A DNA stretch of 64,000 nt from an uncultured virus (IMG/VR IMGVR_UViG_3300032093_000024) (IMGVR_UViG_3300032093_000024), one strand, 5' to 3'; positions 1-64,000 are shown, numbered from the stretch's first letter. The notes: a model not told the origin generated them from the sequence alone. Numbers and translations are program-made.

Positions 1-167
1 TAAATTAAAGGTACTTTAAGTGTGTTACCATTTTCATCTAAATCAGGTATAATTACAGATGACATATAATCGGCAATAGTAGAGTCAACATCAATTAGAG
101 AAACTCCTTTGATATATTTTTTTTCTATTGGTAATTGTTTTGCTCTATTTTTTTCTTTATTATCCAT
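1..167 (-). CDS. Tail terminator / sheath stabilizer-like protein (T4 gp15-like), partial, runs off the window start
   Basis: Not in the ORF track. ATG at 167-165 overlaps the upstream stop (TAATG). It reads MDNKEKNRAKQLPIEKKYIKGVSLIDVDSTIADYMSSVIIPDLDENGNTLKVPLI and is open to the edge. The KVPL motif and position after gp13/gp14-like genes fit gp15. Confidence 0.6.
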   Translation of the reverse strand, partial: MDNKEKNRAKQLPIEKKYIKGVSLIDVDSTIADYMSSVIIPDLDENGNTLKVPLI

Positions 168-628
168 TATATTGTTCTCATTTCAGTTTGTATTGCGCTT
201 CTTCTAGTCATAAACGTAGAACAAACAATTGAAAATCTTTCATCTTCACCAACTCTACCACCAACTAATTGGTCTTCTCTAACATTATCAATTTCAAAAT
301 ACCCGTCATTATGGTAAATAATATCACCAATTTCAGGATAAAAATCTTTTTCTTTTAAAGTAAATCTATTAAAGCGAAATTCAACATTTTGAGAAACATC
401 AGAACCAAATCCTTCATAATTTGATGTAGTATCTTCTCTTTGAATTATAGCACTACATTCAACACCTTGATAAAATGTTTTATTCAAAGATTCTCCATAT
501 AAATTGGTTGTACTGTTTTCTATAATTAATTTATATAAAACTACAGTAGTTTCTACTACTGCATCAACTAATTCTCTAGATATACCTTCAAAAAATTTTA
601 TATCTCTTGTTAGTGCAAAACGTGCCAT
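167..628 (-). CDS. Head completion / neck protein (T4 gp14-like)
   Basis: NLYGE and PEIGDII..YFEI motifs; directly follows the gp13-like gene. Confidence 0.7.
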   Translation of the reverse strand: MARFALTRDIKFFEGISRELVDAVVETTVVLYKLIIENSTTNLYGESLNKTFYQGVECSAIIQREDTTSNYEGFGSDVSQNVEFRFNRFTLKEKDFYPEIGDIIYHNDGYFEIDNVREDQLVGGRVGEDERFSIVCSTFMTRRSAIQTEMRTI

Positions 629-632
629 AATA

Positions 633-1799
633 TTAACCTATATAAATTGGAAGAGGAACTTTTCGTAACATTTCTTGATGAGCCGTAGCTTCAGTATTTC
701 TATTTTCAAATTGCTTTGTTCTCTCTAATTCTGCTAAAGTTTCTCTCAATTGTGTCATTAAGTTTTCTTTTTCCGTTGTTGCTTCTGCTCTCAACGCGGC
801 TCCATCCAAACTAATTTCGGAACCAGGAATTGGAATTTGAGAATATTTTTCTCTCACAGCACCCAATAGTTCTTTTACTAAAGCCAATGTATATTTTCTA
901 ATCCATTGTTTACCCACATCATTAATACCATTGTATTCCATAAAATCATATGGAATATCCGAATAATCCGAAATAACATTTGATGTTATTGATGTTGAAT
1001 TTTCAGTAAAATCATCTTTTACAAAATAATCAAAATATAATCTTCCGTATAAATTTACCTGTTGAGAGGTTGGTTTTGGAAATACTCTTATTTTACCATT
1101 TACAATATTGAAAGTAAATGCCGATTTTCTGAATTGGTCATTAAATTCAATTGCCTGAATTCTTAACATATCTTCAAATATTGGCATCAATATAAATTGT
1201 GCCGCTGGAGAATATGAACCAAATCCAAATTCGTCAATAAGGTTTAATGTACCCTGTCCACTTACTGAATATGGGTCAAAGAATCTATTGATTGCAGGTA
1301 CTGGTTCGTGGAATACTTTTACAATTTCTATTCGTTTTCCACTTTCAGAAACAGCTGACCATAATGTATCCAAATCATATTCTTGTTTACCAGGAACCAA
1401 TTCAACATATCCTTTTTTGATATCGGTATTTCCACCAACACCAACTAATGTACCATATGCATCAGAAATTGAAATAAGTGTTGGAAGGTTTGAACCTTGT
1501 ACTAATTTACTTGTAAGTGAATTTGCTTTTGATTTACCACGTAATGTATCTAAATTATTACGAATATTAAATTGATTTACCTGTGCGCCATATTCGGAAA
1601 TTGATTCCTCAAAGCATGCATAGAAATTTTCATCTATTAATTCTATATTTTGGATAGGATATCCCAATCTTCTAGCACACCAAAGTGCCACTTTTGGAGC
1701 ATCTTCTTGGAATTCATAATCAGTATCATAAATTCCAAAAGGTGTCTGACCTGGGAAAAACGATGAAGAACCAGGATATACGAGTGTTTCTAATGCCAT
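633..1799 (-). CDS. Neck / head-tail adaptor protein (T4 gp13-like)
   Basis: RRLGYP..IEL, WIRKYTLALVKE.LG..R.KY..IP.PG..I.LDG and C-terminal PLPIYIG motifs. Confidence 0.8.
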   Translation of the reverse strand: MALETLVYPGSSSFFPGQTPFGIYDTDYEFQEDAPKVALWCARRLGYPIQNIELIDENFYACFEESISEYGAQVNQFNIRNNLDTLRGKSKANSLTSKLVQGSNLPTLISISDAYGTLVGVGGNTDIKKGYVELVPGKQEYDLDTLWSAVSESGKRIEIVKVFHEPVPAINRFFDPYSVSGQGTLNLIDEFGFGSYSPAAQFILMPIFEDMLRIQAIEFNDQFRKSAFTFNIVNGKIRVFPKPTSQQVNLYGRLYFDYFVKDDFTENSTSITSNVISDYSDIPYDFMEYNGINDVGKQWIRKYTLALVKELLGAVREKYSQIPIPGSEISLDGAALRAEATTEKENLMTQLRETLAELERTKQFENRNTEATAHQEMLRKVPLPIYIG

Positions 1800-1824
1800 T
1801 ATAAGTACTTATTTTAACGTTACC

Positions 1825-1833
1825 TATAAATAT
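1825..1833 (-). promoter_or_regulatory. Putative late promoter motif ATATTTATA
   Basis: Upstream of the ATG at 1799; one of 18 recurrent intergenic copies. Confidence 0.65.
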
Positions 1834-1861
1834 TAGAAAAGGGAAGTTTAGTTATTTGGGA

Positions 1862-2167
1862 TTAATTATCCAATTGTTTCCATTGTCCACCATCCCATCC
1901 ATAGAAATGAGAATCGGTTGTATTAAAGTAAAGTGCTCCAGAGTTTGGTGAAGATGGAGCAGATACATGGTTTGGTAAAATAATACTAGCGCTTACGTTT
2001 AAAGAACCACTTATTGTTTGATTACCAATAAATGTATTTGAACCAGTTGTTGCAAAAGATGCAGATTCAATTGAGAATCCAGACGTGCCAGATGTCCCAC
2101 TTTTACCAGAAACTCCTGCAGTTGATATAGTTACCTGTGTAAGATTATTTGTTACTGTTACTGACAT
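1862..2167 (-). CDS. Small virion structural protein (fibre/decoration-like)
   Basis: SGTSGTSG repeat, TGSNTFIGNQTISGSL fibre-type repeat, and C-terminal GALYFNT..FYGWDG..W module. Confidence 0.5.
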   Translation of the reverse strand: MSVTVTNNLTQVTISTAGVSGKSGTSGTSGFSIESASFATTGSNTFIGNQTISGSLNVSASIILPNHVSAPSSPNSGALYFNTTDSHFYGWDGGQWKQLDN

Positions 2168-2168
2168 A

Positions 2169-2549
2169 TTATCTAGTTACGTTTTTAGATAGTTTTACTT
2201 TTCCTTCTAATAATCTTGTAACTTCATTTCCTTTACACATTTCCAAATCATAATAAGCTTCACCAAAATTTAGTACTGATGAAGATACAGCGGATATATA
2301 AATTGCTAATGAACCACTAGCCAAAGGTGTAATACCATTTGAACCACTTAAATTAATACCAGTACCATCTGCTTTAAGTGAAGATGATAATGAAAGAAAT
2401 ACATCAGAAGATTCCACACCTGGTCTAATTTGCATTCTACTATGATAACCAGTTAGGTCTATTGCAGAACCACTTACATCCGTCCAATTTATTTGAATAT
2501 TTGTAGTTGCTCCTTGCTCAATTACAAAAGAATATTTACCAGCTGCCAT
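2169..2549 (-). CDS. Virion structural protein, Ig-like (BppU N-terminal-like)
   Basis: IEQGAT..IDLTGY..RMQIR..YYDLE..RLLEG.V pattern typical of phage adaptor/decoration proteins. Confidence 0.55.
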   Translation of the reverse strand: MAAGKYSFVIEQGATTNIQINWTDVSGSAIDLTGYHSRMQIRPGVESSDVFLSLSSSLKADGTGINLSGSNGITPLASGSLAIYISAVSSSVLNFGEAYYDLEMCKGNEVTRLLEGKVKLSKNVTR

Positions 2550-2569
2550 ATATTTAAAGAGTTTACCAT

Positions 2570-2578
2570 TATAAATAT
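2570..2578 (-). promoter_or_regulatory. Putative late promoter motif ATATTTATA
   Basis: Upstream of the ATG at 2549, right after the capsid terminator. Confidence 0.65.
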
Positions 2579-2603
2579 AAAATTTAAAGAAACGGATAAA
2601 AAT

Positions 2604-2634
2604 AAAAAAGGGAGTGATTTCTCACCCCCTTTTT
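2604..2634 (-). terminator. Rho-independent terminator after the major capsid gene
   Basis: Minus strand GGGGGUGA-GAAA-UCACUCCC followed by a U run. Confidence 0.85.
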
Positions 2635-2665
2635 ATTATTGAACTATTACGTTAGATTCCAATTA

Positions 2666-4357
2666 TTAGATTCTAGATAAATCTTTAACCAAAATCTTAC
2701 CATAGAATTCAGGACGAACCATCTTCTTAGCGTAACGAGTCATAACTCCACGTCTTGGTGTGAAGTTCTGAGGGTCATACACTAATGGAGTCATAATCAA
2801 TGGTACATATGGAGCGTAAACAGCACCTGTTTCCAAGAAGTTATTACCTCTGAAACCTAACAAGATTTCGTTAGAAGTCATATAAGGATTCTTATAAACA
2901 GTGTATCTGTTACTCATAGAACCTACTGCAGTTACACCAGCTGCGAATTGTAAAGCGTCTTTATCAGCGTTTACAGTGAAGCCAGGAATTGATTCCAAAA
3001 TAGTACATACATCTGGAGATGCAACCAAGAAGTTAGCACCACCACGTAAAGTCAACTGATGAATCTTGTTAGATACTTTGTTGATTTTTACGCCTAATGT
3101 TTGATACCAAGAATTCTTTGTATAGTATGTATTTGCGCCAGAAGGTACTGAAGAACCCCATGCAGCTTGACCAGTTGCACCGTTGTTCAAATACTCTTCG
3201 CCGATTGTTGCTGACCAGTAATCAACAGTCAATGCGTTGCTCTTTAACATATCTAAAATTTCCAAATCAATCTCTAAAGAGATATAATCTGATAACATAG
3301 AAGTTAATTCAGCTTCTGCATCAATTGAGTGGTAAGCGTTTAAGTCTTGCGCTAATTCAGGAGTCCATACTGCTTTCAACTTACGAGTCTTAGCAACGAT
3401 AGCCTCACTTCTTAATTCAAGATCAATTTCTGGAATATCTAAAGCAGTGATAGTTGTACCGTTTGCAGATTCATCTTCAAAATCACCTCTTACAGCTGCA
3501 GTTGGTTGTTGATGGTATTTTACAATTACATTATCGTTACCTGTAGTTGCTGCACCAGCAGAAGCAGATACGAAGAAAATATAATTAGTACCACTTACAT
3601 ATGCAAACTGACCAAAGTTAGTGATTTCACCAGCTGCTGGTTTGTGATAAGGGTTAGAAGCTTCTGAACCAGAAACTACGAATGCAGAAATACCATTTGC
3701 ATCAGGTCTAGTGAAAGATGCTGCTGGTACAGTCAATTTAACGATTTGACCTGCTGCACAAGATGCAGAAAGCGCACCGTCAAATCCGATTTCAGACCAA
3801 GAAGCTGAAACGATACCAGTTGTGTGAGCGATTGTCACTGCTGAAGTTTCAGTATCATTGATTGAGAAACCATAACGGCCATTACCATAAAGACCGTTTA
3901 CAGCTGCATCAGTTCTACCGAAATCGGCATCGTTTGCAGCAGAACCACCATTACCACCGAACAATGATTTACCATTGAAACCAGGTTGTCCAGCTTGTGA
4001 TGTTCCGTATTTAAAATCCAAGAAGAATACAAGACCAGAAGGTAAGTTCATTGGTTGTACACTTACGAACTCTTTCGCAGCGATTTCACCAAAAATTCTT
4101 CTTACCAATGGTAATGCAACTCCTGACCACTCTTCACTTCCACCAGAAGCGTTTCCAGTACCAGTTTGAGTAGCTTCATCAAGCAATTGTTTTGCTTGGT
4201 TTTCTAACAACACTGCCATAGAGTGTTGCTCTCTTTCTTTTAAACCTTCAAGAAGACCAGTTTTTTCCCACTTGCTTTTCAATTGACGTGTTTCAGCCAA
4301 CATTACTTGTTGTGGGTTTCTGCCTTCCATAAGTTTACTTAAATCAAAATTTGCCAT
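2666..4357 (-). CDS. Major capsid protein (T4 gp23-like)
   Basis: LLENQ, LPLVRR, VQPMNLPSGLVF, AKTRKLKAVWTPELAQDL.AYH.IDAEAEL, YAPYVPL and GVMTRY motifs. Confidence 0.97.
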   Translation of the reverse strand: MANFDLSKLMEGRNPQQVMLAETRQLKSKWEKTGLLEGLKEREQHSMAVLLENQAKQLLDEATQTGTGNASGGSEEWSGVALPLVRRIFGEIAAKEFVSVQPMNLPSGLVFFLDFKYGTSQAGQPGFNGKSLFGGNGGSAANDADFGRTDAAVNGLYGNGRYGFSINDTETSAVTIAHTTGIVSASWSEIGFDGALSASCAAGQIVKLTVPAASFTRPDANGISAFVVSGSEASNPYHKPAAGEITNFGQFAYVSGTNYIFFVSASAGAATTGNDNVIVKYHQQPTAAVRGDFEDESANGTTITALDIPEIDLELRSEAIVAKTRKLKAVWTPELAQDLNAYHSIDAEAELTSMLSDYISLEIDLEILDMLKSNALTVDYWSATIGEEYLNNGATGQAAWGSSVPSGANTYYTKNSWYQTLGVKINKVSNKIHQLTLRGGANFLVASPDVCTILESIPGFTVNADKDALQFAAGVTAVGSMSNRYTVYKNPYMTSNEILLGFRGNNFLETGAVYAPYVPLIMTPLVYDPQNFTPRRGVMTRYAKKMVRPEFYGKILVKDLSRI

Positions 4358-4381
4358 TTTTTATTATTTTTTATGGATTGT

Positions 4382-5497
4382 TTATTTTACGATACCAGCT
4401 AATTGCTTAAAGCGGTTAGCTAATTCGTTTGAGCTTTCAGCGATGATTTCTTTCTTTGGAGCTGTTGTAGCTTGTGGCTTAGAAGCAAACCCTTCGGTCA
4501 TTGTCTTCTTAGCTGCTACTTTTCTTTCAGTACCAGTGAACTTCATGCTTTCTGCTAAAGTTGCGTAAACCAATTTAACTTCTCTTACAGAAGTTGTTCT
4601 GTCTAAATTCTCAACTACTTTTACTTTTTGTTCGTTAGTTAAGTTGTAAGAACGGAACAATTTGTTTGCGAAAAGTAATTTTGCATTTAACAAATTTACT
4701 TCGTTGATAGTTGATTTCAAAGATTTGATTGTAGAAATTGCTTCTTTTAACTCAGCTTGAAGTTTTTCTTTTTCTTCATCATGTGCTGGTTCTTCAGCTT
4801 CTTCAACTTTTTCTTCGTCATCACCATATCCCATTTCACGTAAGATTTCATCTAAATCAATTTCTTCTTCATCGTGAGATGGTTCTTCAGTTGGAACTTC
4901 TTCAGCTTCAACTGCAGGTTCAGCAGCTACTGGTTCTTCAACCGGTGCTTCTTCACCTTCTACTGCTGGTTCTTCAGCTGGAACTTCTTCCTCGCCTTCT
5001 CCTGCAATTTGTGCTTCTAATTCTTTAATGATAGCTTCTAAATCTAACTCATCTTCGTCAGACTCTTCTTCTTCACCACCGAAATCATCAGCATCTTCTT
5101 CACCTTCTACTGCAAACTCTGAAGATTCTTCTACTTTTTCTTCTTCATCGTCAGCTTCGTTTAGGTCTTTAACTTTATCGTAGTCTTCTACCTCTGAACC
5201 TACTTCGCCAGATTGTTTAGAAATACCACTTAAGTCAGTGTCAGCATCGTTAGCTTTTGCTGCTGGTTGTTTGTTATCACCACCACCAATTTCACTTGAT
5301 ACATCGTTATTCTCTTCAACTTTATCTTCAACTTCTTCTTCTTCTTCATTCATTTCTGCCTGAAGTTTTTTTGAAAGTATAGATTGTAATCTTGGAGTAA
5401 ACGCTTCTTCAAGAGCGATTTTAGCGTTAGCAATAGCAGTTTCACGCACAGCTTTAGCATCAGCGATTGCTTCTTTCAAAAGTTTTGAACTTGCCAT
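4382..5497 (-). CDS. Prohead scaffolding/core protein (T4 gp22-like); likely start MASSKLL at 5497
   Basis: Very acidic, E-rich coiled-coil protein immediately upstream of the capsid gene. The upstream extension in the ORF track overlaps a hairpin-rich leader. Confidence 0.8.
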   Translation of the reverse strand: MASSKLLKEAIADAKAVRETAIANAKIALEEAFTPRLQSILSKKLQAEMNEEEEEVEDKVEENNDVSSEIGGGDNKQPAAKANDADTDLSGISKQSGEVGSEVEDYDKVKDLNEADDEEEKVEESSEFAVEGEEDADDFGGEEEESDEDELDLEAIIKELEAQIAGEGEEEVPAEEPAVEGEEAPVEEPVAAEPAVEAEEVPTEEPSHDEEEIDLDEILREMGYGDDEEKVEEAEEPAHDEEKEKLQAELKEAISTIKSLKSTINEVNLLNAKLLFANKLFRSYNLTNEQKVKVVENLDRTTSVREVKLVYATLAESMKFTGTERKVAAKKTMTEGFASKPQATTAPKKEIIAESSNELANRFKQLAGIVK

Positions 5498-5516
5498 TTT
5501 TTCCTTATTATTAGGA

Positions 5517-5635
5517 TTTCTTAAGCTATTGTAATGTGAGCTTAAATAGAATTGTTTGATTGGCTTTTTGGTCACTTCTCATAAAACGAGAGTATTCATT
5601 TACCAATAAAAAACGCATATAGAAATGCGTTATTG
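5517..5635 (-). promoter_or_regulatory. Structured 5' leader of the scaffold-capsid operon (three hairpins)
   Basis: Inverted repeats at 5612-5618/5625-5631, 5577-5580/5588-5591 and 5521-5527/5539-5545, between the promoter motif (5640-5647) and the ATG at 5497. Confidence 0.5.
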
Positions 5636-5639
5636 TATC

Positions 5640-5648
5640 AATAAATAT
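5640..5648 (-). promoter_or_regulatory. Putative late promoter motif ATATTTATT
   Basis: Upstream of the scaffold-capsid leader. Confidence 0.6.
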
Positions 5649-5686
5649 ACAATAATTAACAAAAACGTAATTTTCTAAAGAAATTT

Positions 5687-7006
5687 TTAGAAAAGATAAA
5701 TGTATGATGGGTATTTATCGTCTTTTAATTTTTGACGAATTCTTTCATCTGAACATCCAAAGTGTTCTCCGGCCTCTTTAAGAGAATAAAATTGTAAACC
5801 TTCACATTCAATAATTGGAAGTTGAATATCTATTTTTGAACGATGTTGAAGTTCAATCATTTCATCATAACTTATATCGTTACGATTTACTTTTACCCAA
5901 TGACGATATGTTGGATTATTTGATTCAAAGTAATTTCTAGCTTCAGATTCTTCAATTCCCAATTTTTCTGCAACCTGTTTTGGATTCTCAAAAGGAACTC
6001 CACTAATTTCGTATTTAATTGTTGGATTAGTTTCTTCACCAATTACTTGCCAATCTTTATATTTTGATTTTGTACTTCGGCATCTTCTCTCTACTTCAGA
6101 TGCAACTAAATTATTTGGGTCAATAGATATTGCAGCTTCTCTAAAACTTCTATATGATACACCATCAACAATGCACATAAAGTTATCACCATTATTAATA
6201 ACTTCGGTTGCTACATCCGGATTACCCTTTACGAATACTAATATGTTTTGATGAACCGATGCTATTTTACGATTTCTTTCAAAATATGTATCAACCACTC
6301 TGGATGCCTGATGTTGTGAATTGAACAAAACCATATCATTATAGAAGTGCAATCCTGCTTCTTCACACGCTCTAATTGTTTTCCAAACTAATCCTTTATA
6401 CTTCCCAATCTTATAATTTCCAGTTACCGATTGTTCTCTCACTTCGGATACAACTACTGCAAAGAACCGATTATCTTTTAATTTTCTTGCAGCTTTGTTA
6501 AGAATTGAATAATACTTTTTATCAAACGAATCTTCATCCATATTTGAAAGGTCAGCCGGGTCATCGGTATATTTCTCTAAATCATAGTAAGGTGGACAAG
6601 TAAAAACAAAGTCCTGAGTTTTATCCTGTATAGAATCAATTACCCACTCACTATCACCTTGTATCCAATTTGGTTTTTGAGATTGTTTTTTATTTGCTTC
6701 TATTTGTTCATCGGAAAGGTCAATACCATTGTAGATAAATCCCATTTCAGTTGCAACAATACCTCTTACACTACCACCCGCAAATGGGTCTAATACTCTA
6801 CCTTCTTTTGGACAGAACCACTCATACATCTTTTCACAAAGTGTTGCATCAAATATAGAAACGGTATTATCTTCCCAAAAACGGGCTCTGGATTCGGTAT
6901 TCTCTCTACCTAATTCTGATTGAATATTATAGGTGTTAATCCACCATCTTTTACGTTCTTGCCACTCTTTAGAACGAGTGTCTAAAATAGAGAAAGGTTT
7001 AATCAT
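5687..7006 (-). CDS. Amino (N6A/N4C-type) DNA methyltransferase with three C-terminal NUMOD1-like DNA-binding repeats; likely start 7006
   Basis: Motif I VLDPFAGG and motif IV TCPPY. C-terminal repeats DGVSYRSFREAA, SGVPFENPKQVAEKLGI and EGLQFYSLKEAGEHFG. Confidence 0.8.
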   Translation of the reverse strand: MIKPFSILDTRSKEWQERKRWWINTYNIQSELGRENTESRARFWEDNTVSIFDATLCEKMYEWFCPKEGRVLDPFAGGSVRGIVATEMGFIYNGIDLSDEQIEANKKQSQKPNWIQGDSEWVIDSIQDKTQDFVFTCPPYYDLEKYTDDPADLSNMDEDSFDKKYYSILNKAARKLKDNRFFAVVVSEVREQSVTGNYKIGKYKGLVWKTIRACEEAGLHFYNDMVLFNSQHQASRVVDTYFERNRKIASVHQNILVFVKGNPDVATEVINNGDNFMCIVDGVSYRSFREAAISIDPNNLVASEVERRCRSTKSKYKDWQVIGEETNPTIKYEISGVPFENPKQVAEKLGIEESEARNYFESNNPTYRHWVKVNRNDISYDEMIELQHRSKIDIQLPIIECEGLQFYSLKEAGEHFGCSDERIRQKLKDDKYPSYIYLF

Positions 7007-7010
7007 AACA

Positions 7011-7042
7011 CAAATATACAAAAAAAGTTTGGTAATTCCAAA
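7011..7042 (-). promoter_or_regulatory. Bacteroidota primary-sigma-type promoter for the methyltransferase gene
   Basis: Minus strand TTTG-N20-TATATTTG, matching the TTTG..TAnnTTTG consensus; 4 nt from the ATG. Confidence 0.75.
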
Positions 7043-7047
7043 CTTTT
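7021..7047 (-). terminator. Possible terminator hairpin overlapping the -33 element
   Basis: AAAAGTTTGG-n5-CCAAACTTTT inverted repeat ending in a U run, just after the 7059..7922 stop codon. Confidence 0.45.
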
Positions 7048-7058
7048 CTTTATATTTT

Positions 7059-7922
7059 TTAATCTATATTATTAGATAACTCAACATCTTTGTATAAATT
7101 GTTGAGATATTTTTCTTCAATATCCGCTAAATTTCTTCTTCTCATAGCCAATTCTTCCGTACCCTTTTTAAGTAACGGCATCATAGCTTCTTTTTTCTTT
7201 GGGTCTTTTTCTGCAAAATATTTAGCCGCTAATGATTTTTGTTTTTCTTCTAATTCTCTAACTTTCTTTTGTACAGCTGCATATTTTACATACATTTTTG
7301 GAACTCCACCGTATAACCCCGCTTCTTTAACTACTCCTTCTGGAACACAATTTGGAACTTGCTTTCCACCTTTATTCTTCATACCAACTTGCTTGTACCC
7401 TTTCCAACAAGGACCTGCTTCATTTACTGATTCGTATTTACTCTTATTTTTAGACCAATTGATAGTTGATATAGTAGCAGCGATATTAGCTTTAAGGTTT
7501 TCTTTTTCTTTAGGATGTTTAGCTTTTGTTAATAGGTACTGCAAATTCTTAACACTTTTTTCCATATCTCTAATTATGTCCGCTTCCCTATCCTCATTTA
7601 CTTGCTCATTTGAATCACCATATTCGTGGTAGTTAGAAGCCGCTTGAGAAATATAGTTTTCTGAATTAGTAATATGGTCTTGAATCCAAGCAGGTATCTG
7701 CTTTTCTTCTTCACCCATTTTTTGTTTTAATTCGGTTGCAGATTTAATAATAGAATCTAACTGATTTTGAGCCATAGAAACTTCGTGGTCTTCAGAACCT
7801 TCTGCTTCATTTACAGGTTTAAATGCAGTTGCGTATGGATTAGAATAAACTTTACCATATTCAAATTTCTTACCACCCATAGTGAAAGAACCCTTACCAG
7901 CTAAATCAGTCAAACGAATCAT
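7059..7922 (-). CDS. Hypothetical modular head/internal protein
   Basis: Short modules separated by VNE/VKE sites, including CWKGYKQVGMK.K.GK.VPNCVPE; lies in the head operon. Confidence 0.55.
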   Translation of the reverse strand: MIRLTDLAGKGSFTMGGKKFEYGKVYSNPYATAFKPVNEAEGSEDHEVSMAQNQLDSIIKSATELKQKMGEEEKQIPAWIQDHITNSENYISQAASNYHEYGDSNEQVNEDREADIIRDMEKSVKNLQYLLTKAKHPKEKENLKANIAATISTINWSKNKSKYESVNEAGPCWKGYKQVGMKNKGGKQVPNCVPEGVVKEAGLYGGVPKMYVKYAAVQKKVRELEEKQKSLAAKYFAEKDPKKKEAMMPLLKKGTEELAMRRRNLADIEEKYLNNLYKDVELSNNID

Positions 7923-7924
7923 TC

Positions 7925-8485
7925 TTATTTCTTTTTCATTGCAAGTCTTTCTCTCATTACATCAGTTGGGATGTCAGAGATTTCATAGTAACGATTTAGG
8001 ATGTGACCCATATCTTCATATAGAGCATGTAATCTTTCATCCATTGCTTTTGCTTCTACAGCGAACTTATCAAATTGCTTACCTAACTTATCCAACTCAC
8101 TCATATTTCTTTTTACAGTCTGAGCATCAAACCAATCGTTAGCTTCCCTTAATGATAATTCTTTTGCAGCTTCAGTAATAGCACCTAATGTTTCGGCAAT
8201 TTCAGTCATATCTGAATTACGTTTCATTTGGTCTTGGAAAGTGTTGTAAGTTGAAATGATTTCTAAAAAATGTTTTTTAACTTCTAGAGATAATTTTCTA
8301 TCAGGTTGTTGTAAATTCTCTTTTATAGAAAATTTACCATCAACAATTTTTACTTCACTTAATGCCGTTTTACGAATATCGTTATATGCTTTAGGAACTT
8401 TTGTACCATAAGATTGATTTTCTTTTTTAATTGAAAATCTATTATTATGCACATAATCGTATATATCAAATGTTTTTTTGCTCAT
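7925..8485 (-). CDS. Hypothetical prohead-associated helical protein
   Basis: ORF tightly coupled downstream of the protease gene. Confidence 0.5.
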   Translation of the reverse strand: MSKKTFDIYDYVHNNRFSIKKENQSYGTKVPKAYNDIRKTALSEVKIVDGKFSIKENLQQPDRKLSLEVKKHFLEIISTYNTFQDQMKRNSDMTEIAETLGAITEAAKELSLREANDWFDAQTVKRNMSELDKLGKQFDKFAVEAKAMDERLHALYEDMGHILNRYYEISDIPTDVMRERLAMKKK

Positions 8486-8486
8486 C

Positions 8487-9080
8487 TTATACTATTTCAG
8501 TTATTATTTCTCTCATTAAATCCTGTGCTTTGCAGTAATCACCACACGCATCAGTACCAATTTGTTTTAGTGGATTTACGGACTCATTCATTGGGACCAT
8601 AAATGCACCATGTGTAGATGGGTTAGAAACAAAATCCCAACCAATCAATTCAAAATCTTCTGCAACTTCTACTTTATTTGCACCCAAAGGTCTAGTTGAA
8701 CCCATTCCTCTAGATGATATACCCAATAGGATGCCCGCTTTTAATAATTCTTTTAAAATATTACCAGATGGTGTTCCTAAAATTTCTACTGTTCCACAAA
8801 GGTCATCGCCTTCCCACCAAATTTCTTTAATATTGTGCGATACATTTTTTAAGTTAATTACAGTAGAATCTGGATGGTCTAATTCACCCAATGCTCTACG
8901 TTCTTTAATAAATTGAAGATATTTTTTAGCTTCTCTTTCTAATATTGGTTTTGGATATACTCTACCATTTTGGTTTTCTGCTCCAGCTCTTTGTAGAACA
9001 CCTTTAACCAATACTCTCCCACCCTCATCTTCTTTGAGTTTACCTTCAAATAATTGTGTTTCTATTAAGAGTGATTTCAT
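8487..9080 (-). CDS. Prohead maturation protease (T4 gp21-like)
   Basis: NQNGRVYP, ALGELDHP, VSH, LGTPSG, GISSRGMGS and DFVSNPS motifs. Confidence 0.95.
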   Translation of the reverse strand: MKSLLIETQLFEGKLKEDEGGRVLVKGVLQRAGAENQNGRVYPKPILEREAKKYLQFIKERRALGELDHPDSTVINLKNVSHNIKEIWWEGDDLCGTVEILGTPSGNILKELLKAGILLGISSRGMGSTRPLGANKVEVAEDFELIGWDFVSNPSTHGAFMVPMNESVNPLKQIGTDACGDYCKAQDLMREIITEIV

Positions 9081-9081
9081 A

Positions 9082-9759
9082 TTATTTTACTTTTAAACTT
9101 TCCATTTTAGCTCTTATCTTATTAGTAATCATTCCTAGTTGAGATTTATCAACTCCCAAACTATCAACTACTTGAGCAATTAATTGAAGTTTTTGTACAC
9201 TATTTAATTTAGCATCTTTAATTTTTTCAATTGCCAATTTTAATCTTTGATTAACTGATGCGGGGATTATTGCTTTTGGTAATTCGGTTGCTACATCTTC
9301 ATTGGTTTTTTTACTAGCTCTTAAATCGGCTAAATCATCACCTTCAATATCACCATCTTTATCCACATCTAATTTGTGTTGGTTACCCGTTAGGTCTTCG
9401 TTCTTTTCACCTTTATGATTCCATGCAGAATCTATCTTATTAAAAAAGTCTTTCTTCTCATCATCACTCATTTGTGATATTGATTTTCCAGCTTTTTCTA
9501 ATGCTTTTTTAAAGAATTGTTGATATTCGGCTTCTTCAACCATTACTTCTTTTACTAATTCTTTTAATCTTTCTTTTGATATAGTTTCCTTATGCATAGG
9601 TAATCCTTTGTGTTTTGTAGATGCGAAATCTTTGGCATCTTTTTTTGTCATTGAATCTGCGGCTTTTTCAACTTCTTTAGATGGTGCATCCATGTCTCCT
9701 TTCTGTACTGCATGGACCATACCCATAAATCTTTGCTGTGCTTTTGATACTGCCGGCAT
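9082..9759 (-). CDS. Hypothetical modular head protein (DUF3008-like N-terminus, EF-hand-like motif)
   Basis: MPAVSKAQQRFMGMVHA..KDFASTKHKGLP and KLDVDKDGDIEGDDL. Confidence 0.55.
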   Translation of the reverse strand: MPAVSKAQQRFMGMVHAVQKGDMDAPSKEVEKAADSMTKKDAKDFASTKHKGLPMHKETISKERLKELVKEVMVEEAEYQQFFKKALEKAGKSISQMSDDEKKDFFNKIDSAWNHKGEKNEDLTGNQHKLDVDKDGDIEGDDLADLRASKKTNEDVATELPKAIIPASVNQRLKLAIEKIKDAKLNSVQKLQLIAQVVDSLGVDKSQLGMITNKIRAKMESLKVK

Positions 9760-9763
9760 ATTA

Positions 9764-10318
9764 TTATAATTTTCTTAATTTTTCAGTTATTCCCATTAAC
9801 CTTTCTCTGATTTTATATAGAGATGCGTTTGTTCTTTTCCAGTAATCTTCTTTTTTAAGTCCATTTTCAGTCTTAATTTTAGAATACCAATTTACAAACT
9901 TTTCTATTTCAGAAAGTTGTTTATGTATATTTGAAACACCTCTACCAACTTTTGCTTTTGGTGAAGACATTTCTCTTTTTAATTCTAACCATCTATTTTC
10001 TGCTACAATCATCCCACTAATATCTGCTATTTCTGTATCATTAATATCTTTTGTAGAAGTTGGTTTTATAGGCAATCCTTCCTTTCTACTCGCAGGCACA
10101 TCTCCTAAAGCGTAATCTTTTTCGGCTTCACTTACAATAGTACCACCCGTTACACTAGCTAATCTTTTGTTCTTTTTCTTTTCTGAACCAGGTTTTGTAA
10201 ATGCAGCTGGAGTATTATAACCCGCTACATCTCCGGTTACTGTCATTTCATCCAAAGTTTTTTGAATGTTTCTCTCTCTAATGTACTTACGAATAGCTTC
10301 TTTTAATCTTGCTTCCAT
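9764..10318 (-). CDS. Hypothetical prohead core protein
   Basis: Between portal and protease genes; contains LDE-MTVTGDVAGYNTP.AF. Confidence 0.5.
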   Translation of the reverse strand: MEARLKEAIRKYIRERNIQKTLDEMTVTGDVAGYNTPAAFTKPGSEKKKNKRLASVTGGTIVSEAEKDYALGDVPASRKEGLPIKPTSTKDINDTEIADISGMIVAENRWLELKREMSSPKAKVGRGVSNIHKQLSEIEKFVNWYSKIKTENGLKKEDYWKRTNASLYKIRERLMGITEKLRKL

Positions 10319-11187
10319 TATTTTACTTTAGATTTAAGTTCCTTAATTAGCTCATAAGAAAGCATAATAGATGAAACTTGAGAATCAGATACAGTCTTTC
10401 CTATTTTCATTTTTTCTAAAACGGAAATAGTTTCTGATAATTTAATTTGTGTAACTTTATCGGTTAATTTTGATTTAATACCATTTAATTCAGAAATTAT
10501 TTTTGGTAATTCAATACCAACATAATCTTTAAATTTTGTTGTATTAGTAATGTTATTTATATACTCTTTCAACAAGTTCTTTTGAGAATTATTAAGATTT
10601 GTATATTTTTTGTTGAAAGTTTCTACTAGAATCTTATAGGTAAGTAAACGTAAATCTTTGTCTTGTTGTTTATAGGATTCAATCAACTTTTTATCTTCAG
10701 CTGGTTGAATTTGTTGAGCTGGCTTAGAAGTTATATTTTCAATTAGGGTAATTTTAGAATTAAAGATATCTTTAATATCATATCCTTCCGCTCTTTTAGA
10801 TTCAAATACTTTATAAATTGATGCTAGTACTTTGTAGTTAGATATAGGCGACGATAGAAATTGTTCTATTTCAAATTTTGCTGAAATTTCTTTTATAAGG
10901 TTAAATTTTTCTTTAGAAAGTATTGATTGATTTAATTTTGAATGTGCATCACACACAGTCTCTACTAATCTATCTGCTTTTGTTTCTGAATTATACTTTT
11001 CTTTTAATAGTATATCATATAGACGTAATTCTTTGTTTAACTCCGTATTTGGAGCAAAGAATTCTGCCACGATTTTCTTTGCGTTTTCAGATTTATCTCC
11101 ATTAAGAATTTCAAGAGTTATCTGTCTTACTAGAAGCTCAAATAACACTCCAGTATTCTTAAACTTGGAATGTTTAATTTTTTTCAT
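10318..11187 (-). CDS. Hypothetical prohead core protein
   Basis: Helical 289-aa ORF directly downstream of the portal, with its own promoter motif. Confidence 0.5.
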   Translation of the reverse strand: MKKIKHSKFKNTGVLFELLVRQITLEILNGDKSENAKKIVAEFFAPNTELNKELRLYDILLKEKYNSETKADRLVETVCDAHSKLNQSILSKEKFNLIKEISAKFEIEQFLSSPISNYKVLASIYKVFESKRAEGYDIKDIFNSKITLIENITSKPAQQIQPAEDKKLIESYKQQDKDLRLLTYKILVETFNKKYTNLNNSQKNLLKEYINNITNTTKFKDYVGIELPKIISELNGIKSKLTDKVTQIKLSETISVLEKMKIGKTVSDSQVSSIMLSYELIKELKSKVK

Positions 11188-11227
11188 TTACTTACCCTAT
11201 ATTTATTCTACCCTATAAACTAACACA

Positions 11228-11236
11228 TATAAATAT
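11228..11236 (-). promoter_or_regulatory. Putative late promoter motif ATATTTATA
   Basis: Upstream of the ATG at 11187. Confidence 0.65.
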
Positions 11237-11253
11237 AAACAAATTTTTCTTTA

Positions 11254-13029
11254 TTAAATTTTAGTTTCATCTAATAAGTTTTTTTCATCAAGCATATCCG
11301 ATTTTTCATTTAAAACCTTCTTTTTTGATGAAATTCCATTTATATATTCTCGTGCAAGTTTTTTTGCGTTTATGTTTAATGTTCTATCCTCTCTTTTTCT
11401 CTCCTTATGGTTTTCATCATCACCTAATGGGTCTCTACCATACGGATGTTTATCTTTACCATAAGTGTTTCCTTCTCTTGGTCTTCCTACCCCCCTACTT
11501 AATTCAATTTCAGTTTTTAATTTACTGATTTCTTCTTCCACATTTTGTTGTTGTGGTGGGTTTGCTGGGTCTTGTCCTTGTTGTTCAATTGAATTCTGTC
11601 TAAAGCGGTCTTTTAGGTCTAATATTACTTTAGCTCTCTCAATATCTATCTCATCTTGGGATAATCCAAATACATTATGATAAGCCCAATCCGATGATAA
11701 CATATTAAGTGCTTTAACATCGGATGCCAATCTTACTTTTTCGGACCACAAATTAACCTTTTCTTGCTCATAGATTGTAGAAGCATTTGTCAAACTCAAT
11801 TCAAAGTTTGTCATTTCAGAATCCTCAATACCATTTGCTGCTAAGTGAACTACTGCAATTTTTGCCAATTCACTAACAACTGTACGTTGAATTCTTTCAA
11901 TAGTTCTTGCAAAACGAACATCTTCTGCTGCCAACGTAGCTTTACCATTTACGTTTTCATCATAAGATAGATAAGCTTTTGGAACTCTTAAAGCTGCAAA
12001 TAATTTGTTTTTAAGGTAATCAATATCTTCAATTGCTGCATAATCTAAACCAGCTAAGTTATCAATAGTTGTACCACTATCACTACCACGAACTGGTAGG
12101 AAGAAATCTTCAGTAAGATTTTGGATATTGTATTTTAAGTTGTAATCACCAGTATTTTTATCAACAAATGGAGTTTTCTTCATTTTATTGATAATCTTCT
12201 GCATATAGTTATCCACTTCTTGCGGTGGAATGTTACCAATATCTATTTTGAATACTCTCTTTTCAGGTGCTCTCATAATACGATGGATTAACATCGCATC
12301 TTCCATAAGAGATAATTGTTTCCAAATTCTTCTTGCACCCTCAATCATTGACTTACCATAAGGAAGGAAGTTAGTATCTGATAACATTCGGAAGTGAGCC
12401 ATTTCGTACTGCTCATATTCCTTCTTACCAAATCGGTCTAATTCAATTTTATACTTAACGTAATCAGGATTGTTAGGGTCAGTACCCTCTAATCTTTCTA
12501 CGTTATAAGTTGAGTGTGGTGCTACGTTAATGATACCTTTACCAGGCATAATTTCTAATGCCACAAATGCATCACCATATTTTACCAAGTTTCTAATCCA
12601 AGGCCATAAGTTAAACTCCACATTCATTATATCGTAGAATAAGTTGTGAAGCATTTCTCTTACATTCTCATTCGTTGATTTAATTTGAAGAACATCACCA
12701 TATTCGTTCTTCGTTGTGGATTCATCTGCATATATGTCTAATGCCGAACCAATGATTGGGTCCATATCCATAGCATCATAATCTCTAAAAAGTTCTCTAC
12801 GAACTTGATGATACGCCATTGATTGTGCACCCTGATGTGTTTCATAAAAAGACCTTTGTAATTTTGTGTATCTATCTCGTAAATTTACAAAATTTGTACT
12901 AGATTGTCTATCTTCAACATCAATTACTCTACGTTTACCATCTTTATCAACGGTTACGATTGCATTAGTTGAAAATAGTTTTTTAAGTCTCCCAAAGAAA
13001 CTTCTATCGTCTTGGAATTGTTCTGCCAT
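11254..13029 (-). CDS. Portal protein (T4 gp20-like)
   Basis: MEDAMLIHRIMRAPEKRVFKIDIGN, EDFFLPVRG and KLFAALRVP motifs. Confidence 0.95.
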   Translation of the reverse strand: MAEQFQDDRSFFGRLKKLFSTNAIVTVDKDGKRRVIDVEDRQSSTNFVNLRDRYTKLQRSFYETHQGAQSMAYHQVRRELFRDYDAMDMDPIIGSALDIYADESTTKNEYGDVLQIKSTNENVREMLHNLFYDIMNVEFNLWPWIRNLVKYGDAFVALEIMPGKGIINVAPHSTYNVERLEGTDPNNPDYVKYKIELDRFGKKEYEQYEMAHFRMLSDTNFLPYGKSMIEGARRIWKQLSLMEDAMLIHRIMRAPEKRVFKIDIGNIPPQEVDNYMQKIINKMKKTPFVDKNTGDYNLKYNIQNLTEDFFLPVRGSDSGTTIDNLAGLDYAAIEDIDYLKNKLFAALRVPKAYLSYDENVNGKATLAAEDVRFARTIERIQRTVVSELAKIAVVHLAANGIEDSEMTNFELSLTNASTIYEQEKVNLWSEKVRLASDVKALNMLSSDWAYHNVFGLSQDEIDIERAKVILDLKDRFRQNSIEQQGQDPANPPQQQNVEEEISKLKTEIELSRGVGRPREGNTYGKDKHPYGRDPLGDDENHKERKREDRTLNINAKKLAREYINGISSKKKVLNEKSDMLDEKNLLDETKI

Positions 13030-13037
13030 AATCTATT

Positions 13038-13475
13038 TTACCATTTTCTACAAGACCAATATCTTGCTTTTGTTCTTGGACCAGGATTATCACAATTGTG
13101 TCTTGCTCTAAAATTAGCCCTTCTACCAGGATTATTTTTCTTAATCTTTACACCTTTCTGACCGAAGTTTACTTTTATTACCTTACCAGTCTTTGGGTTT
13201 TTTACATATACCTTAAATTTCTTAACATCACCTGCCATTGGTTTGCCCAACTTTACTTCTCTTCCTTGATATTCAGCTTCATAAACACATCCACAATTAG
13301 CTTCTTCCAAAGAACTTTGATAAGATTTAAGATAGTTTATAAAATCATCCATATCTTCTTGCTCTACATCAAGCTCATCGTAATCATCAATTGGGTTATC
13401 AGCCGGAGTATCACCTTTTGAATACGCCTTATCTATGTATTCATCTTCTTTAAGTATTTGCGATAATTTAATCAT
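13038..13475 (-). CDS. Hypothetical head-associated protein; likely start MIKLSQILKE at 13475
   Basis: C-terminal EAEYQGREVKLGKP..KKFKVYV..FRARHNC..YWSCRKW module. A promoter motif at 13505-13512 lies inside the longer ORF call. Confidence 0.6.
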   Translation of the reverse strand: MIKLSQILKEDEYIDKAYSKGDTPADNPIDDYDELDVEQEDMDDFINYLKSYQSSLEEANCGCVYEAEYQGREVKLGKPMAGDVKKFKVYVKNPKTGKVIKVNFGQKGVKIKKNNPGRRANFRARHNCDNPGPRTKARYWSCRKW

Positions 13476-13504
13476 TTTATTCTCTTTTTGATTTTGACAT
13501 ATAT

Positions 13505-13513
13505 CATAAATAT
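13505..13513 (-). promoter_or_regulatory. Putative late promoter motif ATATTTATG
   Basis: Upstream of the ATG at 13475. Confidence 0.55.
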
Positions 13514-13538
13514 CAATTATTACCAAAACACCTCATTT

Positions 13539-15140
13539 TTATAACCATTGCGATAAGTCTTCAAAATCATCTCCTATTCTCATTTTCCAAGGATTATCCA
13601 TTCTATCAGTAGGACTATAAATTCCACTATATTGCTGATTAGAACTTATACCACCCAACGCTCTTTTTGTAAGGTCAATACCTTCCTGTCTTAAACGCAG
13701 CGCGGTATCCCTTACCCACAACCCAATACTGAATGCCATAGTAAGGTCATCGTTATATCCCTTCATTGCTTCTGCTCTACCATTCATAAAAATAAAAGTG
13801 AATAATTCATCAATTAAACGATTAGAACGAATAGTAACCGATTTTTCTCTGAAATATTCATCTAACTTTGATACGATTAATGGTCTTGTCTTTGAAGTGG
13901 TTGAAAATCCTGCTACCATACCTCTTTCATCAGCACGATATTTGTTTCTCATTTGATTTTCAACATCCACATACTTTAAATCCTTACTCATATAGAATAA
14001 GTTTTTATAATCTCTATCTATACATTGTTGGATACACGCCCAACCAATATTTGAATTTTCCACTACTAAAAGAGCATCATTATATTCGGTTGCCAAATTA
14101 ACTAAAAAGTTTCCAAAATCTTTTGTATCAATTTTACCTTTATATTCAGCAACCTGAGTTGCATTCAATATATCTAAAACATGACACGCAGAATAATCTG
14201 CCCCATCACCTCTCGCAACGTCCGCTACAACCATATAAGAACCATTTGCGGCTGGATATTCCCATCTCCAAAGGTTTCCATCAAATCCAGTCTTTTCAAT
14301 TGGGTCTTTACAATAAGTTTCTTTATAGAACATTAATAGTTCAGGCTCAATAACAGTATCACCAGAAGAAACGAAGTCACAATCGCACTCTTGTGCTGCT
14401 TTCTTTTGTCCTAACAATTTTTCTTGCTCATCTCTCCAACTTTGGTCTCTTTCAGGATGCACTGTCCAATGTAAACGAATTGTATTGAAAGGATTAGTTC
14501 CTTCTTCTGCATCTAACCAAGTTTTGTGAAACCAGTTACCCACACCATTAGGAGTAGAAAGTGCAATACACGCACCACCTGTTGAAAGGGTAGATTGTGC
14601 TGATACCCATATTTCATCAATATCCTCAATGAACGCAGCCTCATCAAATATAAGTAAGGAAAGTGCTTCAGAACGTCCTGCATCAGGAGATGATGCAATT
14701 GCTTTGATTTGAGAACCATTATTTAATCTTAATGAAAGTTTGTTATCTTCCATTGAACCACCCTTTAACCAAGATGGAAGGAGGTCATGCATTACCCTTA
14801 CTTTAGTTACCAAGTTTTTAGCAACCTCTTGTTTTGTTGCAATTACCAATATATTAAAATCGGAATTAAACAACATATTCCACAAAGAAAATCCAGCACA
14901 AAGAGTTGAGATACCTGTTTGACGTGATTTAAGAACAATATTAAAACGATTATCTTTAAATCCTGTTAATGTTTTTTCCTGAAATGGAAAAAGGTGAAAA
15001 GGTATCTTACCTCTCACCGGGTGCTGAATCATACAATATTTTTTCATAAAGTGTATAGGGTCAGTTGCACACTTTTTGTATTCTTCTGCTATAATCTCTT
15101 TTAAAGATTTTTTTTGTGTTATTCCTAAATTCTGAGTCAT
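13539..15140 (-). CDS. Terminase large subunit
   Basis: KSRQTGIST (Walker A region), LLIFDEAAF (Walker B), STPNG, nuclease ADVARGDG.DYS and NDDL. Confidence 0.96.
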   Translation of the reverse strand: MTQNLGITQKKSLKEIIAEEYKKCATDPIHFMKKYCMIQHPVRGKIPFHLFPFQEKTLTGFKDNRFNIVLKSRQTGISTLCAGFSLWNMLFNSDFNILVIATKQEVAKNLVTKVRVMHDLLPSWLKGGSMEDNKLSLRLNNGSQIKAIASSPDAGRSEALSLLIFDEAAFIEDIDEIWVSAQSTLSTGGACIALSTPNGVGNWFHKTWLDAEEGTNPFNTIRLHWTVHPERDQSWRDEQEKLLGQKKAAQECDCDFVSSGDTVIEPELLMFYKETYCKDPIEKTGFDGNLWRWEYPAANGSYMVVADVARGDGADYSACHVLDILNATQVAEYKGKIDTKDFGNFLVNLATEYNDALLVVENSNIGWACIQQCIDRDYKNLFYMSKDLKYVDVENQMRNKYRADERGMVAGFSTTSKTRPLIVSKLDEYFREKSVTIRSNRLIDELFTFIFMNGRAEAMKGYNDDLTMAFSIGLWVRDTALRLRQEGIDLTKRALGGISSNQQYSGIYSPTDRMDNPWKMRIGDDFEDLSQWL

Positions 15141-15832
15141 TAATCAGTTGGTGGTTTTACTAAATCGTAATTTTTATCTTTTAGTTTTTCCCATGCTTCA
15201 TTTCTTTTTTGATAAGCTATTTTTAATTCTTCTTCAAAAGTATTAATATCCGCCTTAATCTCATTTCTCATTTCATCAGCATCTCTTTCCATTTTCCACT
15301 TTTCAATTTTACCGTCTTCATTTACAATTTCATATTCTTGTTTTACATCTTTAAGAGCTTGTTTAAATTGAGCTATTACTTCTTTACCATATGAAATCAT
15401 ATTTTGAAAGGTTCTAAAATCAGTATATTCCTTCCACAATGAATCTTGCTTAATTTGTAGTTCTTTTTTAGCTAAACATTTTGCACAATAACCGGTTTTA
15501 CTAATTAATTTTTTATCTGCATTACTAATTTTTATAGTATTGCAATCACTAGCCGAACACGTATTTAATTTAGATAAATAATCTCTAACTTCGGACATTG
15601 TATCCGATAATTCATTAATTCTTACTTTTCCAAACTCTTTTTGTTCCCAAATTTTACCATCGGAATCGGTCCATTTCTCTCCTATTTCTTTTTTACGATT
15701 TTTTTCTGCTGATTTTTCCGCATCAGTAAAGGATATTTGTGTATTTTTTTCATACTCTCCTCCAGTTAAAACCATATTTGCCAACTTTCTACGCGTTGGA
15801 TGCATGTATTTTTTTTGAAATTCCTTTGACAT
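15140..15832 (-). CDS. Hypothetical protein with a possible Zn-binding Cys cluster
   Basis: CSASDC..CAKC; translationally coupled to the terminase gene. Confidence 0.5.
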   Translation of the reverse strand: MSKEFQKKYMHPTRRKLANMVLTGGEYEKNTQISFTDAEKSAEKNRKKEIGEKWTDSDGKIWEQKEFGKVRINELSDTMSEVRDYLSKLNTCSASDCNTIKISNADKKLISKTGYCAKCLAKKELQIKQDSLWKEYTDFRTFQNMISYGKEVIAQFKQALKDVKQEYEIVNEDGKIEKWKMERDADEMRNEIKADINTFEEELKIAYQKRNEAWEKLKDKNYDLVKPPTD

Positions 15833-15853
15833 ATTATTTATGATTATTCTAAT

Positions 15854-15862
15854 AATAAGTAT
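15854..15862 (-). promoter_or_regulatory. Putative late promoter variant ATACTTATT
   Basis: Upstream of the ATG at 15832 (terminase operon). Confidence 0.5.
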
Positions 15863-15883
15863 ATCAAAATAAAAAAATTAAAA

Positions 15884-18700
15884 TTAACGAGAATATTTAA
15901 AAATACCTAATATTTGATTGAGAGGTGCAAATGCACCTGTAAGTTTGTATGTATTTCCCCCATAAACGAATACAATACCTTCGTTTGGTACAATTTTATC
16001 AAATCCACCTAAAGCGTTTAAACGGCTTAGTTCTATTTTTAGCTTTTCAATTTTCTTTGGGTCACCACTTGCTTTTATTTGTTTAATAGCGTTTCCTAAT
16101 TCTTTTCTCAATTGTTTAGTTGCATCTGATGGATTTGCTGTTAATACCGATTCCATAAATGATAATACATCCGCTCCCACTCCTAAAAATATTTCTTCAA
16201 ATTTCATAAGATTATCTTTCATAATCTTTTGTTGGTCTTGTTTTTCTATTTTATCAGCCCAAGCTCTTATTTTATCATCCTGTATTTGATTTATACGCAT
16301 TGATTTATCACCAAACGCCCATCTCTTAACCAATCCTATTTTTGAACCAATATCTAACTTTTTTGCATTCTTTTCTACAAAATTAGTCCACCAAGCTTGA
16401 TGGTAATCCGCAACTCCATCGGAATCTGCTAATCCAAACTCTTTTTGAAGTCTATTAATCATTGATATGTATTTACCTTGTAGTTTAGAAAGTTCTTGTG
16501 ATTTAGGTAAAGATTGCATTGGAGGTCCTTGAATTGTATATGTATCCTGAACATCTTTATTAACCTGCTTAATCATTCCAGCTAATATTTTTGCAGCTTC
16601 CTGATTCTCACCAATTACCTCACCTTCTTTATCATATTCAAAAGTACCATGAAACACTAACAGCGGTTGACCATATGGAATTACATTAGAGTTTTGAGGA
16701 TATATTACTTCTAAATTCATAAAACATTTACCATCCTTAAAAATCTTCTTTCTTTGTGGTTCGGATAATGCAGCTATTGCTTTTGAAAGGTCATTCATTG
16801 CAAATGTATAAGCATCGGTTAAAGCACCTCTACCAGCAAATTGTTTTGCAACTTGACCAATAGTCATAGCACCTTCACCCTGATTTTTTGTATGTGATTT
16901 GTTTCTTGCCGCAACTAATCTACCATTTACCCAACTAATTGCCAACGCCTGTCCATCGGTTTTTTCTCTTGCCAAATCCAAATCACCATTTAATGCTCTT
17001 ACTACAATTTGTTTAAGGTCACCAAATGTAAGATTCATCTGAATATCAAACGGGTGATTCATATGACCATATGCTCCACCTTCTAAAAGTAAACCCTCAC
17101 TTAATGGGGTTTCAATTTTGGAAAGTTTACTATAATAATTTGGGTCTTCGTACAAATGGTCTAATGCAATTTCTTTAGCAACTTCTATATCAGTTGTATG
17201 TTCTCTTTCAACAGCATATCCTTTTATAAATTCGTTCTTTAAAGTTTGTGGACTTATCTTATGATGTTTAGCTATATCTGATAATGTCATACCTTTTGCC
17301 AATCCACCAGGTATTTTATCTTCTTTTACTTTAGTATATTCTTCGCTACCATCTTTATCCAATTTAGATTTTAATTTCTTAACATCTTTTGGATTCGGTG
17401 CACCATTGATATATCCACCAGGTAAACTTAAACCAACTCCCGCTCCTCCTGGTAATCCCATCTCACCCATAATCTCATCAACTATTTGATTGATTTCATC
17501 CTCTGATATTAATCCCTCTTTTACAACCTTTATATTTGCTTTACCATCCATTTCGGCCTGTTTTCTTTGTTCTTTTTCTTTTGTGGTCAATGCTTCTTCC
17601 CAACCCAAATCTTTTACTGCTTTTAAGGCATCACCTAACCAGTTTGTGTACGCACGTTTTGCTGTAAATTTCCCAATAGAATCGGTATTTTTAGGTTCTT
17701 GCATAATTGGAAAATTAGTAACCTGATTTCTCGGGTCCATCTCTTTATAGTTTACTAATTCTTTTTCTTTTTTTAATTCGTCAGGTCTATCAACCACATC
17801 ATATCCAATTTTTTTACCTCTTGTTTTAGCCTGATTGTGGTATTGTTTCCAAGATGATGCAAAAGGACCTGTACCATCGTCTGTTTCTATTCTTTCTACG
17901 CCGTTTGCAAATTGAACCGAAATTTCTTTTAGTTGCTCTTTTTTAGGAATTCTAAATGTTACTGCTTTTTTACCATTAATTGTTGGCATTCCATATTCAT
18001 CTTTACTTATAGATTTAACAACTACTTTTTTGTTTTTAAACCTACCCATAAGAATCGTATCACCAACTTTAACGTTAAGTTTAATTTCTTCGTTTATATA
18101 TTCTTTCAGAGATTTTAGTTTCAGAGTAATCATTTTGAATATCTGCTCATCAAACTTTGGGTATGCTTTTAAGAACCCTTTCTTTCTATCTGCAACGCTT
18201 CCTGCACTTAACCAATAACGAACATCAGTACCACTAATTGGATTTGATTGAGCTGGTGCAATATAAACATATCCTCTATCTAAATAACCAGTATCTACTT
18301 TACCCTTATATGGTTTAAAATATTTACCACTTAAACGTGATGAATCCTTTTCACCCACCGCAGTCACAAAGGCTGTGGTATCTGAATCAAATTTGTTTAA
18401 TATTTCTTCTGGAGCGTATGGGTTTTTTATACTTACTATTTTGTTTGATGGAATACCAAACATTTTTTGCATTATAGCCTTTTTCTCTCTAAACCCAAAA
18501 GGAGATTTTTTTGAATCGGTAACATCAGAAGTTCCAATGTACACGCTATCTTTTCCGAACTTCTTAACTAAATGTTCGTATGTGGCAAAGTGCCCTTTGT
18601 GAAATGGTTGAAAGCGGCCTGAATAGACAACAACCACTTTGTCTATCTCAGCCGCTTCTCCCAATATTGTTTCTACTAAAAATTTTGCTAATCCCTTCAT
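15884..18700 (-). CDS. Multidomain protein: HxGH nucleotidyltransferase, small beta domain, DUF5661-like module and C-terminal ligase-like (DUF6267-like) domain
   Basis: GRFQPFHKGH and ISGT; DKIPGGLA..EREHT..EIALDHL.EDP.YY; GGAYGHMNHP..EKTDG..EGIV..YKLTG. Confidence 0.7.
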   Translation of the reverse strand: MKGLAKFLVETILGEAAEIDKVVVVYSGRFQPFHKGHFATYEHLVKKFGKDSVYIGTSDVTDSKKSPFGFREKKAIMQKMFGIPSNKIVSIKNPYAPEEILNKFDSDTTAFVTAVGEKDSSRLSGKYFKPYKGKVDTGYLDRGYVYIAPAQSNPISGTDVRYWLSAGSVADRKKGFLKAYPKFDEQIFKMITLKLKSLKEYINEEIKLNVKVGDTILMGRFKNKKVVVKSISKDEYGMPTINGKKAVTFRIPKKEQLKEISVQFANGVERIETDDGTGPFASSWKQYHNQAKTRGKKIGYDVVDRPDELKKEKELVNYKEMDPRNQVTNFPIMQEPKNTDSIGKFTAKRAYTNWLGDALKAVKDLGWEEALTTKEKEQRKQAEMDGKANIKVVKEGLISEDEINQIVDEIMGEMGLPGGAGVGLSLPGGYINGAPNPKDVKKLKSKLDKDGSEEYTKVKEDKIPGGLAKGMTLSDIAKHHKISPQTLKNEFIKGYAVEREHTTDIEVAKEIALDHLYEDPNYYSKLSKIETPLSEGLLLEGGAYGHMNHPFDIQMNLTFGDLKQIVVRALNGDLDLAREKTDGQALAISWVNGRLVAARNKSHTKNQGEGAMTIGQVAKQFAGRGALTDAYTFAMNDLSKAIAALSEPQRKKIFKDGKCFMNLEVIYPQNSNVIPYGQPLLVFHGTFEYDKEGEVIGENQEAAKILAGMIKQVNKDVQDTYTIQGPPMQSLPKSQELSKLQGKYISMINRLQKEFGLADSDGVADYHQAWWTNFVEKNAKKLDIGSKIGLVKRWAFGDKSMRINQIQDDKIRAWADKIEKQDQQKIMKDNLMKFEEIFLGVGADVLSFMESVLTANPSDATKQLRKELGNAIKQIKASGDPKKIEKLKIELSRLNALGGFDKIVPNEGIVFVYGGNTYKLTGAFAPLNQILGIFKYSR

Positions 18701-18715
18701 ATAGTTACTATACTA

Positions 18716-18724
18716 TATAAATAT
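18716..18724 (-). promoter_or_regulatory. Putative late promoter motif ATATTTATA
   Basis: Upstream of the ATG at 18700. Confidence 0.65.
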
Positions 18725-18730
18725 TTGGGA

Positions 18731-19150
18731 TTACTCTTTTACAACTTTCAATCCACTAGAACCATCTGGCATAGTTTGTTGAGATTGTTGAGATTGTTGT
18801 CTTTGCATCTCAGCCAATTGTTTTCTAGTTGGTGCGCCAGGTTGGTACTGAATAGTTCCATCTTGAATATTGATTCTACCTTGTGGATATTTTTCATCCA
18901 ATCCATCAATAATTTCTCTTAATTGAGAATTTAGTGCTTTAAATTCATCTTCACCCTTTTCTAAAAAGTCATCCATTCTGATGATTTCTTCATTGATTTC
19001 TTTCTTACGAATGTGAATTTGTCCAAACTCTACAATCAAACTTTGAATTTTTTGATTATAATCGTTAATAGAATTTAGAATATCTGCATCTATTTTTGCA
19101 GTTTCTATCGTAATTTGTTGTTGTTGTGGTACATTATCTAAACCTGCCAT
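18731..19150 (-). CDS. Hypothetical coiled-coil protein, paralog of 23692..23949
   Basis: Shares EFGQI..R and KYPQGRINIQDGTI with its paralog. Confidence 0.6.
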   Translation of the reverse strand: MAGLDNVPQQQQITIETAKIDADILNSINDYNQKIQSLIVEFGQIHIRKKEINEEIIRMDDFLEKGEDEFKALNSQLREIIDGLDEKYPQGRINIQDGTIQYQPGAPTRKQLAEMQRQQSQQSQQTMPDGSSGLKVVKE

Positions 19151-19175
19151 AAATTATTGTTTTATTATTTGTATA

Positions 19176-19184
19176 TATAACTAT
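19176..19184 (-). promoter_or_regulatory. Putative late promoter variant ATAGTTATA
   Basis: Upstream of the ATG at 19150. Confidence 0.5.
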
Positions 19185-19193
19185 ATTGTTTTT

Positions 19194-19940
19194 TTATTTT
19201 TCAAACACCGAAACTCCCCTTTTTTTCACAACTTCTCCCGCACAATAGTTTCCCCATTTTATAGATTCTTCTACATCATTAGAACTTAAATACTTTGCAA
19301 CAAATCCTGCTACAAATGTATCACCCGCACCACTTACATCGGCATTATCTATTTTTTTAGTTTTAATTAGATTCCCCTTATACGATGCTCCTTTACCATC
19401 CAACGTTATAATTATTTTTTCGTCTAACCATTCATTTTCTACAATTATATCGTGATTATTTTGTGCCTCAAATCTATTTAATTTTATATATGATATATTT
19501 CTACACCAATCACCCAATGTTTTTTTGGTATCAAGTATGATTAAATGATGTAATTTAGAAATTTCAAATATATCATTTTCGGTTAGAAACCCTTTACAAT
19601 AATCCGAAATAACAACCGCATCAAATTCTGATAAAGGTGGTAGTTCGCTAATATTGATTCTTTTTACTAAATCATTTTCATCTACCCTTAAATAAAGCTC
19701 ATTTGTATCTTTATTTATATATCTGGTTTTAATAATATTTCCTTCACCACAAAAAGTTTTTACTTTTATATCCATTGATTTCAGATTTGCAGCAGTGTTA
19801 GCAGCCATACCCAAATTTACAACCGTTTCAATCGGATTAAAAATAGGACCGTTTCCTTCGGGTGATTTTCTAGTTGATGTCCCATATATGAAAACATCAT
19901 TGCATTTCTCACCAATTACTAAAACTTTATATTTTGACAT
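19194..19940 (-). CDS. PfkB-family heptose-7-phosphate kinase (HldE/RfaE domain I-like)
   Basis: RKSPE, GMAAN, KTRY, LRVD, ISDY.KG and DVSGAGDTF motifs. Confidence 0.85.
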   Translation of the reverse strand: MSKYKVLVIGEKCNDVFIYGTSTRKSPEGNGPIFNPIETVVNLGMAANTAANLKSMDIKVKTFCGEGNIIKTRYINKDTNELYLRVDENDLVKRINISELPPLSEFDAVVISDYCKGFLTENDIFEISKLHHLIILDTKKTLGDWCRNISYIKLNRFEAQNNHDIIVENEWLDEKIIITLDGKGASYKGNLIKTKKIDNADVSGAGDTFVAGFVAKYLSSNDVEESIKWGNYCAGEVVKKRGVSVFEK

Positions 19941-20319
19941 CTCCTAATATTTTTGATGTACTTATATTATTTATTTTTTGAAAAAATTCTATTTTGGGAA
20001 CATATTCCACGCCAATTATTTGATGATATTGATAATCATCACCTATTACCATAACATCTGGCTCCCATTCACGTATTCTATTAATAAGTTCGTCATCCGT
20101 ACCAAAAGATACAACAGAATCAACAAAACGAATAGATGAGATAAAATCCATCCTATCAGAAAGGGTATTAAAAGGTCTTTCCCTACCTTTTTTATCCCTA
20201 ACTCTTTTATCTTCGTCCAATCCAACCCTAACTGAACCAAACTTTGAAGCGTGTTCAAGCAAACGAATATGACCAATATGTACAATATCAAATGTACCAT
20301 TTACCCAAACTTTTTTCAT
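19927..20319 (-). CDS. Heptose-1-phosphate adenylyltransferase-like protein (HldE/RfaE domain II-like)
   Basis: NGTFDIVHIGH, KGRERPFN..DR, G.DY and STSKI motifs. Confidence 0.85.
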   Translation of the reverse strand: MKKVWVNGTFDIVHIGHIRLLEHASKFGSVRVGLDEDKRVRDKKGRERPFNTLSDRMDFISSIRFVDSVVSFGTDDELINRIREWEPDVMVIGDDYQYHQIIGVEYVPKIEFFQKINNISTSKILGDVKI

Positions 20320-21491
20320 TATAAAAACTTTTCCAATTCTTTAATAACCATTTCGGATGTTATTGATTTAGTACATTCAAATTGTCTTTCAGTACCTTTG
20401 TGGTCTGGACACCAATTCCAATCGCCTGGATCAAGTCTTAAACGATTAAAACACCCCTCACATTTTCCTTGCGGTGCTCCTATACGAATACAATCTTCCA
20501 TCTCTGCCCACTTATAAGAAAATCCACTTATTAATACAGTTGGTACATCCAATGCCCAGCTTAACCAACTTAATCCACTACCTATTCCAATAAATGCCTT
20601 TGATTTCAACATTTCATCCATAACTAATTCAATTGGACCATTTGGATGCCTAACTATACCGGAAGGTAATTGATTTCCCATATAGTTCTCACCTTCTTTT
20701 GAAAGTAGTTTTACAATGTAACCTCTATTATTTAACCAGTCTACAATATCCTGCCATCCTGTTGGGTTATTCCAAAATTTTGATTGTGCAGTTCCATGTA
20801 TTCCAATACAAACCTGCTTTAAACCTGATTCTTTGTGGGGATTTCTATCTTTTAATCTTGGTTTTATTTCTCTAAAGTTTAAACCCAATATATCCGAACA
20901 CATTTTTTGCATCGTTTGTTGTTTCGGGTCAATTGGATTTTTATAAACGTTTATTGAACTATCTTCGTTGTAAAATAAACCAATTGCATACATAGCATAT
21001 AAGTTTTCTACAACCATACCCGGTGTAACAAATTCTATATCAGGATATTTTTCTTCAAAAAGATTATTCATAAATGTTGAAACAATCATTTTGGCATTAT
21101 GCAATTTTCCAAATTCTTCTACATACGGCATCCATGCTAAACTATCTCCCAATGCTTTTGAGTCTAATGCCACATAAACTCTTTTATCTCTAGCATCGTA
21201 TAAATGTTCGTACCAAAGTTTATTATCTTGATATATTTCAATTTTCCAATCAATAAAATATTCAACATTACATTTTGTCCACATATTGTTATTGATTTCC
21301 GAACTATACAGTACTGCACCAGTTTTATTATTTATAAACTTTACTAAATATTTTCCTGGTTTCGGGCCTTTTATTTCAACCGTAGCACCTCTTACAAAAT
21401 GTAAAAAAACTTTATTATCTATATTGGCTTTATTATTTACATTTTTAATAATATTTTCATATATATTTTTATTGTAATCCATTAACTCCAA
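20319..21491 (-). CDS. Autotransporter-type O-heptosyltransferase (TibC/Aah, BAHT family)
   Basis: SKALGD.LAW.PY, QSKFWNNP.GW, FIGIGSGLSWLSWA and the iron-finger Cys motif CEGCFN..WCP..QFEC. Confidence 0.85.
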   Translation of the reverse strand: MELMDYNKNIYENIIKNVNNKANIDNKVFLHFVRGATVEIKGPKPGKYLVKFINNKTGAVLYSSEINNNMWTKCNVEYFIDWKIEIYQDNKLWYEHLYDARDKRVYVALDSKALGDSLAWMPYVEEFGKLHNAKMIVSTFMNNLFEEKYPDIEFVTPGMVVENLYAMYAIGLFYNEDSSINVYKNPIDPKQQTMQKMCSDILGLNFREIKPRLKDRNPHKESGLKQVCIGIHGTAQSKFWNNPTGWQDIVDWLNNRGYIVKLLSKEGENYMGNQLPSGIVRHPNGPIELVMDEMLKSKAFIGIGSGLSWLSWALDVPTVLISGFSYKWAEMEDCIRIGAPQGKCEGCFNRLRLDPGDWNWCPDHKGTERQFECTKSITSEMVIKELEKFL

Positions 21492-23653
21492 GTTTTAATT
21501 TGTAAATCTAATAATGAATATCCTTCTGCTTGTTTAGAATACATTTTATTTGTTGTATATCTTTTTTTAGGATGGTGGTAAAATACATGATTAAACCATA
21601 AATCACCTACATCCCAACCACAATCTTTTATTCTATCCATCCACCAACCTTTAGTTCGGTTTGGAATTAAATAACAATGTGCAAGGTCTTGTGCATGTCC
21701 AGTCAAAGTAAATAATTCATCAATTTTAGTTCTTTCTCTAGATGGGTTATTTGCAAATGAAATAAAATAAGCATCATTTAGTTCTGACATAAAACATGCT
21801 TTATTTACCACATCTACAAATTCTTCTAAACCGGTATAGATAAATGCATCCGCTTCAAATATTAAAGTATAATCATAGTTTTCTTCATCAATAGTTTCTA
21901 ATGCGTATCTATGTGCTAGGTAACAACCATAATGTCTTCCAGTCATCCAACCCAATCCGGCACCTGGCCATAGTTCACCGGGTTTATTATCTTTACTAAT
22001 ATGTTCTGGTCTTCTGCAATTTTCAGCAGGTGGGATTCCTTCATATACTTCGTTGATAATTGGTTGATAATCTATCCCATAGTTTTTTAGTTGTTGAAGT
22101 GATTGTATTGAAACTCTTTCTCTCATATCATCGGGTCTAGTCAACATATGTTTCACCTGAATTCTTGGTTTTCTTCTTATAAATGAACGAAATCCTTCTT
22201 GAAACTGCCCATAAAAGAATTCATTAGCAGCTTTTGTTACTCCATTAAATACACCATAATCATCACCTGTAATATATCCGCCCGGTTTAACTTTTTTATA
22301 CCAAACGTTCAAATCTTCCATTAAGGATTCATAAGAATGTCCGGCATCAATCATTATAAAATCTATACTGCTATTTCCGAAATTATTTGATGCATTTTTA
22401 GAAGTATCTTTTATAACATTAAATTGATTATAGTTATTTGATAATACAACATTATCTATAAATTCATAAAAAATATCACCATTAAAACTATTAACTATAT
22501 TTTGATGCAAAGCCTCATCATCAGTACCTTTCCATGTATCTACACTTACAAAATTAATATTTTTTTCCGATTCTCTTATTTTAGTAGCCAAATAGTTAGT
22601 AGATTTACCAAACCAAGCACCTACTTCAACGAACAATGAACCATCTTTAGCTTCATCTACAAAATTATTATACAACTCTTTATACGCAAACCAACCTGGT
22701 ATTTCATTAAATTCTGGTTTTAATTGCTCAAGTATAATTCTTTTTGTAAGTTTTAAATCATCATCAATATACGTTACCAATGGATTATCATCATAGGTAT
22801 TCAAATAAGTGTGAAGTTTTCTAAAAATACAAGGAAGACCATATGATAATGCCTCTTTAACCGATAAAGGATTTAATTCTAATTTTGAAGAAAAATAGAA
22901 AAAATCGCAAGCTTCATAAAATGTATCTACATCATTTCTTTCACCCCATACAATACAATTATCTGGCTTAAAATCCATCAATGGCCTCCAATAATTTTCA
23001 AAATTCATTGCTTGATTACCAACAAAATGAAATTTAATTTTATATTTTTCCAACTGTCTTGCGATGGCAAATATTTCACCTTGATTTTTTCCTTGCGAAA
23101 ACAATCCTACATTTAGAACATGTTTATATGTTGGGTCTAACCCTAATTTATTTTGAGCTTCTTCTTTATTAAAATTATATTTTTCAATAGGGTATTCCCA
23201 AACCGATGTTTCAATGCCTAATGATTCAAATCTTTGTCTACTCCATTCCGATACTAAAACGTACTTATCAGGATGGTAAATGATTTCAGATGGATTTGTT
23301 AATGAACCATGTGTTGTACACACTATAAAATATTTTCTTTCACTTGAAAATAGTTTTTCTACTACATCAATTGGTAAATCATATTCTGGAATTTCCTGAA
23401 AATGAATTATATCAGGATTAAAAGTTCTTATATAATCAAAGATTTGTTTTTTGTTTTCACCCAATGTATGTACGGGTACTAAAGATTTAATCCTATTTTT
23501 TTGAACTACATATGCATCCCCACCACTATTATTGATTTCAATAACCTCAATTTGAAAATCATTTAAGAAATGTTTAATTTGCTTGTAAGTGTATTGGGGT
23601 TGTCCACCAGTAGAAAGGTGTGGACAAACGTATAACAATCTTTTTTTACTCAT
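21482..23653 (-). CDS. Trifunctional GT-B glycosyltransferase / class I SAM methyltransferase / GT25-like glycosyltransferase
   Basis: HLSTGGQP..KNQ..ELNPLSVKEA (GT4-like); VEVGAWFGKS..IDAGHSY..KPGG..GDDY (Methyltransf_24-like); GCYLAH..LIFEADA (GT25-like). Confidence 0.8.
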   Translation of the reverse strand: MSKKRLLYVCPHLSTGGQPQYTYKQIKHFLNDFQIEVIEINNSGGDAYVVQKNRIKSLVPVHTLGENKKQIFDYIRTFNPDIIHFQEIPEYDLPIDVVEKLFSSERKYFIVCTTHGSLTNPSEIIYHPDKYVLVSEWSRQRFESLGIETSVWEYPIEKYNFNKEEAQNKLGLDPTYKHVLNVGLFSQGKNQGEIFAIARQLEKYKIKFHFVGNQAMNFENYWRPLMDFKPDNCIVWGERNDVDTFYEACDFFYFSSKLELNPLSVKEALSYGLPCIFRKLHTYLNTYDDNPLVTYIDDDLKLTKRIILEQLKPEFNEIPGWFAYKELYNNFVDEAKDGSLFVEVGAWFGKSTNYLATKIRESEKNINFVSVDTWKGTDDEALHQNIVNSFNGDIFYEFIDNVVLSNNYNQFNVIKDTSKNASNNFGNSSIDFIMIDAGHSYESLMEDLNVWYKKVKPGGYITGDDYGVFNGVTKAANEFFYGQFQEGFRSFIRRKPRIQVKHMLTRPDDMRERVSIQSLQQLKNYGIDYQPIINEVYEGIPPAENCRRPEHISKDNKPGELWPGAGLGWMTGRHYGCYLAHRYALETIDEENYDYTLIFEADAFIYTGLEEFVDVVNKACFMSELNDAYFISFANNPSRERTKIDELFTLTGHAQDLAHCYLIPNRTKGWWMDRIKDCGWDVGDLWFNHVFYHHPKKRYTTNKMYSKQAEGYSLLDLQIKTWS

Positions 23654-23658
23654 AACTA

Positions 23659-23690
23659 CAAATATACAAAATTATTTGGAATTTACCAAA
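23659..23690 (-). promoter_or_regulatory. Bacteroidota primary-sigma-type promoter for the glycosylation operon
   Basis: Minus strand TTTG-N20-TATATTTG, 5 nt upstream of the ATG at 23653. Confidence 0.75.
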
Positions 23691-23691
23691 T

Positions 23692-23949
23692 TTATTCTTC
23701 AAAAGTTACAGTACCATCTTGAAGATTTACTTCTCCATTTGGGTATTTTACTTCCAAATCTTTTAGAACTTCATCTAACAAAATTTTGTTTTTTGAAAAT
23801 GTTTCTTCTAATGATTTTTTATAAGCTTTTAAATCTAAAAATCTTACTTCAATTTGTCCTAATTCATAAATCACATCGTTAGAATCGGATTGTAATTTTC
23901 TTAATTTATCTACAATTTCAGCAGATAATTGTTCAGTTTTTTGTGGCAT
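23692..23949 (-). CDS. Hypothetical coiled-coil protein, paralog of 18731..19150 (possible fibre chaperone)
   Basis: ELGQIEVR..KYPNGEVNLQDGTV. Confidence 0.6.
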   Translation of the reverse strand: MPQKTEQLSAEIVDKLRKLQSDSNDVIYELGQIEVRFLDLKAYKKSLEETFSKNKILLDEVLKDLEVKYPNGEVNLQDGTVTFEE

Positions 23950-23967
23950 AACGTTTTATTTTGTATA

Positions 23968-23976
23968 TATAAATAT
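23968..23976 (-). promoter_or_regulatory. Putative late promoter motif ATATTTATA
   Basis: Upstream of the ATG at 23949. Confidence 0.65.
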
Positions 23977-23984
23977 ATGATTTT

Positions 23985-26900
23985 TTATTTTGAACCACTT
24001 ATTGCAGCCTCTAAAGATTCTACTCTTTGACTTAATTCCTGTACAGCTTTCCACAACACAAATACTAATTCTCCTTTATTAATACTTTGTACAACCTTTT
24101 TTTGCGGACCTGTTGGATTTTCTGGATCATCTTCTAACTCATAATCAACCCATTCTTCCAATCCCGCTGCTTCCAATTCTTCTGCAATAATACCAATTTG
24201 TTTTTTTGGATTTTCAAGTTCTTTATCAACATTCCAATAGAAAGTTCTAATAGGAGTTTTATTAATTGATTCAATCAATGATGGATGAGTCCAATCTTTA
24301 ATATCATATTTAAATCTTGCAGAAGAATCAAACCTACACAGCCACCATTGAAATCCACCCGCATCAATTTTAATTTGTACGTCTCTTCTTTCTCCACCAA
24401 GTTGACTGGAACCTGGAATGTTTTTTAATTGAAGTGATGGTCTAGTCTGTCCGCCAGTAGTTATTGCACCTATTGTGCCTTCGTATCCACTATTAGCTAA
24501 GTTCCAAGTAAAAGTATTAACGTCTACAATATTTTGGTTACTCATATCCAACGGCCCATCAACAATTTCTAGTGCTGCTGCCGAAGCATGTGCGTTTTCA
24601 ATTCTCACCGCTGGTACACTTGAGTTGGATGCAACATCTAAAAGTGGAACACTAGTACTTCTTTCAATTTTAACATAGTTATCAATATCTGCTGCTGCTA
24701 AAAATCCATTACCTGCAACATTTACTTGAGAAAGTTGTTTATTAAACGTATTACCGGTATTTATTGACCACGTACCACCAGTAATACTTCCTACTCCACT
24801 ATCTATATAACATTGAACTACACCCCTAACGTGAAAATAATATGTACCAGCAGAAGGTATAGTAACATATACTGGATATCCACTACTTGCATAAAATGCA
24901 CCTTCATCAAATGGTCCACCCAAATTATCAGAGTATCCAACATTAAATGTGTGAATAAGATTTCCTGTAAAATTCGCTGTATCCCAAACTTCTACAAATA
25001 TTTCAAAATACAAATAACCACTAAACGAACCATTTGAATTCATATAAAATGGATTAGCTCCCCACGAAATACTATTCACTTTATATTGTCCAGCCGAAGA
25101 TATAGAAACACCTGTTGTATCTAAAGCGGTTATTTCATTAAGTAGAGGAGATGAACTATTATATGAACCATTCATACTAATACCAGGAATAGTACTCATT
25201 ACGAAACTACCTCCACCGCCACCTACTGCTGGTAAATTAGCTTGTGAAATTTCAATTACTTTTTCATCAGATGTATTATTGACTGTAATGGTTACATCAT
25301 TTGGATTTAATACAATGAATTCATTTACATCTTGTAACTTTCCTTGTTCAACTCTCCAGTTTCCAATTTCAGAAATAACAGTATTATCTGTTACAATTTT
25401 TCCTTTAATTGTTAAGTTTGCATTATCCCAATAAATGTAAGGTAATCCAGAACCAGTAATATTTCCAAATCTAAACTTACCATCATCTTGTAAATAAAAC
25501 CCTGGTCCACCCGCAGGTCCAACTAAAGATGTTGCGTTCGCACTTCTAATTATCCCACCATTAGTACCACTTTGTCCAATAACCAATGAACGATAAATGT
25601 TTGCGTCTTTAGCCAAAAGAATATCAGTAGCTACCGATGCAAAATTGGCCATTGTTTCAAAATATGTAGCGTTAGGAGGGCAACCAGTTGTTCCTTTTGT
25701 TAGTCCATCCGCTGCATTTTTTAAAAGATAGTATGTACCGGATGCTAATGTTACCATTTTAGATGTGGTGTTACTAACCCATACAAAACTAGAATCTAAA
25801 CTGGTGCACTCACCAACAAAACTTATACCAGGTCCTGCGGCTCCATTTGCACCAGCTGCTCCTGCTCTCGATTTTGTTAAAGATTGAACTTTTGTTATTG
25901 AAAAAGAATCTCCATTTAGTTTTTTACCAGCTAATGTATATGTTACAGTTGCCTGGTCAGCAGTCATATTACTATGATTTGCTACTACCGCGTAGTTTCC
26001 ACCATCGGTTATACCGCCGGCAGTTATATTTGAAGTGGCGGTTGAAACGGTAAACTTACCTGCTGCAGTACCAACACCATCATAATCTAATTGTGTTGCA
26101 CCTTCATAAATGTATATATCAGTACCACTTCCTGCATATGAAGAAACCGTACCATCACTAGCCGCTGGTAAAGTATGTGCTTCATTTGTTAAAATTATTG
26201 TTAATGCATCAGTACCTTCTTGCACCCTCGCAACGGTTATAGTGTCTGTTATTGAATCTGCAGTTGCTGTCACTTCAACCAAAGTGTTTGAACCAAAGTC
26301 TGCCTTTCGTAAATAAACTGTGTTACCCGTTGTTGTTACACTACCACCAGTTGCCGAATCATATAGTGTTACGGATGGTGAAGTTGTCCAGCTTGTTGTA
26401 GCGGATATGTTTTGTTTATTTGAAGTAAACTCAATGTAATTTGGAGAAAGTGTACCATTTTGCGCTTCAATAAATACTTGACTAGATGCTTCTAATCTCA
26501 ATAGTTTTGCTGCAATCGGTGCGATTGTCCAAGGACCTGCACCAGGATATCCTGTAGTTACATTTGTGTTATTCGTAGATGTATGGTCTGAATTTGATGT
26601 CCACGTATTTCCGCTATACGTTACTATATCGTTTGTATAATATAAAATACCACTTGCCCACGGCCCCATAATACGTCCTTCATTAACTCCACCAGGCGTT
26701 TGTTTCAATGCTCCTCTTAATATTAATGATGTACCATCCCATGCTAAATAATTTGTTGAAGCACCAACTTTAAAATCATTACCGGTATCATACCAATAAT
26801 TGTTTGCGTTTAAATATAAACCATTGTTAGCACCATTAACACCTCTACCAAGTTTCATTCCGCCGGCGTTCAATAAACCACTTAAAATAAGAGATTCACC

Positions 26901-29900
26901 ATCCCACTTCATAAAATTGTTGCCAGAATAATCTTTTATTGACAATCTACCATAAGTTCCACTAGCCCCTTGCTCATACAATCCCATCCAAATACCTGGT
27001 CTATCATATCCAATGATACCCGTACCGGATGTTCCTGCCGCTCCAGCAGTTGATGGATTATTACTTGTACCACTCGTACCACCAGTACCAACCGTACCAT
27101 GTTGACCAACTGATATGTATGGGTCCGGTCTTCCACCAGCCAAAACTATATTAGCGTATTTAGAAGTATTATTATATGTACCAACATTAATTGTATTTTT
27201 AACATAAGATTCTTCAAATATTGCTATTTTAGCCGCCACAAAGAAATCTTGCTGTCCTAAATACTGCCAGTATGCAGTATCGGTATATGTTGGTGATAAT
27301 GGATTTGTTGGTAATCGTTTACCTACTAATACTGCATTATTATCAAATGTACCCGGTCCTGAACCACTTATAGCAGCCCAATAGTGCGTATCACCTGAAC
27401 TACCTGTTGGGTCTGGAAATATTACTGCATCTCTACGTTGATTTGTTGTTTCTACTGAACCTATGTAATCTTCGGTTTCATTCCATTGACCTCTCATTAC
27501 AATACCAGGTCCGGTATTACCCTCAAACTGAACTGATAAAGATTGTGTTTTATAGAATGTTTGTCTATCTTCACAATTAATTTCATAAACTATTTCACCG
27601 GCAATATTCGTTTCAGGATTGTCCCAAGCAGTAATTCCAGGCATTGTAGCAGGATTTCCATATAACCAACCATATGCTAAACTTATATTATCATTTGCTA
27701 AATGAATATAATTTGGTTTAGATGATACCCTAACTCTACATTGCAATTCATATGACGAAGAACCATACGCATCAATTTTAAGATTTGTAAATGAACCCGA
27801 TTGTTTATGTGCTAATTCATAAGACCCCCTATATGCTCTTATTATATTAGATGTATTTCCTAATTCTATTTCACCAGATACTCTATATACAACACTGGTA
27901 TTATCGTTTTGCATTTGAATATTGTAAGGGGCCGGTTCAGTAAAATTAACTGAAAATGACTGTGTTACAAATTCTGTAGCTCTTGTTGGTGGTCTATTAA
28001 TTGGATTTGTTGCAACTTGATTTGAATATCCCTCAAATTCAACTTTATATACAATTTCACCAGTTTTATTTATTGCTGGTTTTTCCCATCCAATAATATC
28101 TGGCATTGAAGCCGGGTTTGTAAGAATTCTATTAGTTGCCAAAAGTATCCAAGGCGATTTACTATAAATTGATGCCGAAGAAAATCCTAATATACCTAAA
28201 GGTAAACCATCAATACCATTATCGGATGATTGTGGTGCTGGATAATTTCCTGTAATTACATTTTGTAAACTTGAAGTTCCTTTAAATGTTGGTAATTTAA
28301 TTGCAGTTCCTAACGATGATGTTGAAAATAAATCAGCCGTAATTGAAGTGTTTACATTATCAGCTGCAATTTTATATGCATCTGCACCAGATTTTAGACC
28401 ACTAATTGTAATTTGTGCTTCTGCTTTAAATGGAAAACTTGTAATTAAATTTGTACCATCCCAAAAATAAACTTTAAAAGTTTTCTTTTGACCAGGACCA
28501 GGCGTATAAGTGGAATCAATTATTAATTCATCAAAATAATTATTTTGCGCATTTTTATTTGGATAATATCTTGTTTCACCAAGTGGAGTTTCGGTAACAC
28601 CATCATCTTCTATAATATACCAGTCAAATGTATTCGCAGTTCCAGTTAATCCACCTAATTCTAAAGAACCAGTTGTATTGAATGCAGTTGCTCTCAATAC
28701 TATTGGTTCAGCCGGCACAAAGTTTCCACCATCTCTATCGTATGTAATTGTATCGGATGAAGCAACTAATTGTAAAGTCCTAGCGTTTGGTACTGATACA
28801 TTTTTTGTAAATGTTTGAGTACGAGTAAAAACAGATGATGTATATTCGTGTCCACTTCCTAATGCATTTGGATATACTTGAATTGTATATGTTGCACTTG
28901 CCGAAACATATGGATAATCAAATCTATTAAATGTCCCAAACGAACTACTTGCAGAACCAGTTACCAACGAACCAGTTCTTATATTCCAAACATTACCAGT
29001 TCTAGTTTCTATTGAATTTATTTTCCAAGTTCCTGGTAAAGATGATGTATTGTATAATAAGAAATCATCTCCTTCTTTTACAGTTATAGATGTATTTGCA
29101 TTTGCGTATGATGAAACGTATCCAACTTCATCGGCTGGGATTGCCACAGATGTTGGTGATATAACAATTTGTATTGGTGGAGCACCATCTAATACTTTTG
29201 TATAATTTACCACAACACTTGCAGTGTATATAGACGAAGTAAAATACGGATGAATTACTAATGGATATGTAATACTACCACTTAAATTTGTTAAATTTGA
29301 AGATTGAGATACAATAAGTGATGCAGTAAATGGTACACCAAATGATGATGTAAAATGTATATTACCTGCTTTAACGTTTTGTTCTATAATAGAAGAACTT
29401 GCAATATAAAATTGACCATGTGAGAAAAAAGGGTGTGATGCTGCACTTGAGCTAAACGCCAAATATCTAGCACCTTGCTTTAATCGTATATCGGTAATAC
29501 TTGGTTTATAATCATTTACGATACCTCTTGAATTCGCGGCCAAAGTTATTGCAATTGGATTTACTTCAAAAACAATTGTTTCGTCACCAGGTGTACCTTG
29601 AGGAACGATTGTAAATGTTTTATCTACCGAAATTGATGCAGTAGTACTAGATGGTGATGTATATGGTTCGTTATAAGTAAATGTAAATGTTATATTTTTA
29701 CTCTGTGATAAAGGAGAACGAACAACCGAATTTAATGCACCAGCAGGTATAATTCTTTTTGCTTCATCAACTGCTACCACTTTAATAGTTGAATCTACAC
29801 TTTGTGTTGTATAATACAACCAATATTCTGGTACCCAATCTGTATTTAAAGACATTGAAGGAAAAACTTGAAAAGATGCCGTTATTTGGTCAGTTGTACC

Positions 29901-32459
29901 TCTTTTATAAAAAGATGCGGTAGCAAAAGCAAATGTTGGTCTAAAAAATTTCTCGTTTCTCGGGTCAATATTAAATGTATCGGTATTATATGTTACAACA
30001 GGTGTATCTAAACCATCTTGTAAATCTTCAAGTATAATAGATGCCAAAACCGATGCAGAAGTAATATATGCTGGTCCAGATGCTGCCGATTGTGAAGACA
30101 TTAAATAAATGGTTCTTCTCGTGTCAATTGAATCTCTATTAAATGTAGCATTATAATTTATTTCTCCACTACCTAAAGAACCACTTGTTAATCCTTTTAT
30201 AAATTTACTAGAGGAAGCCTTTGCAAGATTAATAAACTTTTCAGGTTCAGTTAGTGGGTTAAGCGATGCAGATAATACGTGCAATTGCTTATCAGGCCAT
30301 CCTTTTTCCGGTTTAGTTAAACTACTTATTTCAATATCATTAACACCATCAATTCTAATTGCCTGAATTTCTAATGATTGTGTACTACTATTTTTAATTT
30401 GAGTTCCTCTGTATGGTCTGATGATGTGATTAACTCCACCAAATCCATCTAATACTCTGCTGAATATAACCGTATCGGTAAACCCTTCAACTTCTCCAGT
30501 AATTTTTACTATCTGAACAGTTTTATCACTTCTTGATCCTGTAAAATGTTGAACTGTCATTGTTGGTGCATCGGATGTGATTCCATCTAATAAACCAGGA
30601 TAACCACCTCCAGAAGTTATTGAGGCGGTATATTCATGTCCAAATAATTCATTACCATCAAAATCAAAAGATTGAGATGTATAGGTTACCGAACCTGTTA
30701 ATAAATTTTTAGTAACACTAAACCCAACAACGGTTGGCGGTACTGGGTTTGAACCCGAATCAAATTGAAATTGTAAAGAACGAGGAGTAAATACTAATCC
30801 TTTTTGTAATTTTTGTAAATTACCACCATTAAAAGTTTTACTTGCTTCAACTAAAACAGGAATGTAATTATTATTAATATCGTAAAATTCAAAACGATAA
30901 TCAAATGTTTCTTCAGGTAAACTTCTTGGTACACTTTGTATAAATGTAATCTCATCAGGAGAATATGCAGTTTCTTGCGATGCTCTTAAACTAACATCCG
31001 AAATATACCAATCATTTCCTTTAACTTCAAAATAAAGTTTTGTATTATTAGATTCTTCTGCTTTAAAATTTGCAGTTATTTGATTCTTTTGTAATAGAGA
31101 ATTATCAGAAGTTATAGTAACAATATTTTTTTCTACCTGTACAGTTTTTGGTGAACCATTTACAGTAGCAATTTTTGAACCACTTAAAAAAGCTCTCAAA
31201 TAATTATTTGCAGAAACTGAACCATCACCAACTCTTGTATTAAAAGTTAGTGTATATTCAATATTTTCAGTAACTCCTAAAGAAGCGGTTGTATAGAAAT
31301 AGTTTGAGTTTGGACTATCTAATTGTACAGAATTATATAAATAATTTTGATTAAAACTAGCAACTATACTATTTGATGATGTGGCCCAATAATTTTTATA
31401 ATTTGTATTATCAAATAGACCATAGAATTCTTCATTCTTAATTTGAGATTCTAAATCTCTTAATATTTCGTTTGATTCTAATCTTATTTCTTGAACAAAT
31501 TGATAATCAGCTAAATCGGATTGCGATTTTCTAAATATTTTTACTCTAGCCACATCACCAATAAATGTTGTTAAATCAGTTAGAACAATTTTAGCAAATG
31601 AACCAGTCAATGCTGTTTTTAAATTATTAACTCCTTCAACATAATTAAAAGATGCGGTATATCCTTCATTTTCAAAATTTGAAACTAAACTATTTTCAGT
31701 ATAAGGATTTGATACCAATACTTCTTTATTATTTAATACACTATCAACATTAAAATTATAACCCAAAGTTGGTGCAAAAATTTGAGTTCCAACAACTGAA
31801 CCCGTCCAATTTGTAGAATCTTCAATTCTTAAAACATAAGTTGCTGGTAAAGTGTAATTAAACAGATACTCACCAATTTTTGGAAATTGTGCAATACCAC
31901 TCATAGAACCAGTCTGCACAACGGTAGTTGTTACATTATTAAAAATTGGTTTTACAATCTCTGAAATAGAAACTTTTGGTCTTCTATAAAATCTTACTTT
32001 ATCTTCGTTTGATAATAATCTATTGACCTGAAAACTTTTCTCCCATTTTACATTATAAACATTTTTCCATTCATCAGGCACATCCCTAACAACACCGCCT
32101 TCTTCAATGTATGTTTTTAGTTCACCTAATATTGTTATTTTTGCAGTACCAATTGGAGTATCCTCGTATATATAAACTGCAACTACTTTAGATGTACCTT
32201 CGTAATATTCAGGTACACCATTACCAGGTTCAAAATATATTGGATTACCTTCTACATCTAATATTTGTATTTTAATTTCGGTAGTTTCTTTTAAATGCTC
32301 ACTACCCTCAATTAAAAATCCATTTTTACCACCTGTAAAAGAATCTTTAAACTCTGTTATTTTAAAATAGGTAGAGTTTGGATTATTATCTACAATGTAT
32401 GTTTGAAATGAAGATAAATTTTGAGTTAGGGTTTCGCCAAATTTTTTAATTACTGCCAT
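23985..32459 (-). CDS. Giant tail fibre / receptor-binding protein with C-terminal intramolecular chaperone (peptidase S74-like)
   Basis: 2824 aa, beta-rich and S/T/G-rich. C-terminal DSSARFKYDIKD..IGIIAEEL..LWKAVQELSQRVESLE. Confidence 0.85.
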   Translation of the reverse strand: MAVIKKFGETLTQNLSSFQTYIVDNNPNSTYFKITEFKDSFTGGKNGFLIEGSEHLKETTEIKIQILDVEGNPIYFEPGNGVPEYYEGTSKVVAVYIYEDTPIGTAKITILGELKTYIEEGGVVRDVPDEWKNVYNVKWEKSFQVNRLLSNEDKVRFYRRPKVSISEIVKPIFNNVTTTVVQTGSMSGIAQFPKIGEYLFNYTLPATYVLRIEDSTNWTGSVVGTQIFAPTLGYNFNVDSVLNNKEVLVSNPYTENSLVSNFENEGYTASFNYVEGVNNLKTALTGSFAKIVLTDLTTFIGDVARVKIFRKSQSDLADYQFVQEIRLESNEILRDLESQIKNEEFYGLFDNTNYKNYWATSSNSIVASFNQNYLYNSVQLDSPNSNYFYTTASLGVTENIEYTLTFNTRVGDGSVSANNYLRAFLSGSKIATVNGSPKTVQVEKNIVTITSDNSLLQKNQITANFKAEESNNTKLYFEVKGNDWYISDVSLRASQETAYSPDEITFIQSVPRSLPEETFDYRFEFYDINNNYIPVLVEASKTFNGGNLQKLQKGLVFTPRSLQFQFDSGSNPVPPTVVGFSVTKNLLTGSVTYTSQSFDFDGNELFGHEYTASITSGGGYPGLLDGITSDAPTMTVQHFTGSRSDKTVQIVKITGEVEGFTDTVIFSRVLDGFGGVNHIIRPYRGTQIKNSSTQSLEIQAIRIDGVNDIEISSLTKPEKGWPDKQLHVLSASLNPLTEPEKFINLAKASSSKFIKGLTSGSLGSGEINYNATFNRDSIDTRRTIYLMSSQSAASGPAYITSASVLASIILEDLQDGLDTPVVTYNTDTFNIDPRNEKFFRPTFAFATASFYKRGTTDQITASFQVFPSMSLNTDWVPEYWLYYTTQSVDSTIKVVAVDEAKRIIPAGALNSVVRSPLSQSKNITFTFTYNEPYTSPSSTTASISVDKTFTIVPQGTPGDETIVFEVNPIAITLAANSRGIVNDYKPSITDIRLKQGARYLAFSSSAASHPFFSHGQFYIASSSIIEQNVKAGNIHFTSSFGVPFTASLIVSQSSNLTNLSGSITYPLVIHPYFTSSIYTASVVVNYTKVLDGAPPIQIVISPTSVAIPADEVGYVSSYANANTSITVKEGDDFLLYNTSSLPGTWKINSIETRTGNVWNIRTGSLVTGSASSSFGTFNRFDYPYVSASATYTIQVYPNALGSGHEYTSSVFTRTQTFTKNVSVPNARTLQLVASSDTITYDRDGGNFVPAEPIVLRATAFNTTGSLELGGLTGTANTFDWYIIEDDGVTETPLGETRYYPNKNAQNNYFDELIIDSTYTPGPGQKKTFKVYFWDGTNLITSFPFKAEAQITISGLKSGADAYKIAADNVNTSITADLFSTSSLGTAIKLPTFKGTSSLQNVITGNYPAPQSSDNGIDGLPLGILGFSSASIYSKSPWILLATNRILTNPASMPDIIGWEKPAINKTGEIVYKVEFEGYSNQVATNPINRPPTRATEFVTQSFSVNFTEPAPYNIQMQNDNTSVVYRVSGEIELGNTSNIIRAYRGSYELAHKQSGSFTNLKIDAYGSSSYELQCRVRVSSKPNYIHLANDNISLAYGWLYGNPATMPGITAWDNPETNIAGEIVYEINCEDRQTFYKTQSLSVQFEGNTGPGIVMRGQWNETEDYIGSVETTNQRRDAVIFPDPTGSSGDTHYWAAISGSGPGTFDNNAVLVGKRLPTNPLSPTYTDTAYWQYLGQQDFFVAAKIAIFEESYVKNTINVGTYNNTSKYANIVLAGGRPDPYISVGQHGTVGTGGTSGTSNNPSTAGAAGTSGTGIIGYDRPGIWMGLYEQGASGTYGRLSIKDYSGNNFMKWDGESLILSGLLNAGGMKLGRGVNGANNGLYLNANNYWYDTGNDFKVGASTNYLAWDGTSLILRGALKQTPGGVNEGRIMGPWASGILYYTNDIVTYSGNTWTSNSDHTSTNNTNVTTGYPGAGPWTIAPIAAKLLRLEASSQVFIEAQNGTLSPNYIEFTSNKQNISATTSWTTSPSVTLYDSATGGSVTTTGNTVYLRKADFGSNTLVEVTATADSITDTITVARVQEGTDALTIILTNEAHTLPAASDGTVSSYAGSGTDIYIYEGATQLDYDGVGTAAGKFTVSTATSNITAGGITDGGNYAVVANHSNMTADQATVTYTLAGKKLNGDSFSITKVQSLTKSRAGAAGANGAAGPGISFVGECTSLDSSFVWVSNTTSKMVTLASGTYYLLKNAADGLTKGTTGCPPNATYFETMANFASVATDILLAKDANIYRSLVIGQSGTNGGIIRSANATSLVGPAGGPGFYLQDDGKFRFGNITGSGLPYIYWDNANLTIKGKIVTDNTVISEIGNWRVEQGKLQDVNEFIVLNPNDVTITVNNTSDEKVIEISQANLPAVGGGGGSFVMSTIPGISMNGSYNSSSPLLNEITALDTTGVSISSAGQYKVNSISWGANPFYMNSNGSFSGYLYFEIFVEVWDTANFTGNLIHTFNVGYSDNLGGPFDEGAFYASSGYPVYVTIPSAGTYYFHVRGVVQCYIDSGVGSITGGTWSINTGNTFNKQLSQVNVAGNGFLAAADIDNYVKIERSTSVPLLDVASNSSVPAVRIENAHASAAALEIVDGPLDMSNQNIVDVNTFTWNLANSGYEGTIGAITTGGQTRPSLQLKNIPGSSQLGGERRDVQIKIDAGGFQWWLCRFDSSARFKYDIKDWTHPSLIESINKTPIRTFYWNVDKELENPKKQIGIIAEELEAAGLEEWVDYELEDDPENPTGPQKKVVQSINKGELVFVLWKAVQELSQRVESLEAAISGSK

Positions 32460-32479
32460 CTATGCTTGAGATTATATAA

Positions 32480-32488
32480 GATAAATAT
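32480..32488 (-). promoter_or_regulatory. Putative late promoter motif ATATTTATC
   Basis: Upstream of the tail fibre ATG at 32459. Confidence 0.6.
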
Positions 32489-32548
32489 TCAGATAATTTT
32501 TTATCTTTATAATTATATATAGAAATCTAAAGAAAACTAAAGAAGTGT

Positions 32549-32722
32549 ATGAAAAAATATGCAATGATACAAATTGATGCACAAATACATCAATTATTGA
32601 AGGATTTTTGTAAGGAGAAAGGTTACAAAATTAATGGGTTGGTAGAAACCCTTATAAAAGAAAAAGTGGAATCTGTTAAAAAGACTCCACCAAAAAATGT
32701 ATTACCCGTTACTAAAAGTTAA
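32549..32722 (+). CDS. Small ribbon-helix-helix-like DNA-binding protein (57 aa)
   Basis: Below the ORF-track cutoff. MKKYAMIQIDAQIHQLLKDFCKEKGYKINGLVETLIKEKVESVKKTPPKNVLPVTKS* has an alternating beta strand followed by helix-G-helix, and fills the intergenic gap. Confidence 0.7.
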   Translation: MKKYAMIQIDAQIHQLLKDFCKEKGYKINGLVETLIKEKVESVKKTPPKNVLPVTKS

Positions 32723-35700
32723 TTTTTGAAAACCCATTTTCCTTTCGGATTTCAATTAACCCATCCACAATATCTCTCATTTGTTCCAAATGGGAAATCA
32801 TCCAAATAAAATCAAATTGTGTTTTTAAATACTGCATCATCATAAAGAGTGATGAGAGATTATCTGCATCCAAAGTCCCAAACCCTTCATCAATTACTAA
32901 AAAGTTAGGTCTTGGTAATCCACAAATATTAATTAGAGCCACTCTAATGGCAAGGCCCGATATAAATTTTTCCATACCGCTACACATCTCTAAAGTCCAT
33001 TGTTGGTCCTCATAAACAATTTTAGCATTAATATTTTTACCGTCAGTATCCATTGAAAGTGAAAAATCCACAACCTGTGCAAGTATGTTATTAACTTCTG
33101 ATTCAATTACTGGCATCGCTTTAGATATAAGTTCATAAGGAACACCATCTTTCTTTACAGCATCTAAATAATATGTGTACAATTCGTTTTTAATTTCTAA
33201 TTCTTTAACTTCTTGAATCTTAGCTTTAGTACCATTGATATATGATTCCAATGAACCTATCTCACCAGTAACACCCAATATTTTTCTATTGGTATCCTTA
33301 ATAAGATTTTCCAATTGTTTTTTATCAGTTTCTAATTGTTTAATTTCCTCATTAATCTTTTTATTCTTTTCAATTGTTGCCTGATTATCGTAATACTTCT
33401 GAATATCAGCCTGAACAGTATCTAATTGATTTAGTAATAATTCATAATGAGTATTTAATGATTGTAACTCAGCTTCAGCCTTTTCAGATACTACTACACC
33501 TTTTTGGTATTTGTTTCTTAAATCAGATAAAGTGTTCCAAACATCCTCAACTTCGGCAAACGGTTCAGCTTCTTTGATGAGTGAATGATGTTTTGTATTA
33601 AGTTCTTCCAATTGTGTTTCCTGAACCTTTACAATCTCTTTTGTGGCAATAGCATCTTTTACAAACACATTGTTCATACAAAATTTACAATTTGGGTCAT
33701 ATTCATGCTTTTCCAAATGTGATAGTTTCTCTAAATTTCTTTCATATTGAGATTCTAAACGGTCTATTTGTTGATTGATATCTGCCAATTTTCCTTTTGC
33801 AGCATCCCATTCTTTTTTAGCGGTATCAATAGGTAATCCATTTACAATATCATGTCTACCAATGGAACCTGAAACCTCTACCAGAAGGGTCTGGTACTCC
33901 ACGATTTTGTTTTGTTTATCTTCCCTATGTTTCTTATTAAGTTCAATTTTTTCCTTAATTTCACCCCTTAAAACCTCTAATGAGTGAAGTTCTAACTTTG
34001 AATCAATTGGTGTTAGGGATTCCTTAAGGTCAGATATTTGGTTTTGAATTTTATCCTTAGCGGTTGTATCGGTTTTTAACATCCCATTCAACTCTTTCAA
34101 TTCATCTTTTTTCTTTTTTAAGTCGCCGTCTTTAGTCGCCAATTCGGAAGTGAAATCCGTCCTTTTGAAATTTCTGATAAGTACTGCCACCTCCTTAATC
34201 TCCTCACTCGCCATATCATACAGCTTATCAAATATATCCAGTCCCATAAATTGAGCAAGAAGGTCTTTTCTTTCTGATTGGCTCTTATCAATGAATAGGG
34301 CGTTATTACCTTGTAGTGAAAGAGCAGTGAGTACGAAATCCTCATACCTTCCCACATACCCTTCAATGACTTGATTGGTATCCCTTCTCTCCGTTCCATT
34401 TAGTATCTCCTTACCACCATCACCATCTCTCCAAAATTGTACATCCACCTTTACGTTTCTACCTTTATTAATAGTTCTTGCTTCCCTACGAATGTGGTAT
34501 CCTACACCCTCCACTTCAAAATCTAATTGGCAATGGAAGTCACCTTTTCGGTTATTCATAATATGTGCTGCCTTATACGCTCTACTACACTTATCAAATA
34601 GACAGAATGAGATTGCATCAAATAGAGATGATTTACCTGCTGCATTTGGTGCAAATAATCCCATCAGTCCATTTACCTTATCAAAGTGGATTACATTATC
34701 TTCACCATAACTGAACATATTAGAGAATTCAAATCTTACCGGCTTCCATTTCACGTTTCTTGTCAGCTCGTCCAAAACTATTCTACTATTGATTTCTCTA
34801 TTAAGGGATTGTATTCCTTGTATATCATCTTCGCTCACAAACGGCATCATTCTTCGGATGTAATCGGTAATAAGAGAGTTTTGGTAGTTGATGTCATTAA
34901 TATCTTCCAACTCTAATTTATTATCTCTATCACCGGTCTTTCTCTTTTGTAAACTATCCGTCCTTATAGTTGTAAAATCATCAACTCCATATTTTATTTT
35001 GATTTCGGTGATTGCCCTTTTTGTATCTGCTGCATCTGTCTCCGAAAACCTTACACGAAGACGTGGGTACATAGGTAAATCAGTAACGTCAGGAACAACT
35101 CCTCCGATAATATCCATTGTGTAATACCCATAATCATTTTGTATATCAACTTCTTCATATGTTAATGTTTCTAAATCCCAAACCAGAAAACCATGCTTAT
35201 CTAAAGTTTCACCAAAGTTTTGTTGCACCAATGAACCTGCATAAACACACTTACAACCTTTAGGGGAGATTAGTTCTTGTCTTTTGTGGATATCACCTAA
35301 TAGGGCTAAATCGTAACCATCAAACATATCAGTTGTGAAATGTCGCGATGATACAACGTAGCCTATATCGGTTTGTGAATGGTCCACAGGTCCATGAAAT
35401 AGTGCAATCTTTTTTCTGGCCGGCATCATTATCCAATCATCTGCCTTTGGCCAATTATCTTTATTATCAAATATTGAGAATACTGCAAACGCTACTTTAT
35501 CTTCCCAAAATATTTGAGTATCTTTTAAATAATGAAAGTTTGGTAAATTTAACGCCTCTACTATTGGAGTTAGTACATCCAAACGGTCACTATTGTTCAT
35601 ATTACAATCGTGATTACCCGCAATAAGAATGGTTTTACAATGTTTTGCACATTCAGTAAATAACCAACTAATCTCTTTCACCAATTCAGGTGACATTTCT

Positions 35701-35864
35701 AATTTAGCATGCGCTATATCACCCGCTAAATAAATGATTGAATCTTCCGTTCCTCTTTGGCGGATTTCTTCAAACATCTTTTCAAATACACCTCTAAATT
35801 CTTTATGCCTCTTTACATTACGAATATGAATATCCGCAATATGATATATTCTTTTTAAACTCAT
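32712..35864 (-). CDS. Fused Mre11/SbcD nuclease and Rad50/SbcC ATPase (T4 gp47+gp46-like)
   Basis: ADIH, GD, GNHD, FHG and LGDIH phosphoesterase motifs; Walker A APNAAGKSS; Zn hook CKFC; signature CSGME; Walker B VIDEGFG; ISH. Confidence 0.92.
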   Translation of the reverse strand: MSLKRIYHIADIHIRNVKRHKEFRGVFEKMFEEIRQRGTEDSIIYLAGDIAHAKLEMSPELVKEISWLFTECAKHCKTILIAGNHDCNMNNSDRLDVLTPIVEALNLPNFHYLKDTQIFWEDKVAFAVFSIFDNKDNWPKADDWIMMPARKKIALFHGPVDHSQTDIGYVVSSRHFTTDMFDGYDLALLGDIHKRQELISPKGCKCVYAGSLVQQNFGETLDKHGFLVWDLETLTYEEVDIQNDYGYYTMDIIGGVVPDVTDLPMYPRLRVRFSETDAADTKRAITEIKIKYGVDDFTTIRTDSLQKRKTGDRDNKLELEDINDINYQNSLITDYIRRMMPFVSEDDIQGIQSLNREINSRIVLDELTRNVKWKPVRFEFSNMFSYGEDNVIHFDKVNGLMGLFAPNAAGKSSLFDAISFCLFDKCSRAYKAAHIMNNRKGDFHCQLDFEVEGVGYHIRREARTINKGRNVKVDVQFWRDGDGGKEILNGTERRDTNQVIEGYVGRYEDFVLTALSLQGNNALFIDKSQSERKDLLAQFMGLDIFDKLYDMASEEIKEVAVLIRNFKRTDFTSELATKDGDLKKKKDELKELNGMLKTDTTAKDKIQNQISDLKESLTPIDSKLELHSLEVLRGEIKEKIELNKKHREDKQNKIVEYQTLLVEVSGSIGRHDIVNGLPIDTAKKEWDAAKGKLADINQQIDRLESQYERNLEKLSHLEKHEYDPNCKFCMNNVFVKDAIATKEIVKVQETQLEELNTKHHSLIKEAEPFAEVEDVWNTLSDLRNKYQKGVVVSEKAEAELQSLNTHYELLLNQLDTVQADIQKYYDNQATIEKNKKINEEIKQLETDKKQLENLIKDTNRKILGVTGEIGSLESYINGTKAKIQEVKELEIKNELYTYYLDAVKKDGVPYELISKAMPVIESEVNNILAQVVDFSLSMDTDGKNINAKIVYEDQQWTLEMCSGMEKFISGLAIRVALINICGLPRPNFLVIDEGFGTLDADNLSSLFMMMQYLKTQFDFIWMISHLEQMRDIVDGLIEIRKENGFSKINF

Positions 35865-36796
35865 ATATTATTTAACTTTGCCATCACCAAATCATCCCAT
35901 GTGGTTTCTTTGGCCGATTTTAGTATTTCATTTACTTTTTGAAACCCCATTTCACCAGCATCCTTATCGGTTGGTATAATGTTTCGTACTTTTATTCCAT
36001 TCTTTTGAAAGAATTCAGTATGTTTAGTGGAATCATCAACGGCGTCAGAATCTAACATAATTGTTACATCCTTAACACCCTTTTCCATAATTTTATTTTT
36101 GAGTTTGCTGAGTAAGAATTTACCCAACAATGGAATTACATTTCTCTTAACCGAAAATGAATCAAATACACCTTCTACTAAAGTAATAGGTTCGTTCCAA
36201 TTAATCATATTCTCAAATACAATTACATCTCTGCTGATTGGTGGGTTCTTATACTTCATTTTCTCATCTTCATAAAATGAACGAGCTACAAAGTAATTAA
36301 GGTCACCATTATCATCGTATGAAGGTATAATAACCCTTCCACCATATAAACCATCTTCACAATATCCGATGTTATACTTTACGATATCGGCTTGAGTTAT
36401 ACCTCTTTTATTTAAATAGTGTAGTGCTTGATTATAAGATGGGTTGATACCTTTTGGTTTGAAGTATAGTTGTTTAAATTCTTTTGGTAGTTGTAATTTA
36501 GCTACATATTCCTCTTTTGCATCGTATTCAGGCTCATCACCATATACATCTTTTACAACGGATATATCCCTCAGGTCTACATTAAGTTTACGAAGAAGGG
36601 AAGATATACTTCTACCTTTGGAATCACATACCCAACAATGCCATCTTTGAGTATCTAAATTAACCTGCAGTTTCTTTTTGTGGTGGTTACAAAAAGGGCA
36701 ATGGTGGGCTTGTTCATTTCCTTTTAGAGATGAACCAACTCCCAATGCAGAGTCTAATATATTGATTATTTTTAATTTGTTCTTACCCGATAACAT
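35861..36796 (-). CDS. DNA primase (DnaG / T4 gp61-like)
   Basis: Zn finger CPFC.H..HCWVC; RVIIP; TOPRIM VEGVFD..DSDA..KDAGE. Confidence 0.9.
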   Translation of the reverse strand: MLSGKNKLKIINILDSALGVGSSLKGNEQAHHCPFCNHHKKKLQVNLDTQRWHCWVCDSKGRSISSLLRKLNVDLRDISVVKDVYGDEPEYDAKEEYVAKLQLPKEFKQLYFKPKGINPSYNQALHYLNKRGITQADIVKYNIGYCEDGLYGGRVIIPSYDDNGDLNYFVARSFYEDEKMKYKNPPISRDVIVFENMINWNEPITLVEGVFDSFSVKRNVIPLLGKFLLSKLKNKIMEKGVKDVTIMLDSDAVDDSTKHTEFFQKNGIKVRNIIPTDKDAGEMGFQKVNEILKSAKETTWDDLVMAKLNNI

Positions 36797-36825
36797 AATT
36801 TAGGTTATATCCACAAAAACTTATA

Positions 36826-36857
36826 CAAATATACAACTTTTTTGTGTATTATCCAAA
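36826..36857 (-). promoter_or_regulatory. Bacteroidota primary-sigma-type promoter for primase and Mre11-Rad50
   Basis: Minus strand TTTG-N20-TATATTTG upstream of the ATG at 36796. Confidence 0.75.
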
Positions 36858-36863
36858 TTATTA

Positions 36864-37067
36864 TTATCCAAATTTAGAATTTTTTACATCAATAAGAAAA
36901 TCCGCTAAAAATTGAAGTTTTGCAGCTACTTGTTCTCTAGGTTGATTTGCTAGAACTATTTGTTTTAAATCTAATAATGATGCTGCTGCGATTGAATGTG
37001 CATCATCTTTTGAGTTTAAGTATGCATCGGAGATACCATACTTTTTTGAAATTTCAGTAAGTGTCAT
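36864..37067 (-). CDS. Hypothetical protein
   Basis: 67-aa ORF filling the gap within the operon. Confidence 0.55.
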   Translation of the reverse strand: MTLTEISKKYGISDAYLNSKDDAHSIAAASLLDLKQIVLANQPREQVAAKLQFLADFLIDVKNSKFG

Positions 37068-37079
37068 AACGTTTGTTTA

Positions 37080-37487
37080 TTAATATATATCCTTTCGGAA
37101 GAATTTTCCCATTAAATTTTCATTAATAGATTGTGGGTCACTCAAAACATCTAATTTGAACTGCCACCAAACTTCCCAATATGTAAGTGATTTTTTACTA
37201 AAGCAGAATTGGATGATTTCTCTTTCAAAATCTCCACCTCTACCTTCTTTTACTTCTGATTTAATCCATTCGTTTGATGAATAGTATTTCTCCCAATCGG
37301 AAGCTTTACGAACTACTCTTTTACGAACTTTTCCCTTTAGGGGTTTTAAACGGCGAGTTGAAGTAAGTGATTTTTTACCAATATAGAATTTACCAGTTGG
37401 CGTGTGTATTATTTTATAGACAAACCCAACAGCACCTTCAGGTGTGTTTTCTTCTGTAACAATATTTCCCTTAAATTTCCAAGACAT
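37080..37487 (-). CDS. GIY-YIG family nuclease (single domain, T4 endonuclease II-like)
   Basis: GFVY-x10-YIGKK, YYSS, FEREI, and conserved E and N. Confidence 0.75.
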   Translation of the reverse strand: MSWKFKGNIVTEENTPEGAVGFVYKIIHTPTGKFYIGKKSLTSTRRLKPLKGKVRKRVVRKASDWEKYYSSNEWIKSEVKEGRGGDFEREIIQFCFSKKSLTYWEVWWQFKLDVLSDPQSINENLMGKFFRKDIY

Positions 37488-37717
37488 TATTTTGTTTTAG
37501 AAGTCTGAATGGTATCAGTGTATTTTTTTGAACTATTGTATCCACCTGTTGTACCACCAATTGCACCACCTCTAAATTTAGATAAATCAGAATTCATTAA
37601 ATCTTTTGAATTTTGAAATGGTTGCTCTACACCAATAGGAGTTTTATCTACACCCTTTGTATTGGCTTTTGAATCGCTTGGTTTTTTAGTTAATAAAAGT
37701 TCTACTAATTTTGACAT
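37487..37717 (-). CDS. Hypothetical protein
   Basis: 76-aa ORF downstream of a late-type motif. Confidence 0.5.
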   Translation of the reverse strand: MSKLVELLLTKKPSDSKANTKGVDKTPIGVEQPFQNSKDLMNSDLSKFRGGAIGGTTGGYNSSKKYTDTIQTSKTK

Positions 37718-37737
37718 GTCTATGTGTTTTACTTATC

Positions 37738-37746
37738 TATAAATAT
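37738..37746 (-). promoter_or_regulatory. Putative late promoter motif ATATTTATA
   Basis: Upstream of the ATG at 37717. Confidence 0.65.
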
Positions 37747-37750
37747 AACC

Positions 37751-38611
37751 TTATGTATCAAAACGAATTATAAAATTTACTGGATAATCAGGTATTGATT
37801 TAATTGGTTGTGGAAGTTTTGCTACCGCAACCATATTTAGTTGTTCATCATACAATCCTATTGTTGTAATAAAAGGTGCTAAATAAGAACCAGTTCTATC
37901 TAATGATGAACTATATTCGTAATCGGCAAATCCACCCTTTTTGTTAGAATCTATTGATGAAGTAAAACTATGAAGTTTTATTCTACCAACCGTTCCATCG
38001 GGATCATAATCAACCGCCGATGGATTTTGTGATACATTAAATTCGTTTTCTAATACTGATATAAAAATTTCATTTTCAAATATTGTTTTTGTAGAACGAT
38101 AGTTTAAATTAAATGTATTTAACATTGAACCACTTTCAACATCTCTAGTAACAATCACCAAACCTCTATCATAAAATATATTTCCCGCTACATTGCTACC
38201 AGAATCTAGAAGATTTGAGTATCCATCATCCGTATAGGTTTTTGAAGTTGTTTCATCTTCTAAAATAACGGTACCCGGTTTTATACCTTCTCCATAATAT
38301 ACTTGGGAAATCGGTAATACAACCAATTGATTGTTTAAATTTCTTTCATCCGTAGATGCATAAGATTTTCTCCTTCCTACTTCCGTAAGGACTGAAGCAG
38401 TGGATGCATTTCTATAAAATTGTGCTTTAATAGAACGAAAAAGAGCCTGTTTAGAAATACCATATGATTTTTCTTCAATTTCTTCATCATAGTTTCCAAA
38501 ACTACCACTCTTTGCAAATATCGGATTTATGTCATTTTCATCTAAAGTCCACTCTTTGTAAACTTTAATAGGTCTTACCACAATATCCGATTTTGGAATT
38601 TCTTTAAGCAT
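37751..38611 (-). CDS. Baseplate / fibre-attachment structural protein
   Basis: GNIFYDRG; ENEFNVSQNPS; C-terminal ITTIGLYD..MVAVAKL.QP. Paralogous to 38689..39930. Confidence 0.65.
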   Translation of the reverse strand: MLKEIPKSDIVVRPIKVYKEWTLDENDINPIFAKSGSFGNYDEEIEEKSYGISKQALFRSIKAQFYRNASTASVLTEVGRRKSYASTDERNLNNQLVVLPISQVYYGEGIKPGTVILEDETTSKTYTDDGYSNLLDSGSNVAGNIFYDRGLVIVTRDVESGSMLNTFNLNYRSTKTIFENEIFISVLENEFNVSQNPSAVDYDPDGTVGRIKLHSFTSSIDSNKKGGFADYEYSSSLDRTGSYLAPFITTIGLYDEQLNMVAVAKLPQPIKSIPDYPVNFIIRFDT

Positions 38612-38625
38612 TAAAATGAATTTTA

Positions 38626-38634
38626 TATAAATAT
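38626..38634 (-). promoter_or_regulatory. Putative late promoter motif ATATTTATA
   Basis: Upstream of the ATG at 38611, right after a terminator. Confidence 0.65.
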
Positions 38635-38643
38635 TCTACAAAT

Positions 38644-38670
38644 GAAAAACCCCCTTTAAAGGGGGTTCTC
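38644..38670 (-). terminator. Rho-independent terminator
   Basis: AACCCCC-UUUAAA-GGGGGUU followed by U residues, after 38689..39930. Confidence 0.8.
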
Positions 38671-38688
38671 AATATAGTTAAGATTTAA

Positions 38689-39930
38689 TTAGAATGATAA
38701 TTTCACTTTAACTAAAACTTCTTTATCAAAAGATTTAACGATAGGTTGTGATGTTTTGGCAACAGCAACACATTCGTTTGCATCATTGTATAAACCAATA
38801 GTTGTTAAGTAAGTTTGTGGGTCAGTTTCAAATGTAGTTTCTACAAAAGAACCATCACTATTTACATATGTTGGATTATTTGAGTAGTTAAATTCTCTAT
38901 TAGTTGCTCTTACAAAGAAGTGTTGAGTAGAAATGTTTTCAGTTCTACGTGCTTCAAAATCACCACCAAACTTAATAGCTGATAACAATTTGTATTGATT
39001 GAATTGTTCTCTATCTTGTGCTAAATTACCTGCTAAACTTCCACTAATTTGATAATTACCATCTTTAGTGTAAATAGTTTCAGTTGCAATTAAGTTTCCA
39101 ACAACCGATGCAACAGCATCAGCGTTAAGAACGATAATTCCTCTATCAGGATAGAATAATCCAAATCCTTCACCATTTGAACCAGTTGGAGTTTTTATAG
39201 TTGCTTCATTTTCAGTTCCTAAATTAAGAGAACCAGAAACAACTTTAAATGTTCTACCACTTAATCCTAAATCATCACCAAATTTCTTTCCACTATTATC
39301 AATAAAAGTAAATGTACCGTTTGAACCTCTTAATTTTAATGACCAGTTACCAGCATCCATTTTTTCTCTATAACGGCTTCTCGCAATGTTTATAAAATAC
39401 AATGAATTTGCATCAGTAGCTGTACCTGCAGAATTCTCAAATGAGAATTTAGTATCGGTTGGGTCTAACAACATTGCTCTATATTGTGCGTATGTTGCTT
39501 TGGTAGCTAATAAAGCAGAATCATTATCTGCTAAGTTCATAGAACCACTACCATTTACATGTCCATAAGCAATAGCAAATTGTACTTCTGCAGAATCGGA
39601 ATATAATGCTGGATTATAATCATAAACATTAGTATAGTAATATCCACTTTGTGCTATTGATTGTGCGGATGCTGTAAAAAATTGAGTTAAGGAACCAGAA
39701 TCACCGGTCCATAGACCAGTTGTAACCACTTCTACTTTTGCGTTTACCTTATCAAAATCACCAAATCTTTTATAAATACCGGTTGTAACACCAGAAGTAT
39801 TTGTTGCAATTTGTTGACCTGCAGGTAATACACTATTAATAAGTGATACTATCTGATTTGTATCAACCGTACCAGTATTAGCTAATGCTGCTATTTGGGC
39901 GGTTATATTAGGGTCATTAATTAGTGCCAT
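38689..39930 (-). CDS. Baseplate / fibre-attachment structural protein
   Basis: GLFYPDRG; NREFNYSNNPT; LTTIGLYN..VAVAKTSQP. Confidence 0.65.
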   Translation of the reverse strand: MALINDPNITAQIAALANTGTVDTNQIVSLINSVLPAGQQIATNTSGVTTGIYKRFGDFDKVNAKVEVVTTGLWTGDSGSLTQFFTASAQSIAQSGYYYTNVYDYNPALYSDSAEVQFAIAYGHVNGSGSMNLADNDSALLATKATYAQYRAMLLDPTDTKFSFENSAGTATDANSLYFINIARSRYREKMDAGNWSLKLRGSNGTFTFIDNSGKKFGDDLGLSGRTFKVVSGSLNLGTENEATIKTPTGSNGEGFGLFYPDRGIIVLNADAVASVVGNLIATETIYTKDGNYQISGSLAGNLAQDREQFNQYKLLSAIKFGGDFEARRTENISTQHFFVRATNREFNYSNNPTYVNSDGSFVETTFETDPQTYLTTIGLYNDANECVAVAKTSQPIVKSFDKEVLVKVKLSF

Positions 39931-39948
39931 TTTTTATTTCTTTTTTTA

Positions 39949-40572
39949 TTATGGTTTGTAAGTTACAGTTACTGGAATAGTTTGAGAACCACCGGTTTCA
40001 TTACCATAAACTGTCAATGTAGTTGCAATATCAATTGTTAAGTTTGGATTAGGTGTAAATCTAAATTCTAATCCACTTACAACTTGTGCAGTTGTTGTGA
40101 TTTCTTCTCCTAAAAATACTGGTACAGTTCCAGTTGCGGTTGCTCCTCTTACTACAGTAAGTGTACCTGCTCTTTGGTCTGCCAACACAACAGTGTAACC
40201 AGCACTACCATTTCCTGCTGGAGATGTAGTTGGTAATAAAGCAACACCACCTTCGGTTTGATTTACTGCTACTGACGGAACACCCAATCTTACAGTTGGG
40301 ATTTGTGTAGTTCCTTTAGGAAGTGTTACCAATTTATATCTCAATACTTGAGTTTCATCTGGTGAAGCTTCCGTAATAGGAATTGCTCTGATTGCTGAAT
40401 CATAATAAGCCGAACCCTTTGGGTGTGCTGGCTCATATAATGTGTAATCAATCTCATCATCACCTAAAGCGAACTTTGTGATGTTTAAAGACTGACCGGA
40501 TGCTAATTTTTGTCTACCTTTTTTGGTAAGAATTGCATCAACTGTGATTTCGGTATTATCTAAATATGCCAT
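39949..40572 (-). CDS. Baseplate / fibre-attachment structural protein
   Basis: DAILTKKGRQKLA..ITKFALGD, resembling the N-terminus of tail-collar fibre proteins. Confidence 0.6.
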   Translation of the reverse strand: MAYLDNTEITVDAILTKKGRQKLASGQSLNITKFALGDDEIDYTLYEPAHPKGSAYYDSAIRAIPITEASPDETQVLRYKLVTLPKGTTQIPTVRLGVPSVAVNQTEGGVALLPTTSPAGNGSAGYTVVLADQRAGTLTVVRGATATGTVPVFLGEEITTTAQVVSGLEFRFTPNPNLTIDIATTLTVYGNETGGSQTIPVTVTYKP

Positions 40573-40601
40573 TTGATATTGTTTTTATCTTTGTTTTCTA
40601 A

Positions 40602-40610
40602 AATAAATAT
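40602..40610 (-). promoter_or_regulatory. Putative late promoter motif ATATTTATT
   Basis: Upstream of the ATG at 40572. Confidence 0.6.
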
Positions 40611-40631
40611 AACCATTTAGTATTTTCAATT

Positions 40632-43600
40632 TTAATCTACTTCCAAAATTGGTTCTCCACTACCTCTACCAGTCTTAGCAACTCGTAGAATATTAGGATT
40701 AGTTGTAAATGTTTCTACAGGATCTAAACCATCTGGTGTTGTTGCCGCCGTTTGTTTAGAACCTTTAAAATATGAACGTTGTAAACCCTCACTTAATCCA
40801 TTAACAAATTTGTAGTGGGTTGGAAGGTATCCATTAATTGCAGTTACCGCTGTTATATCGTTTCCTATCGCTATACTACCACTAAATGGTAACAATGAAA
40901 CATAATATTTATCTTCATATGTTGTTATTGTACTATATACAATTGGACCAGATGTTGTAGTTGGATATCCTCCGGTTTGAACTTTTTTCTTCTTAGCTTT
41001 TGTTTCTTTAACTAAAAATGCACTAACTCTACTACCAGTTGTTTCCAAATTACCAAATACATCATCATATGCTCTATAAACTGAATTACCTCTTTTCGCG
41101 TACAAACCAAATCCTAAATTAGCTCTTGAATTTTTATCCATTCCAATTTGTTCAACCGAAAACGCATCAACTTCACCATATAAACTCGCTCCAGTTGGAC
41201 ACTGAATATTGATTGAACCCGTATTTGGATAAGTTGGGTATTCCGTTTCAAATAGCCCACCAACATTATAATCAATAGTACCACCATAAGTAGGATTTGT
41301 ACCTTCAACAATTGTTATAGAATCAGCATCTATGGTACTATCATAATTGTTTATATCGGTATTTAAAATTGTTAAATTTGTTGCATCTAAATTACTTTCT
41401 TTTACATCGTAAGTAGATTCAATTTTATCATTTTCTTGATTATCAATATAAACTTCAAAATCATTTCTTAATGATTCAGGTTTGTTCCACTTAACTTTAC
41501 TTCTTTCTAAAAAGTGTGGTTCAATTAATAATCCTTTAGAGATTTTAGCTCTTGCAGGTGATAAATCTGTCAGTACTTCAAATAATGATTTATCAATATA
41601 TTTAACTAATTGAATGTATTCGTAAATATTTCTATTTTCTAATCTTTCAAAATAATATTCTCTTAATACATCTAACTGTCTATAATTTTCTCTGTATTCA
41701 TCGGAAGGGTCTCCAATATAATTATCTATATTAAAATCTCCAAATGCTTTTAAGATATCCATATTCAACTCCTTGATTGGGGAGAAGAACAATCCTAAAC
41801 GATTTGAATCAACAGGTGCTCTATCAAACGCTTTTTCAGTTGCTCTAACTTTATATGAAAGATTTGTTTTTAATGTTTGTGTTTCAAATCTAATCTTATT
41901 AGAATAATTAAATCCTAATGATGGAACGGTAGCAGTTACAGTTCTTTCATATGGTGTATATTGATATGGATAAGCAGAAGCAGAATACATATTACTTGCA
42001 CTCGCAAAAGGTTCTCCATAGCTTGTGTTAATTGCAACATTCTTAATAAGTGAATCTTTTGTTCTATCTTTTGGATATTCAAAATCTAATCTGAAAACTA
42101 AATCTGCTGTGGATGCGGTATATGAGTTACCATTGATTGAATCAGGAAATAATGTATGATTTTCAAATTTACTTCTTTGTAGTGGAACTTCCCATAAACG
42201 TAATTCATCTACATTACCTTCAAATCCATTACCACCAATTTGTAAAGATGAACCACTTTCCCATTGACCATCTCCCGTCAACAATGACATACTTACCGAA
42301 GTAATTATTCTTTTACCATCGGTTGTTGCTAACCATACTTCATATTGTGAACTTGCACCAGGATAGTTATAACGATTAATAACAATATTTGAATAATTTT
42401 CCATAGAAATAGGAAAATCTAAACTACCGGTAACCAAATCAGGTCCATAAACATACTCTACGGTTGATGCAAAATAAGTTGTAGAAACTGATGCACTTAT
42501 GAATGGCGTTTCAACATACGCAGACGCTCCCGCATCACCGCCAAAATTTAATTCCAATCTACCAAATGAGCCAGTTGTTTTATATAAATTTAATGCCCAT
42601 TCACTTCCTGAAATTAGTGTTACATAATTTGTAGGAATCTTTGATGGTAAAATTCTAAATTCAATACAATTAGGATAATCGCCAGTTTGTGCAGTTGTAT
42701 GCCACGGAACTTTAATATTTGAACTACCATTTTGATTTAAACTTCCTGTTAAAAATATTGCTGCGGTTCTATCTTCAAATGTAAATTTACTACTTCCTCC
42801 TTTGGTTGGGTCTTGTGGTCCACCAAATTCCATTATTGTCAACATAGATTGAGGAACACCATAACAAGCCATTGCAGCCTTTAATGCTCTTCCAGTACCT
42901 TTGTGCTTTAATAGATATGGTAAGTTATTTAATATTCTTCTCCAAACTTCATTATTTGCTTGTTCAAGTGGCATTGAATATAAAGCGTTACCTTCTCTAT
43001 TAGTACCATAAACATATTCCCATAAAAAGTTAGTATTAAAAGCCTTTTTGGGATTCCAACCCATAGATGCCAATAAAGGTTCAACCAAAGAATTTATTAC
43101 ACCTTTTGATTGCTTTTCTTCAATTAAATTATTTGATTTTAATGCATTTATATACACCCAAATAATATCAAAGTGTTGACCAATCATATCCAAAAATACT
43201 AAAAAGTCATTATTATTAAAGTCTTCTTGTATATAAAGTGGTATATTATTTGAAAGATAGTTTACATTATATTTGTCATAAAATTCCGAAGAAGCTAAAA
43301 TTGTGTTATACCAAGTTAGTGCTTGTGTTGTATTTGATTGGTATAAATAATATCTAAAAATACCATCTCCACCTTCTGCTAAAAATTTTGGATATGCTAA
43401 TGAATTAGTAGATGTGTATAACCATTTTTCAAACCCATCAAAGTTTTGAATAATAGTATTGATTTTTTTAAGAAGTGAGCCTCTTTCATTTATTGAATCT
43501 GAACCATATAATATTGGAGTTTCATAAGATAATTCAAAATCACCTGTTTCAGTTGCTATAAATTCATCACCATCAATCTCTGGCGTTCCTGCTCCTAAAA

Positions 43601-45923
43601 CATCTTCGGTTAATACTCTACCTACATCAAATGTTTGCTCTGAAATTAAGTTGTATTTTTGAATATATCCTAGTAATAATTCTAATTTGTAAAAGAAGTT
43701 ATTAACTCTTTCTTCGGCAGAACCAAAATGTACAAAATTATTCCAAACATATTCAGAACCGCTCACATAGGTGATATTCAATTTTGAAGTATCAATACCA
43801 GTATCTTGAACATATTTGTTATATAATAAATTCGTTGAGTATGAGCCCGTTGCTAACAAATCATCAAATACCTGAAATCCAATACCATTATCCGGTTCTA
43901 CTCCAAAGTTAGGTCCTTTTAATGGTTTACATTCAAATGCACTATCACCTATCAATCTTATATTATCAATAATTGGATTTGATAAAATTTTAGAAATCCA
44001 AACTTGTTGATTTTCTTGAACAGTAGTTGGAAGTGGTTCGTATAATTTTAAGATTAGGGAATTTTCAGAACCTGTCCAAACTGTTATTAATTTATTATCA
44101 CCTTCACCAAAATGTAATAAATGAGAAAGATACTTTGAAGTTCTTTCTCTTAAAATATTCTTATCAAATTGAGAAGTTATAGCACTTGCTATTCTATTAA
44201 TTGCTACTTCTCTTGGAATTGTGTATTGACTTTTTACAAACTTAATAGTTACAAACTCTTCCTTACCGATTACAGTTTCATATCCGCTTATATTATAAGG
44301 AACTAATTTTAAATTAAGAACTATATTTAAAGTATCTTCGGCGATATTTTGTCCGCCTAAATTTAAAAGTTCTTTTACATTCAATTTTACAACCCCACTA
44401 CTTCCAGCCTGAACATACTTATCTCCGTTAAAAATTCTTACATAATCGGTATCTACTGAATCAAATGAAATTTCAAAATTAACATCAGTACCCGCAAAGT
44501 CTGGTCCAAATAATTCAGATGGGTATGAAATGTTTCTTATATCAGGAACTCCAACATATACTTCACTAACTACATTTAGAGAAAATTCTAACGGGTCACC
44601 ATCACCTACTCCTACATTACCCAATTGTAATCCAGTTCTTTTTTCTCGCGATGGTATTAAAACTATTCTATAATTTCCTATTTTAGTAAACGCATCTGCT
44701 GGTAAGGTTATTATTGCTGTAGGGTCACCATTATCTAAATTTGAAAATTTAAAAACATCGCCGCCAATATAAACTGCTAAATCACTAACACTACTGCTTT
44801 TTCTTATTGCAATAGGTAATTGAGATTTACTATTAATATTGTATTTTTTCAGTATTTCCGAATCAGGATCTACAAATGAAATTGTTGGTTTATTCGTTAT
44901 TAAAACTGGTGCTTGTATTGTTTCAATCTCAATCTTTAAATTACCATCCGCTACAAAATTTAATTGAACAGTTGCATTTTCCGGTGTTATTCTTACTAAA
45001 GGTCCACCTGGTAAAAATTCTTCTATGTTACCATTTGAATCGGTTACTAAAATACGAGAAATTAAATATTGAGTTTTATCAGCAGTATTTATTGAAATTG
45101 GAGTTCCCGCTAATTCCGTAAACGTATATTTTTTATTCGTAGTTAATGTGCTCGTATTTAATCCAATATACGAAACTGAATCTTGTAATCCAAATAGATT
45201 AACTTCAATTGTTACTTCATCTGATTTTACCGGTGTATCAATTGGTTTTGTATTTTCTAATTGAAAAACAAAATCAACTAATTGATTACTTTCATCAAAA
45301 ACAAATGGTTGTTGTATTCCATCTTTAAAATATTGAATTTTAAATTTGTATGGTGATATATTAGAATATACTGGTTGATTATCTCCCGTTAGTGGTTGAG
45401 AAAAATCCGGTATCAAACGAGTCTGATAACCAAATAAACTGTCACCTAAATTAATATTAGCTAAAGCATTAAAATTAAATTGAATATTACGCTCAACACT
45501 TATAGTAAATTCATCACCCGTTTTGTATCCTTCTTTTAATACAGTAATTTTTTTTGAACCGTTTTGAATTAAATCATCTAAAGATACATTAATTTTATCG
45601 GTAGTAGTTTTGAAACTATTTTCTCCATTAATAATAATTTGAGAAGGAACGTTTGAAGAAATGTTTACAATTAGATTTCTGTTTTGATTAATTGTTCCTG
45701 CGGCATTTGGGTCATTTGAAATCGGAATGTTTGTTCCACCACCAGAAGAAATACCGCCTCCACCACCTGACGATATATTACCGCCTGCATCAAAACCTGC
45801 GGTTATCTGTGTGGTAGTTCCAATACCATATCCACCCTCACCAAAATTTTGTGTTCCAAAACCTAAGTCAAAGAATGGATTTTCACCATCATCTAATCTA
45901 TAAACTCTATCGTATCTTCTCAT
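40632..45923 (-). CDS. Large baseplate wedge-like structural protein
   Basis: 1763 aa; MIGQHFD and LPYLLKHKGT..YG.P motifs resembling wedge / tail-I-type proteins; LamG-like region. Confidence 0.65.
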   Translation of the reverse strand: MRRYDRVYRLDDGENPFFDLGFGTQNFGEGGYGIGTTTQITAGFDAGGNISSGGGGGISSGGGTNIPISNDPNAAGTINQNRNLIVNISSNVPSQIIINGENSFKTTTDKINVSLDDLIQNGSKKITVLKEGYKTGDEFTISVERNIQFNFNALANINLGDSLFGYQTRLIPDFSQPLTGDNQPVYSNISPYKFKIQYFKDGIQQPFVFDESNQLVDFVFQLENTKPIDTPVKSDEVTIEVNLFGLQDSVSYIGLNTSTLTTNKKYTFTELAGTPISINTADKTQYLISRILVTDSNGNIEEFLPGGPLVRITPENATVQLNFVADGNLKIEIETIQAPVLITNKPTISFVDPDSEILKKYNINSKSQLPIAIRKSSSVSDLAVYIGGDVFKFSNLDNGDPTAIITLPADAFTKIGNYRIVLIPSREKRTGLQLGNVGVGDGDPLEFSLNVVSEVYVGVPDIRNISYPSELFGPDFAGTDVNFEISFDSVDTDYVRIFNGDKYVQAGSSGVVKLNVKELLNLGGQNIAEDTLNIVLNLKLVPYNISGYETVIGKEEFVTIKFVKSQYTIPREVAINRIASAITSQFDKNILRERTSKYLSHLLHFGEGDNKLITVWTGSENSLILKLYEPLPTTVQENQQVWISKILSNPIIDNIRLIGDSAFECKPLKGPNFGVEPDNGIGFQVFDDLLATGSYSTNLLYNKYVQDTGIDTSKLNITYVSGSEYVWNNFVHFGSAEERVNNFFYKLELLLGYIQKYNLISEQTFDVGRVLTEDVLGAGTPEIDGDEFIATETGDFELSYETPILYGSDSINERGSLLKKINTIIQNFDGFEKWLYTSTNSLAYPKFLAEGGDGIFRYYLYQSNTTQALTWYNTILASSEFYDKYNVNYLSNNIPLYIQEDFNNNDFLVFLDMIGQHFDIIWVYINALKSNNLIEEKQSKGVINSLVEPLLASMGWNPKKAFNTNFLWEYVYGTNREGNALYSMPLEQANNEVWRRILNNLPYLLKHKGTGRALKAAMACYGVPQSMLTIMEFGGPQDPTKGGSSKFTFEDRTAAIFLTGSLNQNGSSNIKVPWHTTAQTGDYPNCIEFRILPSKIPTNYVTLISGSEWALNLYKTTGSFGRLELNFGGDAGASAYVETPFISASVSTTYFASTVEYVYGPDLVTGSLDFPISMENYSNIVINRYNYPGASSQYEVWLATTDGKRIITSVSMSLLTGDGQWESGSSLQIGGNGFEGNVDELRLWEVPLQRSKFENHTLFPDSINGNSYTASTADLVFRLDFEYPKDRTKDSLIKNVAINTSYGEPFASASNMYSASAYPYQYTPYERTVTATVPSLGFNYSNKIRFETQTLKTNLSYKVRATEKAFDRAPVDSNRLGLFFSPIKELNMDILKAFGDFNIDNYIGDPSDEYRENYRQLDVLREYYFERLENRNIYEYIQLVKYIDKSLFEVLTDLSPARAKISKGLLIEPHFLERSKVKWNKPESLRNDFEVYIDNQENDKIESTYDVKESNLDATNLTILNTDINNYDSTIDADSITIVEGTNPTYGGTIDYNVGGLFETEYPTYPNTGSINIQCPTGASLYGEVDAFSVEQIGMDKNSRANLGFGLYAKRGNSVYRAYDDVFGNLETTGSRVSAFLVKETKAKKKKVQTGGYPTTTSGPIVYSTITTYEDKYYVSLLPFSGSIAIGNDITAVTAINGYLPTHYKFVNGLSEGLQRSYFKGSKQTAATTPDGLDPVETFTTNPNILRVAKTGRGSGEPILEVD

Positions 45924-45929
45924 CTAATT

Positions 45930-45938
45930 TATAAATAT
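45930..45938 (-). promoter_or_regulatory. Putative late promoter motif ATATTTATA
   Basis: 6 nt upstream of the ATG at 45923. Confidence 0.6.
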
Positions 45939-45939
45939 T

Positions 45940-47247
45940 TTATTGTATGTTTTCTCTTTGATTCATGTCTCTTTCAAAAATTTGTTCTCTACCACTACCC
46001 GCTCCAAAAAAGTTATCATAAGAGCTTCCACCTCCTCCACCTCCACTTATGACATCAGATTTAACAGGTAAATCTATCCTAATTGGAGTATCATCTATAA
46101 TTGGTTCTTTTGGTGGTGCATCTATAACTTTTATTTCACCAGTAGACGGTGTTTCCTTTTCCACCGGAGTTATTATTTGTGGTGGTGAGTCATCTATTGG
46201 TAGTATTGGTAAAAGTTTTTTCTTAAACTCTCTTTCAACAGTACTTATTTCTGGCTTCTCAATAAAAACTCTTCTAGTTTCAGGTGTTCTTGCATCAATT
46301 TTTTCATCCAAAGTTTTTGTTTGTAAAATTTTTGCCGCATCATCCATACTAACATCAGTTGTATTTTTAGCCAATGGATTTAATTGTTCATCTTTTGGTG
46401 GAAGATAAAATGTAATAGCGTTTACAATTAAAATATCTAGCAATTTCATAATTGTAGCTTCCGATAATTGTAATGAAGGTTTTGTTTTTTTAGGTTTGCC
46501 GTAATTCGGGTCTTTAGGAAAAGATACTCTATTTGTAAATTCATATTGTGCAGATTCAATAAATTTTTTGTGAACATTTGCTGCAAATAAATCAAAATTT
46601 TGTATTTTATATTCCGTTTTCAGTTTATTATAAAATGCTTCTCCAAATGTTAATTTCAAAGTATCAATTATTAATGATGGAGTTGTTGATTCAATCATTT
46701 TAAAAACATTATATATAATATCACTTTTAAAATCACCATTTGTATAAAAAATATTGAATCGGTTTTTAATATCTTCTGCATTTGGACTTGTCATTAAAGG
46801 AAATAATCTTACTTCAGTTCTTGAAGGAGATATCTCACTAATCCAAACTTTGTCTTTTTCTTGATATGAACCTAATCTTTTGTTTATTAATGAAATTTGT
46901 GTTTTAAAAACACCATTTGTAAAACCAGCTTCTTTTATTAATCTTTCAACATCAATAAAAAATTCAGAAGGTAAATTATTTCTTGTCATTGTTGTACCTT
47001 CTGCTAATAAAAAATAATTATTAATATTAGATGTTGTTAGTGGAATATATCTTACTCTGCCAAAACCTTTTTGTGGTAATTGGTTTTCCGAAGAATCATA
47101 CATTATAAATTCAATCAAATCATCTTCACTTAATCCAAAGAAAGATTGCATATCACCTTCTTCAAAGATTTTTCTATCTTTTGGATTAATTCTAAACGCT
47201 TTGTTTTGAACTACTTCTTTAAAATTTTTTAATCCTTCAGCTGCCAT
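45940..47247 (-). CDS. Hypothetical baseplate-associated protein
   Basis: In the baseplate operon; contains ISEISPSRTEVRL. Confidence 0.5.
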   Translation of the reverse strand: MAAEGLKNFKEVVQNKAFRINPKDRKIFEEGDMQSFFGLSEDDLIEFIMYDSSENQLPQKGFGRVRYIPLTTSNINNYFLLAEGTTMTRNNLPSEFFIDVERLIKEAGFTNGVFKTQISLINKRLGSYQEKDKVWISEISPSRTEVRLFPLMTSPNAEDIKNRFNIFYTNGDFKSDIIYNVFKMIESTTPSLIIDTLKLTFGEAFYNKLKTEYKIQNFDLFAANVHKKFIESAQYEFTNRVSFPKDPNYGKPKKTKPSLQLSEATIMKLLDILIVNAITFYLPPKDEQLNPLAKNTTDVSMDDAAKILQTKTLDEKIDARTPETRRVFIEKPEISTVEREFKKKLLPILPIDDSPPQIITPVEKETPSTGEIKVIDAPPKEPIIDDTPIRIDLPVKSDVISGGGGGGSSYDNFFGAGSGREQIFERDMNQRENIQ

Positions 47248-47249
47248 AA

Positions 47250-48281
47250 TTAACTACCTCCTGTCCATTTATCACCGGACTGTTTTTGTATTGATACTGG
47301 TACGGATACATTTGATTTTTCAGTTTTACATAACAATGCACCTTTGTAACTTTTATCTGAAGAAAAATTAACTCCAGCGGTTGGTCTAAACTCGTCTATT
47401 TTATTCTGAATTGTTTTTATTGTGATAAATTTAGTTTGTTTCGGTTTTAATGTAAATGAAGCAACGCTTTCAAATGAACCAGCTATTTCACCAATTTGTT
47501 CAAATGTTAATTTAATATCTTCTTTTGTAAAGTTATAAAATTCCAAATCTGGTCCATTAATCCACGTTCCTCTACCATCATCCTTTGCTCTACCTCTAAA
47601 CGTTAAATCGTTTTGTCCAGCTTCTCCTTTTTGGATTACTTTTACTGAAAATTCCGTACTTACTCTTGCACCTTCAGCCTGCTTAGCTTGTTTACCCTCA
47701 AGTATCTCTCTTAACTGGTCAGCTTGTTCTTTTAAAGATTGATTTCTTGCTGTTAATGATACTCTTTGAATTGCTTCGGCAGTTCCTTTTTGTATAGCGT
47801 TTGTTAAATCATTAATAGTTGATGATATTTTTAAATTTGCTTGATTAAGTTGGTTTTCAAAAGATGCCACTAAAATTTTTTGTGCATCTACATCAACTCT
47901 TAAACTTTCAGAAACAATTTCTAATTCATTTACTTTAGCTCTTAAATCTTCAACAATTGTATTTAATCTAACTACTTCCGCAGTTAAATCAATCACCGAT
48001 TGAGTTACTTCATTATATACTGGTCTTGGAACATCATCATTAGGTGGCGGTGGTGCAATAGGTATAAGTTCAAATATTCTTGTATCTACTGACCTTATTA
48101 ATTCCGCTTCATTATATTTTGGCTTTTCCAATCTAGCAGAAACTACACCATCTCTTGTATTATTTTCATCAAATAAAAAAATATTATCCGATGGTCTGAA
48201 TAATACACCAGAACCACTTACGGATAAATCTTTTACAAATTCTTCATTTGCAAGACCTGATATGTTTTTATTATATGGCAT
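47250..48281 (-). CDS. Hypothetical structural protein with a central coiled coil
   Basis: Heptad-rich middle region; in the baseplate operon. Confidence 0.5.
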   Translation of the reverse strand: MPYNKNISGLANEEFVKDLSVSGSGVLFRPSDNIFLFDENNTRDGVVSARLEKPKYNEAELIRSVDTRIFELIPIAPPPPNDDVPRPVYNEVTQSVIDLTAEVVRLNTIVEDLRAKVNELEIVSESLRVDVDAQKILVASFENQLNQANLKISSTINDLTNAIQKGTAEAIQRVSLTARNQSLKEQADQLREILEGKQAKQAEGARVSTEFSVKVIQKGEAGQNDLTFRGRAKDDGRGTWINGPDLEFYNFTKEDIKLTFEQIGEIAGSFESVASFTLKPKQTKFITIKTIQNKIDEFRPTAGVNFSSDKSYKGALLCKTEKSNVSVPVSIQKQSGDKWTGGS

Positions 48282-49355
48282 TTAGTTAGCTGCTAAGAAA
48301 AAAGTTAAATCATCATCCAAATATTGAGCATTCCCATCCAAATCAACTTTAAATTCAATTTTATATGTTCTATTAGCTTCCCAGTTTGAAAAATCTAAAT
48401 TAATAAAATTTCCATCCGTATCACAGCTAATTTTTGAATAATTACTAAAAGGAATTATAATATCATCCGAACTAAAATCTTTTATTTGATAATAAGTTGT
48501 TTGTGGTAGATATTTAACATCATTATAAGAAAACTTATTTGCAAAAGTTTTTAGAGGAAACAACTCTCTTCCAATTATTCTTAATTTATTAGTTGTCTCT
48601 TTTTTATATTCTTTCTTAAAATTTTTAATTCCTACTTTTATATCCTCTGCCGTCAAAGGTAATAATGAACCAGTTTGAAAAGTTTGGTCATCCCAACCTA
48701 TTCTAATTTTAGGTTGGTAAATAGTAAATGTTTCTTTACTAAATAATCTTACAATACCATAATCTTCAACATCTTTTTCTTTTTCCAAATCATATCTTAA
48801 TAAAAATCCTTCGTTTGGTATTGAACCACTCATCCAAGATTTTAATATAGGTCTTACATCCATTTGAATGTCACCTTTTTCATAATTAAAAGCCTGTGAT
48901 GCACTTTCATAACTCCACCATGTTCCACCAGCGCCGTTATTAACACTTGCAGAGGTATATGATGCTCTTATATTATCGTCATCCCAAACAAGTTTTGTAT
49001 CACCTTCTCTATAATTCCAAGTTACACCTTTGGTTGTTACCGCATCAAATCTAGTTCCAATACCCATTTCCCAACTTTGATATACTGCATTTGCAAATAT
49101 CGTATATTCCAATGGTATTTCTTCACTTTGTGCTTCTTTCATCAAAAGGGTAGCCTCTTGTAGTTTCTTTGAACCATTTGATAATGAAGCAGATAAAAAT
49201 CCAGTTTCAAATTTAATTAGAGCGTGTGATACATCTTTTACGTTTCCGAAATATACCTTACTAATTTCTAATATCTCATCCAAACCAGTATTTTGATTTG
49301 GCTGTTGTAGATAAACCGTTGCATCTTTTGATGCTGTTAAAAAATAATATGCCAT
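48282..49355 (-). CDS. Structural protein with a DNRLRE/CBM96-like domain
   Basis: KDATVY..PNQNTG, ALIKF, WEMG..VTW, NEGFLL and FSKE..PKI pattern. Confidence 0.55.
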   Translation of the reverse strand: MAYYFLTASKDATVYLQQPNQNTGLDEILEISKVYFGNVKDVSHALIKFETGFLSASLSNGSKKLQEATLLMKEAQSEEIPLEYTIFANAVYQSWEMGIGTRFDAVTTKGVTWNYREGDTKLVWDDDNIRASYTSASVNNGAGGTWWSYESASQAFNYEKGDIQMDVRPILKSWMSGSIPNEGFLLRYDLEKEKDVEDYGIVRLFSKETFTIYQPKIRIGWDDQTFQTGSLLPLTAEDIKVGIKNFKKEYKKETTNKLRIIGRELFPLKTFANKFSYNDVKYLPQTTYYQIKDFSSDDIIIPFSNYSKISCDTDGNFINLDFSNWEANRTYKIEFKVDLDGNAQYLDDDLTFFLAAN

Positions 49356-51391
49356 TATCTTGCTCTACCTTTTATGTCTGCATCTGGAAATTTAATTTCA
49401 AATATAGACGGGTCCAATGAAGGGTAAACTGTTTTATTTTTTGTTGCTTCAACAATGTTATAAGCATTTGTTGAATACTGACCACCACACTTATTTGTAA
49501 TTTCTAATTTAGAAACTGATTTTACACCTTCAACATTTGCTAGTAACAATTCAACTTCACTTAAATTAATTGTTTGATTAAAAGTCCAATTATCAATATT
49601 GAAATAGTTTTGTAAATCTATAATACATTTTGCCAATACTTCGGATTTATTATAGTTTTCATAACAAACTACCTCAAAATTTAATCCAATATTAATAATA
49701 AAACCATCTAAAATATTTACACCATCGGTTAATATTTTATATTCATTTAAATAAGTTTTTAAGTTTTCTTTTACAGCTCTATTAATTGGTGTTAGTTTTC
49801 CTAATCCATCATAACCCAACAAATATAAATTTATAGCAAATGGATTATTTTTTTCATTTTCATTGGATGTTTTACCAACTAAAAATTGTTCAATTCTTTG
49901 TTCAACAATCCCTCTTGATGGCTCATTATCATCTGAAAGATTTATAAAGTCCATTACAATATCAACAAACTCTTGAAATCTATTTGGTGATGCCAAAATA
50001 GATGCAGGAGAATTATTATCAAGCGTTCCATCAGCAGTTGCAAAAGCTTTAGCAATTGCACCGTATTTTGTTGGCATTGATAATGCTCTTACTTGATAAT
50101 CTCTTGCAGTAACAGCTCTATTTTGAGAACCAAAATTCGCTAATGCGTTTTCTCTGATTTCTTCTATGGTTTCACCACCTCTACCACCTGTTGCAGGTAT
50201 TTCGTTTGTTACAGCTACAGAATTTTTAAGTGAATTATATGCACCAATTTGTGCTAAAGTTAAGTTTGATAAGTCATCTTCGTATTCTATACCGGTAATT
50301 CTAGTAAGCTGTCCTGCTTCTATATTTGATGAAACTCCACCACCTACAAAATACTTTACCGTAATAGTTGTATTTGATGGCGATGTACCATATGTTTTTG
50401 TTTTTAAGAAGTTTGTTGGGTCAAATGATTCTTCTAATCTACTAATAGAATTTGGTAATCCTAACCCTACGTTTTTAAGATTTGGAATTAATTGTTCATC
50501 GGATGCCGTTGGGTCACCAGCTCCAAATCTTATAGTTGTTGTACCATCCACATTTACTCTTGTTGTAAATCTTCTTGAAGTTTTTATTGTTTTTAATACA
50601 TAAGGTACAGTTTCCTTAAATTGTACTAAATCTGGATCATTTAATTCAGTATTTGGATAATCTAAAAATACCATTTCTTGTGCCAAATATGGAACTTCAT
50701 ACCACTTATTACCGTTTGAGTCCCTTACATCATAAATTGAAATAATATTTGTATCCGGTAAATCAATGGTTTGAAAAGATTGATACGTTCCAAAATCATA
50801 AGATTCTTCTTTAACTAATGCAGATATTGCCTGAACATACTTTTTAATAAGATATAATGTAGGTTCTCCAGTTACACTATCTCTTTGGTAAACCGTCACT
50901 TCTCTATTAGCGCTTTCAGAAAAATCTATTTTATCTATTGTTCTAAAATTAATTTGTTCGGATGATGATTGAACAATCATTCCATCTTTAATTTTTAACA
51001 TAAACCTTTCATCTGCTATATTAGCCGCGCCGTTTCCTATCGCTGGAACTATTTGATATACTGATAATGTTGTAGTTGAAGGAGATGTTACTTTTGGTCT
51101 ATATCCTAAAAACTGCGATAATGCCATAACATTATTCAAATCTTCGGCAGTTGTAATTAACGATTCTTTTAAAGTATCATCAACATAAAAAGATAATACA
51201 TCCCCAACATAAGATGCCATTTCAATAAACATCATACCCGGCGATGCTTCAGAAAAATCGGTATGAGTTTTTGGAAAATACGTTTTAGCAAATTCAATTA
51301 AATTTGCTTTAAAGTCATTAAAATCTTTATTAAGGTATTTAATATCTTTACCCTTATTTTTAAACGTCTTATTTAATGGTGTTAAACTCAT
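49355..51391 (-). CDS. Baseplate wedge subunit (T4 gp6 / baseplate J-like)
   Basis: KDF..K..LI, DVLSFY.D, IRFG.G, GG.G.ET.EEIR and QNRAVT.RDY motifs. Confidence 0.9.
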   Translation of the reverse strand: MSLTPLNKTFKNKGKDIKYLNKDFNDFKANLIEFAKTYFPKTHTDFSEASPGMMFIEMASYVGDVLSFYVDDTLKESLITTAEDLNNVMALSQFLGYRPKVTSPSTTTLSVYQIVPAIGNGAANIADERFMLKIKDGMIVQSSSEQINFRTIDKIDFSESANREVTVYQRDSVTGEPTLYLIKKYVQAISALVKEESYDFGTYQSFQTIDLPDTNIISIYDVRDSNGNKWYEVPYLAQEMVFLDYPNTELNDPDLVQFKETVPYVLKTIKTSRRFTTRVNVDGTTTIRFGAGDPTASDEQLIPNLKNVGLGLPNSISRLEESFDPTNFLKTKTYGTSPSNTTITVKYFVGGGVSSNIEAGQLTRITGIEYEDDLSNLTLAQIGAYNSLKNSVAVTNEIPATGGRGGETIEEIRENALANFGSQNRAVTARDYQVRALSMPTKYGAIAKAFATADGTLDNNSPASILASPNRFQEFVDIVMDFINLSDDNEPSRGIVEQRIEQFLVGKTSNENEKNNPFAINLYLLGYDGLGKLTPINRAVKENLKTYLNEYKILTDGVNILDGFIINIGLNFEVVCYENYNKSEVLAKCIIDLQNYFNIDNWTFNQTINLSEVELLLANVEGVKSVSKLEITNKCGGQYSTNAYNIVEATKNKTVYPSLDPSIFEIKFPDADIKGRAR

Positions 51392-51392
51392 A

Positions 51393-51833
51393 TTATGGTG
51401 CTATTTGCTGAACATTAAAAGAAACTTCATCGGATAGACCTGTGTTTCTACTTCTAAATTTTAAAGAAATACCAACATAATTTCTATCTCTATTTTCGTT
51501 ACTTATATCCACATTTATTTCATCTACTATAACATTAGGTAAATATCTATCTACCGAATCTGTAATTAAATCTTGTATTTTTTCCTCAAAATCATCTTCT
51601 GTGATTTGTTCAAATAACACTGTTTCTATACCGGCACCAAAATCAGGATTCATTACTCTTTCACCTTTTTTAGTCAGTAACAAATTTTTAATATTAGATT
51701 TAAGTTGGTCTAATTCGGTAAAATTTTGTGTAAAAGCTACATTACTTATTTGTATAGGAATTCTAATACCTAATGCATAATCTTCAAAAGGTTTAGTTTC
51801 AATTAATGGTTTTCTTCCTAATATTATAGCCAT
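51393..51833 (-). CDS. Baseplate wedge protein (T4 gp25 / GPW-like)
   Basis: NLLLT.KGERVMNPDFG..LFE. Confidence 0.9.
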   Translation of the reverse strand: MAIILGRKPLIETKPFEDYALGIRIPIQISNVAFTQNFTELDQLKSNIKNLLLTKKGERVMNPDFGAGIETVLFEQITEDDFEEKIQDLITDSVDRYLPNVIVDEINVDISNENRDRNYVGISLKFRSRNTGLSDEVSFNVQQIAP

Positions 51834-52300
51834 TACTTCTTAAATCTTTTTACAAGCTCAGAATAATCTCTATTCAACGCTTTATCTAATGATTCGTTAC
51901 CGGTTTGAACACCTAATCCAGTTCTTTGTCCACCACCAGCAAATTCACCATAACCCATTTTTTCAGCTATCGCTGTTTTACCTATAATAGACCCCATATC
52001 ACCTTGTCCAAAACTCATAGTTCTATAGCCACCATCGTTTGATACTGCGGCTCTAGTTTCATTAAGAATTTGGTTAATCATTGGGTTTTTAGTATAAGTT
52101 TTTTGTTCAACTACTTTAGGTTCATCATCACCCAAAATAGCTTTAGCCATACTTAATCCAGTATTTTTAGGTTGTTTTTGTTCGGAAATGGTTTTCTTTA
52201 ATTCCGATTTAACTACCTCTTTTATAATGGTAGGAAGTTGTCTTTTTACTTCTTCTTTTACAAGGATTTGTATAGCTTCTAAAAGTTTATCAGTATTCAT
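51833..52300 (-). CDS. Hypothetical protein
   Basis: Coupled to the gp25-like gene; preceded by a late-type motif. Confidence 0.5.
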   Translation of the reverse strand: MNTDKLLEAIQILVKEEVKRQLPTIIKEVVKSELKKTISEQKQPKNTGLSMAKAILGDDEPKVVEQKTYTKNPMINQILNETRAAVSNDGGYRTMSFGQGDMGSIIGKTAIAEKMGYGEFAGGGQRTGLGVQTGNESLDKALNRDYSELVKRFKK

Positions 52301-52317
52301 ATATCATTTGTTATGTA

Positions 52318-52326
52318 AATAAATAT
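52318..52326 (-). promoter_or_regulatory. Putative late promoter motif ATATTTATT
   Basis: Upstream of the ATG at 52300. Confidence 0.6.
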
Positions 52327-52347
52327 TTAAAGTCTTTATTTTTGGGT

Positions 52348-53316
52348 TTATGTAATAAAAAGAGTTGCTTCTTCCTTTCTTCTTCTAACTAATCCAGGTA
52401 AAACACTACCCCCAGCGGTTATTGGTCCAGCTGCAATTAGTTGAGATGCAGCTCCAAAATTATTACTATTTAAAGCTTTAGCAAGTTCAACTTTTAAACT
52501 ACCACAATTATAAACATAACTTATTAAAGAAGCCTTTTGTTTATTAGATAGACTATTAAAAACGGCTTCAGTTATTTTTCTTTCACCACTACCAACTAAT
52601 CTATTTTTGTAAGGTCCTGAAACTTCATATTGTAACATTTTCAATGCCGCATCCACTGTGGTGGTATCGGTTTGCAATACATCTCTTATCTTTCCATCTG
52701 CACCAATAATTTTATCCGAGCCGAATCCTAATCTCCAAGCATTATAATCCCAAGCGGCTTTTGCGGCAAATCCTTCATTTTTACCAATAAACTGTGCCGA
52801 TAATGTAACCCAATCTGCACTAAAATTTAATGCACCTAAATCAACTGAAATCGCACCTGAAAATCCGGGTGTAAATCCCCCACCCGCTCTAAATCCTGAA
52901 ACAAATGGTTTTCCGGTATTAAATGTCCCAACTTCTACTACATCATCTATATTTTTTACAGGTGTATCTTCATCTGGAATATTGCTCAAATCACTTTCTT
53001 TTTTTATTTTTTTATCTACATCTTCTTCACTTGTTCCATTTTGTAACTCACTAGATTGTAATTGAGATTGTTGTTCATCTACGTTTTCTTTTGCTGGAAA
53101 ATCATCTTCGTTAAGCTGTGTTGGTGTGGGTCTAGCACTTTCTACATTATAACCCGTCCAAGTTACTAAACCTGGAGCAGCAATAGTTGCAGGACCTGCT
53201 TGGTATAAAGTAGTCATATTTACAATACCACTTACAGTACCTAAATGTGCCTGGGCATATTTGATAAATTCATCTACAATTAAGGCCGTATTTTGAGTTG
53301 GATTTACTGCTGACAT
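52348..53316 (-). CDS. Virion-associated lysozyme (GH24-like C-terminal domain)
   Basis: FI..NEG..A.WD..LGFG, ALISYVYNCG and LPGLVRRR.EEA.LF. Confidence 0.8.
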   Translation of the reverse strand: MSAVNPTQNTALIVDEFIKYAQAHLGTVSGIVNMTTLYQAGPATIAAPGLVTWTGYNVESARPTPTQLNEDDFPAKENVDEQQSQLQSSELQNGTSEEDVDKKIKKESDLSNIPDEDTPVKNIDDVVEVGTFNTGKPFVSGFRAGGGFTPGFSGAISVDLGALNFSADWVTLSAQFIGKNEGFAAKAAWDYNAWRLGFGSDKIIGADGKIRDVLQTDTTTVDAALKMLQYEVSGPYKNRLVGSGERKITEAVFNSLSNKQKASLISYVYNCGSLKVELAKALNSNNFGAASQLIAAGPITAGGSVLPGLVRRRKEEATLFIT

Positions 53317-54014
53317 ATATTAACAAATTACTAATCCGGCTACACAACTTGTTTTTATTTCATGTGTTCTTAAATAATTATCCGCGCCATTACCATCAAC
53401 TCCGAACCACTTATTACCTTCTTTTTTCCAAAAAATACCAATATGATTAAAAGGTACTGTTTTACCAGGCCAATGATAAATAACTGCCCAACCTGGTTGT
53501 GGATTCACACTTTCATGTCCACCGTTTCTCAAATCTATAAGTCTTCCATTAGCACCTGCCCATGCAAACCAATCAGGTACCCAACTTCTTCTATAATCTC
53601 CATTAGGACCGTCACCGAATTTATTTGGATTTTTTGTTGCTTTAATACCAGCACCAGCTTCATCCCACCAGGTAGAAACGGTACATGCACACCAATGCGC
53701 AGGACTTGTTAATCCACAATTAGCTAAAATTTCAACTATTCTAGGATGTCCCCAATTAGAAAACTTTGGATTTTCCGCAACTGGTGCTGGTGGTGTTACT
53801 GTTGCATCTCTTAATGCAATTGCCAAAACCCTTTGACCTAAAGTTGCATTTGGTGGAAAAGTTGGAGGCCCATAAGGTCCACCACCACCGCCAAATCCTC
53901 CACCAAACCCAGCACCCGCTTTAAAACCAGAAACAAAAGGTTTACCGGTATTAAAAGTCCCCGCTTCAATTACATCATCAATATTTTTTACAGGTGCATC
54001 TTCATCTGGAATAT
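52881..54014 (-). repeat. Dispersed direct repeat, two 102-bp copies (52881-52982 and 53913-54014)
   Basis: Manual alignment gives 12 mismatches in 102 bp; encodes IPDED.PVKNIDDV.E.GTFNTGKPFVSGF.AG in both hydrolase genes. Confidence 0.9.
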
Positions 54015-54720
54015 CACTTGAATTTACGGTTGTTGTTTGAGTACTAACGTTTGTTTGAGTACTTGTTTGGGTTGTATTAGTTTGCGTATTATTTGTAGAT
54101 TTTTCAACTGTTTGTGGTTCTAATGGTGTGTTTTTTAAAGGTATAGTATATTTTGTATTTTCTTCTAAAGCTCCTTCAAGATGATTTATTAAATCAGTAT
54201 ATGTATCTGCAATATCTTGTTTATTGTTTTCTAATGCAGTATCTCTTTTAGTTATTGCACTTTCTAAATTTTCTTGATACTGAATTCTTTCTTGTGGAGT
54301 TAAATCAAAATTTGATTCAACGCTTAAAAGTGGTTTTTGCCAAACTCCAACGTTAGTTGCTCTATTATCATTTACAGCAATGTTTTGAATTGCGTTTGGT
54401 ACAGGTGGTAAAATAGTTGGTATAACATCATTACCCAAAATAGCCGTTGACCAATATATTTTAACCCCCTCTCCCATTTCTCCTACTAAATCATATGGTT
54501 GATTTGAAGTTAATCCTTTTTGTAAAGCACTTATAAATAATTGCTTCATACCTTCAACATCACCACTTCTTACTTTTGTTTTGTGAAACGCATCAAATCC
54601 TCTTTTAATCGCAGCATCATATTCTTTGGCATACGCGTCCGCTACAATTTCTATATTATTAATTGCATCTGGATTGTTTGAAACTCTTAAAATGTTATCT
54701 TTAAAAATTTGCCAAGACAT
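53320..54720 (-). CDS. Virion-associated CHAP-domain peptidoglycan hydrolase
   Basis: HWCAC.V.., PQPGW..IY, HIGI and VDGN motifs. Confidence 0.8.
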   Translation of the reverse strand: MSWQIFKDNILRVSNNPDAINNIEIVADAYAKEYDAAIKRGFDAFHKTKVRSGDVEGMKQLFISALQKGLTSNQPYDLVGEMGEGVKIYWSTAILGNDVIPTILPPVPNAIQNIAVNDNRATNVGVWQKPLLSVESNFDLTPQERIQYQENLESAITKRDTALENNKQDIADTYTDLINHLEGALEENTKYTIPLKNTPLEPQTVEKSTNNTQTNTTQTSTQTNVSTQTTTVNSSDIPDEDAPVKNIDDVIEAGTFNTGKPFVSGFKAGAGFGGGFGGGGGPYGPPTFPPNATLGQRVLAIALRDATVTPPAPVAENPKFSNWGHPRIVEILANCGLTSPAHWCACTVSTWWDEAGAGIKATKNPNKFGDGPNGDYRRSWVPDWFAWAGANGRLIDLRNGGHESVNPQPGWAVIYHWPGKTVPFNHIGIFWKKEGNKWFGVDGNGADNYLRTHEIKTSCVAGLVIC

Positions 54721-55466
54721 TATTTAGATAGTTTTTGCATCCCCCAAGATACTAAATTAGGTTCTTCATTTTTATAATTTTCTATAAATAATTCCACAGC
54801 TCTTCCTTCGGTAACTTTACCTTTAAATGTAAATGCTCCAACTGGACCAACATATCTATCTCCTTCGTAAAGTCCTACATCAATTCGTTTTCCATCCCAT
54901 TCATATTTGTAAGCCACTTTTCCTTTAGATTTTCCTGCTATAGCTTCATCTATTACTTTCTTTTGATACGCAAGTAATTCTTCTTTAGTTGCACTTCGGC
55001 TTTCAGGTCCTTTAAATGAAACTTCTCCATCATTAAATCTTGATTCCATATAAAAGTTTGGTAGATTAGCTCTCAAATATATTTTATAACCTTTGTATTC
55101 TTCTACAAAATTAGCTCTAGGGTCTTCTGGTGGTTTAGGTGGTGGCACTGGTTTTTGAACTGCGGGAGCTGGTGCGTAATCAAACTTCTTTTCTTCCTTT
55201 TGATAAATTGGTGGTTTTGGAGGAGTTTTTGGTTTGAATTTTTTTAATTGTGGAAATGCTGGTTTTTTAGGAATTTTAGGTAAATCTGGTATTCCCAATG
55301 AATCTTTTAATCCATTCAACAACTGTTTAATAGCGGCCGCTCCCCCATTAAATGCGTTCTCTAAACCACCTTTTACCAAACCTTCTGCTTTTGCAGCATT
55401 TTCACCAACAGCGCCTTTTATAGCGCCCTGTCCTGCTTGTTTTGCTTTATCTAATTTTTCTGACAT
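54720..55466 (-). CDS. Hypothetical protein with Pro/Lys-rich linker
   Basis: Between the spike-like and CHAP genes, translationally coupled. Confidence 0.5.
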   Translation of the reverse strand: MSEKLDKAKQAGQGAIKGAVGENAAKAEGLVKGGLENAFNGGAAAIKQLLNGLKDSLGIPDLPKIPKKPAFPQLKKFKPKTPPKPPIYQKEEKKFDYAPAPAVQKPVPPPKPPEDPRANFVEEYKGYKIYLRANLPNFYMESRFNDGEVSFKGPESRSATKEELLAYQKKVIDEAIAGKSKGKVAYKYEWDGKRIDVGLYEGDRYVGPVGAFTFKGKVTEGRAVELFIENYKNEEPNLVSWGMQKLSK

Positions 55467-55467
55467 A

Positions 55468-56703
55468 TTACGCTGTTTGATTTATTTTACTTAAAATATC
55501 ATTTAATTTTGATTTTATTTTTCCAAACTCCGGTCTATTTTTTGGTCCTTCCGCGGTTGGACCGGATGGAGTTAAAAATACCATAGTTCCTATTTGGTCA
55601 ATTAGTTCCGATAATATTTCAACAAGCTTCTGTCCTTTAACTAAAGGTTCTAAATCTTTACTTCCTAAAAATATTGAACCATTACCAGTAAAAAAGTTTA
55701 TATTTCTATCATTTGTTACAACATGAATATCTTCACCTACATTAACATTTATGCCTCGCTTATTATCAATGGACATTCCACCATCTGAAATAAATCCATA
55801 ATTGCCTTTTGAATAAAAAAGCATTTCAGCATTTCTTGCAGATAATATTATTCTACCAGAATTTATTAATACTTGGTCACCTTTGAGTTCTGATGGATAT
55901 GGTTTGAATGATAATGGTTTTTGTGAAAAATCCGTAGAACCTTTTTCATCAATTGTTCCAGGTATAAAAGGAACAACATACTGACCTGAACTCATTAATA
56001 TTGTAGAACCATCTCTATTAATATCTTCGGTGATAGAACCAGATTTAGCCGAAAAAATTTGTGTTGATGATGCTTCTCTATTTCTTATTGTTACAGTTGG
56101 TGAAAATGTACTGCCAGGATTATTGTATGCCGATAATCTAATACTTTGACCAAATCTTGATTCAATTAAAGTATCTCCTTCAAATAAAGATAATCTATGT
56201 ATATTTGTGGGAGAAAATACTTTACCATAACCACTTTCATCAGGCGCTAGACCATCTGCACTACTTCTTGGTGTTTGTGTACTTGCTACATTTTGATAAT
56301 GTTCTGCTTTATTTGCACCACTTAAATCTTCTCTATCACTATTAATATTTAAAAATCTTGCATTAATTGTATTTGCAGAACTACTTAAATTTTTATTTCC
56401 TGCTACATCTTTTGCGTATCTTCTATATGTGTATGTGGATTCAATTTGGATTATTTCTACCATTTCATTTCTGATAGGTAAATCAATAAAATTTTTATTA
56501 TGCGGATAGGCTAAAGGTAAACTTTCTTTACTGGTAAATGTATTTCCAAATTTTCTAAACACAACTGCTCCTACATCACCAGGTTCAGTATAACGCGGAT
56601 GTGTATTATCTAAAATAACATCATAAACTACTGCATAATTTTGTGAAAGATTTAAATCATTATTTTGACTTAAATTACCTACACCATATCTATTAAAAGC
56701 CAT
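55468..56703 (-). CDS. Baseplate hub / central spike protein (gp5/gpV-like)
   Basis: OB-like N-terminus (LP..NE.V), EGD..IESRFGQSIR, beta-helix repeats and C-terminal LVKG..L..TPSGPT. Confidence 0.7.
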   Translation of the reverse strand: MAFNRYGVGNLSQNNDLNLSQNYAVVYDVILDNTHPRYTEPGDVGAVVFRKFGNTFTSKESLPLAYPHNKNFIDLPIRNEMVEIIQIESTYTYRRYAKDVAGNKNLSSSANTINARFLNINSDREDLSGANKAEHYQNVASTQTPRSSADGLAPDESGYGKVFSPTNIHRLSLFEGDTLIESRFGQSIRLSAYNNPGSTFSPTVTIRNREASSTQIFSAKSGSITEDINRDGSTILMSSGQYVVPFIPGTIDEKGSTDFSQKPLSFKPYPSELKGDQVLINSGRIILSARNAEMLFYSKGNYGFISDGGMSIDNKRGINVNVGEDIHVVTNDRNINFFTGNGSIFLGSKDLEPLVKGQKLVEILSELIDQIGTMVFLTPSGPTAEGPKNRPEFGKIKSKLNDILSKINQTA

Positions 56704-57095
56704 TACTTTACTGATTTTTTAAGTTCTTCTAATTCAAATTCCAAATCATCTACTCTTTCAACTTCTTGTTTAGTTTCTTCTAATTCTCTTAATAATTGAT
56801 TCTTTTCAAATTCAGTAAGAAACCCATCTTGTCCTTCCGATTTCTTTTCAGAAGCAACAATTTTTTGAACAATAGATGCCAACTTTACCAATTGGTCATC
56901 ATTCTTTACTGAACTATCAATTAGACCATGCAATACAGGTCCTATGGTTGCAACATCACCCGAATGTTTAACCATTTTTTTAAGTTCTTCAATAAGTGAG
57001 CTTATTTTGTGTCTTTTAGATACCTGATTGTTATAGATATCTTCAAATAGGGAGCTTAAGTTTTTTCCCTTAAATATTTCAAAATCCGTTGACAT
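56703..57095 (-). CDS. Hypothetical helical protein
   Basis: First gene of the baseplate operon, after a late-type motif. Confidence 0.5.
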   Translation of the reverse strand: MSTDFEIFKGKNLSSLFEDIYNNQVSKRHKISSLIEELKKMVKHSGDVATIGPVLHGLIDSSVKNDDQLVKLASIVQKIVASEKKSEGQDGFLTEFEKNQLLRELEETKQEVERVDDLEFELEELKKSVK

Positions 57096-57116
57096 ACTTT
57101 ACTATTTTTGTATGTC

Positions 57117-57125
57117 TATAAATAT
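57117..57125 (-). promoter_or_regulatory. Putative late promoter motif ATATTTATA
   Basis: Upstream of the ATG at 57095. Confidence 0.65.
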
Positions 57126-57145
57126 GTATAATGAAAAAAGTGGGT

Positions 57146-57958
57146 TTATAATTCTATAACCTCAATCTTTATCTTTGGTTGGTAATCTTTTGGAAGTTGG
57201 TTATTGATACCTTTAAACTCTTTAACTTTATTTTTAAAAATAGTGATTTCTAAAATACGGTCAGTAAGGTTCATTACAGTTTGTGAAGAAGTAGACATTT
57301 CAGATGTATCTCTTTTCATATTTAAAGCCGGCCTTTTTGGAAAGAATTCTTTTCTCATTGCCTGAGCTATCTCTTTCCAATCCTCAACTTTATCAACTGA
57401 TTTCTCTGCTGATATTTTTCTCATTTTAGAACTCAAATATTTTTCACCATGCGTATATCCTGCATCAGTAAAAAGATGTCCATGATTAGTACGAACAACA
57501 GGTGATTCGGAGTTTTGTATTTTTATATCTGGCTTATGTTTTGATGTAGTTTCAATACTAACCATATGTTTTGGGGATGAAACAAATGTGTGCCCTTTAA
57601 GTGATAATCCACTCTTACCCTTATATGTTACAGCAGCTTTTAGTGCTTCTTTAATTGATGGTTGTTTTATAATGTTTCTCATCTTATCACCATCAGGACC
57701 CGGCTTACCGCCTTTCTTTACTATCTTTGCTTCTGCTTCGTCATGTCCCACTAATAGTGCAGAGTTTACTACACCAATACCATGCTCATTTAATCCTTCA
57801 CTCCAATCAGTAATTAAATCATGTAGGTATGCAACTTCAACACCATCTATTATAGTGTGAACAATTTCAAGTTCAGGATTATAAGTTCTATCCCTATTTT
57901 TAGCAAGGATAAACTTATCTCCAACTTCTTTAGATACAATAATACATTCGTTTATCAT
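57146..57958 (-). CDS. Cys-type N-terminal nucleophile (Ntn) hydrolase (C45/C59-like); likely start MINE-C at 57958
   Basis: C-I-I-V..LAKNRD, EGLNEHGI, RTNH and SS..R motifs. Confidence 0.75.
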   Translation of the reverse strand: MINECIIVSKEVGDKFILAKNRDRTYNPELEIVHTIIDGVEVAYLHDLITDWSEGLNEHGIGVVNSALLVGHDEAEAKIVKKGGKPGPDGDKMRNIIKQPSIKEALKAAVTYKGKSGLSLKGHTFVSSPKHMVSIETTSKHKPDIKIQNSESPVVRTNHGHLFTDAGYTHGEKYLSSKMRKISAEKSVDKVEDWKEIAQAMRKEFFPKRPALNMKRDTSEMSTSSQTVMNLTDRILEITIFKNKVKEFKGINNQLPKDYQPKIKIEVIEL

Positions 57959-57962
57959 CTTG

Positions 57963-59060
57963 CTAAGCTTTTGCACCAACTACTGTAATAACTTTTTGAT
58001 AAAAAGATTCTATATCCTGCATTTCATCAATCTTCACTTTAAGTTTATCTAAATTCTTTTTAATTGCGTTATCAAATGTCACATCGTAATTTGCACCTTG
58101 CTTTTTCTTAATCATTGCTACCCAAATTACTGCTTGCATTTCCAATGGTTTCATTCCAAATTTACTTGCCAATTCTTGCGTTAATTTTGCAATATAAACA
58201 TAATTTGCAGTCTTACCTAAAAACTTTGATTTTTCTTTTTTATCCATATGTGGGTAAAAAAATGATGCCATCCAAGTATCCATTGTAACCGGCAACCAAC
58301 CACCTTCAAATTCGTAGTTTGGGTCTAATAGATTCAGAGTAAAAGAAAATACTTTTTCTGCTGATATTACAGTTTCAGTTCCTAATGCTCCAGAAGGTGT
58401 AAAGTGTCTTGCTATCTCATTTACTACATCTGATTTAGAAAAGTTAAATCCTTTTGATGAATATAGTCTTAATGCTCTCACTAAATTAGAAAGATATGAT
58501 GGTAAGTTTCTAACATTCTTAACCATTCTTTCAATTGTTTCCATATCTCTAAATTCACCAGCTTTGATTTTTTTGTATAAATCATTTGGTTGCATAGAAA
58601 TCATTTCATTAAATCTTTCAATTCTTTTTGGGTCTTTAATATCAGCTTTTATACCTTCAAAACATCTTGCGGCTAATAAAAAGTTTTGTGCTAATTTATT
58701 TTGTGGTGAAAATATTGCCATTAAGATAAGAAATAAACATCCATCAGATTCACCCAATGCACTTAACATCTTTTTATTCATATCTTCGTACCAACCCTTT
58801 GCTTCTAGTCCTGCTTCTAAAAATCCTTCTAAATTATCCAATACTCCTTTATCAACTGCAATAACATATCCACCTTTCTCTAATTCATCAGGTGACATTT
58901 TTGTGAAATCGGGTTTAGGTGCTTCTGAAATGTTTTCAGTAATATCATCAATATCAGCACCAAATTTGGAAAATAAATTATCCAACGCACCATATTGAGA
59001 TGCATTTAATTTGAATCTTTTACTATTAGTTTCTTTTATTAAGCTACCTAACTTTATCAT
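57963..59060 (-). CDS. Hypothetical protein with a DUF7178-like (HhH-glycosylase-like) domain; likely start MIKLGSLIKE at 59060
   Basis: WY..AIFSPQ..N..KV.SF..NL..VTMDTWM..P.EMQA.IW pattern. Confidence 0.55.
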   Translation of the reverse strand: MIKLGSLIKETNSKRFKLNASQYGALDNLFSKFGADIDDITENISEAPKPDFTKMSPDELEKGGYVIAVDKGVLDNLEGFLEAGLEAKGWYEDMNKKMLSALGESDGCLFLILMAIFSPQNKLAQNFLLAARCFEGIKADIKDPKRIERFNEMISMQPNDLYKKIKAGEFRDMETIERMVKNVRNLPSYLSNLVRALRLYSSKGFNFSKSDVVNEIARHFTPSGALGTETVISAEKVFSFTLNLLDPNYEFEGGWLPVTMDTWMASFFYPHMDKKEKSKFLGKTANYVYIAKLTQELASKFGMKPLEMQAVIWVAMIKKKQGANYDVTFDNAIKKNLDKLKVKIDEMQDIESFYQKVITVVGAKA

Positions 59061-59542
59061 TACCCTTTGCAGGTTCTCCACCCACCACCTTTTGATTTGT
59101 AATTTTTTGCAGCCCATCCATTTGCATAAGCCGATGGATATACATCAAACTTTCTTTTTGCTGCCGCTTTTGATGCTGCCCATTTACCAGGATCGGTTGG
59201 ACAATTCTTTTCTAAAAATAGTTGCATTGCTTCTTCAATCACTTCATGCTTCTTTCTACCTTGACAATGCGCTCTTTGTGAGAATCCTTTTGGGTTAGAA
59301 CAATTGATTGATTTCTTATATTTTGCACTCCACTTCTCATTCATTTCGCCAAGTCCGCATCTTTCCATAAACTCATCAGCATTTACTTCAATTCCTTCTT
59401 TTTTGAAATCTCTTAATCTATCCAATGCCATTTGTTTGCGGTTATCTATATCTTTAACCTGAACTAGCATTTCAACAATACCATCAATCATTTCTTTTTG
59501 ATGTGGTTGTTCTTCTTTTAATAAATTACTTAACTTTATCAT
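59060..59542 (-). CDS. Modular small basic protein with leader MIKLSNLLKE
   Basis: Modules EKWSAKYKKSINCSNPKGFSQRAHC and KFDVYPSAYANGW..YKSKGGGW. Confidence 0.6.
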   Translation of the reverse strand: MIKLSNLLKEEQPHQKEMIDGIVEMLVQVKDIDNRKQMALDRLRDFKKEGIEVNADEFMERCGLGEMNEKWSAKYKKSINCSNPKGFSQRAHCQGRKKHEVIEEAMQLFLEKNCPTDPGKWAASKAAAKRKFDVYPSAYANGWAAKNYKSKGGGWRTCKG

Positions 59543-59853
59543 GCTCCAGTTTTTACAAATGTTGGTTTTTGACCTTTTGATTTTTCACCACCTTTCTTAG
59601 CATCTCCTGCTTTAGACTGTGCTGCTCTTTTTCTTTTTACAAATGCTGCTCTACCATCAGGCCCTAACTTAGCTGCTTTTTCTTTTGATAAACAAGCTGC
59701 GTATGCATCGCCCGATTTACTATCACCACATTTACCTACCTTCTCACCTTTAGAGTTATATCTATCCCAACCACCACCGGTAGTAGAACCAGTCTTACCT
59801 TTACCAAACCACTTACGAAGGTCTTCCGCCATTATATCTCTTAATAGTATCAT
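59539..59853 (-). CDS. Small basic protein with leader MILLRDIMAE
   Basis: EDLRKWF..GGW..C..CL..KRKR module. Confidence 0.6.
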   Translation of the reverse strand: MILLRDIMAEDLRKWFGKGKTGSTTGGGWDRYNSKGEKVGKCGDSKSGDAYAACLSKEKAAKLGPDGRAAFVKRKRAAQSKAGDAKKGGEKSKGQKPTFVKTGA

Positions 59854-60110
59854 TATATCTTTTCGTAATAAACTGTCATACCTTCTTTATCTTCAATAGC
59901 GTATATATCACCTTTAAGTGAAGAAGTGTTTTTTATATCTTCAAAGTTTGCGGGAATTGCATCTTTTACTTTTACTTGTCTTTGGTAAACCACTTTTTTA
60001 TTACGTGATACAACGATTGTCCAAGGACCGGATTGCGCACCTTTTCTTACACCGGCCATCATTTTAGACCAGTTTTTTCCTTCCATTAATAAAGATTGTA
60101 AACTTATCAT
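59853..60110 (-). CDS. Small protein with leader MISLQSLLME
   Basis: Translationally coupled ORF. Confidence 0.55.
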   Translation of the reverse strand: MISLQSLLMEGKNWSKMMAGVRKGAQSGPWTIVVSRNKKVVYQRQVKVKDAIPANFEDIKNTSSLKGDIYAIEDKEGMTVYYEKI

Positions 60111-60766
60111 TATTTTTTAACTTTGATTTTCCAATAAGTACCAAACCCAACATAAGGTGAAAATGCTCCATTAGTTCCATCGGTTGTTCTATTATTCACA
60201 CCAATACCTAATTGATATAATTTATCTTTTTTAGTTTTAAGAATTACACCTGCTCCAACTGCTGATACATAATCTGCTTTGTTAAATCCAGCATTTATAC
60301 CATAATATAATTGTGCTTTTGCAGGTTCTTTAACAATAAGTTCTTCTTTGATAATTCTTTCTTTAACTTTAGCATCCCAAGTTCTACCTAAAATTCTATT
60401 CTTTGTAATAGTATCGGTTAATGCAATAGTTCCCAAATCTCCATCTAATTTAAGAGTGTCTTTGTAAACTACCTTTGCTAAATAATCTTTTAATAATGCT
60501 GCAGTATCTACATTTACTAATTCTTTAAGAACTAAAGTATCTACATCAATTACTTCATGTACAATATCTTTACCCTTTTTAGTTACCGTTTTAATTTTTT
60601 CAACTTCTACAGTATCAATTGTGTGCTTTATAACTTCATATTTTTTACCATCAATTCTGATAGTTCTTCCACCTGGCATAACTCCACCTGGGTTAAACCA
60701 CTGTAATAAAATCCATATTACTAACGCTACGATAGCAATATTCTTAAAATTCAAGTATTTTTTCAT
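60110..60766 (-). CDS. Membrane-anchored envelope protein (possibly spanin-like)
   Basis: N-terminal TM segment, repeated D-T-hydrophobic motifs and C-terminal amphipathic beta strands. Confidence 0.5.
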   Translation of the reverse strand: MKKYLNFKNIAIVALVIWILLQWFNPGGVMPGGRTIRIDGKKYEVIKHTIDTVEVEKIKTVTKKGKDIVHEVIDVDTLVLKELVNVDTAALLKDYLAKVVYKDTLKLDGDLGTIALTDTITKNRILGRTWDAKVKERIIKEELIVKEPAKAQLYYGINAGFNKADYVSAVGAGVILKTKKDKLYQLGIGVNNRTTDGTNGAFSPYVGFGTYWKIKVKK

Positions 60767-60784
60767 AAGACGTATTTTTATAGG

Positions 60785-60793
60785 TATAAATAT
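60785..60793 (-). promoter_or_regulatory. Putative late promoter motif ATATTTATA
   Basis: Upstream of the ATG at 60766. Confidence 0.65.
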
Positions 60794-62259
60794 TAGAATG
60801 CCAGTTTTGAACCAATCTGAATATTATGCATCAAATTGAAGTTTGGTGTTAATCCAATTACCGCTTTATAGGATGCTCCGAAAGCAAACCTTCTACTCAA
60901 TTTATATGCATAATCAGTTCCCACAATAAAGCCAGGTGAACGATTAACCATAGTTGCTAAAGTGTTTGTATTATAACTAATTGGCTGGTTCATTACGAAT
61001 ACTGATGGAGATAATGTGGTTTTTTTATTGACTTGATAAGGTTTAGTCCAAAATCCTACAAACGAAGTCATAAGAGAATAGTTGTAGCCGGTGTTTTCAG
61101 AATTTCTCATAACCAAATGAATAAGACCAGCGTTCATACCATATGTGCCATATTTAGGATGTGGTTTAATATATGTGTATCCCTGCATTGCCATCCACGT
61201 TCCTTTTAGATATGCGAATGTTGCTGAATAAGAGTGGATACCATTTAGTTTACCTTCTTCAAAGTCCATCTTAGTCATACCACCACTCACCGCATATTGG
61301 TCTAAAGTACTCCATATAAGTGCGGTAGCAGAATATGATTTATCACCCATTAGAGATGATTTAGAGATACCAACACTCATCATCATAGATACCCTTTGGT
61401 CAGGTCCTTGCATACCTGCCAAATCGGATGAAAGTATCATTGGGTTTAGAGCTTGAACTCTACCTTTTTTCTTTTCTTCTTTTTTCTCCTCTTTCTTTTC
61501 TTCCTTTTTTTCTTCTTTAGACTCTTCCTTCTTCTCCTCTTTCTTTTCTTCCGATTTAGTTTCCTCTTTTTTCTCTTCCTGTTTTTGCTCTTGCTTTTGT
61601 TCTTCTTGCTTCTGCTCTTGCTTTTGTTCACTCTTTGTTTCTGTCTTTGTTTCAGATTTTTGTTCCGAAGAACCACCACCAGATGAACCACCAGAAGATG
61701 ATGAACTACTGGATGATGAAGATGAACTACTACTGCTTGAAGATGAACTTGCAGGCGGTGTAGATGATGTTGATGCAGATGCTCCACTACTTGCAGCTCC
61801 CGCGCTTGCTGATGAAGATGCTGCGGATGAAGCTGAACTACTTGCTGCAGAACTTGCCGATGATGAAGCCGCTGAACTTGCGGCTGATGATGCTGCTGAA
61901 CTAGCTGCAGAACTTGCTGCTGCCGCTGCTGTGTTTGCCGCCTGTGCGGTTGCTTGTGATACAGCTTGTGTTACTGTCTGCTGAACAACCTGATTAGTTG
62001 GGCAGGCCATAGTTGAATAAGCTGCATAAGTTGCATTAACCCAAACCTGAACTGCTCCACTTTGAACTTCCGCAGGAGTAAATGTTTTTACCTGATTGTA
62101 GAAAGATACCGTTGCAAAACCATTAGACATAGTTGTAGTGGCGATTTTTACTTCACCACTACACTTGTCCACATAGGTTTGTGTGTATATTTGTCCACTA
62201 GCTTTCCAGCTGAGACATATAATAAATAAAATACTTAATAGACCTTTTAATGCTTTCAA
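60793..62259 (-). CDS. Exported protein with Ala/Ser and Glu/Lys low-complexity linker and a predicted C-terminal beta-barrel
   Basis: Signal peptide ending ASG-Q, amphipathic strands and terminal Phe (IGSKLAF). Confidence 0.6.
   Translation of the reverse strand: MKALKGLLSILFIICLSWKASGQIYTQTYVDKCSGEVKIATTTMSNGFATVSFYNQVKTFTPAEVQSGAVQVWVNATYAAYSTMACPTNQVVQQTVTQAVSQATAQAANTAAAAASSAASSAASSAASSAASSSASSAASSSASSAASSSASAGAASSGASASTSSTPPASSSSSSSSSSSSSSSSSSSGGSSGGGSSEQKSETKTETKSEQKQEQKQEEQKQEQKQEEKKEETKSEEKKEEKKEESKEEKKEEKKEEKKEEKKKGRVQALNPMILSSDLAGMQGPDQRVSMMMSVGISKSSLMGDKSYSATALIWSTLDQYAVSGGMTKMDFEEGKLNGIHSYSATFAYLKGTWMAMQGYTYIKPHPKYGTYGMNAGLIHLVMRNSENTGYNYSLMTSFVGFWTKPYQVNKKTTLSPSVFVMNQPISYNTNTLATMVNRSPGFIVGTDYAYKLSRRFAFGASYKAVIGLTPNFNLMHNIQIGSKLAF
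61460..61935 (-). repeat. Low-complexity coding repeats: (AASS)n, poly-Ser, (EQKQ)n, (EEKK)n
   Basis: Visible in the translation of 60793..62259; codons are degenerate. Confidence 0.8.
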
Positions 62260-62273
62260 AAACTAACAATTTA

Positions 62274-63104
62274 CTAGAAATTTAATCCTAATCCGAATTG
62301 AGAATAACCTCTAATTGGTTCGTGGTCAAATTTCAAAGTAAAGTTTTTGAAATCCCTCATTGCTCCAACTTTAATTGATGCAAACTCTGAATAAGATTTA
62401 GGGAAGGTAATTTCGCCAATAGCATCTTTACCTCTATATCTTACTCTTTCATTTCCAAAACCTAACATAGCATGAACACCAGTTCTGCCAAATCTTTTAC
62501 CAGCTCCTAAATATAAGCTTCGTTTTTTAACTAAATCGTTTATAAGCGGAAAATCAACTCGTGTGATTGTTCCATACGGAAAGAATGTTGAACGGTCTAT
62601 TTCATAAGTGGAACTGAAATCCATTACAAAATATCCTCTATTACCGATTGTGAAAAATCCACCAATTTGCCTATCAGTTGTTTTGTGTAAACCGAAACTG
62701 ATAATTGGTTTTTTTCCTTTAATGGTATCTCTCCTACCATCTTCGTAAACATATACTCTTTGTGGTTGTCTATATCCCCAATCATTCCAATAAAATGAAG
62801 GTGTATAGAAATTCCAACCAAATGCAGGTGCTCCCCACATATTCCATCTATTCCAACCCCATCCCCAACCCCAATCATTCCATAACCAAGGGTTATTGTT
62901 AATGATTATGTTAGAGCCTGGTTTTGTTGGTTGTGGCCTGTTAAATTCTCTAGGTGAAGAATTTCTCCACATACTTACATCACTTCTTTGTCCCATTATT
63001 GATGGACCTGATGGTGATGCTGATGGTGGATTACTTCTCCAAGAAGAGACTTGAGAAAATGCCACCATTGGTAGTAACATTATTAAGAATAAAATCTTTT
63101 TCAT
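62274..63104 (-). CDS. Predicted outer-membrane beta-barrel protein with a W/G/P-rich N-terminal region
   Basis: Bacteroidota-style signal peptide MKKILFLIMLLPMVAFS-Q, amphipathic strands and terminal FGLGLNF. Confidence 0.65.
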   Translation of the reverse strand: MKKILFLIMLLPMVAFSQVSSWRSNPPSASPSGPSIMGQRSDVSMWRNSSPREFNRPQPTKPGSNIIINNNPWLWNDWGWGWGWNRWNMWGAPAFGWNFYTPSFYWNDWGYRQPQRVYVYEDGRRDTIKGKKPIISFGLHKTTDRQIGGFFTIGNRGYFVMDFSSTYEIDRSTFFPYGTITRVDFPLINDLVKKRSLYLGAGKRFGRTGVHAMLGFGNERVRYRGKDAIGEITFPKSYSEFASIKVGAMRDFKNFTLKFDHEPIRGYSQFGLGLNF

Positions 63105-63126
63105 AAGTCCTCCTTTTTTAGTTACC

Positions 63127-63135
63127 TATAAATAT
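63127..63135 (-). promoter_or_regulatory. Putative late promoter motif ATATTTATA
   Basis: Upstream of the ATG at 63104, right after a terminator. Confidence 0.65.
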
Positions 63136-63163
63136 AAAAAAAGGGAGTTTAATACTCCCTTTT
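63136..63163 (-). terminator. Rho-independent terminator
   Basis: AGGGAGU-AUUAA-ACUCCCU followed by a U run, after the 63184 gene. Confidence 0.85.
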
Positions 63164-63183
63164 AATTTTTCTTTAACAACTTA

Positions 63184-64000
63184 TTAAAACCCTTTTGATG
63201 GGAATCTAGTCCATCCATTACTCCATACAGGTTTAGAAAGTGTTTCTAATTCTGATTTTGTATAAGTTTTTTCTACATTTCCTTCTCCCAATGCTTTTTC
63301 TTTCATTTGAGCTGCGGTGAAAATAGTTGATGTAGATTTGAAATTTAGAAGCGGGTCAAACGCTTGAATTTCGTTGTTAAGAAATTTAGAAACCCCATCT
63401 TTGTATGCCTGTGCGGTTTCGTTACTTTCAATAGAGAATGCTCCCTTCTGATAACCCAATACCTTTGAGTTTGTTATTGTGAATTGCGTTGCACGTCTCC
63501 ATCTTAAACCTAAATTGTGGTTTGATAATGCGGTTGCATCAAATGGTCCAATAAGAATCATACCATTTAATTTAGGATGTGTAAAAGGTTGTGCAGTTGA
63601 ACCCGTTCCATCGTTATCACATTCTACACCATTTCCAGCATCACCATTATCTACAAATTGTGGGTCTCTCTTTGCCACACCATTTGTTACAGTTCCAGTA
63701 TATCCAAAATCAAAATCGTAATCATCATCTGCGGTTGCATATGCGTATAGATTTTTAGGTGATACAGTTCCACCAAAGAATTCAAATGCATCATCATTAG
63801 CGTAGATAGTTTGAACATTCTCAATGATTGTTCCACTACCAACTCCACCTAAAGTTAGTGCGTTAATTTCAGAGTTTGGCATTGCTGCAATACCAGCATA
63901 TTCAATTCTTACATATTTTAGAACACCACTATTATCGTTGTCCAAAGTTCCACCATAAGCTCTACCTACACCACCTTCAATAGTTGGTTCAGTTGCTCTA
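63184..64000 (-). CDS. Bacteroidota-type parallel beta-helix surface protein, partial (5' end beyond the window)
   Basis: Frame is open to the window edge (RATEPTIEGGVGRAYGGTLDND...). Motifs DNSGVLKYVRIEYAG, EINALT.GGVG.GT, DDAFEFFGG and DDDYDFD.GY. Confidence 0.75.
   Translation of the reverse strand, partial: RATEPTIEGGVGRAYGGTLDNDNSGVLKYVRIEYAGIAAMPNSEINALTLGGVGSGTIIENVQTIYANDDAFEFFGGTVSPKNLYAYATADDDYDFDFGYTGTVTNGVAKRDPQFVDNGDAGNGVECDNDGTGSTAQPFTHPKLNGMILIGPFDATALSNHNLGLRWRRATQFTITNSKVLGYQKGAFSIESNETAQAYKDGVSKFLNNEIQAFDPLLNFKSTSTIFTAAQMKEKALGEGNVEKTYTKSELETLSKPVWSNGWTRFPSKGF

Follow-up and report, generated by a model that had tools for sequence, protein, structure and literature searches.

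A TibC-like glycosyltransferase cassette in an uncultured lake phage and its candidate repeat-fibre acceptors

Gene content of the cassette and its surroundings

The window analysed here is a 64,000-nucleotide stretch of DNA from an uncultured lake phage (IMGVR_UViG_3300032093_000024). At positions 19194..23653 it carries four minus-strand open reading frames, which proved on checking to be real, intact and overlapping, successive genes sharing 1, 1 and 14 bases. They stand behind one promoter-like site, as an earlier note on this DNA had described. The features are as follows.

21482..23653, minus strand: GT4–sugar O-methyltransferase–GT25 fusion, 723 aa (Pfam matches, motifs, model fold)
20319..21482, minus strand: TibC/Aah-like protein O-glycosyltransferase, 387 aa (TIGR04414, 4RAP match, model TM 0.80)
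20373..20462, minus strand: iron-finger cysteines C341, C344, C358 and C370 (alignment to TibC C339/342/358/370)
20622..20624, minus strand: Val287, at the position of TibC Arg286 (sequence alignment)
19927..20319, minus strand: HldE-II/HldC-like nucleotidyltransferase, phage-type short form, 130 aa (TIGR02199, phrog_7878)
19194..19940, minus strand: HldE-I/HldA-like PfkB kinase, 248 aa (TIGR02198, PDB 4E84)
23659..23690, minus strand: promoter-like site TTTG-N20-TATATTTG (motif conserved upstream in relatives)
23985..32459, minus strand: 2824-aa fibre with a C-terminal S74 chaperone (Peptidase_S74, E 7e-8)
1862..2167, minus strand: 101-aa protein with five Gly-X-Ser triplets (triplet scan of the window)

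The place and identity assigned earlier to the transferase hold, but its proposed start, a TTG at 21491, probably does not: the gene most likely begins at the ATG at 21482, which gives the 387 aa of database protein P0001. An Atlas search gave no name to the 85-aa flanking protein. The cassette group is an abundant freshwater one with at least 579 viral contig matches. A cultured phage, Mel-JY01, is on record as a carrier, and the literature search found no paper on it.

The first gene encodes three domains: a GT4-type glycosyltransferase (residues ~1-312), a MycF/NovP-type sugar O-methyltransferase (~313-493) and a GT25-like domain (~494-723). Pfam matches (Glycos_transf_1, E 4e-11; Methyltransf_24, E 2e-18; TylF, E 5e-7) and model folds support the fusion proposed earlier; the match to Glyco_transf_25 (E 8e-4) falls below the cut-off. 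The fold of the AlphaFold model (mean pLDDT 62) is closest to MycF and then, at lower rank, to SpnH, NovP and BshA; BshA is the sole match of a PDB sequence search from the fusion alignment. The motifs are kept in 82 relatives, and six relatives have the GT4 domain and the transferase in one fused protein.

The TTTG box just ahead of the first gene is presumably part of a Bacteroidota sigma-A-type promoter. Of 66 distinct upstream regions from relatives, 62 have TAnnTTTG no more than 50 bases from the start. By itself this pattern is weak, the window containing 10 matches where 5 are expected, and a scan for sigma-70 promoters and terminators returned nothing above chance. The motif is common to primase, helicase-like and DNA methyltransferase genes; the adjacent 2824-aa fibre gene is preceded by a TATTTAT motif, not by the sigma-A motif. 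The -7 box consensus of the Bacteroidota sigma-A type is published (PMC9723704). Judging from the motif, the cassette may be transcribed from a host-polymerase-type promoter before or during fibre synthesis, and its enzymes would then be available in time. A host-type promoter on the cassette, unlike the fibre genes, also fits a host-directed role, which counts against the reading preferred below.

The TibC-like transferase and its candidate acceptor

The earlier note had proposed an HMM comparison of the transferase with the autotransporter heptosyltransferase family, and this bears its assignment out: the match to TIGR04414 scores 281.1 bits against a curated cut-off of 200. TibC itself (4RAP) is matched with E 4e-54, and the AlphaFold model (pLDDT 83; TM 0.80 to 4RAP) has the N-terminal barrel and GT-B fold of that enzyme. 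Full-length homology and fold are thus common to the phage enzyme and to TibC/TibA and Aah/AIDA-I of E. coli (BAHT; TIGR04414; PDB 4RAP, 4RB4; PMC4358343). In the alignment, D113, T231, K235 and W306 correspond to the catalytic Asp110 and the ligand residues Thr226, Lys230 and Trp305 of TibC, all invariant in 101/101 viral homologues. The same is true of the four iron-finger cysteines, which span exactly 20462-20373; this motif is intact, as had been claimed. BAHT enzymes are also marked by a hairpin thumb and a dodecameric ring; in the phage enzyme the hydrophobic thumb tip (Tyr267-Met268) and Phe368 are kept. Unlike TibC, the phage enzyme has a thumb three residues shorter and a valine in place of Arg286. 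Unlike TibC and Aah, it is phage-encoded, belongs to a sister branch of the autotransporter-linked enzymes and, in place of an autotransporter partner, goes with GT4, methyltransferase and GT25 domains and, in some loci, an HldE pair. In agreement with the earlier note, no cognate beta-helix-repeat autotransporter was found in the window.

The proposed target fibres were read from a near-identical contig, G002, outside the window itself. G002 is 99.5% identical to window positions 1-6871 and 100% identical to 10322-20964, and beyond window position 1 it carries long tracts at 43807-54348 and 33145-41763. Two giant fibres encoded there, 16–37 kb outside the window, contain proline-free (Gly-Ser/Thr-Ser)n tracts with hundreds of such triplets. 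In the 3513-aa fibre, residues 2315-3354 comprise 34% Gly, 567 Ser/Thr and 3 Pro; 97% of them lie in Gly-X-Y runs, the longest of 94 triplets, and the protein matches Pfam Collagen with E 3e-102. The 2872-aa S74 fibre has 262 Ser/Thr in 568 residues. In the window, the only run of at least four Gly-X-Ser triplets is that of the 101-aa protein. The tracts could form a collagen triple helix, a polyproline-II bundle or a flexible linker. Glycine at every third position of a phage tail protein is also seen in EPclA of an E. coli prophage (PMC3368898); however, EPclA carries no glycan and has much proline and many charged residues, whereas the present tracts consist almost only of Gly, Ser and Thr.

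Transferase and repeats occur together. When viral records were chosen solely by the presence of eight such triplets, 10 of the 15 scored above the TIGR04414 cut-off, among them all four phage records that are at least 90% complete, counts that partly reflect shared ancestry among the phages; across 50,697 GenBank phage records, any match to TIGR04414 occurs in four. Three phages that lack the transferase (immuto_2-6A, S-SM2 and P-SSM2) have no repeat. The five repeat-selected records without the enzyme are four incomplete phage contigs and one giant-virus bin, and LR756504 (636 kb) carries the transferase with no repeat match. These exceptions, like the position of the target fibres outside the window, count against glycosylation of the phage's own fibres.

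The association extends to bacteria. In the genome collection, the 41 loci of the phage-like enzyme branch include 30 with a repeat no more than 8 kb away, 28 of them with one within 2 kb (six-frame counts covering both strands). The autotransporter-type branch, separated with SH-aLRT 100, has the repeat in 0/41 loci and autotransporter-type repeats in 26/41. In bacteria the enzyme stands next to unrelated repeat proteins that are mostly secreted or lipoprotein-like, and the eight partners tested show no likeness to phage proteins outside the repeat. Within a bacterial order sample, ten genomes match the repeat and eight of these lack the enzyme, which counts against the reading preferred below; most of these matches look like plain 9-base DNA repeats, but those of G227 and G193 look like protein repeats.

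The preferred reading, held with middling confidence, is that the cassette's enzymes act in the host cytoplasm and attach O-linked sugar, probably heptose, to the proline-free (Gly-Ser/Thr-Ser)n fibres of the phage itself. Virion-protein glycosylation, the function suggested earlier, remains the leading candidate, with co-occurrence pointing to the repeat fibres as acceptor and the conserved catalytic residues pointing to activity. The TibC-like enzyme would place the first sugar, most likely heptose, on the repeat serines; TibC modifies serines, those of short synthetic peptides included (PMC4358343). To judge from their families, the GT4 and GT25 domains would extend the sugar and the methyltransferase would cap it.

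Sugar donor and heptose supply

In TibC, Arg286 contacts the adenine, is needed for activity and is tied to ADP specificity (PMC4358343). The loss of this adenine-reading residue makes the donor of the phage enzyme uncertain. Valine occupies the position in 98 of 101 viral homologues and arginine in none; autotransporter-type bacterial enzymes have arginine in 41/41. A link between this loss and the phage nucleotidyltransferase was considered and rejected, as the loss is equal in loci without that gene. With valine at this position, ADP is a less safe assignment for the nucleotide than the earlier note had it.

The two small genes are assigned by their best models, with scores far below the cut-offs, and the HldE-like identities named earlier stand to that extent. 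The nucleotidyltransferase reaches 97.6 bits with TIGR02199 (cut-off 181.5), against 62 bits for the TagD model, and matches phrog_7878 with E 3e-34. Its HxGH, KG..RP, GDDY and STS motifs align with bacterial HldC; in the PDB, ethanolamine-phosphate cytidylyltransferase scores slightly above 5X9Q. The kinase reaches 95.3 bits with TIGR02198 (cut-off 345), and its best PDB match is the heptose-7-phosphate kinase 4E84. In our own alignment with five bacterial HldE-I enzymes, from which the motif names are read, it keeps RxSPE, KTR, DYxKG, NxxE and DVSGAGDT, has GNGPI in place of the APVPV that follows SPE, and lacks an internal segment of ~26 aa. The same short forms, with the same kinase deletion, occur in cyanophages (T4-GC 304/305: P-SSM2, S-SM2, S-CAM1; phrog_7878, phrog_8133), at 32-42% identity, the S-SM2 kinase being 42% identical. 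The same comparison set includes the viral NDP-heptose enzymes described by Tang et al. (2024).

Of 100 related loci, counted in six frames over both strands, 49 have the HldE pair immediately after the transferase and 41 lack it. The divergent scores, these absences and the missing Arg286 count against the preferred reading. The absences, in loci that keep the transferase, also speak against the proposal that the phage must make its own heptose, as does a search of six phage genomes with the transferase, all complete or nearly so, none of which yielded GmhA. GmhA and GmhB, said earlier not to be in the window, were found in none of the searched portions and relatives: the 91-kb overlapping contig G002 gave no SIS_2 match, neither it nor the 61-kb nearest record G001 gave a TIGR01656 match, and the complete relative G008 lacks both proteins. 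The window and G002 together represent about 134 kb of an incomplete genome. In one relative, an HldD-like epimerase is encoded upstream of the cassette, a point in favour of the preferred reading.

A host without the beta-heptose branch, to which the phage would supply exactly the two missing steps, was likewise rejected, most sampled Bacteroidota having both. About two-thirds of the 121 genomes sampled carry the heptose pathway (strong HldE-I match in 78, HldE-II match in 78, strong GmhA match in 85), contrary to the self-sufficiency argued from heptose-free Bacteroidota. GmhA and GmhB would instead come from the host, with the phage kinase and nucleotidyltransferase as an optional top-up of the NDP-heptose pool.

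It is unlikely, though worth serious weight, that the acceptor is the same and the donor different, either heptose on another nucleotide or another sugar. The replacement of Arg286 in 101/101 viral homologues and the optional, divergent HldE pair speak for this; moreover, viral and other HldE-type enzymes are reported to make CDP- or UDP-heptose sometimes (PMC11461863). Against it stand the invariant Trp305, Thr226 and Lys230, which contact heptose and phosphate, the pair placed directly behind the transferase in nearly half of the loci, and the arginine kept by other members of the repeat-linked branch. In addition, the nucleotidyltransferase has isoleucine where STTR5 has an arginine that is associated with a broader choice of nucleotide (PMC11461863).

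Other targets and wider meaning

The usual role of the GT4, GT25 and HldE families is in LPS synthesis. This would suit an early remodelling of LPS or host glycoproteins at the surface of the infected cell, which might for instance serve to exclude other phages, and so would the host-type promoter, which primase, helicase-like and DNA methyltransferase genes also have. Moreover, in the GenBank phage record search the cyanophages with the kinase/nucleotidyltransferase pair have no TibC-like gene, unlike the present phage, and LPS modification has been proposed for their pair (PMC1079782). We nevertheless regard this role as distinctly unlikely, as the transferase shares the entire architecture of TibC and is structurally remote from LPS heptosyltransferases (TM 0.43-0.50), tracks repeat proteins in phages and bacteria, and keeps a fixed site between fibre and head genes across close relatives.

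In the earlier note, the sugar was to go onto strand-loop serines like those of TibA, in the adjacent fibre or the capsid. The 2824-aa fibre does lie upstream in most close relatives, is 20% Ser/Thr and has short Gly-Thr-Ser patches, with four G-S/T-S/T-G patches in all and 5-9 such triplets in some orthologues. However, our own heuristic pattern finds at most two autotransporter-type repeats in any window ORF and at most three in any G002 ORF, against 8-47 in typical bacterial partners, and in more distant phages other genes adjoin the transferase. Such an acceptor appears quite improbable, and the adjacent fibre is best taken as context, a minor acceptor at most. Finally, a wholly different target such as DNA or a small molecule, with the repeat link due to shared ancestry, would accord with phage glycosyltransferases that modify DNA (PMC12619734) and with LR756504, yet is highly improbable, given three bacterial groups, not one clade (AU p 0.006), in which the enzyme stands beside unrelated repeat proteins.

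The proposed fibre glycosylation has a precedent in mycobacteriophages, in which phage-encoded glycosyltransferases act on virion proteins (Freeman et al. 2023, as cited in PMC12619734). The targets named there are capsid and tail-tube C-termini; here they would be internal repeats with hundreds of sites, primed by a TibC-like enzyme. A literature search of main texts found no paper on phage-encoded O-glycosylation of such fibres.

A broader picture can be offered tentatively. Widespread aquatic phages may build proline-free ‘glyco-collagen’ fibres, with hundreds of serines per chain heptose-primed by a TibC-like enzyme and the glycan extended and methylated, the sugars stabilising or shielding as proline does in other collagens. 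In several bacterial groups this pairing of enzyme and repeat would act on secreted proteins and lipoproteins. The adhesin systems known so far would then form a single branch within a broader kind of repeat-directed glycosylation, which may use a donor other than an ADP-sugar.

If true, this would provide a candidate answer to the use of heptose-activating enzymes by viruses, a role called unsolved in PMC11573728; in contrast to the viral enzymes considered there, those described here stand behind a protein glycosyltransferase. Phage virion glycosylation would extend past mycobacteriophages to an abundant freshwater group, and a simple (Gly-Thr-Ser)n tag, which also occurs in environmental bacteria, would join the acceptors of the TibC family as a second class.

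The TibC-like transferase and its sugar donor

The cassette is predicted to heptosylate repeat fibres, phage proteins carrying (Gly-Ser/Thr-Ser)n triplet tracts, a reading whose chances are put at about even. The sequence confirms the four overlapping open reading frames of the earlier note, which share 1, 1 and 14 bases, and its placing of the iron-finger cysteines:

window 21482-23653 (-): 723-aa fusion protein
window 20319-21482 (-): 387-aa TibC-like transferase
window 19927-20319 (-): nucleotidyltransferase
window 19194-19940 (-): PfkB kinase

For the transferase, the likeliest start codon is the ATG at 21482, which overlaps the stop of the upstream gene. Its proposed kinship with autotransporter heptosyltransferases was borne out by the profile search, with 281 bits on TIGR04414 (cut-off 200). 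The protein matches TibC by sequence (E 4e-54), and its predicted model reaches TM 0.80 on TibC versus only 0.43-0.50 on LPS heptosyltransferases. Compared with the available part of PMC4358343, it retains TibC Asp110, Thr226, Lys230, Trp305, the four cysteines, Phe368 and the hydrophobic thumb tip, and it lacks Arg286. In TibC this arginine touches adenine, and mutating it cripples the enzyme (PMC4358343, same part). Of 101 viral homologues, 98 have Val here and none has Arg, versus Arg in 41/41 autotransporter-type bacterial enzymes; within the repeat-linked branch, the arginine persists in some members at a greater distance, both phage and bacterial. Gly at the TibC Pro300 position is uninformative because the search pattern selected for it. 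The transferase would work like TibC yet lacks two defining features, Arg286 and an autotransporter partner. On account of these two gaps, it is classed as a sister variant, outside the bacterial autotransporter heptosyltransferases in the strict sense. That a different sugar donor serves the same repeat-fibre acceptor is considered unlikely.

In Mel-JY01 (PP395634; L027 4750-8430), the transferase is fused within a 1227-aa protein annotated solely as FkbM methyltransferase.

Partner enzymes and heptose supply

The 723-aa protein matches GT4, Methyltransf_24/TylF and, weakly, GT25, and the best match of its low-confidence model is the sugar O-methyltransferase MycF. In six relatives the GT4 domain and the transferase form one fused protein, and in several others they are neighbours, whereas the methyltransferase and GT25 domains vary among relatives. 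The kinase is a short, phage-type form of HldE-I, and the nucleotidyltransferase is one of HldE-II. Their earlier description as an HldE-like pair stands for the motifs of the bacterial enzymes, which are kept, and not for family scores, both genes falling under the HldE-I/HldE-II cut-offs. Among relatives with a name, the cyanophage pair found in S-SM2, S-CAM1 and P-SSM2 is the closest.

The idea that the phage makes its own nucleotide-heptose is not supported. Searches of G002 (an IMG/VR contig overlapping the window), Mel-JY01, G008 (a complete relative of 266 kb) and another five large genomes gave no GmhA, five records searched for a GmhB-type phosphatase gave none, and 41 of 100 close-clade loci have neither HldE-like gene. 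Both genes occur in 49 and the nucleotidyltransferase alone in 10, in a count with five contigs entered twice and near-identical strains unmerged; merging at 95% identity (ORF-based) gives 34 with both, 5 with the nucleotidyltransferase alone, 22 with neither and one mixed (n=62). A sample of 121 genomes was taken from the phylum to which a Flavobacteriales MAG belongs. Strong HldE-I matches occur in 78 of them, with 61 over the cut-off; the figures are 78 and 76 for HldE-II, and 85 and 13 for GmhA. Since pathway genes occur in most of these genomes and no phage GmhA/GmhB was found, ADP-heptose is probably made by the host, with the phage pair acting as a booster. Viral heptose enzymes have already been described, and their role was termed unsolved (PMC11461863, PMC11573728). 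Two S-SM2 genes annotated as phosphoheptose isomerase (L192 14975-15286 and 16616-16945; 103-109 aa) match HAD phosphatase weakly and may be GmhB-like instead.

Other genes were observed around the cassette:

window 15884-18700 (-): 938-aa protein carrying DUF5661 and, N-terminally, a cytidylyltransferase/NadM-like domain; it lies downstream of the cassette in almost every close relative and is highly variable in length
window 23692-23949 and 18731-19150 (-): related small proteins, one each side of the cassette in the close clade; the former has only viral hypothetical clusters in Atlas
relatives, L121 298-1887, L184 3647-3970, L011 939-2936, L177 6394-7464: accessory inserts, of types comprising an HldD-like epimerase in fusion with a GT2, a cupin that separates the transferase from the nucleotidyltransferase, and genes of the radical SAM/SPASM type

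Phage context and expression

The window is a portion of a large T4-like phage, with every called gene of interest on the minus strand; portal, major capsid and baseplate genes were assigned by the author's reading of ORFs.

window 13539-15140: terminase

Among cultured phages, the terminase is closest to that of Flavobacterium phage immuto (56.6%), followed by that of a record under the name Microcystis phage Mel-JY01 (55.8%). G002 (91 kb, 52% complete) is 99.5% identical to the window over 1-6871 and 100% over 10322-20964, extends about 70 kb past window position 1, and is taken as a near-identical strain. Lake water is the sample type of the sequencing runs recorded for this stretch. A single 1050-aa ORF at window 32712-35864 (-) fuses an SbcD-like phosphoesterase to a Rad50/SbcC-like ATPase. 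In G002 (L028 1-3046), an asparagine-synthase-like amidotransferase, an acetyltransferase and an unassigned 361-aa gene follow a sigma-A-type promoter, possibly as a DNA-modification cluster.

Immediately upstream of the first cassette gene lies TTTG-N20-TATATTTG; the flavobacterial sigma-A box is TAnnTTTG in the available part of PMC9723704. This box, found in 62/66 distinct upstream regions of relatives, upholds the proposal of one promoter for four genes and supports a single transcript and a predicted Bacteroidota host. Elsewhere in the window, TAnnTTTG precedes only two of the genes listed, primase and DNA methyltransferase; TATTTAT, inferred to be a late motif, precedes 13 genes, including the adjacent 2824-aa fibre (23985-32459, -). 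Promoter sequence suggests that the cassette is expressed early, which would be compatible with priming ahead of fibre synthesis. Early-type expression is also compatible with a host-directed role, in which the cassette remodels the host surface. LPS modification was proposed for P-SSM2 (PMC1079782, part available); for the present cassette such remodelling appears quite improbable. A late-type motif also lies upstream of the 85-aa gene preceding the cassette, and read-through from it could add to cassette expression.

Repeat fibres and bacterial relatives

Heptosylation of repeat fibres, the preferred reading, has two candidate acceptors with long proline-free Gly-Ser/Thr-Ser tracts, placed 16-37 kb outside the window:

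G002 43807-54348: 3513-aa protein
G002 33145-41763: 2872-aa S74 fibre

The tracts draw on all synonymous codons and are therefore a protein repeat; DNA slippage as their origin is ruled out. In a converse test, a repeat pattern scan gave at least 157 stretches, and 20 contigs of 89 kb or more were picked by the author from the 80 loci listed, 15 of which entered the search. Among the matches listed, TIGR04414 was above cut-off in 10 of these 15 repeat-bearing contigs, 4/4 phage records at least 90% complete being among the 10; the background is 4/50,697 GenBank phage records. In the forward test, repeats were present in the transferase carriers G008, G009, G011, G007, Mel-JY01 and LR756501, and were not found in partial contigs G003, G005, G006 and G010 or in LR756504. 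Three phages without the transferase (immuto_2-6A, S-SM2, P-SSM2) yielded no repeats.

The adjacent fibre or the capsid, once proposed as strand-loop acceptor, is a very doubtful candidate: neither contains autotransporter-type repeats. Action on other targets is very improbable.

Neither a TibC-like enzyme from a phage nor the glycosylation of fibres of this kind was the subject of any paper found in literature searches, which covered subscription journals thinly. In the parts of the sources available, glycosylated threonine is mentioned as one route to collagen stabilisation (PMC3368898), four core glycosyltransferases are noted in large Bacteroidota phages with heptose unnamed (PMC12619734), and heptosyltransferase I is noted in one huge phage (PMC10747093); PMC12801897 contributed nothing further.

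Annotation over the Mel-JY01 repeat fibre (PP395634; L027 1-3052) consists mostly of hypothetical genes on the other strand. The 735-kb phage LR756501 (L193) has 1639 matches to the three-triplet pattern, far above any other record searched. Beside the G002 repeat fibres, a 4363-aa protein (55368-68459) has no convincing Pfam match across 3819 residues scanned.

Bacterial relatives comprised the best 80 of 153 confirmed genome-collection matches plus two plasmid loci. A tree built on 69/105 rows sets an autotransporter-linked branch apart from the branch with all phage sequences (SH-aLRT 100). Within this set, the former has the repeat in 0/41 loci and autotransporter-type repeats in 26/41; the latter has the repeat in 30/41, 28 within 2 kb, several of its loci resembling phage contigs inside MAGs. 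Bacterial repeat partners are short, most with signal-peptide or lipoprotein-like N-termini, and in a test of eight, none was related to the phage proteins except in the repeat. A single clade for three bacterial groups, defined from an earlier tree, was rejected (AU p 0.006). Among 101 genomes of one bacterial order, three have the enzyme, and both phage-type ones adjoin the repeat; eight have a repeat match without the enzyme, which counts against a strict link.

Phage-type transferases occur in Methylococcales, Polaromonas-like, Oxalobacteraceae and Arenicellales genomes (L033-L070, L096), where the adjoining proteins are short, look secreted for the most part and contain (Gly-Thr/Ser-Ser)n tracts. 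This bacterial version of the transferase and repeat would be an easier system to test.
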